A stretch of DNA of 61,884 nt, the filler included, from Dirinaria sp. TL-2023a (lineage: Eukaryota), in the NCBI GenBank assembly GCA_051941275.1. It is 2 parts of 2 records of this genome, joined end to end, with 100 filler letters (N's around TTAATTAATTAA, not from the genome) between each part and the next. Parts side by side here need not be neighbours in the genome. Positions count along the whole stretch, not along the records: positions 1 to 30,899 come from JAVEBF010000099.1; 1 more part is not named here. One strand, given 5' to 3'. Position 1 is the first letter of the stretch. Every line of letters begins with the position of its first letter. The translations under genes were made by a program, and so were the position numbers. The notes beneath the pieces are model-generated. The model did no database searches. It had not been told where the DNA came from and worked only from the letters and a program-made list of their open reading frames with translations. Shown here one piece after another: positions 1-61,884 of this stretch.

Positions 1-52
1 CCCTAACCCTAACCCTAACCCTAACCCTAACCCTAACCCTAACCCTAACCCT
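1..52 (+). repeat. Telomeric repeat (CCCTAA)n; left chromosome end
   Basis: 8 perfect CCCTAA units plus CCCT at the very start of the window. Confidence 0.98.
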
Positions 53-87
53 TCTGGAGATTTTCTTCGTCATAGTACATATATGTT

Positions 88-318
88 TGTCATGATCCTG
101 ATCTATGTGCGATATCCGAGTATATCGACTTGTTTGTGTGTGGTTTTGCTGTTTTTACCTTATTGGGTTAGCGTCTTCGGGTCTTGTATTGCCCGAGCCC
201 TCTTAATTTCCCACACCTCTTGTATATAGACTTCCTTCCTTTCTTTCTTTCCTTCTTTATAGTTAAGATTCTAGTCTAGTAGTACCCACATGCTATGTTT
301 GCTGTGCAGGCCTTGACA
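88..318. mobile_element. Solo LTR (231 bp) of an LTR retrotransposon
   Basis: Starts TGTCA (88-92) and ends TGACA (314-318), a 5-bp inverted terminus. Flanked by identical ATGTT at 83-87 and 319-323 (TSD). Internal TATATA is followed by a pyrimidine tract. Confidence 0.85.
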
Positions 319-754
319 ATGTTGATATTACATATATATAATTGATATCATCTAAAATTTTAGAAGTTATTGACTAACTTGAAACGTTTCTTGCAAAGTA
401 TAATCGTGATTGTGATTGTGTGTTTTCAAAAATTAAGTTTGAGTCGATGTTTGTTGTTTTTCGCTTTAATGTAGAAAGCGGAAATGACTAAGCGAATTCG
501 AACAATGGGGAACCCGGGATTCAGTGGTTTCAGCGTAGCGAACTATGATTAAAGACATCGAAAGCACTTCTTGACAAATTTAGACAAGAAGCCTTTTTGA
601 GATATAGCTTGCATCCACCACTCGATCTAAAATCGCGACTCTTCTAGTTTGCGATCAGAGGTCCCTTGACTACGAAGAATTCTACCATCGCGCAGAAGAT
701 GATGTCATCGAGTCTTGTAAATCTAACAACTCCTCATCACCTATCAATTCAAAG

Positions 755-2583
755 TTACTGACTCCTCTTTCCCTTACTCTCAAATGGCAACAACAGGCTC
801 AGTATGACCAGCAATCCAAACAACGCAGCGCACACAAATAATGGAGCCGTTGTCTCCACGTTCGCACAACTTCCGACCAGCACACCCAGAATCCCTCCGA
901 TACGATTGAGCACGACGCACAGCCCGTAGCCAGTTGCTCGATGCGCGGAAGGGAGGATCTCGGGGGTATAAGCGTAGATGGTGCCGTAGTATATATTCCT
1001 ATTTGGAAGATCCCATCAGCTGAGTTCAGGATCAAAGAGAGGTGGAGAAAGTAATTGATGAGACTCACGAAGCAGCGGTAATAGCGGCAGAAACGCCCAA
1101 GTTCTGCGCTGGGGTCTTGATCTGGGTATACCCAAATTGCAAAACCATCGTAATGAGGGCTCCGATGGCCAGTGTTCCTCTCCGCCCTGTACCTTTCGTT
1201 TCGACCAGGATGCCCGCAATCACCGGCCCAATGAGTCCGGCGACTTGGTTCACAGCGTAATTTCTCCAGGTGGTGTAATTGGAGTCATCGCCTGTGTCAG
1301 CCCCTCGGGACTGGAGGTAGAAGGGTAGGAAAACGCTGTACAAGGGCGTGACCATGCCAATCACGAACCAATTGGCTAGAATGACGGAGGTAGACCAACC
1401 TAATTTCCGTGTTTGGAAAAGGCCTTTGAAATGCATTTTTATTCGAAGGGCGGACCAGACAGATTTTTCGGTGTTCAAAACGATTCCTTCAGCCTGGAGC
1501 TTATCAAGGGTCAATGCATGGCTTCGATTGTATTTCGCAGCTATGCTATCAAGAACTTGAATCACTTCCGCATCCCGGTTCTGACTGATCAACCATCGTG
1601 GTGTTTGCACCATTCGAATCAAGGTCACGCGCGCTAAAGCCATTACAAGGACGAGGGCGCCACAGGTGAAGTGGAGGTAGCGCCAGCCCATATTGTCTGC
1701 GCGGGTGCAGATCGTGGCGTCTGGGTCACAGCTATAATTGCTCATAAAACCCCATGCGATGAGGCCGGTAATGGTGTAGCCGACAGCCCACCATACGGCC
1801 ATGAATGTCACTAGCCATGCCCACAGGGTAGGAAGGAATTTCAGGAAATTGGTTGCATCTAGGATATAATTACCGCCGGCGCCGGCAGAATAAATGGCGA
1901 CCCTAGCAGAACAACATTAATCATGAAAGAGCGCAGGTTCGGTCGAAATACTTACATAGCAGAAAAAGAAATGTAGTTAGGCATTCCCCCTGCAATAAGC
2001 ACAAAAACTGAGCAAGATAATAGGCTGGTATTAAAAGCGAGCTTTCTCCCGATGATATCTGCTGAAAAGCCCCACAATCCGGCGCCCACTAGAAGGCCGA
2101 CCTGAGAGGCCAGTGGAATGCCTGAGATATGTTTGCTTGGCAGCCCATATTCCTGTTGAACCGCAGGGCTTGCGATGGACTGGCAGACGACGAGGAGCTA
2201 TCCCACCTTATACTTAGCAAGTCTGGCATCAACTAGTTGGACAAACAGTTACACACCGAATCGACCGCATATCCAAAGCCATTCAGCATAAACATCTTCC
2301 ATTGGAAGTCTGTCATCCCAATGCTGTCAATAGACTCATTGACCAGAGCCATCTTCCTTGCAAGCACGGGATCGATTCTTTCGACTGAGAATACTTCCTT
2401 GACAGACCCTGATGAGACATTGTCGCTATCGTACCGGGGGATATCTCCTGGTGGTAGGGTTTCTTTGTAGATTATGTTTCCGTCTTGGCCGTTTTCTTTA
2501 TTCTCTACAGCTGTATTGTTGACATGACTATTGTCTTTCGCAGGGTTACTGCCTGAGTCGAAGTCTGAATCTTGAATACCCAT
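755..2583 (-). CDS. MFS transporter (sugar-transporter/SV2-like clan), multi-exon
   Basis: ATG 2583 (MGIQDSD...); exons encode FQWKMFMLNGFGYAVDS, GWRYLHFT, TPRWLISQNRD, GRRGTL and ..LPFESKGKRSQ-stop (TAA 757-755); GT-AG introns between ORF segments. Confidence 0.9.
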
Positions 2584-3033
2584 GGCTTTGGTTAATGCAA
2601 GCCAAGGAGGTTGGGAGCGGTTAGATTTATAAAATAGCCGTGCAGCCGTGCATCGCCTCTCGTCCCAGGGCAAATGTGCCTAGCCTGCACTGATCTTCCC
2701 TCTCTGATGCTTGGATCGTACCGAGTAGCACACGAATCGAATCAGATTAACCTTTTCGAAGCTGTTCTAAAGCTTCGAGGAATCCGATGTATTCCGTAAT
2801 TTAAGGCCGAATGGCGTCTTGTCGAGGTACGGGCCGAGCGACTTTTGGGAGCATTCAGCTCGTCTAATTATGTGAAGCGGCAAAATTAATAATTTAGATA
2901 CTTGTTCCGATAGACCCGTTACTTGAGGGTAAGACTCGCCAACAGACTGATCGAGATCTGCCATCGAAGCTGCTTTGCCAACTGGCTTTCGTTATCTCGA
3001 TCCGGACTAGGTCTGGTGCATCCCAGTCGCATT

Positions 3034-3043
3034 ATGGCGCCAT
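3034..3043. promoter_or_regulatory. CYS-3/MetR-type bZIP sulfur-regulator site ATGGCGCCAT
   Basis: Perfect palindromic match to the Neurospora CYS-3 consensus ATGRYRYCAT in the shared promoter of the MFS and TauD genes. Confidence 0.6.
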
Positions 3044-3292
3044 ATCTCCTAAGGATGCAGAGTGATGCAAATCGTTCCTGCTTCTTATCGATAGAATGTG
3101 ACTGGCTCTAACAACTGAATCCTACAAAGCAACATACTTGAAAGAGGTCCCTAACAGATAGTTTATCGACTATCTATTTTCCAGTCTTATGCGACAAAGT
3201 CTTTTGACCAAGCACGGATTCTGTTAAATCTAGAACTTCCCTCCCTGCATCCTCAATGCTGGAAACCCCCTTCCAGCTCCTAAGCAAAAACT

Positions 3293-4624
3293 ATGGCGCT
3301 CAATTTGATCACGCCAGATGTTCGGACATACGTTCCACCACACCCGCCACTGGAGGAGTTTATCCCTGATCCCGACCGCGCTCTTTTCGCCAATGGCTCC
3401 AAATCGACTTTGCTCGCGGCAGCTTCCGCTATCGAGGAAGTCACGCCGTATATAGGCACGGAGTTGAAAGGTATCCAGTTGAGCAAATTGTCGGATGCGC
3501 AAAAGGACGAGTTGGCGCTCTTAGTAGCTGAAGTACGTGGAGGAGGAAGTATCTTCGATGAGATGATTAATATTTGTAGAGGGGTGTCGTCTTTTTTCGA
3601 GATCAGGATATCACACTTGAGCAACAACACGAACTTGCTGCTTACTACGGCAAAGTAGGCCAACCTAAGCCCTCAATCATTTCACTTTCTAACTCTAAAT
3701 TCAGCAAGATAGAGATCCGAATCAGCAAGATCCAAGGCACGTCACAATAATTGGTCGTGATGGGTAGGACCTCGGAATGTGCTATTAGGAGCTCCGAGCG
3801 TTAATCATTCGAAGCAATATTCGCCAATATAACTATTATGGAGGCGAGTTCCACGCCGATCATTCTTTCGAGGTCAACCCACCCTCGTACACCCTTCTCC
3901 GCATGGTCAAAACTCCACCGAGCGGCGGGGATACCATATTCACTAGTCAGACAGCGCTTTTCGATAAGCTGAGCCCGGCGTTTCAAAAGGCTCTTGAGGG
4001 GCTTCATGCAGTTCACTCCGCTGATGTCAGTAGAAAACACAATCCTTAAAAGAACTATTACAGGTAATCGTACATGACTGACATTGGGTCTTAAGAGATC
4101 ATATGTTGCCTCGATAAATGGAGGCGGGCAGCCTCTTCGGGCGCCAGTTGGAACAAAGCATCCTTTGGTATGTACCAGGACTCGATTTCTCGTTAGGTTT
4201 TCAACGAGAGACATGTATTTAACCAATGTCTGCTAAGATCCGCACCCATCCCGTGACGGGTCTTAAGATCTTGAATTACAACCCGTCGTTCATCGACCGG
4301 ATCTACGAGCTCAATGGCCAGGAGTCATCCCACATCTTGGCCTTTCTCCGTGAACACCTCCTTCAAGCCCATGATCTTTCCGTGCGCTGGAAATGGACTC
4401 CAGGCGCTGTAGCATTTTGGGATAACAGATCTGTGGTCCACAAGGCTCTTCCCGGTGGATACGACATCACATTGAGAGAGGGGAAACGCACGGCGATATA
4501 CGGCGAGAGGCCCTTCTTTGATGCGGAAAAAAGTGAAAGTTTGACGCAGAGGCGGGAACGATTGAATGCTGGTAAGAAAGATACGGCCGCTCATCGATCG
4601 TCCGAGCCGGAATTGAATAACTGA
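3293..4624 (+). CDS. Alpha-ketoglutarate-dependent sulfonate/taurine dioxygenase (TauD/JLP1 family), multi-exon
   Basis: Spliced translation gives TPYIGTELKGIQL, AE|RGVVFFRDQD, FHADHSFE (HxD), GGDTIFTS, RTHPVTG, RWKWTPGAVAFWDNRSVVH and a C-terminal Arg. Confidence 0.93.
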
Positions 4625-6393
4625 GGAATGGTTTTTATAAAATCATACGCACGGTCAATATGTGCCATATCCGCACTATTTGGCAAATATAAGCAAGAAA
4701 AGATGACTTATTGGTTGTATGGTTCAAACGATCTCATGGGTCCCATATTGTGTAACGGGCACTTATGTTTGGACTTTGCATATCAAGTCGCTTCCAAGAT
4801 ATTTCCGATTGTGCTGAGACATCGCAATCCTTATGATGACTGGGAAGTTTGATGATTGTGTTTCCTTACGAGCGTATCGCTATCAGGAGCCAAATTAACC
4901 GCGTTCAATGCTTTGAAAATTCTGGACAAAGCAGCGTCTTGGGGCCCATCACTCGGCCATGAACTCCACTGCTTCATCCATGGTCCTATATCCTCTGATT
5001 CAACAGCCCTCGTCCTTCTGAACGCTCTACTTGTAAATAATACGTCTCAATGGTATTTTGGCTTTGGTATCTCCTCTCTCGATAGTTCCTCGAAATCCAG
5101 AGTTTTGTTCGCAGGGGGTTTCTCAGTCTCCTGCTGCTTAAAAGTGAAACTTCGTAGAGGTTCTAAGCTCTTCTGCCGACTTATTGAACGATACGATTGC
5201 ATTATTCTCAGATTTTGATACCTTTTTCCACAGAGGGTTGTAAACTCTTTCAAAAGTACCTATGTGGATCTACTACTCTATACAGCCTTGCAGCTCTATT
5301 CGAGGTACTAGATCGACTCCAGTTTAAATCGTACAAATCCAATTGACGGATATGCAATTCACCTTTGTCTTCAAGGGGACTCCAAAATTTCGGCCGCATT
5401 TTTAAGATATTTGCTACACTTGATGCGACTAGATACACATTCTCTGAGGCTCTCTTAACACCCAATATCGGTCTGGAAATTTGAACCCCCTCAAAAGATT
5501 GAAACAGTCATGAAGCTTAAGCTTTGAAGCAGCAGCTGTTCGGACAAGGTCTCTGATTTCAGCAAAGTCACTAGACCGCGCTAATGAGCCATCACAGAGA
5601 GAGTTCTGAGACACAATTTTAGAACCGCACCATCTATCAACGTTCTCATTGGGTGTGTTTAAATTGACCAATCTTGAATGTCTTAGTATGCTAGCGAAGT
5701 TTATAAGAGCTCGAACCTCTTAGCATTCAAAGAAGAAGCGAAAGAAGAGTTTTAACTTCAAAGATCAAGCACATTGGATAACTTGCCTGACTGTGATGAA
5801 GCTAACTTCAAAGCTAGTCTCGGATAGTTCAGAAAAAATTTTTAAAGTCGCTCTGAAAGTCTTCCCCTCTGTTACTGTCAGCATCGGAAATCAGACAACG
5901 AAGGATGTTGATCTCGGTCTGCTGCTTGGGGCTATTTACTTTTTTGAGCCAGAAGATAGATCGGCTTGGCATTTAGCTTCTTTGAGAGGGGTTAGAGGAT
6001 CACGTGCTCAGAAATCCAGTGTAATCGAGTCGTTGCGTTCCCAGGTTTCTTAAAACCTAATTTGGAACAGATTGCGATACTATGGTTCAAAACAAAGCTT
6101 GAGAGAAGCTTAAATAATCTATGTGTTGCATTCTATTGCGTTTGTAGAGATAGTCTGTCGCTGGAATCCTCCATAGTACTTCAAAAAGACATTTCGATGT
6201 ATAGATCTTAAGAGGAGCTGAAGAATGACGCTACTGCTGCGAAAGTGTTCGGGAAGTCGAAGATGAATTTAAGAGATCCCGCATTTCTGGATCAATTGTC
6301 TATTTGAAATTCCTTCGATCTGCTGTTGAAAATGCCGAGACTTCCCCCCAAGATGTCACCTACACAGTCCAGGCTGACATCAAGCGTGAAGGT

Positions 6394-7341
6394 TCAAACT
6401 CTAGTCTCTTGCTTACCTTCGAGACTGTGTTCGAACCAGTTCACCAGCTCCTTGCCGATCAGATGAGGATTGTCCTCTTGGAGGAAATGTTTTCCTGAGC
6501 CAATATGCACGTTCTTCGTATTGTGCAAAGTCTCAAGATAGAACCCGGCCAACTCCTCGCTAATGATAGCGCCTGGGTTAGCCCAGAAAAACAGCTTCGG
6601 GATATCATTCTCCAGCAGCCATGTATGGTTTTTCTCGACAATTGCATAGACCTCCGGCGGCTGCCCCTCAATCGGAGCCTCATTCGGCCAACGATAGATA
6701 GCTTCGCGATCTTCTGATTTGAGATAAGGGGCTCGATAGTAATTCATTTCCTTTTCTGTCAAGGTTCGTACTACACTTTCTGGCAAGAACTTCTCTACGA
6801 AAAAGTTCTCCTCGATGATGAGCTTGCGGCCTGAAGGCCCGCGAAACTCTTTGAACAAGCTGGGCTCACCACCCCTTTCGAGCAAAGCCCACTTTGGGAT
6901 GGGCGGGATAAATTCCAAGAATGCTAGACCAGCTACTTGGAGCGCATGGCGACGAGCCCAATGGAATCCGAGCGACGAACCCCAGCCCTCAACGACGAGA
7001 ATGATTTTCTGGTTTGCTGGCAGAATAACCTGAGCGATGAACTCATCGAGGTAGAGCGCATGTTCGACGAAGCGATACGACAGATGAGAAGGCTTGTCCG
7101 ACTGCCCCATGCCGATGAGATCAGGAGCAACACATCGTACTTCAGAAGAAACGTGAGGGATAATGTTGCGCCATACATAGGAAGACGTTGGGTTACCGTG
7201 TAGGAAGAGCATTGCTGGCGACTCGTGCCGATCCTGAACTGAACCTGTGGCTCCGGTGTCTATGTAGGCCATCTCGACATCATAGATTTTGGCGCGTTGA
7301 AGGGTAAAATGGAAGTCGGAAGAGATTTCTTGATCGCCCAT
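6394..7341 (-). CDS. Haloalkane dehalogenase-like alpha/beta hydrolase (HLD-II/DhaA-like), intronless; nucleophile Asp replaced by Gly
   Basis: FLHGNPTSSYVWRNIIPHV, APDLIGMGQSDKP, WGSSLGFHWA, LEF, GKHFLQEDNP, colinear with Rhodococcus DhaA; first ATG at 7341. Confidence 0.9.
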   Translation of the reverse strand: MGDQEISSDFHFTLQRAKIYDVEMAYIDTGATGSVQDRHESPAMLFLHGNPTSSYVWRNIIPHVSSEVRCVAPDLIGMGQSDKPSHLSYRFVEHALYLDEFIAQVILPANQKIILVVEGWGSSLGFHWARRHALQVAGLAFLEFIPPIPKWALLERGGEPSLFKEFRGPSGRKLIIEENFFVEKFLPESVVRTLTEKEMNYYRAPYLKSEDREAIYRWPNEAPIEGQPPEVYAIVEKNHTWLLENDIPKLFFWANPGAIISEELAGFYLETLHNTKNVHIGSGKHFLQEDNPHLIGKELVNWFEHSLEGKQETRV

Positions 7342-9701
7342 GTTCACCCAATGGATCGATTTCTAGAGTCTCGAAATGGTAAAAGGATGGATAGAAATTT
7401 CAGCCTGTTGTTCTCGCGCAGATAATGTCTTGGAAGCAGACAACCCGCGACGCCCGCTAGGGAAAGGACTGTAGGATCGAAGATGCAATTTTGGATACCA
7501 AAAGATTCAAAATGAGAATGTTCGAGCGGGATCAGATCAACAATACTCATTGTCTTATATAGACACGGGCACGTCTTCATCGTCGACTCTTCAGCTCATT
7601 TCGCTTGCATGACATCTGATCATTGTGAGGTTCAGTGCCAGCAACCCAGAGTAAGGATCAGCTCCTTGACGGGGCATTATCCGATGATGATCCAGCACCC
7701 GATACCCATTTTTAATTTATCTATAGGGATAATCTGTATGCATGACACAACACGATCCAGTGAGTGGAGCGTCAAGATTATCGATCGAGGATCGATTCGC
7801 TGTCAGCGATTCGTTCGGATTTCATTCGGACTTCTGAACGAGCACAACAATCCAGCGTCCTGGAGATGCCTAGAGCTTTCAAGGAGCAGTTGAAGACCGA
7901 TGACATTCTTTCCTATCACAAAGCAGGTATTTTGAGGATATCCAGAGCTCTACCGGCCAAGACAGCTGCCCCTCGAGTTCTTCGTCACAGCTTAATAAGC
8001 CATGTGTATATATTCGCATTTTGAAGGGTAGGAACAGTAGTAGGTGATGTAGACTCAAAAGTGCTGGTAGTTGAACGAAAAGAAACCGCCCCCTTCAGTG
8101 ATTCCTTAATCATGGCGCAATGCTAATTTCTTGAACCAATCAGCGCTCGAGGATGATTAGTTAGTCTAGCCGCTCTTAGTCCCACGAACAGGATCCGACA
8201 GCCCCTACCATTCGGATCAGCAGATTTTCTCATGTTTACTGTACTTCCGATGTCAGCTTATCTTTTCGAATCAGTAGATAGGCGAGGTTTACGTGAACGA
8301 CGAGAATTATATGTGGTTTGCTGCTCCAGGTAATGTGATAGTGGAATCAATGCTGTGTGATTCACCACAGACTCGTCACCAAGGTCGTACCGAGATTGAA
8401 GACCCTAAGCTAGATGACAAACTCGCTCTTCCAGCTGGACTGGAGTGTGGTCACAATATATTGTTCGTAAAAACGACGCACAGGGTGTCTTGGACTCATA
8501 TATTTGTCCTGACTTACGTCAGACGGAGGCGTTCGTCGGCAAAAGACAAGCCCAAGGCAATTTTTCTAAGGTAAACTTTCTAAGCTAGCAGGTCATAGGG
8601 TTCAGTGAGGGCTTAGCCGACCACTGAGGTGGTGCAGCCCTTAAGGTTCAGTACATTTGCTTTTCGGCATGTATTTACTTGGCTCTGGCATTTCGATTTC
8701 CCACCAACCCATGCGACATACATGCCACTCACAGTCTAGTATATGTCATGTAACATATACATTCACCGTGGCTCGCTCTGCATCATACCAGCGCCACAAT
8801 TGGTGATCTCGACTAGCTCTTCGACGTTGAGCCCATGACCTCCGATGTGCTTTTTCAAAGGCCTGCTTGGTCTTGGCTTGAGGCGATTCAAGATTATATC
8901 TAGAGGCGTACGCGTTAGGATTGCCACGAAATTCACTGTTCGAGGCCGCTATAGCTATCTTAAGCGCCGTGTATGGTTGGTGCCTTTGAAAAGGCGCCGC
9001 TACGCATCCTTGAAAACCAGCGTAGACCATTATCGAAAAAGTTTCACTTTGCCCTTGACATGGAAAAGGATCGAGAAAAGGTTTACCTTAAGACTAGACT
9101 TATAACGGCTCAGTATATACGCACTCTATATTCTGTAAAGTACACCCTTCAGTCTTGATGAAGGATACGACTACTTGAGCCTTCACATGCAAGGTATCGA
9201 CCTATCTTACCATGGTTCAAGAAAAAGTCGCTAGGATGAAGTTTGTACACAACAGCAACGTAGAAAGTCCAACGGAGACGTGCCACCGAGCATAGATCTC
9301 CGTCGAATCCCGGGGTAAATTGAACTACAAAATGCTATGATGATCAACTCGCCTTCAAGCCACGCCGATCACGAGTCACTTAAGGCTAGTTCAAGATCGA
9401 GGGACCTGTTCGCCCATTCCGTTACAACGCTCCCGTCCTCACAAACCCTAATTCTGTATTTCGCGGATAATGGATACCTTACTCAACGTAGCTCCCAGAT
9501 GTTAGACCTCAAAGGGGTAAATCGAGAATTCTGCAATGGGATGTGGATCTCGGGTTTTGAGATCTTCTAGATCGCTGCGGCTTGAGTTCTGATCGAGAGT
9601 CACAGAAAACAAAGGTATAGGTCGACGATTCAAATTTTCGGTGACTTCAAATGCTTTCAAGTCCAAAAAAGGCCCATGCAAAGTATCGTTAGCATTTCTT
9701 T

Positions 9702-9999
9702 CCTACACTCTGCTGTTTTTGCGATTATAGCCACCTTCCTAGTATAGTTTGCTTTCATAAAGTTCTTTGATTTTCTTTCATTATGCTTGCTGTTGGAAAA
9801 TGCCTAAGATCGATGACCCCTATGACCTCTCTAACGAATAAAAATCTATCATGGGCATGACCCAAAATTTACAGGCATCTAATGTTTGCCTCCATGCTTG
9901 CCAAAAGCAAGCATAATGAAAGAAATCAAAGAAATCTATGAAAGCAAACCATATTAGAAAGGTGGCCACAATTGCAAAAAACAACACTCGCTTTGTAGG
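9702..9999. repeat. Diverged inverted duplication (arms ~9711-9796 and ~9901-9986)
   Basis: Left arm TGCTGTTTTTGCGATTATAGCCACCTTCCTAGTATAGTTTGCTTTCATA... aligns to the reverse complement of the right arm TGTTGTTTTTTGCAATTGTGGCCACCTTTCTAATATGGTTTGCTTTCATA... Confidence 0.85.
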
Positions 10000-10144
10000 C
10001 AAACATGAGACGCGTATATGTATTGGGTCATGTCCATGATATATTTTCTTTCCTTATAGAGGTGATCAATATTAGACATTTTCCAACACATTCTTTATCG
10101 CTTACCTTGAACACTGTTATCTTTACCACTAACATTACATCTAC

Positions 10145-10791
10145 ATGGATCCTCAAAAATGTATCATCGTGATCATGGGGTACACTGGCAGCGGAAAAAC
10201 CACCCTAGCACGTTATCTATCCGAAAGGCTGCAAAGGCCCATGGTGGAAGGAGACGATGCAAACACACCCTAGCTCCCCGCCTAATATTGGTGGACGAGA
10301 AGCTGACATATCTTGAGCAGTCTCATACGGAAGCCGACAAAGCCCAAATGGCCAGCGGTACAGCCCTTACCGACAACGACCGCTGGGACTTCTTGACGAC
10401 GGTGCGAGAGAAGGCAGTGGAAGCGCTTCAACAAGACAATCATACATCGCCAGCGGTCTTTGTAGCCGTGTCTGTACAGGAGAAGAAGAAGTATAGAGAC
10501 GTCTTGCGAGTTGCGCGGCTGGAAGAAGAAGCCTTGAAGATGACGTTTGTGCATCTAAGGGTGGGGGAGGATGTGGTTATACAGCGGGTAATGGACAGGC
10601 AAGGGCATTTCATAAATAAAGATATGGTATGTAAGCAGATCAGGACTTCTGGGATCCCTGCCCCGCCGGTGGAGGAGGACGATGTCGTGATAATTAATGG
10701 CGAACCGACTATAAAGGTTATAACTGAGGAGGTGGTGGCCACACTGAAGGGCAGGGGAGGCTTGCCGAGAGGAGAAGTCGACAGTCCATGA
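10145..10791 (+). CDS. Gluconokinase (GntK/thermoresistant gluconokinase family); exons 10145-10258 and 10321-10791
   Basis: Exon 1 MDPQKCIIVIMGYTGSGKTT (P-loop)...EGDD; exon 2 SHTEADKAQMASGTALTDNDRWDFL, LKMTFVHL, RQGHF; joined by a 62-bp GC-AG intron with a GCTGAC branch site. Confidence 0.85.
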
Positions 10792-11163
10792 AAGGAAATG
10801 GTTTGATATACTCAGCTTGTTGGTCAGGCCTTATCATGACAGTTGTCAAGCTACTGCCTTTGTGCTCTCCTGGATCCGAGTGGTACCTGGAGGAACTGAT
10901 CCAAACAATGTTAAATCTCGGTTCCGAAGATCACTACTGCGGTAGACGAAGCTAAGACTTCTACAAAACCGATATCTTATTCCAAATCTTGCGAGAGACT
11001 CCTCGCAGATCATCTACGAAAATGAGAACTAACGAAAATCTCAAAGTGGTCATGCCATTGCGCAAGTCCGTTCATTGAACCTTTTCTGCTAAAAGCCTTT
11101 CATTTGTGTATGGTTATCTATTCGCTCAATCGAGCTTGTGGTTTCCGAGGTAGGATTTACACT

Positions 11164-11508
11164 CTATCTATCAGTCACACCCAAATCATCTAGGTCATCT
11201 GGATCTATGTCATCGGGGCATTGATCGACCCCCCAAAATTTTTTAAAGTTGCACCATTTACTTGCGCGTTTTGAAATCTTGGGAGTCCGTCGAGTCGATT
11301 GTGCAACGCCATTGCGCTTGTCTTCTTGATTGAGATGTGTAGTTTGAATGGGTGCTAGCAGTGTGCTCGATGTCGACGTGGTGAATAAAATTGTCGTCGA
11401 GGTCAGTGATGATACAGGGTACATTTCTTTGCTGATTGTGTAAGAGGGAGGAAGAGCCAGCGCCAGCGCTGATGCAAGGAGGAGTACGAAGAGAGGACGT
11501 GTCTGCAT
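11164..11508 (-). CDS. Small secreted protein with Kex2 (KR) sites, 114 aa
   Basis: N-terminal signal peptide (MQTRPLFVLLLASALALA), Ser/Thr-rich pro-region, KR/RR/KR dibasic sites, C-terminal 2-Cys peptide. Confidence 0.7.
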   Translation of the reverse strand: MQTRPLFVLLLASALALALPPSYTISKEMYPVSSLTSTTILFTTSTSSTLLAPIQTTHLNQEDKRNGVAQSTRRTPKISKRASKWCNFKKFWGVDQCPDDIDPDDLDDLGVTDR

Positions 11509-12149
11509 GTTGAATAGATCGGCGAGTACTAAGCGTTTCGATAGCGAAAGTCGTAGAGGTGCTCGATATTTCGATCTGGCAAATGTGCTTTGAAAGTAAG
11601 GCTTTTCTAAGGTCGGCAGGTGGCAGGAGAGATCGAGTACTTAATCAACATGACTCTCAAAGATAGCTGTTCAAATAAAGTATGGCAAACAAAGAAAGTC
11701 ATGATCTGCGCAGAGGCTGCTGCCTTTTAAGTATCTTTGTTCTTTGTTGAAACAAAGTCATTGTCCGGTTGATGTTCGAATACTGACTGTGTCGCACCCT
11801 TCTTTGAGTACACAATGAATTCAAGGTTTCAAGTATTGAAAGTTATGGAGTGCAGTGGATCTCGACTCTCATGCTATCTATTCCCAATATGACACTTTGG
11901 TAAGTGGAATTGTCTCGGCTTTTGAGACAAAGATGAAGAGTGTGATATTAGATTCAAAATTCCTTCGACACAGCCTCCAAGCCATCAAGATCAATCACGT
12001 CGCAAGATCAGTCGTGGAAGCCGCCAAAACGATGAGACTTTCTTGTGTTTCTAGTTAATATCAGAATTGAATAATGAGTCCTTTCTCGCAAGATGCTCTA
12101 GATCTTCATTCGGATTCACTCGTCACGCGGGTGGAACTTTCTCGATACG

Positions 12150-12420
12150 TTAGCTAGTGAACAATCGAGGTGTCGTCATCCAGGTAAACCCTCTCTTATG
12201 AGATGCCTGAGAGTGAAGCTTGCAGCAGGAATCAAAGGCGGCGGTCGACAAGCTGGGCAAAAACAGGGTAGGTGAGGAATGAGTAGATGGCGCGATAAGA
12301 CTGCGAGAGAAGATTAAACTCAGCAGAGCTGGCATCGATGAAGGCACCGAGGATGGCTGCTACAGGTTCGAAATAAAGGAATAGAAAGCGGTGAAGTCGA
12401 GCGGTGTAAGCATGACAAAT
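12150..12420 (-). pseudogene. Remnant of a small fungal membrane-protein gene
   Basis: One frame reads HRFLFLYFEPVAAILGA...YPVFAQLV, then stops; resembles a recurrent fungal 'FLYxEP' membrane family (recalled from memory). Confidence 0.3.
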
Positions 12421-15400
12421 ATGTCATTGTAAGAGATAGTTAGTCAGAACAAAAAATTCTTGGAAACCTTTAGCCCATTAACTAAAAGATACTTCAGTGC
12501 AAGACAGTGATGATCATTGTGATCAGACAATATTGCTTGATATACTTCAAGATGAAGACTGCAGCGAGGAAGCTTTGCTGATGGATCATAAAATCATTAT
12601 TGAAATTCAAATACAACTAGGGGTCCAAATTGTGATTGAAGTGATCTCAAACATGGAGTCTCATTCTTGAGTCTTGAAGTCTTACTTCAGCATCTACCAG
12701 ATCCCCTCGATCGCAAGCGAGCGATAAATTTTTTGACTGTGAATGTTACATGTTGATCATGATTCTTCGAAATAAGTGACAATTATGTTTGAACATCAAA
12801 AATAGCAAATGACGAATCACACTAAGTCATCCTATCTACCTTGTCTGACCGTCCTTCATATCTTATAATTTCTTTGAGTCATCCCCACATCTCTTATCAT
12901 TGTCAGCAAAATATTGGCTTGTCACTTACAGAAACATGTTTATTAAACAAAAGACATTCCTCGTTAGCTCTCTGACTCTCGTGTCGTATCAGAGCGGGAA
13001 TCCCATGGGTCCAAGTTGTATTGTGAACGGCGATTTGAAGTATAGTCAGTTGTTGTGATCAAGAATCAATAGTATCATTCATTTCCGTAAGAGATTTCCT
13101 GATTTGGTCACCTATTGTCTCATTACATACTCTTATAGATCGTCACTAGAACAGAAACTAGTGTTGAAAGTAGTGCAATTATCCCGATGCGAGCTTGGAG
13201 TAGCGATTTTTCCGAATCCCATCTTACATATTGCGTTTGGATCTTCGAATGAAATGAAAGAACTCTGATAGTGCAGAACAGCTCCTTCAGCTCGATATTG
13301 ATATGATTCTTGCCGTCATTATTCAAGCCGTATTAGATTTATATCAAGAACTTGGCGTCTTGCGACACAATAAAGTTGAACGTAATCAAGAAATATTGAT
13401 CGTGATTATAATTTTACCTTTTGTCGAGACAAGATGAACGATGTATTACCGTAGCTGTCGAATCCTCTCACAGCATATACAGCGACGTATGTCCCCTTTC
13501 CAATGTGTGAAAAACAGCACAGGTGCAGCCCAGGTGTTTCCAGTCCAAAAGGTGCGGCCTTAGTCTGTGAGCTTGAGCTTGAGGAAGACGTTCGATACAA
13601 CTATATACGCTTACTAAAGCTATAATTCCAGCTAGCGATAAATATAATCCCAAGTCTTCTTTCAATTGAAGAGCCTGATGCTGACTTTGTCTATTACCCT
13701 AAGACATGGGATGCTGAGAAACGCATTGACGAATATTGGTGGTCCGATCAACTATAGCCCACATCAGTATTTCCAGTAGTTGTTGCTGCTCGTACGGCAA
13801 GCCAGCTGATGAGGAAATGCCGAATCAAAGATGTGAGCTTTCCACAACTTTCGATACAAGTAAATCAAAAATTCTTCTGTAGCTAATAGTTGATCAGGCC
13901 AAAAAAGCTTTAAATGTCTTGTCAAAGCTTTGTCTTTCAGACGGCTGCTACGAAATGATATGTATTATCAATCCGCATGAAACTTTACAGACAAAGCGTT
14001 AAGTGACAAATCGAATACTGTTGAATCGAAAACCCCCATTGAAGTCGAATCCAAAGCAATCGACGATGTTTCGTCGAATGGGCAGAGAGAAGCACGACAA
14101 CTTAAGTTGAACAAAACGAGTTTCGATCTCGATCTGCTCGTGTGATACCTATGTTAGTAATATGATGTGATTCAACTTTTCGTACAGATCAAACTCGATT
14201 GAAGACGAGATAACACAAATCTCTCTAAAAAGTGATAAGCACGACACACACGCCCGTGTCTTAAAAATCGAAGTCCTAGAAGATGAGTCGAGCCATGAAG
14301 AAGCCCGTCACTTTTTTCTTGATATGGAGGTCATTCCATCCTCCTTCCATCTTTTCCATAAGCCTCCCTTTATTAGTGACGGTGACAAGGACCAGATTTG
14401 ATTACACCCGTCTCCCCATTGGATATCCCGGCCGCTCTAGCTGTGCAAGCTGCACTCGACAAAACGAACAGCCATGGCACCCCATGATTACCATCCCATT
14501 CGTATATAAGGGTCAATCTGTCGCCACACCACCTTTAATTTATGTCAGACTTCCCTTTACGATACTCGTTTCAATCTATCAAATGCCACTCTCATTCTTT
14601 TCCCCGACATCTTCATCCTTGAACGGTTTGCCTTATTCGAAGATGGCGCTTTCATGGTTGATCAACTCATCGGCGCTTCATTAAATCTTCTTTGCTTGAA
14701 ATTCGCAGCATATCAGAATATAAAAGTGAATATACTGATGCCTGAGATATCAAACCCGTCGAATCCAGCATCACGTGAGGTGAAAATGATCTATGTCTGG
14801 CCAGAGTTGGAAGAGATACACCAGCCAGATCGAGCAATGCCCTCGTGCGTGCACAGTCTGCTTAAGTTCGCTGTCGAATAGCGATCGCTACGACAAATTC
14901 ATAGAGACTCGTCGAGGATCCGATGGTGTTAATACAGTCGGTTCGCTGCTGGTAGTCGCTGTTTAAAAGGAAATCCGACCATAATTCCGATCTTTGTGGA
15001 CTTTGAGGATCTCGGGAACACTAGTCTGAGTATCCTTGCGGTCTCGGCATGAGGTGCAATTCGCCTGGATGCCAATCAAATCCAGATCAGCTCAATGCTT
15101 ACAAGTGATGTGACATGTTCATAAGCGAGTATGAGGTAGCTCTGCGACTGCATGTAGATCATGGCACTTACAAGCTCTGCGATCGGTCAAGCTTCTAAGA
15201 CCCTGATTAATGCGTGTGCTGGGTCTTTATCCCTGTCTCCCCTCCGATCTATCATGCCTGGACCGAAATGTGCCTTGCAACAAAAGCAGTCGGCATTGTT
15301 TGAACTTTCCCAAAGCAGCTTTTTAGCATTTTGCTATTTCCTAAACAAATACAGACATATTCGACGAACCAGGTCATGTGCAGCTTTATTCGAATTTTGG

Positions 15401-15444
15401 AAACCTCGGGACTGCATTTTCACTCTCCATCAACGACCTTCACT

Positions 15445-15945
15445 CTATTGAGTCGCTGTCGAAGCAGTGGTGGAGTTCTGGTAATCGAATCCCATCTGAC
15501 AAGTTGCCTTCTTATAGCCGACAGTGTACGCGGCGTAATGACAATAAGTTGTCACTGCCAAACCCTTGACGATACCACTAGCTAGACATGATTCACACCT
15601 ATTGAAGCAGTCTTGAGCATCCTTGAAACTACGGCCATGTGCCTTCCAGAAAAGAAAATTCGGCCTTGGGTCAATATCGTTACTAATGGCGGGATATGTG
15701 GGTGTGCATTCATTGCCGTCCCAACTGGAGCTGTTCATCAATTGGAGGCAATTCCACATCGACTCTTGCCATGCCGGAGTGAGAGCCCAATCTGTAGTAG
15801 CGGAGGTGGAAGTGTTGACGCTGCAATCCGGAGTGAGAATATCTTGCGGGTTGATTGCCTCCTCAATTGCCCAAGTCGACCAACACAGGGCATAAGGGAA
15901 AAAAACGCAGAGACTCGTGTGGAAAAAGGCACATCGAAAATTCAT
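15445..15945 (-). CDS. Small secreted cysteine-rich protein (effector-like), ~166 aa
   Basis: ATG 15945 gives a hydrophobic leader (MNFRCAFFHTSLCVFFPYALC); mature part has 8 Cys including DCFNRCESCL and TCQMGF; intronless ORF. Confidence 0.7.
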   Translation of the reverse strand: MNFRCAFFHTSLCVFFPYALCWSTWAIEEAINPQDILTPDCSVNTSTSATTDWALTPAWQESMWNCLQLMNSSSWDGNECTPTYPAISNDIDPRPNFLFWKAHGRSFKDAQDCFNRCESCLASGIVKGLAVTTYCHYAAYTVGYKKATCQMGFDYQNSTTASTATQ

Positions 15946-17002
15946 GTTGAAGTGAGACTGATCGTGGTTTCGAACTTGCTCTCGAAGAGGTTTGTTGGTT
16001 TTTGACGATAGTATGTGTGCTGGTTGACTTTGACTGATAAGGGCTCCCTCGTACGCTTGATTTTTGACGTGTGGGGTTTCTAGAGCAGGCTCATATATCA
16101 AGTATACCTTGCACTTTCATTGTGTGGATAAGCCGACAAAGCCGGCCTTGAATGGGCAATGGAAAATGGGAAATGCTCTCTTAAAGGCGGCGGGCTCATC
16201 CGTCCTGGCAACGCTGACGGTACCTGTCGGGTGGAAGATCCTTCTTTTACTGAATCGCCTAAAAATATTCCGAGCGATCTATGGTCCCCAGTATGTGTAG
16301 GCAAGATCCTCTTTAAGCGGGCGAATTATGCGATCACCAAGTGAAATAAGGTATTACCAGCGCGGGATAACTGAACCCTGAGCGCGTAAATAATCAATTT
16401 TAGATGAATTGAATGGTCATCAAGAGTACGGCATGAGCAGTTCCTGGCGTATCCGGTGATGAAACACAAAGCACATCCTAAGGCTTTGATTATCCGCGCA
16501 GGATGCATGGGAGTCCGTTCTCTGTCACGTTCTGGACTCGAGGTTCCAGGCTTCGCTACTATTGCGATAGCTCCCGTCTTGACAGATTGTCTTGCGTATA
16601 GGATATCGAACATTCCGCGAGATGATTGAAAGTATTTCAAGAGCGGGAAGTATGGTCTGACAGATTGAATAAGCACAAGCTGAAGACACAAGCAGGCGAT
16701 GCACAGTTGCGCGACTTCCCGCTCTTCGAGCTGACTAATATTTCCTGCACTTTAGCTTACGTCATCCCCGCTTATTCCGCGGAATCGTTCCGAGAAAGTT
16801 GTAAATTCTTCGCAGGTCGAATTGCTCACATACCTTAAGGTTGGTAATTGATGAGCTTAGGAGGCTCTACTTGCATTTAATTTTCCCTTCCAAGATACTT
16901 TGGTACTTTCGAATGAATTGAGTGGCGGAACCTATTTGATTCACCGTATACATACCTTCTTCGATTTGCTCCAGCGTTGGATTTTCATTTAGAGGTGCCA
17001 CA

Positions 17003-17830
17003 ATGGCGAATATAGTCCAGGACTACGGGTGGAGTTCTGAATCCCGAGATCTTCATCTCGTGCTTAGTAGCCGGGTGAAAATCAAGGAGCCTCGGCCATT
17101 ACTGGTTCAAGACATTGACTTGCCCGAGACCACGCTTATAAAAGGCATCACAGAGTATGGGAAACGACAGCTACCAGAGCAGACATTCAATCATAGCATG
17201 CGGGTCTATTATTATGGTAGCAGGAACATCTTCATTGATCAAACGACAATTTCAAGTTAGTCGTCCTGACGCTTATCCAGGTAAAGCAATCCAGATGCAG
17301 CATTTCCCGAATTGGACTTTCACAGACGAAACATACCTACTCGCGTGTCTCCTTCACGACATCGGCACTACCGATACGAATTTGCAAGCCACGTTGATGT
17401 CGTTCGAATTCTACGGCGGTTTCTTAGCACTGAATCTGCTGCAGAACGAGCATCAAGCGCCAAAAGCCCAGGCGGAGAGCGTCGCTGAAGCTATCATCCG
17501 CCATCAAGATCTTGGTGAGAGTGGCAAGATCACTACGCTGGGGTTATGTATTCAGTTTGCCACTGTTTTTGGTGAGAGTCACAGCCATCCTTCATGGTCA
17601 AGCAGCTGATTCGCGAAGATAATATGGGTATGCACCCAGAGTTGGTGCATCAAGCGACGATTGAAGATGTGGTCAAGCACTACCCGCGAAAGGGATGGTC
17701 CTCATGCTTTGCTGCTACAATTCGGAAGGAGAATTCAATGAAACCTTGGGCGCACACAACCGCGCTGGGAGAAGAGGACTTCCCGAACGGCGTGCAAAAT
17801 AACCAATTGATGGCCCCCTATGACGTTTGA
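17003..17830 (+). CDS. Cyanamide hydratase / HD-domain hydrolase (Cah, DDI2/DDI3-like); exons 17003-17216, 17281-17571, 17619-17830
   Basis: QTFNHSMRVYYYG, CLLHDIGTT (HD), MSFEFYGG, AEAIIRHQD, YPRKGWSSCFA, KPWAHTT; both introns splice in frame. Confidence 0.92.
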
Positions 17831-19267
17831 TGCTGCGTTGAGGTATGATGGTCATCTTTCTTAGGGCTCTCTGACATCTATCCCCTCGTAGCTGAGAAAA
17901 TGAATGGTTTTTTGTAACAGCCCTAATACTTTCAAAACTTTGGTACGACCAAAACTTGCCGTTCTTTTGTAATCTCACAAGATCTGCATGACTCAACCCC
18001 GTTGCACGGCCGGCCATGGCTAGGAAGCAAATGCCTAGGTCTCGAGGAACAGAATCAAAGGAATCGTTATGGAATCCTAATTCGAAATGGTTCGTACTCT
18101 AAAGTGGACACTTTGGTGATCCACAAAAAGATAGGAGATTTTCTCCTGCGCCTCTGAAAGTCTCCCTGAAAGTTACACTGACCGTGCCTTGTAGGGCTCA
18201 CTTCACTAACCTGCCCAGTCTCTATTTATAGGTACAAGACAGATCTTTATTTCGTCCAAGGAGTTCGTAAATGGTAGGGTGTTACTCCAGAAGTAAATAA
18301 TTTGGTGGGATTGAAGGAGTGAAACAGCATGAAAGGCGGAAGCACATCCACAATCACACTTAATAAGCGCAACATCCTGCGGAGCATTGACAATATGCTG
18401 AATTCCGGAGGTACAGAGCAAGTATGAACAGATACCTGAAAAAATTCGCCATGGTTTCCACTCATAGAACGACCAGGCTGTAGCTTTCAAGCCATCTGGG
18501 TAAGGCTTGAGTCGACTATAGATCGGTGGTTAGCCTCGCCCTAGTAGAGACTTGCTAGGGTCAGCTATCCACAACCAAATCGAAGAGAAGCCCTGCGAAA
18601 CCGGACCAGTCGCAATAATCTAAATGTGTATTGGTGAGCAGTCGATGCATCAAAGAGAGCAGGAACAGTGAAGAGGATGACCAGCTTTAAAATGAGAACA
18701 TCCCAATTCTACGTAAGTCATGCAATGTCTCTTGTGTAGAACTGTCTTGCCAATGAGAATGCTGGTGCTTGGCTAGTGGGTTCACTAGACGATAGGATAG
18801 CTGCTTCCCAGAGAGATAAGAACTACAAAGCTCTTGCAGACGCAGCCGATGCATTGTTAGTAGCCGACCGCTTCTGTGCCTTGTCTCGTGGCATATTGGA
18901 GACACTATGACAGAATTGAGACGTGTTGTGTCGTTGTAGGTGCCGACGAGATGCTGCATTCAAGATGTACTCGCAAAATTGCCATAAATGCGAAGCAAAT
19001 GCATGCAGCTGCAGAAGACTGAGGACGATGTCATCATCGAGAGAAGCTCCGTCCGATGCTCTGCTTTGTATTGAGCCACGCTGACTACGTTTGCGCATCC
19101 GACTTTCGATTGACAATTCAGTATAGAACAGTTTGTCGATCCTAGCCGAAGCTCTACTCCCACATGTCTACTCTCAAAACTCCAACAGTCTTTCTAAGTC
19201 TCATATACGCCAAATCGAGTGCCCACTAGCAACCGCATCCTATGTACTTCGCTCTTCTTCAAGATGA

Positions 19268-20269
19268 TTAGCGAGTCGTCTTCTCTTCAGTCTCTTGCTC
19301 GACGCTCGATTCAGGCCCCCCAGCTGCTGGCAAACGCCAAGCCGGATGGACGAGATTGAAGACTACTGCAGCAATGACCATGAGCGCTCCATCAAGCACA
19401 CAGAAGTAGACCTCGTGTGTGATCAAGTATCCCTTCCAGCCCTGTGACAACTCGATGGCGCGGTAAAAGTTCCTGATAATGATACAAGCTGCGGAAACAC
19501 TGGTTGTAACAAGCAGAAGCTGCGTCTTTGAATCCTTGGGAACAGCTCGAGCGCTCCAGATTACCCAGAGGAAGAGAATCGCGAAGACAGACATCGAGAC
19601 CAACTGGATGATGATTCCTGCCATCATTTCATGCGTTCCAGTCAGAGTGCTCTGCGGTGGTTCTGCCGCGCTGGCTTTGGAAGCGGTACCGCCACCCACT
19701 GCCTGGATAATTATAGAGAGGAGGTCGAAACTGGCGAAAATGATAAGGTACAGTCTGGGAGAAAGTGGGCTATATCGTGGGCCCCACAAGCGGATAAGCT
19801 GGCCAAGAACGTAGTATATGGCGGCGCTGAAGAAGCAAGGCGCTGTACTGCATTAGTGTTCTGGAGCTCGGATGCATGGGTTGGGAAGGTACCAATGATC
19901 AAGATAGATATCTGCATCTCGAACGCATTGTTACTGTACGGACACTTGGACGCCCAGAGTCTTGCAATCCAGCCCAGAAGCTCTCCTGCAGCATTGATTA
20001 GCGGCTAGTTCACAGCTTGTGTCCATTGAGATCATACCAAGAGCGCCGACTGCGAACAAGCTGTACCACCATTTACGCTTGACAACAGTTTGCACACAAT
20101 GGGTTAAGAATGTAATGAAGAAGACAACGACGAAAACAATGCCGGCTGCAGTGTTTGGTTTGTACCCATACGTTGGCAAGACTTGCCGGTCATAGGCGAC
20201 GCATCCCTGACCTCGGTCATGATGGCTGAGCTGGCTCGCCAGTGGTGTTCGTTTCAGAAGAGAGGCCAT
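19268..20269 (-). CDS. RTA1-family (Rsb1/Rta1) 7-TM lipid-translocating exporter/resistance protein, multi-exon
   Basis: YGYKPNTAAGIVF, ELLGWIARLW, PCFFSAAIYTF, DLLSIIIQAVGGG, IIRNFYRAIELSQGWKGYLITHEVYFCVLDG, HPAW. Confidence 0.93.
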
Positions 20270-21468
20270 TGCTGCGAGTGTAAAAAATCGTGTGGAATTT
20301 TATATCTTGAAGCTACACAAGACGCGAGAGTGACAGCAAGTTTTCAATCGAAAATTGTCAACTCTCAAGATGTGGAAACGACCTAGGAGAAGCAAGGAGT
20401 GGAGAAGGACAGAGTAAGGAGGTCTTATGAGGTGATTCTGGTGAAAAATGTGTGGACGTAAAATAATATCAATAGCAGTGAAAAAGGAAATCCATGCCAC
20501 GGTAGACTGCATACATATAGGCGGCTGGGAGCAACTCAGGTGGCGCTCCGTCCGCGTTGCGGAATATGATCAGTCTATAGTAGGCCATTTCCAACAGATT
20601 CTCCGACGCGGCGAAGCGAGATTGAATCTATATTGCTAGGCTGCGAATACAATTTGGCTATCAAAGTCTATGTGTCGGGCGTCCAATGAGGAGCACATTC
20701 CAGCACAGTTCGTGACGCACGAAACAGAGGCTAAACAGCATCATACAACCCGAGTAGTTGATCGGCGCATTGTTTGTATATTGTTGATGTTTAGCCTCGA
20801 AAGATGTTTCCTAATTCGGGACTAGCCTATAATTCAGCCGCTCCCGCTTCGGATCGGACTTATCGAGCACCGAGATTTCAACACTTGATCTGATTCCTTG
20901 ATTCTGATCCAGATGAAGCAAATTCAATCAAGTAATGCGAGTATTCAGGTTGGTTTTGTATATTCGGTTCATCGAGCACATGCACGTCAGCACTAACCGC
21001 TCCCGCAAGGATTGCCCATGAATGAGTCGATCAACCCTGGCGTTCGTGAACATTAGAAAGGGGTACAACGCTTCCCTCAGGCCACCCGACGTCTTTCATA
21101 TCTTGCCTCGACGCCCTCACCTGCCTGATAGAATCTTACCAACTCATCATCAGCCTCTAGCTGTCGGATCTCCCGCCCTTGTTCTCTCAAGCGCATGCGG
21201 TGAGGTCTGGGCGTTTATACCTAATTCTGGCGAAAAACTCCTGAGGTCGACAAACACTACCCCCGGGACATGAAATGAACACTGCAGCTAATCCAGCTCA
21301 GCAAATTAGACGGATTGGCGACGTTGCAAGTAGTATAGAAAAGAGGCGCTGTTACTAGATATTTTCGTGAGAGTCACGCGACGTCATCCTCTGACACAAG
21401 CATTTGTTGAACGCTCAATACTTGTTCAGAATTTCCTTGAAGCTTTCGCATTTGGCTAACGGGCGAGA

Positions 21469-23228
21469 ATGGTTGGGGTTGCTGGTAAATCTAAAGCCTG
21501 TAACACATGCCGGATTCGTAAAGTTAAGGTGTGACTCTGCGACTTGACTTCAAAGGCACTCTACTGATTCACATGTAGTGCGATCTACAAACGCCAGGAT
21601 GTGGCCAGTGCTTGAAGACTGGCAGACACTGCCCTGGCTATCGTCGAGCCACGGTCTTTCTGCACCAAGAGGATAACGATGTCTCCGGACATTCGTCTAG
21701 ATCCACAACTCCTACACCTGCGGATGTCGGCATGATGACGGCAGGCGACCGCCAGATTCGAAGAGCCACCAATATTCAATTCAAACGACAAGTACGCCCT
21801 GAAGTGCAAATGACAGCTCAGATCAACAACCGGCACATTTTCCGGGACCTGTTTGCTGCCGAGTTCCTTCGCATTTATCTGCCCACGTCGGAATTTTGCC
21901 CACAGACCCCGCTGACATGGCTTCAATTGGTTTTCAATGTGCCGACAGAGGGTACTGCGCTGGACTGCGCAATGGCCGCCGTGGCTTTATCTGTTGTAGG
22001 GCGTGCTGCAAACGATGCTGCTCTTTCTGTCGAAAGCTCGAGGAAGTACGGCCAAGCTTTATGGGCCCTTCAGAGGGCGCTTTGGGATGAACGACTAAGA
22101 TTTCAGGATGAGACCTTAGCGGCATGTACCGCACTCGTGCTCTACGAGGTCTGTTTCCATTCATGCTGGAAATGTTTTGGTTCTTTTCACTAACCTTCGG
22201 ATACTTGAAGCTTCTCGAATGTACCGAGGACAACTTGGAAGGTTGGGTCACTCATGCACAGGGCGTTGCTCGTCTTGTGGAGGCACGTGGGCCTAGTTCG
22301 TTCGATTCGCCTTTAGCACACATGATTTTCATGTCGTTTCGCAACACCGCTGTAAGATAGACCCCTGAGCCCCAAACGGAAGAGGCACACTAACATTGCC
22401 TTGCAGATGATCCAAGCATTGCAAGGCAGAAAAGCCTCAATGTTCACGCGGCCTGAGTGGCAAACCGAGCCCTGGAAAATTCACAGTAAAGGACCGGATC
22501 AGCAGCTCTTCGACATAGGCATAGAGCTCTCGGCCATCCTTGCGCGCGCCGACAAATCGAAATCGATTCAAGAAAGTAATGCCATTGCCCTAGAGAAGGT
22601 CGCACTTCTCAAAGATTGCGAGGACCTTGCGAAAAGGCTCGACACGTGGTTCCGACAATTCAATGAAGACATCCCCCCCCCTCACTACTGGCCAGAATTC
22701 TCCAACGTCGAGAGCCCGATCGACGTTCGTGAGGGTCGCAAGATATTCCCGGTCTCCTTTCGCTTTTCGAACATATATATCGCCAAGGTTCTGATCGACT
22801 ACTGGGGGATCTCCATTGTGCTGTACAGCACTTCTATCATCTTATATCGATCCCTCACTGCCGATAATAATAGAACTGGTCCCGAACACCCTGCAGACGA
22901 GCGTCGTGCACAAGCAAAGGCCATTCTGCCCCAGCACATTAGCGTCCCCAAGCCTGGTATAACTCAAAGGCCTGAAATGATCAAGTCCCTAGCCGACAAC
23001 ATCGCACAGTCGATGGAGTACTGTCTGCAAAAGGACGTGGGGACGCTTGGGCCACAATGGGCACTATTTGCTCTTCGTATAGCACTGCAGACTTACAAGT
23101 ATTTTCCCGATACAAACGAGCTTCTCTGGTTACAGGCGATACACGATAAAATCTGCGACGAGAAAGGTGTAAAGTTTAGCCGGATTATTGCTGCATCAAA
23201 TTGGGAAGCCAGGAGTTCAAGCCTGTGA
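21469..23228 (+). CDS. Zn(II)2Cys6 transcription factor with fungal-specific TF domain, multi-exon
   Basis: MVGVAGKSKACNTCRIRKVK|CDLQTPGCGQCLKTGRHCPGY binuclear cluster; YGQALWALQRAL, WVTHAQG, NIAQSMEYCL. Confidence 0.92.
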
Positions 23229-23409
23229 AATAATCCTCTCGCACAGTGGTTAATCTGCAGAAGCAAGGACATCATTAAATTAAATAGATATATCGTCAAA
23301 ACCGGCGCTTATGACACCCGACGCACATTGCAGCGGCCACTTGGCAGGTCTTAATTGAAAGTCATCGAATCCAGTGCAATCTCGATCTACCACCATTGAC
23401 CGTCGAGTA

Positions 23410-25764
23410 TCATTTAATCCAGTTCAAAAACTTCCGGAACCGGTTTCTGCTGGCGCTCGAACCACGCTTTTGGGTAAGACTATCTTCATCCGGCACATTT
23501 GTGGGAAACCAGACATCACTTAGATCGTTCAAACCCCGAAAACGAGTCTGATACATCCACTTGTAGAAGGCGAATATGCTGAAAAAGAGGGCCGGCTGAT
23601 TTTGCATCAGTTGACCGTCCAAATGTTCTATGGCTACAGTACTTACTCCTAGATATGCGGCAACGAGATCAACGATGGAGTCTCGTCTGTTGACGCCTTG
23701 CGACCTGGCTATCAAATCATAAATAGCAGACCAGCCGCTAAAGATCATCAGAAGACTACACAAGAGAAGTCCAAGGTATGCCCAGAGTGGTTGCCAATGG
23801 GCACGATAATGGTTCTGCCTGTACGAGGTTCCATTTCGATCCATGATTCTACAGTAGAAAGCCATCCTTTAAACCGTCAGCCATATCATGCGTGGTTTTG
23901 AAGGAACAGCGCCTTACGCTTTCTTGAATCTGAGGAATGCGACACATTCACTCCCATAAATGCAAAGCAATGGACCGGTGTATAATCGGCCAAAGACATG
24001 GATTGGCTAACGCTCGTGTCAGCTTTCATCATGTGCGTTCGTGAATGGGTTGACTGCGCGCACTTCTTGGAAATTAATGTCTGCTGACTTTACGGCCAGA
24101 AAGGCCAGCAAACCGGGAAGAAAGCTCGCGAATATAGCTGCTAGAGGTGTATGCCCATTATTTGTTCGACCAAGTGTTCGCCTAACGAACTCGTGCTGGC
24201 TTCGTTGCGCGAGAACGAAAAGTGTACGACTGGCGACATACAATGCCGAGTTCCTGGAACAATCAGCCTCAACACTCGTTCCAGAATGCAGATTCATGGC
24301 ACTAACGCGGCTGTCAATGCTGAAAATATGAAACACGCATCTAAGAAGCCTGGCAACCCCCCAATCCCGGCGTTCTCGATGGCAATAACAAATGGCGACC
24401 GAGATGCAGTCTGAATGCCCTTCAATCGGTCCTCCTGAAACCATGAGATATGGGAATGGTAGATCCTGGGATCTAGGTAATTGATGTTCAGTCCAAGGAG
24501 AATGATGGCGACAAGATAGGCCCCAACCGGTAACAGATACATATACCTCGCTGCAGTCGGCAGGTCTCGACGGGGCGCTTTGGCTTCACCTGCTGTCACC
24601 AGCACAATCTCTCCTCCCATGAATTGAAACATGGCTAGCGTAGTACAAGTCCTAAAGTCTATTTTTCAACGCGCGAACTTCGATTTGTGGGAAATACTAC
24701 GTACCATACAGCTAAGATGCGTCCACCAGTACCAGAAATGCCGACTCGACTTCCAGCCACGGACGACGTACTGGCATCAGAAAAGAAGCCCGTGGAATTG
24801 TAGCCGGGGCTGATTTCGAAATCTTAAACCGACCTTGTCAGCACTAGAAATAGGGTAATTTATCAGTGCATGACACACTTGAATCAACCTTGCCAGGGCC
24901 GGCTACTCTCTCTGTTAGCATTCTTGATTAGATGTACAGATCTGTAAGCTAACCTCCGGCTTTTATCACTACCATCAGCGCACAAAGTGCGACAAGCAGA
25001 AGTATCTTGAGCCACTTGAATACCCACTCCATGTTTCCGTAAAGCTAGAAGCGGTCAACGCTCAGTCCGGGCATGTGGCGGCGCTGCTCTCCAATTACCT
25101 GCACGCCACAAGCATTCATGAAGAAGATCGCAAGCAATAGCACGAAGACGGCTGATGTCATACTGAAGCCCGGACCCCAGTATTGAGTGAACATGGCAGC
25201 TGCGATAGTCAAAGTCACGATACTCATGCAGTTCGCAAGCCTAGACATAAAATTAAAATGGATCGCGGATAGAGCGGTAGCACCTCACCAATACATAACA
25301 CCAACGGCGAAGCCGAGCCCTTCATCAATGAAGGTGTGGGGAAAGTCCATTAAAGGACCTTTGACTGGTCGTACGGACACCATCTCCGCAAGACACCGCA
25401 TGACCGAGAAGACGACCAGACCAGCAAATATATAGGCGAGCAGGGCGCCAACTGGACCCCCTAGAGCAATGATCTCTCCAGAAGTTTGGTAGATGCCAAT
25501 ACCGACGGCTGCGGAGAAAGCGATTCCTTTCGAGTGGTTAGTACAGAATGTCAATGACGACCACGAAATAGGTTTACCGGTAATATGGTGTCGCTCAAGC
25601 TTGCGGTCCAAGCAATCTTTCTTGAAAAGTTGGTCACTGAGCGTGTCTGCCAGCCTGCGACCCAATGTATTTCCATGAGCTGGGGCATCGTGAGAGGACT
25701 CGAGGTCAGTATCAACGTCTACTTGGACTTGTGGGAAGATTTTTGAGGGTCGTCTTGGTCCCAT
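23410..25764 (-). CDS. Amino-acid permease (APC/YAT family), divergent, multi-exon
   Basis: RKLERHHIT|GIAFSAAVGIG, GPVGALLAY, LAEMVSVRP, GFAVGVMYW, GEAKAPRRDLP, SPFVIA, NSALYVASRTLFVLA, WQPLWAYLGL. Confidence 0.9.
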
Positions 25765-26230
25765 TTTCGCGTGACCGGATATCTTGCCTTATAGCCACGC
25801 CATTTTACTACCACTATTAAAGGAGCGGGATTCAAGGCGGGTTTTATCTTGTCGCTCACCTCACTTTGTGACGAGGCTGAGGATGTACGTGGAGCATGAG
25901 CCACCACCATAGATATATTGCCAAGCCTGAGCTAAGAGCGCCCTGCATGGTGTTAGTCTTCTCAGCCTTCTACGACCCAATAGCAGCGACGACCGCTCGC
26001 AAGACTTTTCCTGATCTCGTGTATCTTGCACTGCCACTAGCTACATCGAGCCATTCCAGTCAGCCTATCGACTTTCCAGGTTGACGCCTGATTTTGGCAG
26101 CTCCAAGGTATTGGTTGGCACCCTGAGCCTTCCTCCCAGTCTCTACATAATCCCGCCTTGAAGACAGTTGTGTGGGCAGAGACCATCGGCCATCTTCTTC
26201 ATATGTCAGTTTTACAGCTGCAGAGCCAAG

Positions 26231-29043
26231 ATGGCGGCGTCTTTGCGGTCGCTGATTCTGAATCTTGAAAGTTCCGGGCATCCTACAAATCGGGAATTAC
26301 GTGAGCTGCACAAAATTCTCAACCGCGAGTGCTTGCATCATTCCGGCAGCGAGGAGCTCCTTGGTAACGCCGGCGATTACACGCCTGATGACGTTTCGCG
26401 TCTGGCCCTGAACTTGTCAAAACCCTTGGCTCAAGCCGAGAACTGGCAAAGTTCCGAATATCGTATTCAGCAACTAAGGGTCCTCGTAGCAGCCCTCGCT
26501 CTCCTACATCATTTAAGGGTTCAGCAGCTTCATCCCGAACCCTACAGCCAATTGCGCCAGAGAATCGCGGATCGCTTTAAAGATATTGTGTACGGCCACC
26601 AACAGTCTCTTGAGACGGCCGCCTACCGTATTCAGTATATCCAGGCTCTTTATTATTGCCGGCTTGCCGGACAATATTTCTCACTTTTCAAGCGTCGGCA
26701 ACCGCCGGCAGAAGCACTTGCCGTCCCTGTGCTCGGATTAGTGCTTGCCGGAGCATCTATTGTGAGAAAGACATGCTTGAATGTAAGCGCGTTAGTCGCA
26801 TAGGCTGATTCTTTGTAGGCGGGTGGCCAATACAACAGCCTGCAGAGCGTTTTCAAATACCTTGATCAAATCATCGCAGAAATTCCCAACCCGCGGGGAA
26901 AGGACGTCACACTACCAACACTCCAAGAGATTGTTCGCAACACGGTCACCACATCCCAGAACGATAGGGATGCTTGTGTCCCCGATGAAGCTTCAAGGCT
27001 TCTACACAGCGTCTTCGAGACTCGTGCGGACAACACCTCGGTATCTGCCAACGAGCGCTGGGATCGAGTGTCAACCATCATAGGGAGAGTACCTCAGCTT
27101 AATAAATGGTTCTTCGTGTACGGTAGCTTTGAATGTGCTACCCAACTGAGCCAAGCGATTGGTCCCGCCCCCTTAAAGCCAGATCTATGTAAGATCATTC
27201 AGCGGCTAGCCTTTGAGTCGCCAGACGAGCATTTCAGGTGGAAATCAGTCAGTCACAGAACAGAGGATGCTGACTTTCGACGCCCGATGCTAATGTAGCG
27301 TGCAGATCGAATTCTTCCTGAGCCATCGAGCCACACGACATCAGCAACGCGATCGCCTCGAAGACGAAGCTACTCGTTACTCTGCCGCTGATCAAGTGAA
27401 AATCAAATCAGAGATCAAAGCAGTATATGCCGCACTGGAGGAGAATGAGCCAGCCGAAGCTGACGAGTCTTCAACAAGCCGCTCCTCATCCCTAGGTACG
27501 TAGTCCTACCCCATCTCAATCATCGTAGCGTTAGCGAAGGATCAGATTTGAAATATCAGGCATTCAAAATGTCTGCTGGTTTCCTAAAGCGTACTTTGAG
27601 CTTTTTCGTTGCCTTCGGAGAAGCTGTTGCTTGACCTTCGGCTTTGTCTAAGCAAGGGAGGTAGAAAAGCAGCGGCTGACTCAGAAATGTAGGCTTATCC
27701 AACGCCACGACTGGCACAAGCGAGAGTCTGTCGGCTCCGCATCACATTCATAGTGATGCATACAAGGAAACCCAAGTCCAGTCCATGGAGCCGCGGTGCC
27801 AACCCTTAATTCAGATACCGCGAGAGAAAAACCAATCCAGAGCCGGGCTCTCGAAAAGCTGTAGATTCATCTACTTTCACGATACTCAAAAGGTTGTGGT
27901 ACATCGGCTTTGTATCACCTCCCCATCAGGCAACAACAGCCTGAGAGGACCATCTGAAAAGCACTTCAGCCACGGCGTAACAAAAGGCCAGATGATTCAG
28001 CGAGTGGCAATAGACGGCCATTGGATCGCAATTAGTACTAACAAGGAACTTGTAATCATCAATATGGAAGACAAATCAATGACTCCCAGGCGAGCTCACG
28101 GCGATTGGGAGCCAGTTGGCCTGGCTTTGCACAAATCTGATACCAAAATTTCAGTAGTTCTCGGTCAGTGCAAGCGAGGACGCAACTGTTGGGAGGGTCG
28201 TGTCCTATTATTCAAGGTCTGGCTATCAGTACCCCTCGGCTCTGTTATGCTGGAACCCAGTCTGCATAGTATGCCACAGGGGGATAAACCCATGAACGTA
28301 GATATCAGCTCAGATGGTACTCTCTTCCTGTGCCTCACTCGATTACATAACAGTGTAATCATCTGGAAGCTGCTTCCGGAGCCCAGCGAGGACCAAGCTC
28401 CCTTTATTATCTCTCGGAGCTACACACCGGTGAGCATCCATTCAACTTGCACCTCAAGTACCACAACTCTAAAACAAATGCATCACAGGAAACGGGCATC
28501 TACGGAATCACATCTGCGTCAATCTACACATCAGGTAAAAGTGCCCGATACCTTGTCTGCACCACTTTCGCTTCGACAGAGCGCTGGCTCAATGGTGGGG
28601 AGTGGCCTTTTTGCTCGCCTATCGTTTTCCCGCCCACAAAATGGCGTTCAGACACTGTACACAACCTCGAGAGTCTCAAAGATAAAAGAAGCATAGTGGC
28701 AGCAGCCGTCTCATCCCAAGCGAACGTTCTGGCTGTCCTGGAACTGAATGGCAGGATATCAGTGCTAAACCTCAAAGCTCACGAGAGAGAGGGAATGTGT
28801 GTTTCGGACGAGGAGCCGACTACTCTCGAGGTTAAATTAAGCAATCAGACAGCGGAATCGCAAATCTGTCCTAGCGCTCTACAGTTCGATCCTTCGGGCA
28901 CAAAGCTTTTTGCGCTTGGTGTGGATGGCAAGCTCGTTGTTGTGGACTTCGTCGATCCTCGAAATGTATTGGCTCCGTGGTCACCATCCAGCAGCAATTC
29001 ATCAAAAACGCGTTTACCGTTATTGCGCCGTTTTCGCTCGTGA
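26231..29043 (+). CDS. Multi-exon protein with helical N-terminus and C-terminal WD40-like beta-propeller (Ptr3-like)
   Basis: Six ORF segments joined by GT-AG introns; blade-like segments VAIDGHWIAIST, NVDISSDGTLFLCLT...VIIWKL, AAAVSSQANVLAVLELNGRISVL, ALQFDPSGTKLFALGVDGKLVVVDF. Confidence 0.75.
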
Positions 29044-30899
29044 AAGGGGAAAGAGGGCTAAGAATCCTTGTGCTCCCTAGTGGTTTCTAAAGACGATTTA
29101 CCGTCGATCTATAGCTTCACACGTCATCAGACGGAACGTCATTTATCTCGACCGATCTCTCTACAGCGCAGAGACTACCTGACACCTCCGCAGAGACACT
29201 CCTGTCACGGACTACTGTCTGGGCGAGTATATTCCAGTATAGCTCCAGTCTTCGTTGGATGGACCTTTCGAGTGTCTTCACGAAAGGCTTACTCTCCGGC
29301 ACGTCGTTCCCTGATTTCGACGCGATGATACTCTCTGCAAGTATCGTATGCACTTATCTCCATCAAGAACGAACATACTGGCAGAGGTACGCTGTTCCAC
29401 CCATGTTAAGAGCACGACACCACGGCATATCTTCAAAAGCATTGCCGTTGGATCCTGATAACAGAGATGGCAATATCGAGACACCACTCCACTTTCACCG
29501 CAGCAGAATTTCCAAGAAACACCAGCAAAAATATCTCTGTTTACCATGCAAACGCCTTACGACGTCTTCGCGCGCTGATGATTTGTTTCAAAGCGATGGA
29601 ACCAGCGCATGCAATTGTTCAAGGGCCTTCCTGTAGCACTGGCCATTTCAAGACCAATATCATTCACCGATGCCAATCATTGTACAAGATGCAATGTTAG
29701 GAGCACAGCACTAATCCGGTTTCGATGTAACTTGAGCTCCAGAAGCCCGGCTATTACACTGAGCTTTTCCAGCATCCAGCGCATTAGTAGCAAGGATTAC
29801 GCTGCAGGGACGGCAAGCCAACTCAATCGCTGCTTGCTCCCAAATAAGAATGGGCACAATGAAAGCATTGTGCTTCTGAATAGCAGTAGGGAGACCTTCG
29901 CCTTCTGCAAGGCATTCTCTATCTTGAATAGAAACCGCACTCTGCCAGCGCTTTAGTAGCGCCAATCATCAGTGGCTCAAGGAAGACCTGTAGACCAATT
30001 AGCTCGTCTTCAATCGGACTATTATTGCATCTTGCTAACAAGCAAGACCCATGGATCAAGCGCACAGACAGCACGCCTATCACTAGCCCTATCGTCTTTG
30101 CGGCGACTTTACCTGTGGCTGAGGTCCAGACCGTGAAGATTTTGATCTCCTGCATCATCTGGCTCGAGCTAGACAGAGAACGGTTTAGATACTTTCCCTT
30201 CCCCACAATCGAAGATCTGCCGAGACGATCTCCCGTCACGAGTGCCAAGTCGAAGAGTTGAGGCTAAGGAAGCATGCACCTTCTCGGGCCTTTTACGTAA
30301 ACGAGATGGTTCTTCGCGACGTTCGTCCGAGAAGAACCGTTGTTTTCCGGGGAACTAATAATGATAGTGTCAAGTAAGTACCTTAGTTGGGCGTTTATTC
30401 TAGGTAACTTGGCGAACGTTGGACATGAGAAGGTACTATTCTTACGTTCATTTAGCCTACAATGAAAAGAAAGGAGAGGAGAGAGAGACAACTGACGATT
30501 TCCAAAAAGGCTGCTCATTCTTTCGCTATGCCCATAGAGAATGGAAGTCTGCGCGCACACAATCAACAGACTACGTATATCTCTTTCCGAAGAACTGCTG
30601 GCATAGATCCATGTCTAGCTACTTAGCTTGCGACCTTCAACAATAGTTAGCTACTTTCTTCTCGCCACCACAAGAAAACATACTATTTTCTCGTGTTATC
30701 AAGATAAAGCCATCTAATCTTGCATCTAGGTGCATAATGCAGCCCTAGGTACTAAACCAAGTCACCAAAACAATACCTAGCACATATGAACCAATGGAAA
30801 TAGCCCTTCCTTTGAGTGAGGCATTTATCAAGCCACCACTGGTGGCAGCGCTGCTTGGCGGGCATGATGACCTCGTCACTAGACGCCCTAAGTCGCTCT

Positions 30900-30999
30900 N
30901 NNNNNNNNNNNNNNNNNNNNNNNNNNNNNNNNNNNNNNNNNNNTTAATTAATTAANNNNNNNNNNNNNNNNNNNNNNNNNNNNNNNNNNNNNNNNNNNN
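30900..30999. other. Scaffold gap with artificial six-frame-stop spacer (N44-TTAATTAATTAA-N44)
   Basis: Exactly 100 bp, symmetric Ns around TTAATTAATTAA (30944-30955). Confidence 0.95.
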
Positions 31000-33149
31000 G
31001 ACAGGCCACTGCAGTCAGCTCACACCTGTTCCCCCAAATTCCAAGCCATCCAGTCATCGGTTCTCGTCCAAGTATCATCATATTTAATTTGACACTTACT
31101 CTAGGTTTACGAATTCAGCCTCGTTTTAGTCCGTTGGAAGCGTTCAGAACTGGGAATTCGAGCGACCGATGGAGGTCTGGATTCCGAGCTACGCTACATG
31201 ATTTGAACCCGTCTTGCCTTCGGTCTTGCCAAGTGTTGGATAGTGAAGCCGCCACCGCATCTCCCGATTATCAGCTGAGAGGCCGTGACTTCTACTCCCC
31301 GTACAGCAGCACAGCAGCGTGCAAACATGGCCGTGAAGAACGACACAAAAAAAAAGAAAAAGAGAAAAAGCACAGTCCATGTACGAGAGTGCCGCAGCAA
31401 ATCGTAATCGGTCGTGTCATTGATTCCCTTGAGGTTGCATGCCTGCCAGTCAGGGGCTTCCCCAGGATTTGGCTAATGGCAAGCTGCAGGCGCCAACATA
31501 CCCTGGGCGACCCGGCTACCAGGGAAGCAACACACACTTGGCACCGGTACGGAAAAATCTTACGTAGCTTTCATCTGGCGATGCAGCATCTGGCATGACT
31601 CGTGCAGAGCAGCGGACGGAGACACGGTACTGGGTTCCAGGGACCCCCCCCCCCCTTCTCTGCGCTGCGGTGATGGATGAAACGGAATGTCGCACAGACT
31701 GACCGAATCCTTCGAATACGCCCGTACTATTGTCGCCAGGCCAGCCAGGCCAGCGATGGGAGAGGGTGGGTGCGCCATCAACGGCAAATCAATCAAGACA
31801 TGGAACGGCTGTTTACCCAGCTCCAAAGACCGGTTCAAGCCTGACACGATGGCGTTGAGGCTTGCAGACCGCCCTCATCCACCAGCTGTACTCCAGCCTG
31901 CAGTCAAGCACGGACCAATGCGCCGTTTTTGGCTCTGTACGTTGATGGACTATTGGATTATTGCAAATCCCAAATCCCAAGGAGGACGAACATTGCTTAC
32001 CTTGGCTCGGCGAAGAAGGATCGGAACGCTTTGGCTGTTACACGATCAGGGTAGGTCCAGCGATGATAGGATGCCTTGATCAGGATCTCTTGATCACGCT
32101 GAAGAGCTCCGCACAGTAGTACTGCCGCGGAAGATATTGGCAATCAGAAGGAAGACCTCGTGGATGATTCCGAGCAAAAGACGCTTGCCTCAGGTTAGCA
32201 TAGAGCCATGGCCCGATTCGGTAAAGACCTGGCTGACATAATCGCTTACTGTTCCGGCACTTCCACTGATATTGTAGGCACATGCAAAGTAACCTAGGTA
32301 TCGCAGATGGGCCGGAACAGGAAGCTGTGAGCGCGGCGAATCTGGGTAGCATCATTGTAGCATGCATGCGTGTGTATGTGTAAGGCGCTTTAATGACTGA
32401 TGGTGGAATCCCTCGGCAGGACTACCGACAATACTTACTTATTGCACAGATTACAGACACGCAAGCGACACCATGCCCTTCAATGCTCTTACAAATGGTA
32501 GAAATGGAAGAATTCTTGGCCATTGCTGGAGCTGTTGCCTTAGCATCAGCTATTATGACTCCCATGTCTAATGTATGCACCTACCACTACTAATACTGCT
32601 ACTACTACGCTTAATAGCAACACTACTATCACCACCACTGTCCGATACTCTTGCTGGTTTGAACGGTCGCTTCTGGTGAGGTTTCATTGGGGTCACGGCA
32701 GTAACGGTCCGGTATTTGTCATGAGGTTGTTGTGTGCGCTTCTTGGATCTTCCCATTAATCTTCCATTCCCGTACCTTCTTCCGTTTTCATGATCCTTTC
32801 CAGGAGCGACTAGGTACTGGCATCCCCCTGGTTAACTTAGTTGATAGACCCCGGGGGGAAGGGGTGGGGAGGTCGAGGGGGTCAAGATTGCGTGTGTGAT
32901 CAATGACCGAGAGCCAATCGCTTGGCAGCGCCGAGTTTCCGTGCGACCGAACATCTGCGCGGGTAAAATAAAAAAAAAGAGAGATAGAACAGGCGAAAGG
33001 AAGCTTCTCAGTCACAACAGACGGGAGAAGCTCCTGACGATCAATCGACTTTTTGGTCCAAATCAAACTGCCCCGCGTGCAACCTCGTGCGCTTCGTGCC
33101 ACCGAACTCCTGCTCGACTGGTCTCGTAAGCTAGGGAGATCAGGTGGTG

Positions 33150-33193
<44 letters not shown>
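33150..33193. repeat. (ATA)n microsatellite
   Basis: About 14 perfect ATA units. Confidence 0.95.
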
Positions 33194-36100
33194 CATCGTA
33201 CTCTACCAAAGTATCTACAGTCCCTTACATAAGGTACATACATCATTATCTTCAGGGCTCAAAAGGAAACAACGGCGGCTCACTAGAGTTTCCCTGTCTG
33301 TTACCTCATGCAGCATATCTGCCACACCTGTCAAAACAAGCCACGAACGCGGCAAAGGCGATCAAGCCGCTGGCCGTAAATAGACAGTCTGGACCGGTCG
33401 GTGACGGGTCACCTTTCAAGCCACCGCCAGACCAGCGATGTCATGTCTGTTCAAAATTCCATTTTCCGGATCCCGCTTCCTTTCCGTAACCTGGCGATAG
33501 TGGAGGCCCATTCCGGTGTCTGCGACCTCAAACAGTCGCCCAATTACCAATCGAGCCAAAGCCGAGGCCCAGTATTCCAGTATACACGGGACAGTAGAGG
33601 TCAATTGACCACTGCGCACCACCATAATCTGCCTTCTACGCTCGCCAACTCATCAATCCACCACATGACTCGAACTCGTAAGGCTGGTGACAGATAGCTT
33701 AGCAAAAAGCGCATATCCATCATGGTCACTATCGTCACCATCGTCGTCGTCATCATCATCATCATCATCACTCGCGGCTCTGAATACTGCGGATTGCATT
33801 TTCGTACACCACCAACTCGTTCCCCGCCTTTGCCTATTCCAGAAAGCATTGAGCGTCGGATAATGACAATTTTCTCGGATGCGCGTCGACTTCAATCGAT
33901 ACCAACAAGAACCGGCTAAGTGCTCGAATTTCCTCCTTCAGACGCTCTCATTCTACGCCTAGGTAGGGCTTTGCGACGGTTTAGGAATATTTATTTCTAG
34001 TGAGGAGACGTGCAGACCAGTGCCGGATCCTCATGCATAATCTCCAGCCCTTCTGGTAGTCTGCGTAACCAAACGAACCATGGTAGCCCTTCCCGAATCG
34101 TGCGTCTCGTTACCGGATTTTCTTTCGATATGAGGCTGCTCCATCTGCAGCTATATCGCACAAAGGACGCGCGATCCAATCAAAAATCCAGGAGCCTGCA
34201 ACGGTGGGTGACAATTGCAACCAGCTGTAGGTCATATGCAACCATGGCCCCGGTACATTTCATGCACGAAGACGACATTATCCACAGCGTACCTGTGACC
34301 CCCACGGCTAACTTTTCCTTTGACTCGTCGGATAATGGGTCTTGTAGAGATAGGTGGATCTCCTATGCGACCTATCCCACAGTCTAAATCTCTTTCATAC
34401 GACGTTCCCGCCATCTGCTGCTACAGTCGATGGGTAGCCGACCGGAGATGGGACCCTCGAGGACGAGTCGAACCGGATCTATCTTCACGGCTGCCCTCCC
34501 GAGCGAGTCGGCGGAGACGGCGACACCCTTTCCAAGTTCAGGAACTGGTAGAACCCGTAGATCACCCATCTGGCACACCATCTCGCTCAGTGTAAGCATC
34601 ATATTACCCAGGAATGCTTCTGCGGCACGACCCGATGCAGAACCCTTAGTCTGTTATATTCTTCAACTTCTAAAGCATTCGCTCGAACATTAGTCGTCTC
34701 GATAGCTTGGTTTGCCTGTGCGTTCTTTTCATTGGCCGAGCACCGCCTCTATGCAATGGAAAGGGTTCCTGCTTCGGCGTTAAGGCATGCTCTGAACGCT
34801 TGAATTGTCAACTAACATGCCGACCCTTGCTTGTTGTATTTGTACTCGTTTTCGTACCTCGGTAGAGGAGACAGAGGATGGAATTTCAATCCGGTTTTTG
34901 TCTTCTTCCCTCAGCTCTCGGTCTCTCAACAGAGCAATGCAAGCTTTAGCTTGAAGTCACCAAATCATGCCCCAACACAGGCATCTAGGGTTCGGGATCT
35001 CGCCGCCGTGTACGAGTACCCTTAGTAGGATCTGCACCAGAAAGGATTTATTGCGTCGAGCACTTTCGAACATTGCGCCTGCTCTCCAAATATTGAGTCA
35101 GAGTGCGGGATCGTATTCAGCTACAGCTCGCAACCGCCGTACAGACTACATGAGCCTTTCGGATCAAAAACCGTCCATCTTACACGCATTTGCCACATGG
35201 CTCAGGTCAAGGAGCCCTCATATGATATTTCGCCGACCAGATGCTTAATCGATTTCGGCGACACTGACTTGTAGAAATGTATCTGCTCGTCTTGTTTTGA
35301 AGGCACAGTCAAGCCTGACAAGCATGTCGCCTCGTTTGCCCTTGAAATGTGAAAGTTACTACGGTGGCAACGCAGCGGCTCTTGACGAGTCCATCGAAGT
35401 TTACACCCACTTTTATCCCCAGCGACGATCATTTAAGGACATCTACCTTACATTTCTGTGCCGAAACCCTTACGCTTTAACGGATCATCATCTGAAAGAC
35501 GGTAGATAGTCAACGGACGATCTTATCAACGGTAAGTAATATCTCTGTCTGTTACTCATTATTACGACCTAGGATTGGAAATCAACCATGCAACTTTCCA
35601 AAATGCTATGTCGCTCAGGGTTTCTATAAATTTCTATCACTGTCTATCTCTTTACTAATACACTTTGTGCTTTGGAGCTCGGTTTCTTGCTACAGCTTCG
35701 TGAAGTAGACCTTGATTACCAAGCCTTAGATCACACTACCTATACCTTGCCGAGCCAGCTTCAACTGCTACTCGTTGAACACGCTTCGGTAGTAGCTGAC
35801 GAACTGGCCCTGGTTTACCTGCTTGTCTGCTTGCTAGAGTAATGTCCGATGCCGAGCACCATGCTGCCTAATATCCTCGATGACCCTTGCCGCACAGCAT
35901 CGACTGATAGGGTTATGACTATGGCACATAGATATAGCAAGGCGAAATGCTTGACTGGGAACTCTGCCTTGCCCTCTCAGACCGAGATGTAGATTCGATA
36001 CGCAATTCGTGCTCAATTGCTCAGCTTCTATACAAGTGTCAAGGGTTGTTTGATGGATGTAAGGTAGGGTCCCTTCAACGGTGGGGATAGGGTAAGGTCG

Positions 36101-39100
36101 TAAGGTAAGGTGTGATTGGCTCATTGGCTATAACTCGGGTTTACTTGTATCGATACCTTGAGCTTGTGTTTTACCTGAGTACAGAATAACCTCACGGTCT
36201 CCTCTCTTACATTAATGTTTGCATCAGCACTGAAACAGCCAAGCCTGCTTTCTCCTTCTCTTGGTTCACGTTTCTCACTGGAGTCTATTGCTTGATTGCA
36301 CAGAATGAGTCCCAATCGTACCCCAGACCTTGCTTAGGAACGTACATGTAGGTACCTAGAGCTCAAGTATCATATTTACGTCACCGGCACAAGCTGACGG
36401 AGTCTTTCTTTTTCCGACGCACGAAAACGAGTCGCCGCAAAGTCCTTCCCTCTCACTCCAAAGGCAGCGCAATTGGAGCTTGCCTTGGCTCCTTTTCCGG
36501 AATTTGCTTCCGAGACTGCTGGCAGAGGCGATGCTAAGGTACCTTACAGCTATCTTACGCTTCGATACTCGTTAGCTTCTAGTTTCCCTCTTTCCTTGCC
36601 GCCCTCTACCTCGTTGATAATCCCTCTCGCTAAGCTTCGATTGAAACCTGAATTCGGCAAGAAGCTCTAGAGGATAACATCCAAGATCAATCGTTGCAGA
36701 AGTCTAGCACGCCAAGCGAAAGTTCCCTAAGTATCCTTTTCAGGGAGCATTTGATCCAATGAGAATCCGAGCCTCTACATCAGCAGCAGCCCTCCATCTT
36801 CAGATCGCTTTTGACCGATTATAGAATTGCCCAAGCATGGCTATAATTGACACTGATAGCTACTAACTCACATCGATGCCGGGACACCCATAGTCATTTA
36901 TGAAGGAGGAGAGCTTGCCTTTACGCTTTCGATTCCGTTCGTTGCTGTTATGTATAAGCCGGATTTTGTGGTCCGCTGTGTAGTCGGTGCCGGGGAGGCG
37001 GGGACGATGCTGCAATGGTATGCAATCAATTACATCGATCCTGCCCAAGCGCCGCACTATCTATCGTGTACGTGAACGGCTTCAGATCAGTGAACGGAGG
37101 TATGGATGATAGACTTATGATCGCGCCGTCTACTGGCTAGGGCTATTTGCGGCGCTTTGTCGAAGATCTAGAGGACGTTGACGCTGACATGGGACGGTCC
37201 TTAATGTGAGCTTTGGGAGAGATCAAAAAGATACAGAGTGCTGCACCATCAGGAAAACCATTACTCAAGGCTCGCTGGCTGGTTTTGATTATCCCAACGC
37301 TTTTAAACGGTGCACCGGACCTCCCCTCCTTTGCTTGTCTATGCATGCAAACTCTGACAACGAATATGTTACTAACATTCCCCCACCGGGCGGCTTATCG
37401 GGCGTACTTATTCCCGCTCGTGATCGCGATCGCTCGATGGCCACTCTTACCACGGGGCTTAGACCCGCTTTCGGGCCCTTGTCGGTTTGACTGTGGCTCC
37501 CATAACTGAGCGGAGTTTGATAGCTCTTATTACTTATCCGATATGAAGGTATAGAAACGATGATGAAAAAAAAAATATGAGTTAATTATGCGCCTGCTGC
37601 CTTCATTGGATATGGTAGCCCTAGGGCCCACGATGTTACTGGATGTGGGTCCAGCATGGAGCGAGGAAATGCTAATAGCCGTGTAATTTCATAGAATTGG
37701 TATCCAACATATGCTCTGTTAAGTCGGTAAGTTCAGATGGGTATATTTCTATATATTAATCGGATGATGGCTCGTGCCATGCATCCCTATTTTCTTCTCT
37801 TCAAAGGGTCAAACCCGCCTCAAACCAAGCTTGCATCGCGCAAAATTCCCCACAGTGGATCGAATATATTTAGTGCAGAGCTATGCAGCATAAATTCGAT
37901 ACAGATATATCTATTAGACTCTCGAGTATAATCACACCATCTTAGCCTCCGCAGTCTTTCGCAGAAATATCAATCATAAATAATAAGCCAACAAATAAGC
38001 CATCAAACACAAGAAAAAGCTCATATAATTCAAGATTTCTAGGTCAAACTACTTACAGGATGTATTTATCTAAAAACATGGATCCTTAAAAAGCTCCTTC
38101 AACCTTTTACTCAGTAGTACTCAGACTTTCTATCTGACAAGCTTACCCATTATCCGCTCGCTCGCCCTTCGAGAGGGTAGGTAGAGACGGGGAGGATTGT
38201 TCCTTTAAGCCGCAGATTGCGGGTGCTGAAGGGAAATGGGATTATTCTTCACATTCTGAAAGCGAAGCCTGCTCGTTTCCAAGGTTAGGGCTTTTTAAGA
38301 GATCGGATGTGCTACCGAAGCCGAAGCGAAAAGCGGGTATAAATCGAACTTGTCAGGATGTTTGATTGGAACCGGTTGCAAGAATCCTACCATCCAAAAA
38401 GCAAAGGATTCTTGTGAGGTAGGTCTTGGGGGTAAGAAGTGTGTACTTATCATTGTAAGAGCCTATGTATGTAAAGCCCAAAAAATGCAACTAAGGTAAG
38501 TACTAAGACAGGCAGATGATTTCTAAGATTTTCAAGCAGCTGCAAGAGGCAAATAGCAAGAGAATGCAAAGGAAAGTGCCCCTTGACGACGTCTCCCCCC
38601 CCACCCCCCTCTGACAAAAAAAAAAAAAAAACGCCCTGCCCGCGATCTTTCCAATATCACTTATTGATAAATAGCCATACATACTACTGGTACCCTCTCA
38701 TTTCAGACGACTCTCTTCGATTCTTTTTTCCCTAATATCTTTTTTTCTTCGTTCATCGATGCATACCCCTCCTGACAGAGACCACCCCAGAACTCATAAA
38801 CATCCTCCTCGGCCACCTTGCCATGTCCAACTTTTTCCCTGAAGATGTGCATAACTTGTAAATTCGATTTCAAACCTAAATCATACACTCTTGATGAACT
38901 TCGCCAACGCCACCATATCTGGATTAATATCAGGTTTCTTTTTAGTGCGTTTTGAGAATTGGTGGTGGTGGGAGGTAATCCAACGGGGGGGGTTAGATGC
39001 TGGATCCTTGGTTTTGGCAAGGGTAATGCGATAGATTTATTTTGCGTCATCAGTGATGATGAGCGACAGGGGCGATAGATGCGACAGAGACGATAGTTGG

Positions 39101-41159
39101 CATCGATGAATCATTGCGTTCACTAGTAAATGTAGCGATGTTTTTGATACTAGTCATAAGGACTGGGGACTCGTTCTACTGTCAGACAGAGATTGCGTGT
39201 ACGACAGCGGTCCTCTCTGTTGTACTCGTACCTTTGGATGCCTTCGGTGTGGGTATACTTCCAGAATGTCATCTTTTAAGAATCCGGTTCTTCATGGCCT
39301 TCGATGGATCTGGCTATAGAAGTCCCAGGTCGGAATTAATTAGTAGGCAAGAACAGCCTGTTTTTAGATAAAGTGAAGGTCGTAGCATGAGGGCCGATAG
39401 AAATTTTTCAGGATCGAATCTAGCGTGTGATGTAGTGCGTTGAGTTCAGCGTTTGGTGGGCGCTGTTGAGTGGGTTTGGGTTAGATAGGATAGATTTATC
39501 GAAGTCTTTATGTCTCTTGTGGAATTTCCTTTGACTTTTAGGATATTTCTTGGACTCTTGATCTGCATCTGAGAGATATTCAGCTTTGGGTTATTGAGTT
39601 GTTGATTAGTCTCTCTGACATAGAATACCCATTCTTTAAGGAATATACGGATTTTCGCTAGAAAAAAGCTCATTGCGTGACCAGCTGTGAATCACCAGGA
39701 GTTTCTCTCATGAGTGAAATCTTCATTTTCATGGAATAGCGCTTTGGCGCGCATAGGTCGTGGCCATCGACGTTCTTGATGGTGTCGCTTATCTACGACA
39801 AAACTACCTTCTAAGAAAGAATCTGCTACTCCACAACGAGTCTAGCCGCTGTTGCCAGTCAGTTTTCTCTTATCGTTCACAATCTGTCGGACCAGAGCCT
39901 TGAATTGAATTTCATTGATCATTGCTTTCATGTTTGAACGCAATCGTCTGCTTTTTGTCGGCATTATGGTGATTCTGGAATGGATTTTCTTCTGGATCTA
40001 TCGTATGGCTCTCGCTAGGCTTTCAAATTAAAGGGTAGTGGTAGCTGTGATTTGTTGTGGAAATGTATGATATGTGGAGGGGGTGTTTGTTTGATTTGTT
40101 GGACATATCTCGTCGATTGAGGATTTGAAGCGCGGTTTGCGCATGGTGCGGGATGTTTATAAATAACATGTTGGAATAATTCGTCTGGAGATTTAGATCC
40201 ATGCTCGAAGCAGGTTGATTAGTGAGGAGATAGTTGAATGGGTTGAATCTAGGTGTGGTATATCTTTGGATCTGGTAGATAGCGACGATCGTAGTTGAGT
40301 AAATCAGTTCAGTCTCCGATTTGAAGAACTTTCATCTCGGTGTAACATGAGGATTCCTTGGACACCGTGCCCAAGCGCGTGTCTGTAGTTTTTCTTCTTG
40401 GTCGAGAGCGCCATTTGGGCCCCTTTATGATTTCACATCCTAGCCAGCATGGAGGTTTAACAGCAGAACTCTCCTGGAGAGTTCCAGATCTTAATACTAT
40501 CTTGGTTCCAATCGTGGTTCTGTCTCTGCAACGAGGAAAGTAAATTTTTAGGGATATTATTATGTAAGTAATACTTCTTCAAACTGAGAAAAAGTCATTT
40601 AGTGTCTATCTCGTCATAGTATTATGGTAGTAGTTTTAAGGATCAGATCGGAAATTGAGATTAATAACGATTGAGACGTACTCAGAAGATGTTTTCCCTT
40701 AATGGATGATTAGATTTCTTTGAGCTTTTTTACATTGGAACAAAGATCTTTGAGTTAGGAGAAGCAGTGTTTGAAGGTGATAGATTAATCGATGTAGGCA
40801 AAAGCGCCACTGGTGCTTGATCTGCAAACAAATGTGTTAATCATCTCGTTACTGAGAAACGATGGGGTTACTTACTCGAGAAATTATACAATTCTGAACA
40901 CCAACGAATTAGTTCTTAAAAGTAAATTTAAATAGAGAGAGACGATTTACTTTTCAAGTCGTCGTTGCATCTTTGAAAATACCAGTCTATCGTGACAGAA
41001 GAGACACTCGAGTTTGTGCTCGCTGCAGAGATCTTTGACCTTGAATTCCACAGAATAACCTCTCTCATGACAGAGAAAAATCTTGCTTTTTACCCTCCAC
41101 CACAACTTCCGCAGTCATTTCAGTCCAGTGATTTAAGCGCATGGTGACTTCTGTCGCTG

Positions 41160-42375
41160 AGAGACTCAATTCGGAAATCATTCAATGGAGCGCTTTAGCG
41201 TGTCTTTGTGCTTCAGTATGATCGCGAGCGAAATTAAAATTCGAAGAGTATTTTATTTCATAGAATTAAGTAGAGTTATTCTTGGTAAAATGCATCAATG
41301 AAATGAACTCATCGACATTTGAGATCACTTGTCTCGATTGGATCGGTCAAACTCTTTTCCAATTTATCATGTGGCGTCGAGCGTTTTCTTCTGGATTAAC
41401 TCGAGTTTATTAGATTTTGAGAATGAGAGTAATTGATGTACTGTTCGATTCTTAAAAAAGATACTTGATTGGATGTATGATCAAAGATCAGAGCTCAAAG
41501 TAAATAAATTCGCATGGAGGTTTGGAGTAGACTTTGTGCGAGTCTTGCACAACGTATGGTACCTGGCGCCTAGGAATAAGCTAGCGAATGTCGGATGTAT
41601 TCCAAATTCTTGGAGATCCTTCTTTTCTATTTTTCTCGTTGCTTCTTTGCAACTGTCTGGACCTAGAAAATGGCTGGTCAACTGCAGACTTGACAGTATA
41701 CACAGGACCTCTCTCTGTTGTTGAGCCAATATCGAGACCCATGTTTTGAGCAAATACTCATTTATAGAATACTGGGCTCCATGGTACTCGTACACGGCAC
41801 TGGGCAACACCTCGGCAAAGAAATTCTGGATTGATTGAAGAAAAACATCAAAAAAATCAAAAAAAAAACTCATCGATTTGATAAATGTTGCGCAAAACAT
41901 TCGCTTAACAATTTGTTTCTTCGTTCAATTTCTCTGTCTCGCGATGCTCGGATTCGCAGCGAGATTCATGCCCATGATTTTTTCAACATCGTAAGAATTT
42001 TCGTCGCGAAGTTTAATTCTTTTTTCGACAGTAAACGAAGTTTTCGTATTCGCTGCAAGAATGAACAATTTTTTGCGAGTTGTTACTGGCTGCAAAATCT
42101 GATCATATGTGTGATCGATCCTGAGAACTCGAATAAAACAAATGCGTCGTTGATTTAAACGAATGACGCGATCGACGATTTAAGAAACGTTTTGAAAATT
42201 CGTGAGAACGTCGATCAATACGACATTCGAACAGTTTTCGTACAAATTCAAAACGATGACAAAGATGCGAAAAAAAAATGATTAAGATTTGCACATGATT
42301 ATTAAAATCATTGAAGGAGTTTACAGCGATTTCTCGATCTGTCGTTTTATGTCGCGCACGAATTTCAATCACATA
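41160..42375 (-). pseudogene. Hypermutated SNF2/SWI2 helicase C-terminal domain remnant
   Basis: IEIRARHKTTDREIAVNSFND...VQILI, (frameshift) VLNLYENCSNVVLID...QNVS*IVDRVIRLNQRR = degraded motifs V/VI (GLNL; QAxGRxxRxGQ); several stops and frameshifts; boundaries approximate. Confidence 0.7.
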
Positions 42376-44699
42376 TTCTGCACAGTCTCAAAGAAATGAT
42401 CAATTAAGAAGAGAATGGAGACTTTTTTTCCGTCGTTGCTCACCCTGTGCAGGAATTTTGAAGTAGAATTGCGAATTGAATCAGTCAGTCTAGGCGCAAA
42501 AGGCGTCAGCAAAAGCTTTGAGTGCAGATGCCTTAGAAAATATTGAGTAAGGTAGTCATCACAGGAGACAAGCGGACAAAAGTCTAGGAGGAAGGAAGAG
42601 GGTAATCTTGTACGAGCCGCTGAGAAGCGCTTTCACATATTCTGTAGAGTGCCAGAGGTTGGCAAATTAGTTCGTGATTGTTGCTGTACGGGCTTCGAAT
42701 TCGAATTTCTCTCTTTCTTTGTCGATTTCTTAGTCCATTCTTCTCGATTTACAGTCAAGCTCGCACGCGAGCATCTTTCGAGATCTTTTTGTTGGTGAGC
42801 ATCTTATCACGATTAGGATGGTATCAGAGACAGTCGTAATTCTGACCACGATTTATTTAGCATAGCGATGCTCGATGACGACAACGACTCTCACTCGATC
42901 AGTTTGGTAAAGGACAGTGAAAATCCTGCTGTACAGTTGAATTCTGTCTCCTCGTGTTCTGGGGAACGTTTTCATGTCCTCAGACGATATAATGTTCTAT
43001 AGTCTTCGCGCAGCTTTGACTATATTGATTTTAAAGAATGTGGTGCATTGAAACCTATTGAGATCTGAGAGCTAAGATTTGCTGGCAACGAGGAATGGCG
43101 AGATTTTGATATGTACCAATTCTGCCAAGGAGAAACCCACACCATTTAACCATATCGCAATAGGTCTGTCGTCATAGACGATTTCTTGCTCAACGTCGAG
43201 CACACAGAGTGTATTTCGATGTCGATCTCAGACGAGATACCAGACATAGCAATAACGGAAGCTTATGTTTCAACATCTTTTTCAAATCGCCTCATGTTCG
43301 AAAGTCGCGTCTTTCGTTTCTTGAATCATAGCTATTAAATCGTCCCGAGTTTTTTAAGAGCGGTATCTCCCAGCTTTAGCAACTCATAGTAATTCTGGAA
43401 ATACAAATAGAAATAGATTCTACTGAGTAATTTAATATAAGCCTTCATCCCCGGGAAAACAATCGAACCTCTGAAGTTGAAGAAATTAGCACTTAGAGAC
43501 CGTCTCGAATATCCGTTTTATGTGATTCTGAGATCGGAGTGAAGCAAGTCATGATCTTTTACCTCTCGTTGTAAAGAGAAAGGAAGTGTCAAAAGGCATT
43601 GGGCTATTGATTTTCTCAAGGAACTCTTCAATAATAAGTACTCATCACTGCAGCGTGCTTTATGTCAATGGTGTCAGCGCGTTCGAGCGCCAAATTCGGT
43701 GAAATTATCTTTGCGGCTGCTTCTTCTCGCCCAATCACGTCGCCATTAGGTCCTCTTAGATTTCTGTATGGTTGCTCGGTCGTCCGGATTTCTAGCAGTT
43801 CTGTGACAAGCTCAGTACAAGGATTCTTATCGTTCAAGGACCACTCAGTCTCTCAAAGCTGGAAAGTCTCTTCAAATGTATCTGAGGAGGTTTTCGAGTT
43901 GGCTGTCTCATATCGCAGCAAAGCTAACAAAAAGCTCGAAGTCGTACCTGTACTAAGTCATTGTTTATGGGTATCAGCTGTTCAACAAATAGAGTTATGT
44001 GAAAATGCTGGCTGTTGGAGACTGTGACGTTGTTCTGAAAGGTTGGGGTGAGTGGTGAGGTGGTACTTGGACAGTATTCTCTGTATCTAGGACAGACCAG
44101 TGGATTGAAGATAGAGAAAAGGTAATTCAGAGATAAAAGAATTTTCGTTCCAGTCTTTTTCGCAATGTCTAACTTCCGCTTTGTCGCGCTTGGTCTCTAG
44201 TAAAAGTCGTCCGCTTTTTTGGGATCATATCCAAACGAGAAACCTTCTATTGGGTTCCAGAGAGGTTTTTCAACCGACCAGCACTTGCTTTCTTTGCGCT
44301 GCAGACCTTTGTCTCGGACTTGGAGGTATCTTAGCTAATTCGTATCTTTGAGGAGTTAGGCGAATAACTGCTGCTCTATATCTTGACTGAGGTCGCCCAA
44401 ATGAGTGATGTTAGTGTTGGATCTGTAAATTTTCTCGTCAAGCTCGGTAGCCGATGTGAGCTTTTACTTGACCGTTCTTCAAGAGATCTTTTGTAGACGA
44501 GAAGGATCTTGCTTCAGCCCAAGCTCAAAAGCTAATCCATCCCCTGTGTTGATGGCATGAGTTATCGTGATTTGAGTAGCGTCGACCTCCTTCTGCTTGA
44601 GGTGTGGGCTGAGGCCCCCTCTCACCCTTTGGAAGACAGTCGACTTTGATTTTTTGGGTGAGGTATTCCTTTCGCCTTATACTAGGCAAAACGCTCATT

Positions 44700-44998
44700 G
44701 AATTTTCATTTGAATCCCGTTGTAGGTCATCAAAGGAGTTCAGAAGGGCTATGTATCCGTCTTTACCATCCTTCCAAAGCCCCTTGGATAGGGACTGCAT
44801 GGTTTCAGTGGCGAAATCGGTCAGGTCACAATCGGCGTCGAATACAGTCCTTGATAACCCGTCTATAATCTTCTTCCGTGATTCAGAGACATATTGAATG
44901 ATGATATTGAGTCGGGGTAGTTGGTCAGCCCAATGATCGTAGATACCCCCGTGTACATTTCGAAGAAGCTTCTCTGCTCCTTTTGCGCACTTTTCCAT
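44700..44998 (-). mobile_element. Ty3/gypsy pol fragment (end of RNase H plus linker)
   Basis: HWADQLPRLNIIIQYVSESRKKIIDGLSRTVFDADC...LWKDGKDGY resembles RW..L..Y...I.Y.PG..N..ADGLSR and the WKDGKGG linker of fungal gypsy elements. Confidence 0.6.
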
Positions 44999-47273
44999 CT
45001 CTCATTTTGAATGAGTTTTTGTGACAAAAATTGACTGAGCGATTAATAGATGAATAAGATATTCGATCCATTTAGCACGTTAAAAATTGATATTCTTCCG
45101 AGTCATACGACGAAGCAGTAGAAAAATACCTATCGGATGAAGTCGAACGTTTTCTCAATTGATGCATTCAGCAAAGATTTATCACAAAGGTCAATCTGAA
45201 TGAGAAAGATCAATTGACTGATCGAAAGCAAGTAGGGCCTTTCTTAATGCCATGTTCTCCCTCCGCTGGTCCTTGCAGATGAGCTCCGAATGTCACCTAT
45301 GCGAGGATATCAGCAGATGGTGATTAAAAAAATATATCAAGCTAGTGTCTGAGCTCTCGTCTAAAGCTCAAAGAGGGACGACAGAAAAATAGCTGTACAC
45401 AAATTAGTTGAATCACATGGTAGTAGTACAAGGCACGTAAACAGCACTAGAATCAACTTACTTGTCTTTCTTTTAATGGCACTTTGTACTCTGTTTGCAA
45501 AAATTAATTTCCAAAGTTGGTCAGTCTTGCCAAATGCCCATAATGCTCAAGAAGCATTATTCCCAGATCTTCCTTTTGGGCATAGTCGTGGACGACTTGA
45601 ATCTTGTTAATGTCTCGCATCGCGGCAACTCTTCTCCAATTAATTCAATCCTCGTCCAACGCCTCTTTGATTTCTCTTCCAAGAATCAACAAACGGGCCG
45701 CCGAAGAGCACCTTTCCACCATAATTATCAATAGAGAAGGCCGCTATCGACCACTGGTTATCCGACCTCGTACGCAAAGATTGCAAATTCCAGTGTCTCA
45801 AGGATTATCTCTCCAGTTCTCCAAGACATTGATCAAGTGCTAGCCATAGCACGGTTTTGTCTGTGAAACAAAAGCATATCCCGCCATTCTCCGAAAACAA
45901 GAAATGAAGAGCTGGCTCGAGCATGAATACTAATGAGCTTACGTCTTATCATTATTGTCCAATGAAGTATTGTCGATATGCACACCTTTACTTATGTGTA
46001 GCTGCTTGACCTCTTGCTTCGTGCCCGACATTCGACTGATTGAACTTGACGGCAGATCCAGAGGTGTAGAACGATCAAGATCCCAGCCGATGACCAGCCT
46101 CCGCCATGTGATCGAATAGTACACGCAATTTAATTGCGCTGGGGCCTCAGTAATGTCAGAATGAGATTGATCTCGAGTTTGCTCAGGCTAATAGAACCTT
46201 TCGGATTGTTAACGCGGAGTTTTGTTATCGGCTAGAAAAATGACTATGCTATCTATTCTAGACACAATTTTCGAGCTTATTAGACAAAGCATGGGTCTAT
46301 AAAGTATACTCATTAATATTCTGCGAGGAATCAGGACTCGACACGATGATTTGTACACGGGCGCCTTTCTTCAGCAATCAAAATTGTTCGAGCAATTACA
46401 TGGGATCTGTGCGCTCGTATGAACAAAATAAGGACATTGCGGTAAAGAGTTGCACTCTGAATAAATTCGCAAATTTTGAGACAAGAAATAGAAGTCATTT
46501 AGCATATGCTGGTGGAGTAGAATAAGTGTGCAAAATATTCGAATGATGATGATGATGAAAGAAGCGAACGCGATTGATCAACATTGAGAAGAGAGAGAGC
46601 TGAGGCTGGAAGACGCCTGTCTCGTATACGAATCGAAGTAATCATCTGACGGATACCGACAAATGTTCTAACCTGGAATAATGAGACAATACCAAAGATA
46701 GACTAGCAGTGGTAAGAGGGACCTGGCCACTGTATTGCTCGGCGCTTTTGATAATCTGTGCTTGGCAGATACAAATCCGTTGAGAAATGAAAGGATTCTG
46801 CCCACTTCTTCCAGTGCTGCAAAATCTAAAGCATTCATGACGAGAGAAATTGATGTATTATTGAGATTTGATGTATTGGCATCCGCATTGCACAATCAAA
46901 AAGTAGGAGAGAAAAGTGTTGTACTGTGTGAGGTGAGGTAATGAAAATTGGAAATTTTGATGCCGAAAAAGCTAACCGTATCGGGCTAAATCATGAACAG
47001 CCTTAGTAAGGTAATCGGCGGCCGCCCAGGTCTTTGAACCTCGAACAACCATGTCCCAGGCTCCGAACCTCCTGAATATCTCTTAAGTATGCAAGCGCAT
47101 GAAGTTCATTAGCCATCTGAATGCCTGTACCCGCCGAGAGGACGATGAGCGCCTGAAATCTTTCATGAAAACCCCGCCCAGATTAGGTATCCGCCAAAGT
47201 CATAAAGGTACGCATAGTCATTACTCTTCAGGCCCGGTTTCTGATCTTGCAATCTAGTAACCCACCCTAACCC

Positions 47274-48717
47274 CTACTCATCAGATATATCCGACATTTC
47301 TATGTCGGCATTCTCCGTCTTCGCTTCTTTGAACGCTGCTTCCGCTTGGCTCATCATGTTGGCAGTGGCTTCCTCGTCAAGAAAATGATAGGTGCCTCTT
47401 GCGGCTTTGATCGCCGCTAGACGCTTCTTCTGTCCGGTCGGGCCCCCGAGATGCGTTCTCAGCCCACCCCATGAAGGCAGGTACTTGGCTGGCTGACTCC
47501 TTGGGCAGTCAGAAACAGGACAGGGAATCCCAAGACGCGGCTTGACAGTGGGGGGCTGGAGAACGTTCTTTTTCGTGAACCGCACATTACAGAAGCGCTC
47601 TCCTTCTTGGACCTCCTCCAAAAAGTGGGTCAGTACGGCGGCATGGCTCATTATAAGGTCTCCTGGCATTTGAGCGATCTTGATGCCGAGTTCCGGGAAT
47701 ACGATATGGCCTCCCTTGAAATCCCCCCAACAGTTCGTCGTGGTCCAATTGTCGCGAGCGTCGTTGGGGTCCTTGTGCGGACCGACGGCCATGTTGACTA
47801 GTACGACGAGCCCCGAATGACATGCCTCGGGCCCTTGGTAAAGGTGCTTGAGCGTGTCCGGTCCAATCTCTTGGTACCGCTTGTGGAGCTGTTCGTACTT
47901 CCTGGGATCCAGCACGGAGATCCACTTGGCAACCTGGTTATGCTCCCACGTTGTCGCTTCCATGAGGCTCTTCACCGCATTCAACCGCTTTTCGCCCGCC
48001 GGGTTGGCATGCTTATGAAGCATGGGCCCCAAATCTGGCCGACCGATCCCATAGTGGTACATGAGGTGCTGGACAAGATTTCAGTCAGCTGCATCTCGCA
48101 AAGCTCAAGAGACAAGAACCTACCAGTCTACCCCATTCTTTGCCCATCGCTCGCCACTTCTCCTTTTGCGCTTCGTGCTGATCCACTCGGGAGTCATCGG
48201 GCTTTGGGGGAATCGGAGGGTACACCTTTGTCAAGGCTTGAATTGCAGCCACGGAAGTCTTGGTCGATTCTTGCTGTTTGTTGAGATCCAATCCAGCAAA
48301 CATGCCGCCTTTGATGAAGTATAGCATCGGCGTCCCATCCTTACACTTCACGACGATGCTCTCGTGGACGACCGGATAATCTTCCGCTTCGCGTCGGTAT
48401 GTTTCTGCTGCCCCTTCTTCTTTCGATACCTCTTTGATTGGGCCTTCGAAAAAAGCCGAAGAGTTCTTCGGAAAGGTCTTCACAGAGCAGACCGCTTTGT
48501 ACTCCCCAGACCCGAGAGTCTCTTCGCCATCGTCACGCAGGATCTGGGCTGTCTGTCCGGTGAAGCTGAGAAGGGTTAGTTGGCGGAGACGAGGAAGCTT
48601 GGTCTGCGTCTGTGTCTTTGAAGCATCTGTGGACTTGACCACGCGGGAATCTTTCACTATCTTGAAAAAGCTTGGAAGTCTGTTCTGCACTGGCTTCGTG
48701 TTCTTCGAGGGTGCCAT
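47274..48717 (-). CDS. TET/JBP-family 2OG-Fe(II) dioxygenase with C-terminal C2H2-like zinc finger; exons 48717-48124 and 48068-47274 (~462 aa)
   Basis: VNMAVGPHKDPND (HxD, 47769-47777), CWGDFKGGHIVFPELGIKI, PGDLIMSHAAVLTHF (distal His), GERFCNVRF (2OG-binding Arg); 55-bp GT-AG intron with GCTGAC branch; tail CPVSDC...LRTHL. Confidence 0.8.
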
Positions 48718-48830
48718 ACTGTTCGAAACGGATATCGGACAAGCAGGTATTCTAGGAAGCTACGAGCAAGAATCGGGCGGAAGAGTCGAGGGTGATAAGC
48801 TTAAGGTCAAAAGCAAGATGGGATTGACGA

Positions 48831-48914
48831 CGCACAACCAAAGACTCGGTTGATGAGCCCGAGGGCTAGAGCGAGATAAGTATGATGCCGCACAACAAAG
48901 ACTCGGTTGAGGAG
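48831..48914. repeat. ~26-bp direct repeat pair upstream of the TET/JBP gene
   Basis: CGCACAACCAAAGACTCGGTTGATGAG (48831-48857) and CGCACAACAAAGACTCGGTTGAGGAG (48889-48914). Confidence 0.8.
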
Positions 48915-50156
48915 ATTGAAGACACGAGCAAGAAGAGATTGATGGAGCCCAGAGAGAAAGCCACGATTGCACAGCCGAAATAGATGCTTCTTAAGAACTA
49001 GAGATGCTGAGGTAGAGAAGAAAGAAAGGAAGGAAGAGATTGAGATCGAAGACGGTTTCTATATTCCCCAGAACCCCACTTTTGAGTCAAGTTCATCTCG
49101 TCTTCATTCGAGATTGATGCCTAGTTCAAAAAATGAATCGATGGCGTGATTGCTATGTAGTATATAGTATGTTCGTTTGAATTGTAAAGTGAGTATTCGT
49201 TTTTTGAAATTCATTTTTTTATATCCGAGAATGTGAATATGGGTTGTCAGCTGACGAGAAATCGACTTCAAAGAACTATTCATTTTTCGAATGAACATTA
49301 CTGCATTTCAAACCTTCACTTTTTTTTCTTTTCTTCGATGAACAGTATGGAGATCTTATATGCTTGGGTTTTAGAAATCTTTTCAGCCACGAGACTGATT
49401 TTGCGCAGATGACGCACATGTGATTGCCAAGACTTCGCAAATAATGAAGACAAGCTCTGCAAATCACACTGCCAATCAAGCGGAGTCACATGCTTCGACA
49501 GATGATCTTCAAAATTCATGCAAGATACATACATGTATTGTGATCTTGTTTTTTGAAAGAGCAACTAAACAACGAAAACTCTCTGTACTAACTGACAATC
49601 ATGGGTAATGCTGGTGAGGAGCCCAATGCAGTGTGTGTAAGATCATGCATAGTATCTTTCTTTGAGCTAGAGAAGCATTACTGCCCATGCACAAAGCACC
49701 ACATCACAGGTTATTCTCCCAGACCAGTCCGCTTTGTCACAAAACGTGATTTCACTAATCTCACTCACACGAATGTTCATAATCTCTTTCCTTAGCTAAG
49801 ATATCAGCACCATACTCAGAGATATCAGACATGCAGCTTTCGATCTTTGAGAAAGCGTGGCTTGAGAATTCCTTTCTTGTTTGATCTGACAATCCTTCTT
49901 TGTTCCACCCTTGATCATGGTTCTTCTAAGGCTTTTTCAATGAAGATTTTCTGTCATTGTTCCCAACAATGCTTTTGTCCAAATCCCGATGATGTTTATT
50001 ACGAGCCTCCTGCTTCAAAAGTTGTGAGCTCTGATATGCACTGACTGCTTTTCATTCGGCGCACATCGAACAAACTGTTACAAGACTTCTAACAAGTATC
50101 CAATCCCGTTTTTCTGGCCATTTGTTGCTAATTGGAGAGCAGACGAACAGAAAATC

Positions 50157-50858
50157 ATGGTTTATCAGAAGCTTCGCGGTCTAGCGCAGACCGTTGTTCC
50201 AAAACGCTATCTCTCCTCGGATCAGGCGCTGAAGAATACATGTAAGTGTGAAGACCCTTTCTGCGATAACCATGAGACAGGAGACGAAGAAGATCTGAGT
50301 CAGGAATGGGCCTGGATGGATCAAGAGTCTGGGCAAGCTAAGAAATCCATTCCGAAACAAGCTGAGAAGCCCATACTGAAACAAAATGGACAGAAGCGCT
50401 CTCAAGAGACGAAACAAGCACCCTCCAAACCGATCAATGCCCCAGATGACTCTTCCCAGACCATGGCCGTCCCGCATCTTCCACCAAAATCTACCTTCTG
50501 GCAGAACCCCCGTACGCGGGCACGAGATGACCTCCTCCTTCTAGCCGTAGTACAGCCTCCTCAATGCGACGCGCCTCGCTGCCCTCTAAACCAGGCGCCG
50601 TACAACATCCCGCATATGAAAGGTATATACGTGCACAACGGACAATCGCTGAGCTTGGAACTTTCGGGACACGTGTCCAAGTATCTGATGTCTATCATCG
50701 ATGATTTCGGAGGGTCCTTGCCCCCCTTGGGGATATGGAAGGCTTATGAGAGGATGGTGCGGCGGAGGGCTGAGGAGGGGGATTCGGAACTCGTGGTTGG
50801 ATTCTTTAGGAGCCATTGTACTGCGGAGGCTTGTGAAAAGCTGTTGAAACGGTTGTAG
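50157..50858 (+). CDS. Hypothetical protein, 233 aa, with Cys/His clusters
   Basis: Intact intronless ORF with good ATG context; CKCEDPFCDNH and CDAPRCP...H..G.Y.H motifs. Confidence 0.6.
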   Translation: MVYQKLRGLAQTVVPKRYLSSDQALKNTCKCEDPFCDNHETGDEEDLSQEWAWMDQESGQAKKSIPKQAEKPILKQNGQKRSQETKQAPSKPINAPDDSSQTMAVPHLPPKSTFWQNPRTRARDDLLLLAVVQPPQCDAPRCPLNQAPYNIPHMKGIYVHNGQSLSLELSGHVSKYLMSIIDDFGGSLPPLGIWKAYERMVRRRAEEGDSELVVGFFRSHCTAEACEKLLKRL

Positions 50859-53800
50859 GTGATGGGCTGAGGATTCGTCTATCTTGGATAACGGCGTATT
50901 CGTTGGTGGTAATTTGCTCCATTGCCGAGTAGAGGATAAAGGTTAAGGTGGTTCCACCTGTTAACGAATATCCTCACATAGACAATATAGGCGGGTCTTG
51001 ATTGCTCATGTATAGCCAGCTTCAGATCCCAGCAGCTATCTTTACCAGATTGTAAAAGATCTGCACTTGAGATTCTTTCCCTCCGAATCTGCTCTAAAAT
51101 GTTCCACGCTCTCGAGCGCCGCCATACGCATTCTCCAGACTTTAGCTCGTGTACAGTTTTTGCCTTGTAATCTCGTGTATTCCTGAGTCTCGAGCCATGA
51201 GCATTGTCTCACCTCGAATTCTGTGCGCTTCAAGGCCTCTGACCATCTATGTTGCCTTCAACGATATAGGTTTCCAGGGCTTGAGTCGTGTGCATTGCCG
51301 GGTCTCGGGCCACATTAGATCCTACTCCTTGTCGTGGACATTTCTTGTAGTCGTATTTGCTGTCTTTGGCTGTATAGATTCTTAATATGCTGAATCTGAC
51401 CAAGCGGTCGCCGCCTTCAGTATGCGGTTTCCACTTTGTTTCTAACATGCTGCTGCAGTCTCCGCTGCTACCGCGGTTTCCGCTTCAAGTCTGCCATCCG
51501 AAGCGCCTTTCTAACCATTTCGGCGTGCTTCATGTCAGAAGCTGATCTTTAGCTTTTTCGATTAACGTGCTTGGGTTTCTGGGTGTTATTGGCGCTAGGT
51601 GCAGCATTTTGATGCGGATCCTGCTTGTGCTGCTCGGACATCCGTGCCCAGTCCTATGTAGTTGGATTTGGCACTGACGAGGCCCCTGTTGAAAAGGATG
51701 ATTTCAAGGCATCGAAAGTACGTGGACAGCATACATCTCGACTAACCTTTCCAACAGAAGCAGCTAGAAGTGACAGGCTGGGCATGATTTCCGAGAGCGG
51801 CACTTGCATTGCGTGGAGAAGCTGGGCATAAGCAATGTTGCAGCTGAAGTGATTTGAAGGTCGCCAGTGCTCCTTTCTCGGCATTGTTCAAAGAACTAGC
51901 AGCTTTGGGCCATTGTATGAATGATCAAGTAGCAGCGCCTCCTCGTGCACTAGCTCTTCTTCGGCAGCGACTCTTACCTCAGGTCGCAATTCTACAGCAT
52001 CGGCTGCTTTTGGTCCTGGTTCACAAACCATTCTCGCATCCAACGCTCTATCGGTATCACCCAATGGCTCGACTCCAGCGTCTGAGGACAGTAAAACTGT
52101 ATAGATGCCTGATATCACCTCACAGAGGCCATTGATGCGATCTCGAGTGCGCATTCTGAGACTATCGTTGTCATGACTTATAGGTATGCGGTCGTTTCTA
52201 CGCACTCAGCTGACCTAGGGTAGCCCGATTTGTGGTCCACTGCTTGAACCTTCTCGATGCACTTAGCACTATGGGTAGGTCTCCCCGATGGACTTAGCAG
52301 CATGAGCAGTGTGTATGGATGAGTATCTAAGGCACCTCCAACATCACCTTTGGCACTTCCACAGCTGCTTCATTATCGCATTTGTTATCGCATTGCGGAA
52401 GCGCTTTTTCCTACCCATTCATTGCAAGTATCGGGCGGTGAGGTAGAGGGAGTTGTTGGCGTTAGAGGCAGCTTGTTTTGAGGCAGTTGTTGCTTACTAG
52501 TTGGGCGCCGTTAGCACCGTAAATGCCCCAAATTGAAATACAACATGACTTTTGCCAATGCTAGTCCAATGAGGCATCGAAAGTACTTCTTGCGTCTCTT
52601 TTAACTACAACCCTCTCTGCCCGCACATCAGCAGCCGCTATTCCTGTGCCAAGCGGCTCTACCGAACGTGGCGGCAGGAGAGGGTCCACGTCTTCCTCGT
52701 CCTGCACCTCTGCAGATCAAATCGTACGCAGTAAATATGGCAAAAGTTTTGCATGCGGCCCGTTGCCGATGAAATTGCCTGCCGAAACGGGGCAATCGTG
52801 CGGGTTTCCGACATGCGAGGGTGGAGGATGTGTGGGTGGGGTTTGGTACTAGGAACTCAATTGGGCGTTTGGGATTTTCGATCCTCAAGCTAGGATTAAT
52901 TGAATGATTGCTGTCGGCATGTTTTGAGAGTAGAGAAAAAAAAAAAAAAGGTTTCATCATACCTGAAGCTCTTGCATGTCACACTCAAAAACCTTGTGAC
53001 CATGTCGAGTAGGTAGCTCCGGGTCATGCTCGTAACAAGTAGGTAGTTCTGAAACTCGTCCCCTTTCCTCCTCCTCCTCCTCCTCCTCCTCCATCCTCAC
53101 AATGGACATCGGCCAGATTGGCGTTACAGGGAGACCTACTCTATCCTACGCTCAGCCATGGTGCACTTGCCAGCTTTTTCCCATAAAGTTTCACGCCTTG
53201 CCATCCTGCCCAAGTCGCGCTTTCCCTCTCTGAAATACCTGGCGGTACTCTTTGACGGAAGCTTTTTTTCGCCTAGCTGTAGGCATTTCATAGCTATGTT
53301 GTTTATCATCATGGCGCGAATCTGTTCATTGACAAACTCCGACAAAACGGGTGCACCGAGCCCATGCCGTAGTTCGGAGACAGTTGACAGCATACACCAC
53401 ATTCTCGTGTGCGTGAGATGTCACTGCACCTCACAACGATGATGCAGGCAGCAACTTTAGGCAGGATGTGGTCGCATTATTTGATGGTCAACTGGCATAA
53501 GTATTACCTCAATAAGGCACACATAGTGCGCGCTAGATGCCCCTTTGATGCCTGATCCCCGAGGTTTTGCCGGAATGGCCACTGCAACATTCTCACTCGC
53601 TCGACTATGCATATGTGATACAACACCTCGTGCCTTAGCCTAGCGATCGACGTGCAGAAGACAGTCATTTGTACAAAGTAATAGAAAGTGGGGAAGAATT
53701 CCAACAAAGCTAGTGATCGAGCACAGATACCTAGCATAGCAGGTGGAACGGGCCCCAGAAGCGTGATGTGGTATACGCAGTATCACCGCAAAATCATCGC

Positions 53801-54398
53801 AGTATTTTACCTTTGCGTGCAGTGGGCGTGTTCCATCCGCCGATCGTCACACACACTGAGCTCAGAATCGCAGGCACTATGAAAATGCAATCATGCAGAG
53901 CGAGAAGATATCTTGTGGGCACAGCTATGCCTTTGATGTACCACCGTCCGCACAAGTCGGCTTAGTTCGTGATTGGAATCCAATCTGCATCTCGGGTCGA
54001 TCATGGCACTCGACATGACCCCACCTGGCGGCTTTTACGAATTGAGAAACTCGAGCAAGTGCTTCTCCATCAACGAAGGATATGACGTCCTTCACATCGA
54101 GGCCGGTATTGGAGTCCTCGTGTGGAATTGGATGCTTGCAGAATGCGCTACGTCCCACATTGTAACAGGTTCAGAGCATAGTTAAGTTTAAAGCACACAC
54201 CTGCCGCTTGATTAGCAAGCACTTTTCTTTTTCTTTTCTTTTTCTTTTTTTTTATTATTATTAATATCTAAGGAGGATCTGCCACAAAAAAAGAGTCCTG
54301 GAGATCTCGATTGCTTAGAACGAAGTGCGCTTGTAGTGCTGGCTTTTTCTATCGTCGTCACTTAGTATACGCATCGTTACTGTCCCTAAGTTCCAATC

Positions 54399-57300
54399 AT
54401 GTCTATCTTCAACGTCAAACATTCCAAGATTGAGGAAGACACATCACACCAGAAAATCTCCTCCTATTTTCTTGGCCCTCGGGCAGAGAACTTTGAGTAT
54501 CTGAGGTCCAATATCCTGACAATTCTCGAAGAGCAAAGGGACACTAGACTTGATTACTTTCCTGACGATGGCGTGAGTATATCATTCTTGTCAAATGTTC
54601 GCAGTCATTATTTTCAATGATAACTCTGGCCGCACGAGGAGGTTGGACCATCCTAGTTATCTTTACTCGGGCCGATGCCCAAATGGGAATCAGCAGAAGA
54701 AAAGTTTAATCTGAAGCTTTCTGCCCTAGGATTTCATATCAACCTCAATACAAAGGTCCACGACTTTTCGGCGCTCCGCCAAAAAGATCGCGCATGCAGT
54801 CAGAGACGCGGCCCACCTACTGGGAAAGCATTCCATACCATTCTGGTCCCCTCGATACCAAGGGCATATGTGCATGGACTTGTCAATGCCTGCCATTTGC
54901 GGCTATTTCATGACGATGCTCTTCAATCCCAACAACGTGTGTGTATAAGTATAACATATCAATTCACTAGGTATACCTAGTAACTCGTTACTCTTAGGAC
55001 CATTGAAGCGAGTCCGATGACTACTGTGGCGGAGATGGAAGTTGGTGATCAACTATGTAATCTCTTCGGCTTTAACGTCAATCCCAACGTGACGGACCAG
55101 CCAACCGGATGGGGCCATATAACGTGCGATGGCTCAGTTGCAAATCTCGAGTCTGTTTGGGTCGGTACGTGTTGCCGTGTTTCAAAGGTCTCACTTGTGT
55201 AGCTGATTTGGAAATGCTATTCAGCACGTAACCTCAAGTTCTATCCGCTATCCATCTTCTCAGCAATGAAGGAGAGTGGGCCGTTAGCCTTCGCTGCTGG
55301 GACGTTCAAGATGAAGGTCTGCGTTGGTGAAGAAAAACTCTTTACCGAGTTTTCCACTTGGGAGCTCCTCAACATTAAAGCCAAAGACATCTTAGACATC
55401 CCTCAAAGACTGTATGATCAGTACCATATCTCCCAGAAGTTTCTCGAAGCTGTCGTGCAGGAGTATGGGATCCAGTCCACATCGAAGGAAGCCCTAGAAA
55501 AAGAGTTCAACCTTGGACCGATGCGCTATTACTTGGCCAACTCTAGGCACTATTCGTGGCCGAAAGCAGGTGGTAAGTAATAGAGTTCTCAGGATGGTGT
55601 AATCACTCATCGAATCTTCATTTATAGCCGTTACCGGTATTGGTTCGGACAATATGGTTGGAATCCAACTCGACCACGGCGCGAGGATCGATTTGGAAGA
55701 TTTGAGAGTTCATCTACAAGAAAGCCTAGACAAGAAGCAAGCAGTTTATGCTGTTGTCGCGATTGTTGGCTCAACAGAAGAAGGCTCTGTGGATCCATTG
55801 GCAGACATTATCAAGCTACGTGACGAGTTCCAAGCCAAGGGGCTGTCATTTTTGGTCCATGCAGACGCGGCTTGGGGAGGGTAATACGCCTCATAGAACA
55901 AAATTCCACAAACGGTTTCTTCGTGGCTGATTTCTGAATTAGATATTTTTGTACCATGTTGCCCAGAGATTTCAGGCCGGGTGACCTTATTCCGTTGCCT
56001 AGCGAGCAAGAATCAGGCGACGGCTTTGTGCCAGATGCATCTCTGCGAGGTGTGTCGGATGCTCACTGATTGCGATACTTTGACTGATGCTGCGCTAGCA
56101 AAAACCACCGAGGATTTGTTCATGATTAGGCAAGCAGATTCGGTTACCATTGATCCACATAAAGCGGCTTATGTCCCGTACCCTGCTGGTGCACTTTGTT
56201 ACCGCGATGGTCGAATGAGGTTCTTAGTTACCTGGACTAGTCCATATCTCGCTCGTGGCGCTACGACGGCGACTAGCATTGGTATATTCGGGATTGAAGG
56301 AAGGTAAGTAGAGTTTTCCTTAACTGTGCGAATGCGTTTTCTGTCTGTCAAGTGTCATCGAAGCAAGTACACAAAAACATTCGACGACTTGGCTATACTG
56401 CGTTACTGGGCATGGCCTTGGTTACGTCCGAGAACCGCTGTGTTGCAATCTACGGTGGGCCTCCAATCAAAGTAGCTGACTCCTTATGCGACAATATAGC
56501 AAGCCGGGGGCTTCCGTGATGTCTACCTGGTTTAATCACGCGGCAATAGGGTTGAATTCTGAAGGGTATGGTAAGTTGCTAGGTGAGGTGACGTGGACCT
56601 GCAGCAGGGTAGGAGCCACTCAGTTATCCTTTGAAAAGTTTTTGTACTGATACGGATTTTTGCGTAGCTCTCAGCTGAATGGGCTGCAATGTCTACCAAA
56701 GACGATAGTTTCACAGTCGTTCCTTTGAATATGCTTCCGTCGGAGCTGAAGGAAGACTCCACGCCTGAAGATGTGGAGAAGGAGCGACAAAAGATCCGGG
56801 ACCGTATTCTGACAAAGTCAAACGAAGAAATAGTCAAAGCCGATTCCACAAGACCCGATGATGATAAGACAATGGCCTTGTTGCGAGCTCTTGGCTCTGA
56901 CCTCAACATCAATGCCTTCTCTATCAACTGGCGCTACCGCGATGGCACTCTTAATGACGAAGTAGAGGAAGCGAACTATTTTGTCCAGCGTGTCATAGAG
57001 AGGCTGTCGATCGACTCGCCCGAGGATGATCCGACCAGCATTCCCTTCTTTTTGACTTCCACCACATTCTTGCTACATGAATACGGTCAATGTGCCCAGA
57101 ACTTCAAGAAACGGCTGGGATTGGTCCAAGATCAATCGGATCTCATGTGCCTGAGGAATGTAGTAATGTCGCCATGGGCTACGGATAGAGACTTTATCAG
57201 TAGTCTCGCTAATGAATTTAAGAAAGTCATGGTCGAAGAAGTCGAGGTAAGAGACTTTCGCCGTGAAGTTTTGCAGCGGCTTCATATCTTGCTGAAACTA

Positions 57301-58329
57301 GCTTGATTCATCCATTTTTGGGAAGAAATCTCTGTTTTTCAACCTACTAGAGAACTAAGATATTTGCATACATTTTACAGAGCTTTCTGTTGACAAGATC
57401 TAGGTTTGTCGAGAACGAAACGATATTAGCAACGACTACCATAAATTTCTTATCCAAGGGGCCAAATCAACGTACTTAATCCATTTCCCCATGTTTCACT
57501 TGGCGAGACATCGGTCGCAGTTCATTGTGAAAGTCGACATCGGTTCGGATGGTTTGAAGTCATACCAAGATGCAAAGTCTAGGAACCCTTCCGCGACATT
57601 CATCTTGACGACTCGAGCTAAAGAGAACCTTGGAGATTTAGCTACCAAGAAGAAGACCTTCAAAGCCGATATCGAGATCCAGAATAGCTCGAAGAAGATG
57701 TAAATTCTCTCAATATCGTTAGTTTTGTTAATTATCTAATTGTCACACATAGAATCGAGACCATCAAGGACATCTCGGTAACAATAACGTCAGTTCTTAA
57801 AGATCGTTCTTTGAAGGCCCGTTATTTTGACACCGCATACCCATCCGGCAAGATGCCTTTCTACCTATACGGCTCTCAGGAGGAACTGAATATCGACCAC
57901 ATCCTCGTCCGCAGCCCAAATATACAGCTTTCCGCTAACATCAAGCTCGAATCCGGTACTACTGTTTCTGAGCAAGTCCTTGCTAAAGGTGCTATTCTCT
58001 TGGCCGAGGGTATAGAGGAAGCAGCTATGCAGCCTTTCCCTGCCACAGAAGACAACAGCCTAGCCCATGAACCGGATTTCTTCTTCCGACCAGGGCAGAA
58101 GTTTCCGGTCCAGATCTTCGAAGATAAGAAGGCTGCTGATGCGACAGGGCCAGGATTGGCCGACATGGCTCATACGGAGGTGTTGGCCTCTGGGACTATG
58201 ACTTTGGGCCAAGACGTGTATGTGGACGCATACGCGTTGAATGAGGATCCGTTCGAAAGGGTAGAAGGGGACGAGAAGTTCAAGAAGTGGAAGCGAGTCT
58301 TCGATCGCATTGAGCAACAACTGCAGTAA
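54399..58329 (+). CDS. Group II PLP-dependent decarboxylase (bacterial TyrDC-like / fungal ncAAAD-like) with C-terminal extra domain, multi-exon
   Basis: FLGPRAENF, PFWSPRYQGHM, NPNNV, GWGHITCDGSVANLES, GSTEEG, HADAAWGG|Y, SVTIDPHK (PLP Lys), GIEG|SKPGA. Confidence 0.92.
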
Positions 58330-60252
58330 GTACTCGAGGACTATCTTTGAAAAAGAAAAAGGCCGGGGACCGAGGGGGGGCGAAGGCATCGTATGACGAA
58401 TCACGGTCATCTACTATCTTTAAGAGGCAATCATTTAATGAAAAGCGACAATCATCGCAAGATCTAACGTGTAAATTGCACCAAGCCCTTGGGCTGGATT
58501 GAATTGACGACTTGACGCAATAGCAACAGACATGATAAGCCATCCATCACTCCTAAAGTAATGCTTCCCCTGAAATGTCTTTGGCGCAACTCAGGGTTCT
58601 CACCCTAAACTACCGACTGCCGTCACTCCTGGCATTTGTCTTTGTATCGAGATCACTAGGAAACTTGAGCTTCCGCTCTCAGACCACAATGCGGCAGCAC
58701 TTTGTGACTTAGCCCACCTGGCGCCTGTTTTAATAGAGATGCCGAGCCGAGACTTATGCCGATCCAAAAGTGCGAATCACACGCCCACACGAGATTCACA
58801 CCCTGGCCAATCCCAGAATTTCAGCATCCGGCTTAGCAGGAGACCTTGGGGCTCGCTTTTTTACGTGTAGCAGAGCAGCTACGTATCATTGTCGGATTGA
58901 AAGGTACTCGTGCCCAGTTACGTGAAATTTTTGCCCTACGAGGAAGGTGCTTTTTCGAATCATACAGAGGCTAAGGTCTCTAAATGCAGACAGAGGCCAG
59001 TATAACTTGCCGAGAATTTGAAGTATCGAAAAGAGCTCAGGCATGTTCACCGCCTTCGTGATTGCGTTGCCGTCCAAACACACTTGTCGCTATATAATTG
59101 CGCAATATGGAGAGCAGAAGTGGTTATTCATCACGCGGGAGAACTGCGATTCGGGCTTTAAGTATCTGACTTGATATGCCCACGTTAATCATATGGTGCA
59201 AGAAGTCAAACGCGAATTCGTAAGTCTCACCTTTTGATTTTGTAAACTACTGCTGCTGGAGCCGAAAGTCGGCTGCGAGTCGAATCTATACTGTTTACTA
59301 CTCGTTTCTATGCTTCGACAGTCCAGCCTGGAGTTTTCCTTGCTACGACTGTGCAAATATTCCTAATCCTTTTATAAAGTTGGCTAGACAGCACGGGTCT
59401 CAGTCCGATTATTTACCTAGCAGATCATCTAAAAGGCAGCCAAAAGGTTTTTTGATCCAGAACGAGCAACTTGCTATAATATAGAGCCGATCCGATTCGG
59501 ACATACTAATCAAGTCTTTGTAAGAGTCGAAACTATGGTAAAAGGTATTATCATATCTCCTAGCTAGCAATGTAACAGATAGTGATCCTCACCTTTAAAA
59601 TCTTACTGGATACAATCCTAAATCGAGGCTTTTTTGAGTGGCCATTTGATTCGCAGGAAGAAAACCTGCTGAAATCGATAAGACGAGGACTGGCAGAGTG
59701 AACGAATCAACTCCATCGTATTTGCAAACACATGGGCTGAGAGACGGGAACGTAAATCAATGAGGCTGGTTACGAAAGATCAACTCGCAATTTAGGCCAC
59801 CAACGCTTCACGCAAAGCCTAAGCCAGCTTCGACAGATATAACATTGCATCCTAGACTTCGTATCTCAACTGCACGCGGAAATGCTTCACCATGAGTTTT
59901 CCCCATCTCCTATTTGTCACTCTCAAGATCAAGTCCACAGAAGTTACTTTTTGACCCAATATCTAAGCTGGAGTCAAATTCGTAATTCACATCGAGGCTA
60001 AGTGAGCGTAGTTTAAGATCGCTCGACTCGGCTTTCAATTCACTCTTGCGTGTGAATTCGATGAAGTAAATATCGGTCAAATAAACCTACTCATATTTCT
60101 TCGTCACTTCCCGAGTACTGCAGAGTGATAGATATTCTGACATCGACTACGGTCAAACACTCCTTCTTGAAAGCGTACTACCGCTCGAATAGCTACCATT
60201 TCGAACAGAACCAATATCTTTTGCCATTTCGACATTGCGGATATCACGAATC

Positions 60253-60891
60253 ATGGCTGAGAGTGACCATAACCTTGAAAGTCTTGGGGCTTTCCTTTAT
60301 TGCAGCGACTTCCCCGAGTTGCCAGCTGACGCCCCGGTCGGTCACCCTCATATTTTGGACTTGAAGTGCCTTTTAGCTCTGAGGGGGCAGAAGGGGCCAA
60401 CTATACCCGACCTTGTCGTCACTGTTCTCTTCAAATACAAGCCCGAAGCACTGAAAGCCTTCCTTGACCTCGGCCGCTCAGAGGTCCACTTCCTACGTCG
60501 GAACCCGCCCGAGCGTGATTTCTGTATCTCGAGAAAGGGCAAGCTGGTGAAGGTATTTCTGACTCCTACTAATATACTTGAAGAAAAACACCTTTATGTT
60601 GATTGTAAATTCTAGATCGGGTATCTGAATGAGAGCGATGTCCGAGGCTGGCACTGGCTTTACCAGTTCCACATCGACGACTCTGCGACGGGAAACTGGT
60701 CTCCGGATTTGAGAATCAAGAACGAGAATACACCCCAAGAGATTCTCACACTCACGACGAATACGGAAGAAATTCAACAAGGTGCTTCTATGTTTTCCTT
60801 CAGCGTGGCCTGGAAAGAGCCATGGGTCGAGGAGAGGGACGTGGAAATCGAGTGGGTTTGCGGGCTGTGGCAGGGGATCAAAGAGCTTTGA
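60253..60891 (+). CDS. Hypothetical protein (~191 aa); exons 60253-60552 and 60616-60891
   Basis: Two same-frame ORFs joined by a 63-bp GTATTT...TTCTAG intron that removes the TAG. Confidence 0.5.
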
Positions 60892-61735
60892 GTATTCAGA
60901 GCTGGAGACACAGGATCGTACCACGACCTCGATAGCTTCCGGACAAGAACATGTTATGATGCATATTATGCTAGCATTCATTAGTCCACCCTGAACCAAG
61001 TACAATATCATCATCATCTTGATACTCCACCCATCTTCCAAAAAGCTATTGCAAAACTCCTCGCGTACCCGGTACAGTACAGATAGATTTCTCCACTTGA
61101 TAGCGTCACTATCTGAGCTCATTCTCCTAACAATCAATAAGAAAGATCCTCCAAGCAGGGACCCATCCCTCCACCTTGACAATCCAGCAACAGCAAGATC
61201 CTCCTTCCAAATCTTGCCCACACCAAGAATCCCAGAGATCATCGTCATCATATCACTGCTTCATTCGCAATATCATAAATACCCGCAGCTGATTCGCGAC
61301 TCAGTCTTCTATGCAGCTACACAAACCCAACCATTTCTAACCCACTGATACGAGATCTCCTATGCTTCGCGACAACGACAAATCACATGAAAAGTACACA
61401 CGGCAAATGGTCACGCATAATCAGCTTCCTTTTACTGTTATTGGGGAGAGGAAAAAAAAAAAGGAAGAGTACGAAACGGACAAGATTAGATGCAATTCCA
61501 ATTGGGCTAAGATCCTCATCTCCAAATCTTCTCTTCATTCTATCGCATGCTTCAATCTCATGATCGTGTGTGGGATATAGGTTCAAGATAGAGGAATTAA
61601 TAGCACCGATAACATTTTATTAGAACACGAAACCGTAGATTGATGAGGTTTCTTGAGTTTACATTCATCCCGTAGGCGTATATTAATACTTATAGCACAG
61701 CCAGTATTATTCTCGATGTAGTCACCGCAACCCTC

Positions 61736-61769
61736 TCCTCCTCCTCCTCCTCCTCCTCCTCCTCCTCCT
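61736..61769. repeat. (CCT)n microsatellite
   Basis: About 11 units; a shorter (CCT)n tract is at ~53066-53092. Confidence 0.9.
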
Positions 61770-61884
61770 TCTTATCTAACCATTCCACAGCGCATACGCT
61801 GTGCCAAATTCCTTCATTCGATCTCGACTCCGCCTAGTCCCACGACATACGATCTTCAAACATCCCAAACACACACTCATGGGC

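Follow-up and report, generated by a model that had tools for sequence, protein, structure and literature searches.

Two divergently oriented genes occupy positions 23410-29043 of the window, the whole 61,884-nucleotide stretch of DNA from the lichen fungus Dirinaria sp. TL-2023a that was analysed. An amino-acid permease gene was modelled on the minus strand (23410-25764; 11 exons, 609 aa) and, head-to-head with it, a gene for a protein that joins a helical N-terminal domain to a WD40 propeller, here called the scaffold, was modelled on the plus strand (26231-29043; 5 exons, 813 aa). The original prediction had placed a permease and a propeller gene in this arrangement, with ATG codons at 25764 and 26231 about 470 bp apart. 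Both genes were found there, and the gap between the two initiation codons measured 466 bp (25765-26230, no strand assigned). This spacer is presumed to be a shared, bidirectional promoter. GATA, Gcn4-type, CGG-N-CCG, CCAAT and TATA patterns showed no enrichment in it relative to the contig's own density.

The permease reading frame opens with the ATG at 25764 and closes with a stop codon ending at 23410. Its modelled exons, all on the minus strand, span 25764-25578, 25526-25289, 25240-25099, 25044-24954, 24902-24879 and 24822-24705 (exons 1 to 6), and 24651-24307, 24253-24064, 24006-23918, 23866-23647 and 23595-23410 (exons 7 to 11). Each of the ten introns (48-57 nt, GT..AG) shows up as a joint in RNA contigs from a lichen metatranscriptome; the permease gene is transcribed and its mRNA spliced. 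The product is 85% identical to the 609-aa database protein P0157, in an alignment that is gapless from residue 1. Exon pieces of the window permease matched PF00324, and four orthologues (P0157, P0163, P0172 and P0200) matched it over its full length with 245-259 bits, against a 24.6-bit gathering cutoff; the match in P0157 (257 bits) places the start of the core at residue 60 of 609. The top NCBIfam match was TIGR00913 (2A0310), with 277-290 bits in all four orthologues. Since these scores lie under the curated cutoff of 578.7 bits (P0157, at 287 bits, reaches about half of it), the permease is a divergent relative rather than a typical member of that family. Among APC permeases, it belongs to the yeast-type (YAT/AAT) group as a divergent member.

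The protein's core is of the normal 12-TM kind, its cytoplasmic tails are short, and TM1 carries an unusual G-I/V-G motif. Aligned with 9eyd_A, a LysP chain of solved structure (E 2.5e-39), the permease shows GIG where TM1 of LysP has GTG, and retains the F.F.G.E motif of TM6. VGIG is invariant among 21 aligned orthologues, and the more distant permease of the metagenome locus L001 (see below) has G-V-G. The window permease thus resembles transporting YAT/AAT permeases, such as yeast Gap1-type transceptors and LysP (PDB 9eyd), in length, short tails, full PF00324 match and TM6 motif, and differs from them in TM1 (G-I-G, or G-V-G in L001, for G-T-G), in reaching only half the TIGR00913 cutoff and in lying beside a scaffold gene in every traceable case.

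The scaffold gene runs from the ATG at 26231 to a TGA ending at 29043, with plus-strand exons modelled at 26231-26761, 26819-27247, 27306-27495, 27693-28429 and 28489-29043 and introns of 57, 58, 197 and 59 nt, each GT..AG. A public annotation of the protein, P0001 (744 aa), omits 27041-27247, a segment of 69 aa that is present in the 813-aa model. This segment is kept in relatives: it gave tblastn matches in L001 and L006, and its motifs GLLDC..QL and RWK recur in other family members. A single 191-nt RNA contig of the lichen metatranscriptome lies on 28064-28254, within exon 4. Both the permease and the scaffold genes are real, the RNA contigs giving no basis for ranking their expression or for showing that they are co-regulated.

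Structure predictions divide the scaffold into three parts; the AF2 model of P0001 has a mean pLDDT of 82.7 over its whole length. Residues 1-367 of 813 (26231..27446, plus strand, including the introns 26762-26818 and 27248-27305) are predicted to form an all-helical repeat, or alpha-solenoid. The domain is helical both in the P0001 model and in that of P0021, a natural relative consisting of the N-terminal part only (15 helices, mean pLDDT 80.2). Its top Foldseek match was to designed armadillo proteins (E 0.042), its top VIA-align match had a Z of 11.2, under the tool's noise level of about 13 for helical repeats, and it matched no Pfam family. A novel helical domain ahead of the propeller had been anticipated, and the models agree, with no clear structural relative found by Foldseek or VIA-align. 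There follows an acidic, Ser/Thr-rich linker (about residues 368-413; 27447..27781, plus strand, including the intron 27496-27692), predicted to be disordered (pLDDT <50 at P0001 residues 303-329) and to contain one short helix (P0001 residues 335-338).

The C-terminal part, residues 414-786 (27782..28959, plus strand, including the intron 28430-28488), is a seven-bladed WD40-type beta-propeller in the high-confidence AF2 model, with 28 strands in seven groups of four (P0001 residues 345-717). All four peptide strings quoted in the original prediction are present in the translation, inside this seven-bladed region, and in the family consensus the signature motifs G.TS.., CTT.PS.ER...GEW.F.SP, AGAVSS..NV.A.LE..G and LRF.P.G..L.A.D..GK fall in blades 5-7. 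The blades had been said to follow the order of, and to resemble, the C-terminus of yeast Ptr3. In structure, the propeller matched a large number of generic WD40 proteins equally well by both Foldseek and VIA-align. In the latter, Apaf-1, Cdc20, Ski8, G-beta and WDR91 came out level (Z 24-25, rmsd 3.1-3.5 Å over about 290-317 aligned residues, 8-12% identity). A family HMM searched against PDB sequences matched Pwp2 and other WD40 chains (E about 1e-8), with no Ptr3 chain among the matches. As modelled, the scaffold is an uncharacterised cytosolic protein in which a disordered, Ser/Thr-rich linker joins an alpha-solenoid to a seven-bladed WD40 propeller.

The scaffold family is real and broad. 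It comprises 203 cluster representatives at E<=1e-3, of which 39 also pass E<=1e-30; many are 600-900 aa long and matched over both domains. The named members number 26 and belong to Lecanoromycetes, Geoglossomycetes, Dothideomycetes, Eurotiomycetes and Xylobotryomycetes; the family thus extends over several classes of Pezizomycotina, chiefly in lichen fungi. A Pfam scan of 44 members returned neither a Ptr3-specific family nor a model for the scaffold family, and we found no description of the family or of the gene pair in print.

That the two genes are physically linked had been proposed from the Dirinaria sequence, and the neighbourhood survey bore this out. Scaffold and permease genes lie no more than two locus tags apart, on contigs whose lengths agree, in all five other assemblies in which both were traced, a count covering only those assemblies where both proteins turned up in the match lists: Wetmoreana (scaffold Q9181_000863, permease Q9181_000861), cf. 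Caloplaca sp. 3 (Q9219_003689, Q9219_003688), Squamulea (Q9209_006114, Q9209_006112), Heterodermia (Q9195_001197, Q9195_001199) and Ikaeria (Q9222_002990, Q9222_002991). The permease was untraced in Lecanora, Bacidia, Psora, Xylographa, Lepidopterella, Cirrosporium, Trichoglossum, Geoglossum, Pyrenula and others, where the genes may be unlinked. The pair is also head-to-head at L001, with the permease at about 8580-6313 on the minus strand, the scaffold at 9096-11766 on the plus strand, and a spacer of about 516-588 bp as compared with 466 bp in Dirinaria. The L001 scaffold is only about 30% identical to its Dirinaria counterpart, and in a quick tree of the scaffold family it and the clade of the window protein fall on opposite sides of the midpoint root. 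The permeases of the two loci are 50-57% identical in conserved exons, with two further exons at 39% and 33%, and that of L001 likewise has a short N-terminal tail. With this identity and the TM1 peculiarity of the subfamily, it belongs to the same permease subfamily and is not just any permease. None of the other window ORFs of at least 70 aa found a match on L001. Head-to-head order and a spacer of roughly 0.5 kb outlast divergence of the scaffold to about 30% identity, with the flanking genes changed.

Few fungal gene pairs are both divergent and conserved, and those that are usually comprise genes with a joint function. The recurrence of the pairing in distant relatives suggests that these two genes probably do so. 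We postulate that lichen-forming Pezizomycotina and their allies share a conserved module of two divergent genes, a co-regulated permease and a putative dedicated adaptor, and give this explanation about an even chance of being right. The shared spacer would serve as a bidirectional promoter co-expressing permease and scaffold, and the scaffold would act as dedicated adaptor of the neighbouring permease. It might dock at the permease's cytoplasmic face, where propeller and solenoid could offer platforms for kinases or ubiquitin machinery. Given such docking and such platforms, the scaffold could either relay substrate occupancy by transceptor-type signalling, in the manner of Ptr3 and Ssy1, or regulate the turnover of the permease. 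The module is described here by working likeness; this does not place its proteins in the Ptr3 or Ssy1 families. Plasma-membrane amino-acid sensing in filamentous and lichen-forming fungi is, to our knowledge, essentially uncharted. If the scaffold is a dedicated permease adaptor, the pair would stand beside the yeast SPS sensor as a second type of nutrient module joining a transporter to a WD40 protein, in filamentous and lichen-forming fungi. It provides a testable handle on the origin of Ptr3 and Ssy1 and on the handling of nitrogen compounds in lichen thalli.

The two genes could instead be co-regulated neighbours without physical coupling, driven from a bidirectional promoter under the same condition (e.g., nitrogen exchange in the thallus), with the scaffold engaged in another process. 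The locus would then be an ordinary co-regulated neighbourhood. Retention of the head-to-head layout over a 0.47-0.59 kb spacer is consistent with this scenario, as is the generic nature of the WD40 and solenoid folds, interaction platforms with many possible partners. However, preservation of the exact pair at about 30% identity, with other neighbours changed, exceeds what is seen for most co-expressed fungal neighbours, and we consider this alternative possible but unlikely. More improbable still is that the adjacency has no functional meaning, reflecting residual synteny plus one coincidence, with the scaffold an unrelated, lineage-restricted WD40 protein. Caliciales and Teloschistales, which are related orders, account for six of the seven pair-bearing genomes; simple synteny could be behind the adjacency there, and for the deep case there is one contig, L001. 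Against this, the L001 permease belongs to the same subfamily (50-57% in conserved exons, shared TM1 motif), orientation and spacer length are retained, and the two contigs have no further gene in common.

The original prediction had gone beyond linkage to propose a possible SPS-type amino-acid sensor cassette. In yeast, the SPS sensor (the non-transporting receptor Ssy1, the WD40-like adaptor Ptr3 and the protease Ssy5) is encoded by genes that are not linked, and it is not known from outside the budding yeasts. For Ptr3, PMC12958826 describes an N-domain of some 100 aa in which four conserved cysteines (C57, C59, C80, C83) cluster, and a disordered region followed by a C-terminal WD40-like propeller of seven blades; in S. 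cerevisiae Ssy1, the cytoplasmic domain at the N-terminus covers residues 1-282 and contains conserved boxes docking Ptr3, Ssy5 and Yck. According to PMC3639058, Ptr3 is phosphorylated by casein kinase I, and an amphipathic LFA helix in its disordered region binds Ssy5. The scaffold resembles Ptr3 of S. cerevisiae and C. albicans in its C-terminal propeller (roughly 375-415 aa), in the disordered and probably phosphorylatable Ser/Thr-rich region ahead of it, and in its tie, by conserved gene adjacency, to a YAT-type permease. The propeller, shared by Ptr3 and scaffold, is also common to hundreds of unrelated proteins. At the N-terminus, where Ptr3 has its small cysteine domain plus the LFA helix, the scaffold has an alpha-solenoid of about 370 aa, and the cysteine cluster pattern C.C.{15,30}C..C occurred in 0 of 156 proteins searched for it. 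Ssy1 and the permease share an APC/LeuT-fold 12-TM core of the yeast-type family (TIGR00913 being the top NCBIfam match), but only about 60 residues precede TM1 in the 609-aa permease, as opposed to 282 in Ssy1. For an Ssy1-like loss of transport, the single hint in the sequence is the TM1 change from G-T-G to G-I/V-G beside an intact TM6 motif. The original prediction had found no Ssy5-like protease in the window, and Peptidase_S64 was indeed absent from the window ORFs scanned (108 in one scan, plus those of two others). In A. nidulans, PMC4557415 reports no identifiable homologues of Ssy1, Ptr3 or Stp1. Among the named scaffold members, one (P0056, from Cirrosporium) bears the source label "SPS-sensor component ptr3", an indirect hint of homology to Ptr3; the other 25, four of which share P0056's locus-tag series, are "hypothetical" or "uncharacterized".

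Of the proposed cassette, the linked permease/propeller pair and the helical N-terminal domain stood; the permease is without the long signalling N-domain characteristic of Ssy1, the scaffold family without the Ptr3 cysteine cluster, and the propeller is level in structure with generic WD40 proteins. It is doubtful that the scaffold family corresponds to Ptr3 in Pezizomycotina, or preserves an early form of it, kept in a head-to-head cassette with its cognate transceptor-type permease. Were it so, the SPS sensor of budding yeasts would go back to an earlier permease-adaptor module whose genes lichen fungi have kept linked; amino acids provided within the symbiosis would be sensed by the permease, and the scaffold would signal through phosphorylation of its Ser/Thr-rich linker. 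A true SPS-type sensor, with a Ptr3 orthologue or early homologue and an Ssy1-like non-transporting receptor acting through an Ssy5-type protease on a latent transcription factor, is the least probable reading of the locus.

When the whole scaffold model was compared, the top Foldseek matches (E about 1e-9) were Raptor and Vps15, scaffolds of TORC1 and the PI3K complex, respectively. With TM-scores of just 0.16-0.32, rmsd near 30 Å and 9-11% identity, the resemblance is one of architecture only. Both differ from the scaffold, which is without a caspase-like or kinase domain; what all three share is an alpha-solenoid followed by a seven-bladed WD40 propeller.

The permease gene (23410-25764, minus strand) was modelled by reading the minus strand and testing splice sites, which yielded 11 exons encoding 609 aa and ten GT..AG introns of 48-57 nt. 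The deduced protein aligns without gaps across 609 residues with P0157, a permease orthologue of the same length from another sample (85% identity). RNA evidence came from one public lichen metatranscriptome run, kept as contigs, which contained 6% of the sampled words. Ten joints in these RNA contigs skip exactly the ten modelled introns, each of which reads CT..AC at its ends along the plus strand. Thus, a close relative transcribes its permease gene and splices the mRNA at the modelled sites. The Pfam family PF00324 matches close orthologues along their entire length (245-259 bits); their best NCBIfam model is TIGR00913, the yeast-type permease subfamily, at 277-290 bits, below the cutoff of 578.7. 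The only solved relative found was the lysine-specific permease 9eyd_A (E 2.5e-39). The TM1 motif GGSIGTG of this protein aligns with SGAVGIG in the permease, and the TM6 F.F.G.E motif is retained. VGIG is invariant across 21 aligned orthologues. The Pfam core of a permease orthologue begins at residue 60, indicating that the N-terminal tail is short.

The scaffold gene (26231-29043, plus strand) lies head-to-head with the permease gene, the two start codons being 466 bp apart. Its best database match, at 100% identity, is P0001, deposited as "MAG: hypothetical protein Q9191_001294". The deposited protein has 744 aa, against 813 aa in our five-exon model, for it treats 27041-27305 as one intron and thereby loses 69 residues; the actual intron here is 27248-27305. 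The missing residues include RWK and YGSFECATQL, the latter resembling GLLDC..QL. Both motifs, GLLDC..QL and RWK, are present in other members of the scaffold family, and tblastn matched the 69-residue segment in two metagenome loci, L001 and L006. Since the segment is conserved in relatives, the 813-aa model is the better of the two. Where the single RNA run leaves the scaffold gene uncovered, this is not to be read as evidence of silence. In a homologue with 68% identity, P0002 (ENA, 470 aa), the counterpart of intron 4 (28430-28488 in the window) is annotated as coding; the entire N-terminal domain is missing as well, so that it is probably a truncated gene model.

The original prediction had called for a survey of the gene pair in other genomes. 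A search with one permease exon produced 62 permease orthologues, 53-92% identical to the query exon, many of which carry locus tags. Permease and scaffold genes are near each other by tag in all five assemblies in which both proteins were found, with a contig of equal size for both members: Wetmoreana (scaffold Q9181_000863, permease Q9181_000861), cf. Caloplaca sp. 3 (Q9219_003689 and Q9219_003688), Squamulea (Q9209_006114 and Q9209_006112), Heterodermia aff. obscurata (Q9195_001197 and Q9195_001199) and Ikaeria (Q9222_002990 and Q9222_002991). The gaps of two tags fit split gene models, because the proteins listed there are partial. The other named assemblies bearing a scaffold have no same-assembly permease among the 62 and are uninformative rather than negative. 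Together with the metagenome locus L001, described below, these five assemblies bear out the co-location of the two genes.

A metagenome scan identified six scaffold loci, with flanks on L001 alone; the remaining five (L002-L006) are fragments of 1.2-2.3 kb that say nothing on neighbours. On L001, a permease orthologue is found on the minus strand as five exon matches, three of them 50-57% identical and two at 39% and 33%. It carries GVG at the TM1 site. Its start lies at 8580 or 8508, and that of the plus-strand scaffold gene at 9096. None of the other window ORFs of at least 70 aa has a match on L001. The L001 scaffold is 94% identical to the database representative P0052 and 35-38% identical to members from Piccolia, Sarcosagium, Geoglossum and Xylographa. 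In a quick maximum-likelihood tree (46 rows, last 420 residues of each, fragments omitted, careful search unfinished), L001 and the window fall on opposite sides of the midpoint root, the window within a clade of Caliciales and Teloschistales. Promoter motif counts in the spacers of the window and L001 were not above contig density. At its 5' end (8508-8580, minus strand), the permease gene of L001 contains a 72-bp tandem duplication, which repeats 24 residues including the putative start codon, so that two in-frame starts are possible.

Conserved divergent gene pairs in fungi usually reflect shared regulation and shared function. As the permease and scaffold genes form a pair of this kind, we take them to be a functional module in which the permease, a divergent one, has a cytosolic adaptor dedicated to it. 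The module is taken to work like a transporter-adaptor pair, a likeness that does not make its proteins established members of the Ssy1 or Ptr3 family. The adaptor may relay a signal or govern turnover.

When 1.84 billion cluster representatives were searched exhaustively with HMMER, the scaffold family came to 203 proteins at E<=1e-3, of which 123 reached E<=1e-10 and 39 reached E<=1e-30. A length of 600-900 aa, with matches in the N- and C-terminal parts alike, is common among them. Most named members come from Lecanoromycetes, others from Geoglossomycetes (Trichoglossum, Geoglossum), Dothideomycetes (Lepidopterella), Eurotiomycetes (Pyrenula) and Xylobotryomycetes (Cirrosporium), the lineage having been looked up for six taxa and the remaining ones placed by name only. 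All but one of the 26 named members are "hypothetical" or "uncharacterized" in their source. The one exception, P0056 from Cirrosporium novae-zelandiae, is named "SPS-sensor component ptr3"; four more members whose locus tags follow the same M18xx style are "hypothetical". The name on P0056 presumably results from automatic transfer and constitutes a lead, not a test of homology. Two distinct members exist in Xylographa soralifera (P0075 and P0031; MMC17_003459 and MMC17_002537) and two in Trichoglossum hirsutum (P0030 and P0050), the paralogues falling in different clades of the tree.

Nothing scored above any Pfam cutoff for the scaffold pieces of the window or for 44 family members, at most 5 of which share a weak match to a generic propeller family. 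A word-indexed search that started from an alignment of 14 family sequences returned five members of the family plus a single generic WD40 protein, leaving the alignment's other members unrecovered. The ESM Atlas gave only generic WD40 or propeller clusters and unnamed clusters, with no Ptr3-named cluster among those listed, and a search of the PDB with the family profile gave only generic WD40 chains. No paper on the scaffold family or the gene pair was found in the open-access library searched.

The AlphaFold2 model of P0001, built on an 80-sequence alignment (mean pLDDT 82.7), shows helices up to residue 298, disorder at 303-329 and, from 347 to 715, 28 strands forming seven four-stranded blades. 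VIA-align matched the propeller to Apaf-1, Cdc20, Ski8, G-beta, WDR91 and others in a tie (Z 24-25, rmsd 3.1-3.5 A over about 290-317 residues, 8-12% identity). The strings given for Ptr3 in the original prediction were set aside as evidence; the best-looking one, LRF.P.G..L...D..G, equally suits the pattern of WD40 blades in general. Foldseek with the whole model placed Raptor and Vps15 first, at TM-scores of just 0.16-0.32, a likeness in domain order only. The N-terminal domain, modelled on P0021, a natural relative consisting of this domain only (pLDDT 80.2), folds as a repeat built of helices alone; even its top matches are weak (Foldseek E 0.042; VIA-align Z 11.2, below the noise level of the tool for helical repeats). 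For the cognate pair of cf. Caloplaca sp. 3, complex prediction joined the permease P0172 to the propeller part (residues 500-864) of the scaffold P0004, without alignments or controls; both runs scored 0.00 and carry no verdict.

The pair had been proposed to be a linked SPS-type amino-acid sensor cassette, with the permease in the role of Ssy1 and the scaffold in that of Ptr3. In the passages of PMC12958826 and PMC3639058 that bear on it, Ptr3 is described as carrying four conserved, clustered cysteines in a small N-terminal domain, along with a seven-bladed WD40 propeller and a disordered region whose LFA helix binds Ssy5. This layout lends the proposal partial support, as the scaffold also combines a propeller with a disordered linker. 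Its N-terminal domain, however, is a large solenoid, unlike the small cysteine-cluster domain of Ptr3, and the cysteine pattern occurs in none of 156 scaffold-family proteins. The permease tail is likewise short, whereas Ssy1's cytoplasmic N-terminal domain is given as 282 residues in the part of PMC12958826 concerned. None of the window ORFs scanned encodes an S64 protease.

Dirinaria is a lichen-forming genus of the Caliciales, Lecanoromycetes (lineage look-up). Directly after base 30899, which is also the recorded length of the contig of P0001, N's fill 30900-30943 and 30956-30999. They indicate that the window consists of two contigs end to end and that only 1-30899 is linked to the permease-scaffold pair. 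At 21579-23228 (plus strand), a gene whose product has a fungal-specific transcription factor domain (PF11951, E 1.3e-5) lies tail to tail with the permease gene and ends about 180 bp from the permease stop codon; its counterpart is absent from L001. The same contig carries genes for a TauD-type dioxygenase (4223-4621, plus strand), an alpha/beta hydrolase (6397-7362, minus strand) and an RTA1-like membrane protein (19271-19852, minus strand). Genes past 31000 belong to the second contig, with no implied linkage to the pair; they include one for a PLP-dependent, tyrosine-decarboxylase-like decarboxylase (55603-57303, plus strand).

Follow-up and report, generated by a model that had tools for sequence, protein, structure and literature searches.

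Introduction

According to a 2026 review, CcTet of Coprinopsis cinerea (PDB 7vpn, 7w5p, 8jkk), which belongs to the AG type of Kojima 2025, is the sole characterised fungal TET. Its TET core is compact, at about 400 aa, and contains an HxD...H triad and a GER arginine motif; the enzyme is bifunctional (5mC/6mA) and carries Gly331 and Asp337 (PMC11040006). The same paper equates the position of Gly331 with Asn1387 of human TET2, Asp234 of NgTet1 and Asp350 of CMD1, and states that an Asp or Asn there hydrogen-bonds the N4 atom of 5mC and clashes with 6mA. NgTet1 of Naegleria (4lt5, 5cg8) and human TET2 (4nm6, 9hxv) are conventional 5mC oxidases with the motif HxDxx[D/N], the last residue of which is the N4-reading Asp or Asn. 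Chlamydomonas CMD1 (7cy4-7cy8) has a chemistry of its own, in which a glyceryl moiety taken from vitamin C is attached to 5mC (PMC12730594).

Eleven transposon lineages are vehicles of TET/JBP genes in Pucciniomycetes, Agaricomycetes and Pezizomycetes, with relatives of CcTet residing on Kyakuja and Zisupton elements (PMC12730594). In the literature found, fungal TET/JBP genes are either transposon-borne (Basidiomycota and Pezizomycetes) or CcTet itself, and the only ascomycete ones are those of the PE type of Pezizomycetes (Kojima 2025), which are characterised by HxE and reside on Helitron or IS3EU elements. Among the papers listed in literature searches on TET or 5hmC in lichens or Lecanoromycetes, and on RIP or cytosine methylation in fungi that form lichens, none was relevant.

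In this study, we analysed a TET/JBP-like gene of a lichen-forming ascomycete, located in a 61.9-kb window (the whole stretch of DNA that was analysed). The encoded protein shares the compact core, the triad and the GER motif with CcTet, its best match in both profile and fold comparisons, although the two are only 14-18% identical. Unlike the aligned chain of CcTet, which has no C2H2 tail, and unlike NgTet1, which has no finger, the lichen protein carries a single YY1-like finger after the core and a basic leader before it, whereas TET2 has its own Cys-rich zinc-braced insert plus a large low-complexity insert. The relatives of CcTet and the PE type are transposon-borne, and the lichen gene shows no sign of a transposon context; it has HxD where the PE type has HxE. 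With the exon structure, predicted fold, conservation of catalytic residues, purifying selection and conserved linkage observed here, we consider it probable that the product is a nuclear Fe(II)/2-oxoglutarate TET/JBP dioxygenase oxidising 5mC, encoded by a vertically inherited gene of Lecanoromycetes and not by the cargo of a live transposon.

Gene structure

A sequence-only reading of this DNA had placed an intact TET/JBP-like dioxygenase gene with a clean intron at 47274..48717, and these limits were borne out exactly. On the minus strand, two ORFs (48759..48085 and 48080..47274) are joined via a 55-nt intron, with the ATG at 48717 and the stop codon TAG at 47276..47274, so that translation of the exons yields 198 + 264 = 462 aa. 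The intron, read from the sequence (48123..48069), has the form GTAGGT...CTGAC...CAG with GT..AG ends and phase 0. The exon junction is colinear with P0009, an annotated Dirinaria orthologue, and positional orthologues at two lichen-metagenome loci, L001 and L005, carry a GT..AG intron of 49 and 196 nt, respectively, at the same place and in the same phase. Exon 1 shares 49% identity with P0009 over residues 1-201 of the latter, and a Pfam search with exon 1 alone gave no match. The gene was also correctly described as GC-rich with normal CC/GG content (54% GC; CC/GG observed/expected ratio, 0.98). The features of the locus are as follows.

47274..48717, minus strand: whole coding region, two exons, 462 aa (ORFs, translations, colinearity with P0009)
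48124..48717, minus strand: exon 1, 198 aa, basic disordered N-terminus followed by the predicted strands and helices that open the TET fold (translation, P0009 comparison and model)
48568..48717, minus strand: residues 1-50, basic leader, probably disordered, candidate nuclear targeting region (composition; P0009 pLDDT)
48069..48123, minus strand: intron, 55 nt, phase 0 (sequence; kept in L001 and L005; unspliced in RNA-library contigs)
47277..48068, minus strand: exon 2, 264 aa, predicted double-stranded beta-helix core, zinc-finger tail and acidic C-terminus (Pfam, AF2 model, fold matches)
47595..47795, minus strand: catalytic core with N290, P295-H296-K-D298-P-N-D301, T307, G317-G318, G334-D335, H346 and G354-E-R356 (near-invariant columns in 101 relatives; aligned to CcTet)
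47385..47522, minus strand: putative divergent C2H2-type finger, C381-x4-C386-x17-H404-x21-H426 (conservation; YY1 profile match)
47082..49193, minus strand: RNA-library contig cover, possible transcript span (contigs of a related strain)
48781..48951, no strand assigned: a 56-58 nt unit repeated in tandem as three degenerate copies, lying 64-234 nt before the ATG (64-71% identity to the reference copy)
50157..50858, plus strand: divergent neighbour, a 233-aa lineage-restricted orphan (ORF; linkage to the TET gene in related fungi)

Family membership and predicted fold

Exon 2 matched the Pfam family Tet_JBP (PF12851) with 22.5 bits and an E-value of 7.4e-5, the curated cutoff being 34.9 bits. 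Among 101 aligned relatives, 78 matched the same family at E<=1e-3 (best, 5e-17), and a precomputed PF12851 domain was present in 9 of 27 close matches. The family profile recovered CcTet (E 2.6e-13 and 1.5e-12) and NgTet1 (2e-10). All of the named close relatives belong to Lecanoromycetes, and all are listed as "hypothetical proteins". An ESM Atlas search with P0009 gave best scores of 0.77 and 0.76, which are below the meaningful level.

The AF2 model of exon 2 of the window had a pLDDT of 93.8, and the model of the full-length orthologue P0009 one of 86.7. In the P0009 model, the equivalent of exon 1 is folded, with pLDDT >90 beginning near residue 60; combined with the C-terminal half, it aligns to residues 30-401 of CcTet. 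When the exon 2 model was searched with Foldseek, CcTet (2.1e-8), CMD1 (6.7e-6) and NgTet1 (1.1e-5) preceded the first unrelated oxygenase (2.3e-4), with TET2 at rank 47; using VIA-align, the order was CcTet (Z 13.4 over 168 aa, 2.9 A), NgTET1 (12.6) and TET2 (11.6), followed by FTO (8.9), with CMD1 ninth (8.1). The full-length P0009 model placed CcTet (1.9e-14), NgTET1, TET2 and CMD1 as the top four in Foldseek, and likewise in VIA-align with Z values of 22.9 (259 aa), 20.9, 19.9 and 17.2, respectively, the next match being FTO at 13.2. The TET/JBP assignment holds up in sequence-profile and fold tests alike. The sequence-only reading had named a best structural match to a non-nucleic-acid 2OG oxygenase as evidence against it, and the best matches were TET homologues instead. 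Judged by sequence and predicted fold, the gene is a real and intact TET/JBP family member of a lichen-forming ascomycete.

Active site and substrate pocket

The HxD...H...R catalytic set is complete: H296-x-D298, H346 and R356 are all present (H98, D100, H148 and R158 in exon 2 numbering), and these columns, together with that of D301 (D103), are at least 90% conserved in the 101 aligned relatives. H296, D298 and H346 align to H326, D328 and H376 of CcTet, and R356 lies within a G-E-R that aligns to the G-E-R of that enzyme. In the TET/JBP family, the Arg downstream of the second His binds 2-oxoglutarate. The extended motif PHxDxx[D/N] was found in 132 of 175 family sequences, while 28 yielded no motif.

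D301, three residues after HxD, occupies the position of the N4-reading Asp or Asn of conventional TETs. The pair of the bifunctional AG type (Gly/Ser331 plus Asp337) is absent, the alignment showing Asp and Thr instead, and so is the HxE hallmark of the PE type, as the protein reads H-K-D. By analogy with the conventional enzymes, this Asp301 pocket predicts 5mC-only specificity. For the second residue of the pocket the alignments differ: T307 stands opposite D337 of CcTet by spacing and profile alignment, and an ungapped alignment with NgTet1 puts N305 opposite Ser238 of that protein. The choice of 5mC as substrate is based on a single aligned residue plus analogy.

It is unlikely, though not to be dismissed lightly, that the TET/JBP fold serves a different substrate or chemistry here, such as conversion of thymine to 5hmU (as by JBP), demethylation of 6mA (as CcTet also performs), action on RNA m5C, or a transfer onto 5mC in the manner of CMD1. 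CMD1 is indeed one of the best structural matches and likewise carries an Asp at the position of D301, and the uncharacterised fungal TET types might possess other cytosine or thymine activities (PMC12730594, section 3.4). However, according to PMC11040006, an Asp at this position blocks 6mA and reads the N4 amino group of cytosine, which is absent from thymine. Also against these alternatives stand the lack of the AG-type pair and the alignment of the R356 GER motif with that of CcTet, a 2-oxoglutarate-using enzyme.

Basic leader and zinc-finger tail

The N-terminus is basic, as had been noticed, with 11 K/R versus 2 D/E over residues 1-50; in the P0009 model, residues 1-51 have a pLDDT below 50. 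The C-x4-C...H tail is likewise present, and all four candidate ligands, C381, C386, H404 and H426 (C183, C188, H206 and H228 of exon 2), are invariant in 29 close relatives. The family profile matched YY1 fingers (E 3.3e-6 and 4.3e-6), with C-P-x-x-G-C ... H-L of the tail aligning to them, and the pattern C-x2-4-C-x10-19-H was found in 55 of the 75 relatives with a tail long enough. Pfam zf-C2H2 was matched by 5 of 101 relatives and not by the protein of the window.

Compared with the C2H2 pattern C-x2-4-C-x12-H-x3-5-H, the tail has C-x4-C-x17-H and no His 3-5 residues after H404. This second histidine of YY1/GLI-type fingers is missing from the lichen clade, being replaced in the window's protein, which reads H-L-G-G-P. 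From its sequence, the tail looks like a divergent YY1-like C2H2 finger. The invariant H426, 22 residues past H404, is the sole candidate for the fourth ligand in the clade and, as a guess, may bind zinc.

Related loci and selection

Positional orthologues were found at seven lichen-metagenome loci, which are mutually colinear over about 20 kb, and exon 2 is intact in all seven. By tblastx, the upstream neighbour of the gene is matched in L001, L003, L005 and L006 at 4.2 kb upstream of the TET gene, with shorter matches in L004 and L007; synteny between the window and its relatives' loci is seen on the upstream side only. The neighbour proteins of the linked loci are only 43-47% identical. The neighbour in the window (P0185, 233 aa, 50157..50858) had no Pfam and no PDB match, and four relatives only were found. 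L001 contains genes for a multicopper oxidase, a P450 and a DUF7730 protein, and no TE domain was detected in this locus.

A dN/dS comparison, proposed with the sequence-only reading, revealed purifying selection that was strong in exon 2 (0.09-0.15), with values of 0.19-0.51 in exon 1. Values between the locus groups L001/L002 and L005 were 0.09-0.26, and those between the near-identical L001 and L002 were 0.15-0.51. The locus thus looks like a vertically inherited chromosomal gene, with no sign of transposon carriage.

Flanking DNA

The gene had been proposed to sit inside a hypermutated graveyard of transposable elements with CC/GG-depleted flanks, and either to shield its element or to derive from one. 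RIP is called at TpA/ApT >=0.89 together with (CpA+TpG)/(ApC+GpT) <=1.03. No RIP signature was found around the gene or anywhere in the window: the composite RIP index was negative in 62 of 62 1-kb segments, and TpA/ApT in the flanks was 0.47-0.80. CC/GG depletion was seen in parts of the flanks, with observed/expected ratios of 0.72 at 48718-50157 and 0.73 at 39000-44000, but it is mild and patchy; the 3.3 kb directly downstream of the gene stand at 0.92. Far from the gene, a low-GC stretch at 11000-14500 has a ratio of 0.77.

Transposon-borne fungal TET/JBP genes, on KDZ, Helitron, IS3EU and other elements, are marked by an adjacent transposase, terminal repeats and several copies. No TE family was matched by any of 100 ORFs from the flanks that were 55 aa or longer, and no TE domain was found in a six-frame read-through Pfam scan of 44000-47273 or in a plus-strand read-through scan of 35400-39300, which returned a phosphoketolase fragment only; the minus strand of 34000-44000 was covered by the ORF scan alone. 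There was no second gene copy or repeated flank within the 61.9 kb, and no convincing terminal inverted repeats were present near the gene. One inverted repeat (I3, 45010-45028 / 49733-49751) does bracket the gene, and it was rejected since its 19 nt at 84% are of chance quality. The picture of a hypermutated graveyard thus finds no support.

That the gene is present or very recent DNA-transposon cargo, guarding its element from methylation-based silencing with the flanks as the decayed element, appears quite improbable. In its favour, fungal TET/JBP genes elsewhere ride on transposons (PMC12730594), the 13 kb downstream are gene-poor and low in GC, and a distant relative in Watsoniomyces looks multicopy, its 90% cluster having three members on three contigs. 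Nevertheless, the idea of a mobile element is unsupported, because the scans described above found no transposase, convincing terminal inverted repeats, extra copy or RIP signature around the gene, and because the orthologues keep the upstream neighbour, at the modest neighbour-protein identity given above, among ordinary genes. The absence of the PE-type HxE also argues against it.

RNA-library contigs

RNA-library contigs of a related strain, 90-99% alike, span 47082-49193; cover is nearly absent at 46000-47000 and wholly absent at 49340-50174. The contigs include the TET gene and its neighbour and skip the low-GC spacers. They come from three runs of one sample in one study of a lichen, and DNA carry-over is possible. 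All three contigs crossing 48069-48123 keep the intron, and a message read in this way would end 13 codons past exon 1. Therefore, of the clean intron that had been described, the canonical GT..AG signals and the conserved position and phase stand, but splicing itself was not seen. These contigs neither prove transcription nor disprove splicing. A skip at 50818-50877 was traced to an indel at the neighbour's stop codon and does not represent an intron.

The unspliced contigs might suggest a locus without functional expression, with a retained intron and a truncated product lacking the catalytic domain. We regard this as very improbable, as exon 2 is under strong purifying selection and intact in every related locus, the intron has canonical signals at a conserved position, and contigs lose minor forms while the library may contain DNA.

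Discussion

For the favoured 5mC-oxidising enzyme, we infer a substrate, products, zinc binding and a nuclear location as follows. Iron would be held within the double-stranded beta-helix by H296, D298 and H346, with R356 binding 2-oxoglutarate. D301 would hold a flipped-out 5mC in duplex DNA through the N4 amino group of the base, an arrangement found in NgTet1, CMD1 and human TET2, and the methyl group of the 5mC would be oxidised to yield 5hmC, and possibly 5fC and 5caC. The finger (C381/C386/H404/H426) might bind zinc and either brace the fold or help to position the enzyme on DNA, while the basic leader may direct the protein into the nucleus.

A 2-oxoglutarate oxygenase acting on a protein or small molecule is hardly to be expected: the beta-helix is common to prolyl hydroxylases and others (at Z 8-13), and the Pfam score is below its cutoff, but the four best structural matches are DNA-modifying TET homologues, which with the full-length model exceed all others by 4 to 10 Z units, the profile matches only CcTet and NgTet1, and a DNA-binding-type finger is attached.

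If the 5mC-oxidising reading is true, a conserved, selected and apparently single-locus TET with a finger of its own, present across lichen-forming ascomycetes, would give Ascomycota a 5mC oxidase on the side of the host, and through its Asp301 pocket it would offer a natural contrast to CcTet. It will be of interest to determine: whether 5mC and 5hmC are present in the DNA of lichen mycobionts; and whether the enzyme writes 5hmC.

More tentatively, and with considerable doubt, Lecanoromycetes and other lichen ascomycetes might keep a chromosomal TET-C2H2 enzyme as part of their regular epigenetic machinery, in an active pathway of 5mC oxidation and demethylation, within a fungal class for which the literature found describes no such pathway. 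Between two sibling taxa, synonymous divergence is 1.1-2.2 inside the TET gene versus 0.07-0.38 in its neighbours, and this deep divergence is confined to the TET coding sequence. On this reading, the pattern would be a mark of long-standing allelic lineages or of a gene replaced time and again, as expected in a genome-defence conflict. RIP-like hypermutation was rejected as the cause of the coding divergence between L001 and L005, as 37-48% of the changes are transversions and there is no notable C-to-T excess. Outside the Lecanoromycetes, a protein of Ascobolus immersus is a distant match of the lichen TET family.

Structure of the TET gene

The TET gene consists of two long ORFs on the minus strand joined via a predicted intron, and its start ATG and TAG stop fall exactly where the sequence-only reading had put them:

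48717..47274, minus strand: TET gene, start ATG to TAG stop, 462 aa in total
exon 1, minus strand: 198 aa by translation
48123..48069, minus strand: intron, 55 nt, GTAGGT...CTGAC...CAG, phase 0
exon 2, minus strand: 264 aa by translation

The exon join is supported because the annotated Dirinaria sp. orthologue P0009 (444 aa) is colinear, aligning across both exons with no gap where they meet, because a GT..AG intron lies at the identical codon boundary in positional orthologues from two groups of metagenome loci (49 nt in L001, 196 nt in L005), and because reading through the intron meets a stop 13 codons past exon 1. The orthologue intron spans 275 nt versus 196 nt between the exon matches of L004/L005 (9725-10000), a difference of 79 nt between loci that are 99% identical. 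At 48781-48951 a 56-58 nt unit is repeated in tandem, in three degenerate copies, presumably within the 5' leader of the TET gene or its promoter.

Family membership and fold

Pfam Tet_JBP matched exon 2 with 22.5 bits (E 7.4e-5), below the curated cutoff of 34.9, and the Pfam scan of exon 1 gave no match. A word-indexed search returned 27 relatives, 9 of which carry a precomputed PF12851 domain; an exhaustive HMMER search returned 332 cluster representatives at E<=1e-3, including 79 at 1e-10 or better. Tet_JBP was matched at E<=1e-3 by 78 of 101 aligned members (best 5e-17). When compared with solved structures, the profile of this 101-member alignment found CcTet of Coprinopsis cinerea (E 2.6e-13 and 1.5e-12) and Naegleria NgTet1 (E 2e-10), with no further enzyme family under E 0.3.

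Structures were modelled for exon 2 of the window alone and for full-length P0009 (50% identical), and were searched with Foldseek and, independently, with VIA-align 2.

Structural matches of the two models
Exon 2 model, pLDDT 93.8, Foldseek: CcTet 2.1e-8, CMD1 6.7e-6, NgTet1 1.1e-5; first unrelated oxygenase a prolyl hydroxylase, 2.3e-4
Exon 2 model, VIA-align 2: CcTet Z 13.4, NgTET1 12.6, TET2 11.6; next FTO 8.9
P0009 full-length model, pLDDT 86.7, residues 1-51 disordered, Foldseek: CcTet 1.9e-14 over ~300 columns
P0009 full-length model, VIA-align 2: CcTet Z 22.9, NgTET1 20.9, TET2 19.9, CMD1 17.2; next FTO 13.2

The fold matches of full-length P0009, set against those of exon 2 alone, indicate that the N-terminal half of the predicted TET fold comes from exon 1. 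The assignment to TET/JBP made in the earlier reading thus holds, as the best fold matches are CcTet, NgTET1, TET2 and CMD1, the family profile finds CcTet and NgTet1, and in neither model was the best structural match an oxygenase acting on something other than nucleic acid. By its modelled fold and its motifs, the enzyme is placed in the TET/JBP family and would work like the other members.

Active site and predicted substrate

Twelve positions were conserved in at least 90% of 101 relatives (numbered along the whole protein: N290, P295, H296, D298, D301, G317, G318, G334, D335, H346, G354 and R356). In the alignment, the CcTet metal ligands H326, D328 and H376 stand opposite H296, D298 and H346, and the CcTet G-E-R stands opposite G-E-R356.

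In the account of the bifunctional CcTet by Zhang et al. (2024, PMC11040006), Gly331, three places past the HxD, leaves space for 6mA; the residues described there as equivalent (Asn1387 in hTET2, Asp234 in NgTet1 and Asp350 in CMD1) hydrogen-bond the N4 amino group of 5mC and clash with 6mA. The window protein has Asp301 at this position. Among 175 family sequences, the column holds Asp in 128 and Asn in 4, no motif having been obtained from 28. Six residues past D301, Thr307 is invariant in 29 close relatives and stands opposite Asp337 of CcTet and Thr1393 of hTET2, an equivalence that varies with the alignment of the loop. According to section 3.4 of Kojima (2025, PMC12730594), the PE type is marked by HxE and the AG type by Gly/Ser331 plus Asp337; by comparison with the hallmarks as worded in that section, the window protein has neither. 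Because Asp301 (together with Thr307) takes the place of the CcTet residues, the pocket predicted for the window protein would be that of the conventional 5mC oxidases, although CcTet is the nearest characterised relative.

Zinc-finger-like tail and N-terminal leader

Beyond the catalytic core lies a tail of the form C381-P-V-S-D-C386 ... H404 ... H426, in which C381, P382, C386, H404 and H426 are invariant in 29 close relatives, bearing out the CxxxxC...H tail proposed previously. Family profiles matched the fingers of YY1 (E 3.3e-6 and 4.3e-6) as well as further C2H2 proteins. More distant members carry canonical fingers, with Pfam zf-C2H2 detected in 5 of 101, and C-x2-4-C-x10-19-H occurs in 55 of the 75 members having at least 45 residues past the GER motif. 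In the clade of the window protein, G-G-P replaces the usual second His of the finger, and H426, 22 residues on from H404, is the sole conserved candidate for a fourth ligand among the 29 close relatives. We infer from these motifs that the tail may bind zinc. The N-terminus is basic, as had been claimed, with 11 K/R and 2 D/E in residues 1-50, and is disordered in the P0009 model; this leader might serve nuclear targeting, which is a guess.

Genomic context

The sequence-only reading had placed the gene inside a hypermutated TE graveyard with CC/GG-depleted flanks. From 1 to 34 kb and from 50 to 62 kb the window is fungal chromosome of an ordinary kind, and its genes encode MFS, TauD, alpha/beta hydrolase, RTA1, fungal transcription factor, amino-acid permease and tyrosine decarboxylase proteins; ~34 to 47 kb is poor in genes and low in GC. 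Runs of 44 N at 30900-30943 and 30956-30999 mark a gap in the window.

No transposon family was found among 100 stop-to-stop ORFs of at least 55 aa in the flanks. The sole match above a curated cutoff was a fragment of the phosphoketolase N-domain (XFP_N; 36860-37072, plus strand; 64 positions, 49.3 bits), a relic of a host gene and not of a transposon. It is isolated in the gene-poor stretch, the rest of the phosphoketolase gene not being nearby. The 3.3 kb directly downstream of the TET gene gave no match in six read-through frames, neither a repeat of the flanks nor a second TET copy occurs within the window, and no credible terminal inverted repeats were found around the gene. Classical RIP indices were reached in 0 of 62 1-kb windows. 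With no TE family, repeat, second copy, credible TIR or RIP index match in the window, the graveyard is not supported.

The depleted flanks survive in part. Mild CC/GG depletion (o/e 0.72-0.77) is present at 48.7-50.2 kb and 39-44 kb, but the 3.3 kb adjoining the gene are not depleted, and the same depletion is seen far off at 11-14.5 kb. In these low-GC spacers (39000-44000, 48718-50157 and 11000-14500), GA/TC is raised (o/e 1.29-1.35), CpG is undepleted and TpA is unraised. The combination is compatible with C-to-T change at the first C of CpC and differs in this from classical RIP. The depletion looks like a trait of the low-GC spacer DNA of the window, not a mark around the TET gene, and the context of the TET gene is that of a host gene, not a transposon.

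The relevant portions of PMC12730594 and of a 2026 review (PMC13297926) place fungal TET/JBP genes in Basidiomycota and, transposon-borne, in Pezizomycetes; the window TET differs from the latter, as described in PMC12730594, in its host-gene context. No relevant paper on TET in lichens or Lecanoromycetes was among those listed, an earlier mention of ascomycete members being possible. What is distinctive here is the variant architecture with a C2H2 tail and the host-gene instead of transposon context.

Orthologous loci and relatives

One scan of metagenome contigs yielded 7 loci, whose orthologues show 58-63% identity over exon 2. The loci are mutually colinear over ~20 kb and represent two or three taxa or haplotypes. 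L001 carries genes for a multicopper oxidase, a PDZ-like protein, DUF7730 and a P450, with no transposon domain. The window and the related loci have nothing in common on the downstream side and share a divergently oriented upstream neighbour (43-47% identical):

50157-50858, plus strand: neighbour orphan, 233 aa; 1.4 kb from the TET start here, ~4.2 kb in related loci

Only 4 relatives of this orphan turned up among 5.8 billion proteins, and neither Pfam nor PDB gave a match. Given its lasting linkage to the TET gene, the two may share a promoter region or a function. One further relative of the orphan, P0188, may share a contig with the TET relative P0008, as 19953 bases is the longest contig given for either.

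The named close relatives are Lecanoromycetes only (Dirinaria, Villophora, Kuettlingeria, Gyalolechia, Lecanora helva and Xylographa), every one being annotated as "hypothetical"; distant relatives include Watsoniomyces, Peltula, Candelina, Ascobolus, Glarea and the basidiomycete Rhodosporidiobolus. Three Watsoniomyces obsoletus proteins (P0070, P0180 and P0181), from a single assembled genome but three different contigs, form one 90%-identity cluster of a distant TET relative. This hints at multicopy relatives elsewhere, and the cluster may represent a multicopy, transposon-borne relative. One of its members is labelled 'vacuolar protein sorting-associated protein 45' by the source.

Expression, selection and divergence

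Contigs from RNA runs (90-99% alike to the window) cover 47082-49193 and the neighbour gene, leaving almost all of 46000-47000 and the entire 49340-50174 uncovered; they are assembled contigs from three runs on one lichen sample of a related strain in one study. The TET intron (48069-48123) is retained in all three RNA-library contigs that cross it, which intron retention or library DNA would each explain. Expression of the TET gene is suggested rather than established, because the contigs may include DNA carry-over and assembly may lose minor spliced forms. Just beyond the TET stop, 63 nt (47207-47271) are swapped for 15 other letters in the contigs of the related strain, so that the 3' untranslated region is polymorphic for an indel.

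For exon 2, dN/dS was 0.15 between L001 and L002 and 0.09-0.11 between either of these and L005, and for exon 1 it was 0.19-0.51 in the same comparisons; against the window, synonymous sites are saturated. Between L001 and L005, neighbouring genes (multicopper oxidase, neighbour, P450 and others) have dS of 0.07-0.38, and the TET coding sequence has dS of 1.1 in exon 1 and 2.2 in exon 2, with dN/dS still 0.09-0.26:

L001:9340-10800 versus L005:9200-10770: TET divergence island

Nucleotide identity is ~82% in the first ~100 nt of the coding sequence, which starts near 9340, and falls to 60-73% across most of that sequence (~9450-10800); outside the coding sequence it is 87-90% upstream and 91-94% from ~500 nt past the stop. 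GC3 of the orthologues is 0.57 versus 0.69. RIP-like mutation was rejected as the cause, the substitution spectrum not being RIP-like. The island is equally compatible with old allelic lineages, with conversion from a diverged copy and with introgression. A second, weaker island against L005 is seen in the DUF7730 gene (L001:13047-13835), 2.3 kb downstream of the TET orthologue, with dS 0.75, dN/dS 0.36 and 57% amino acid identity.
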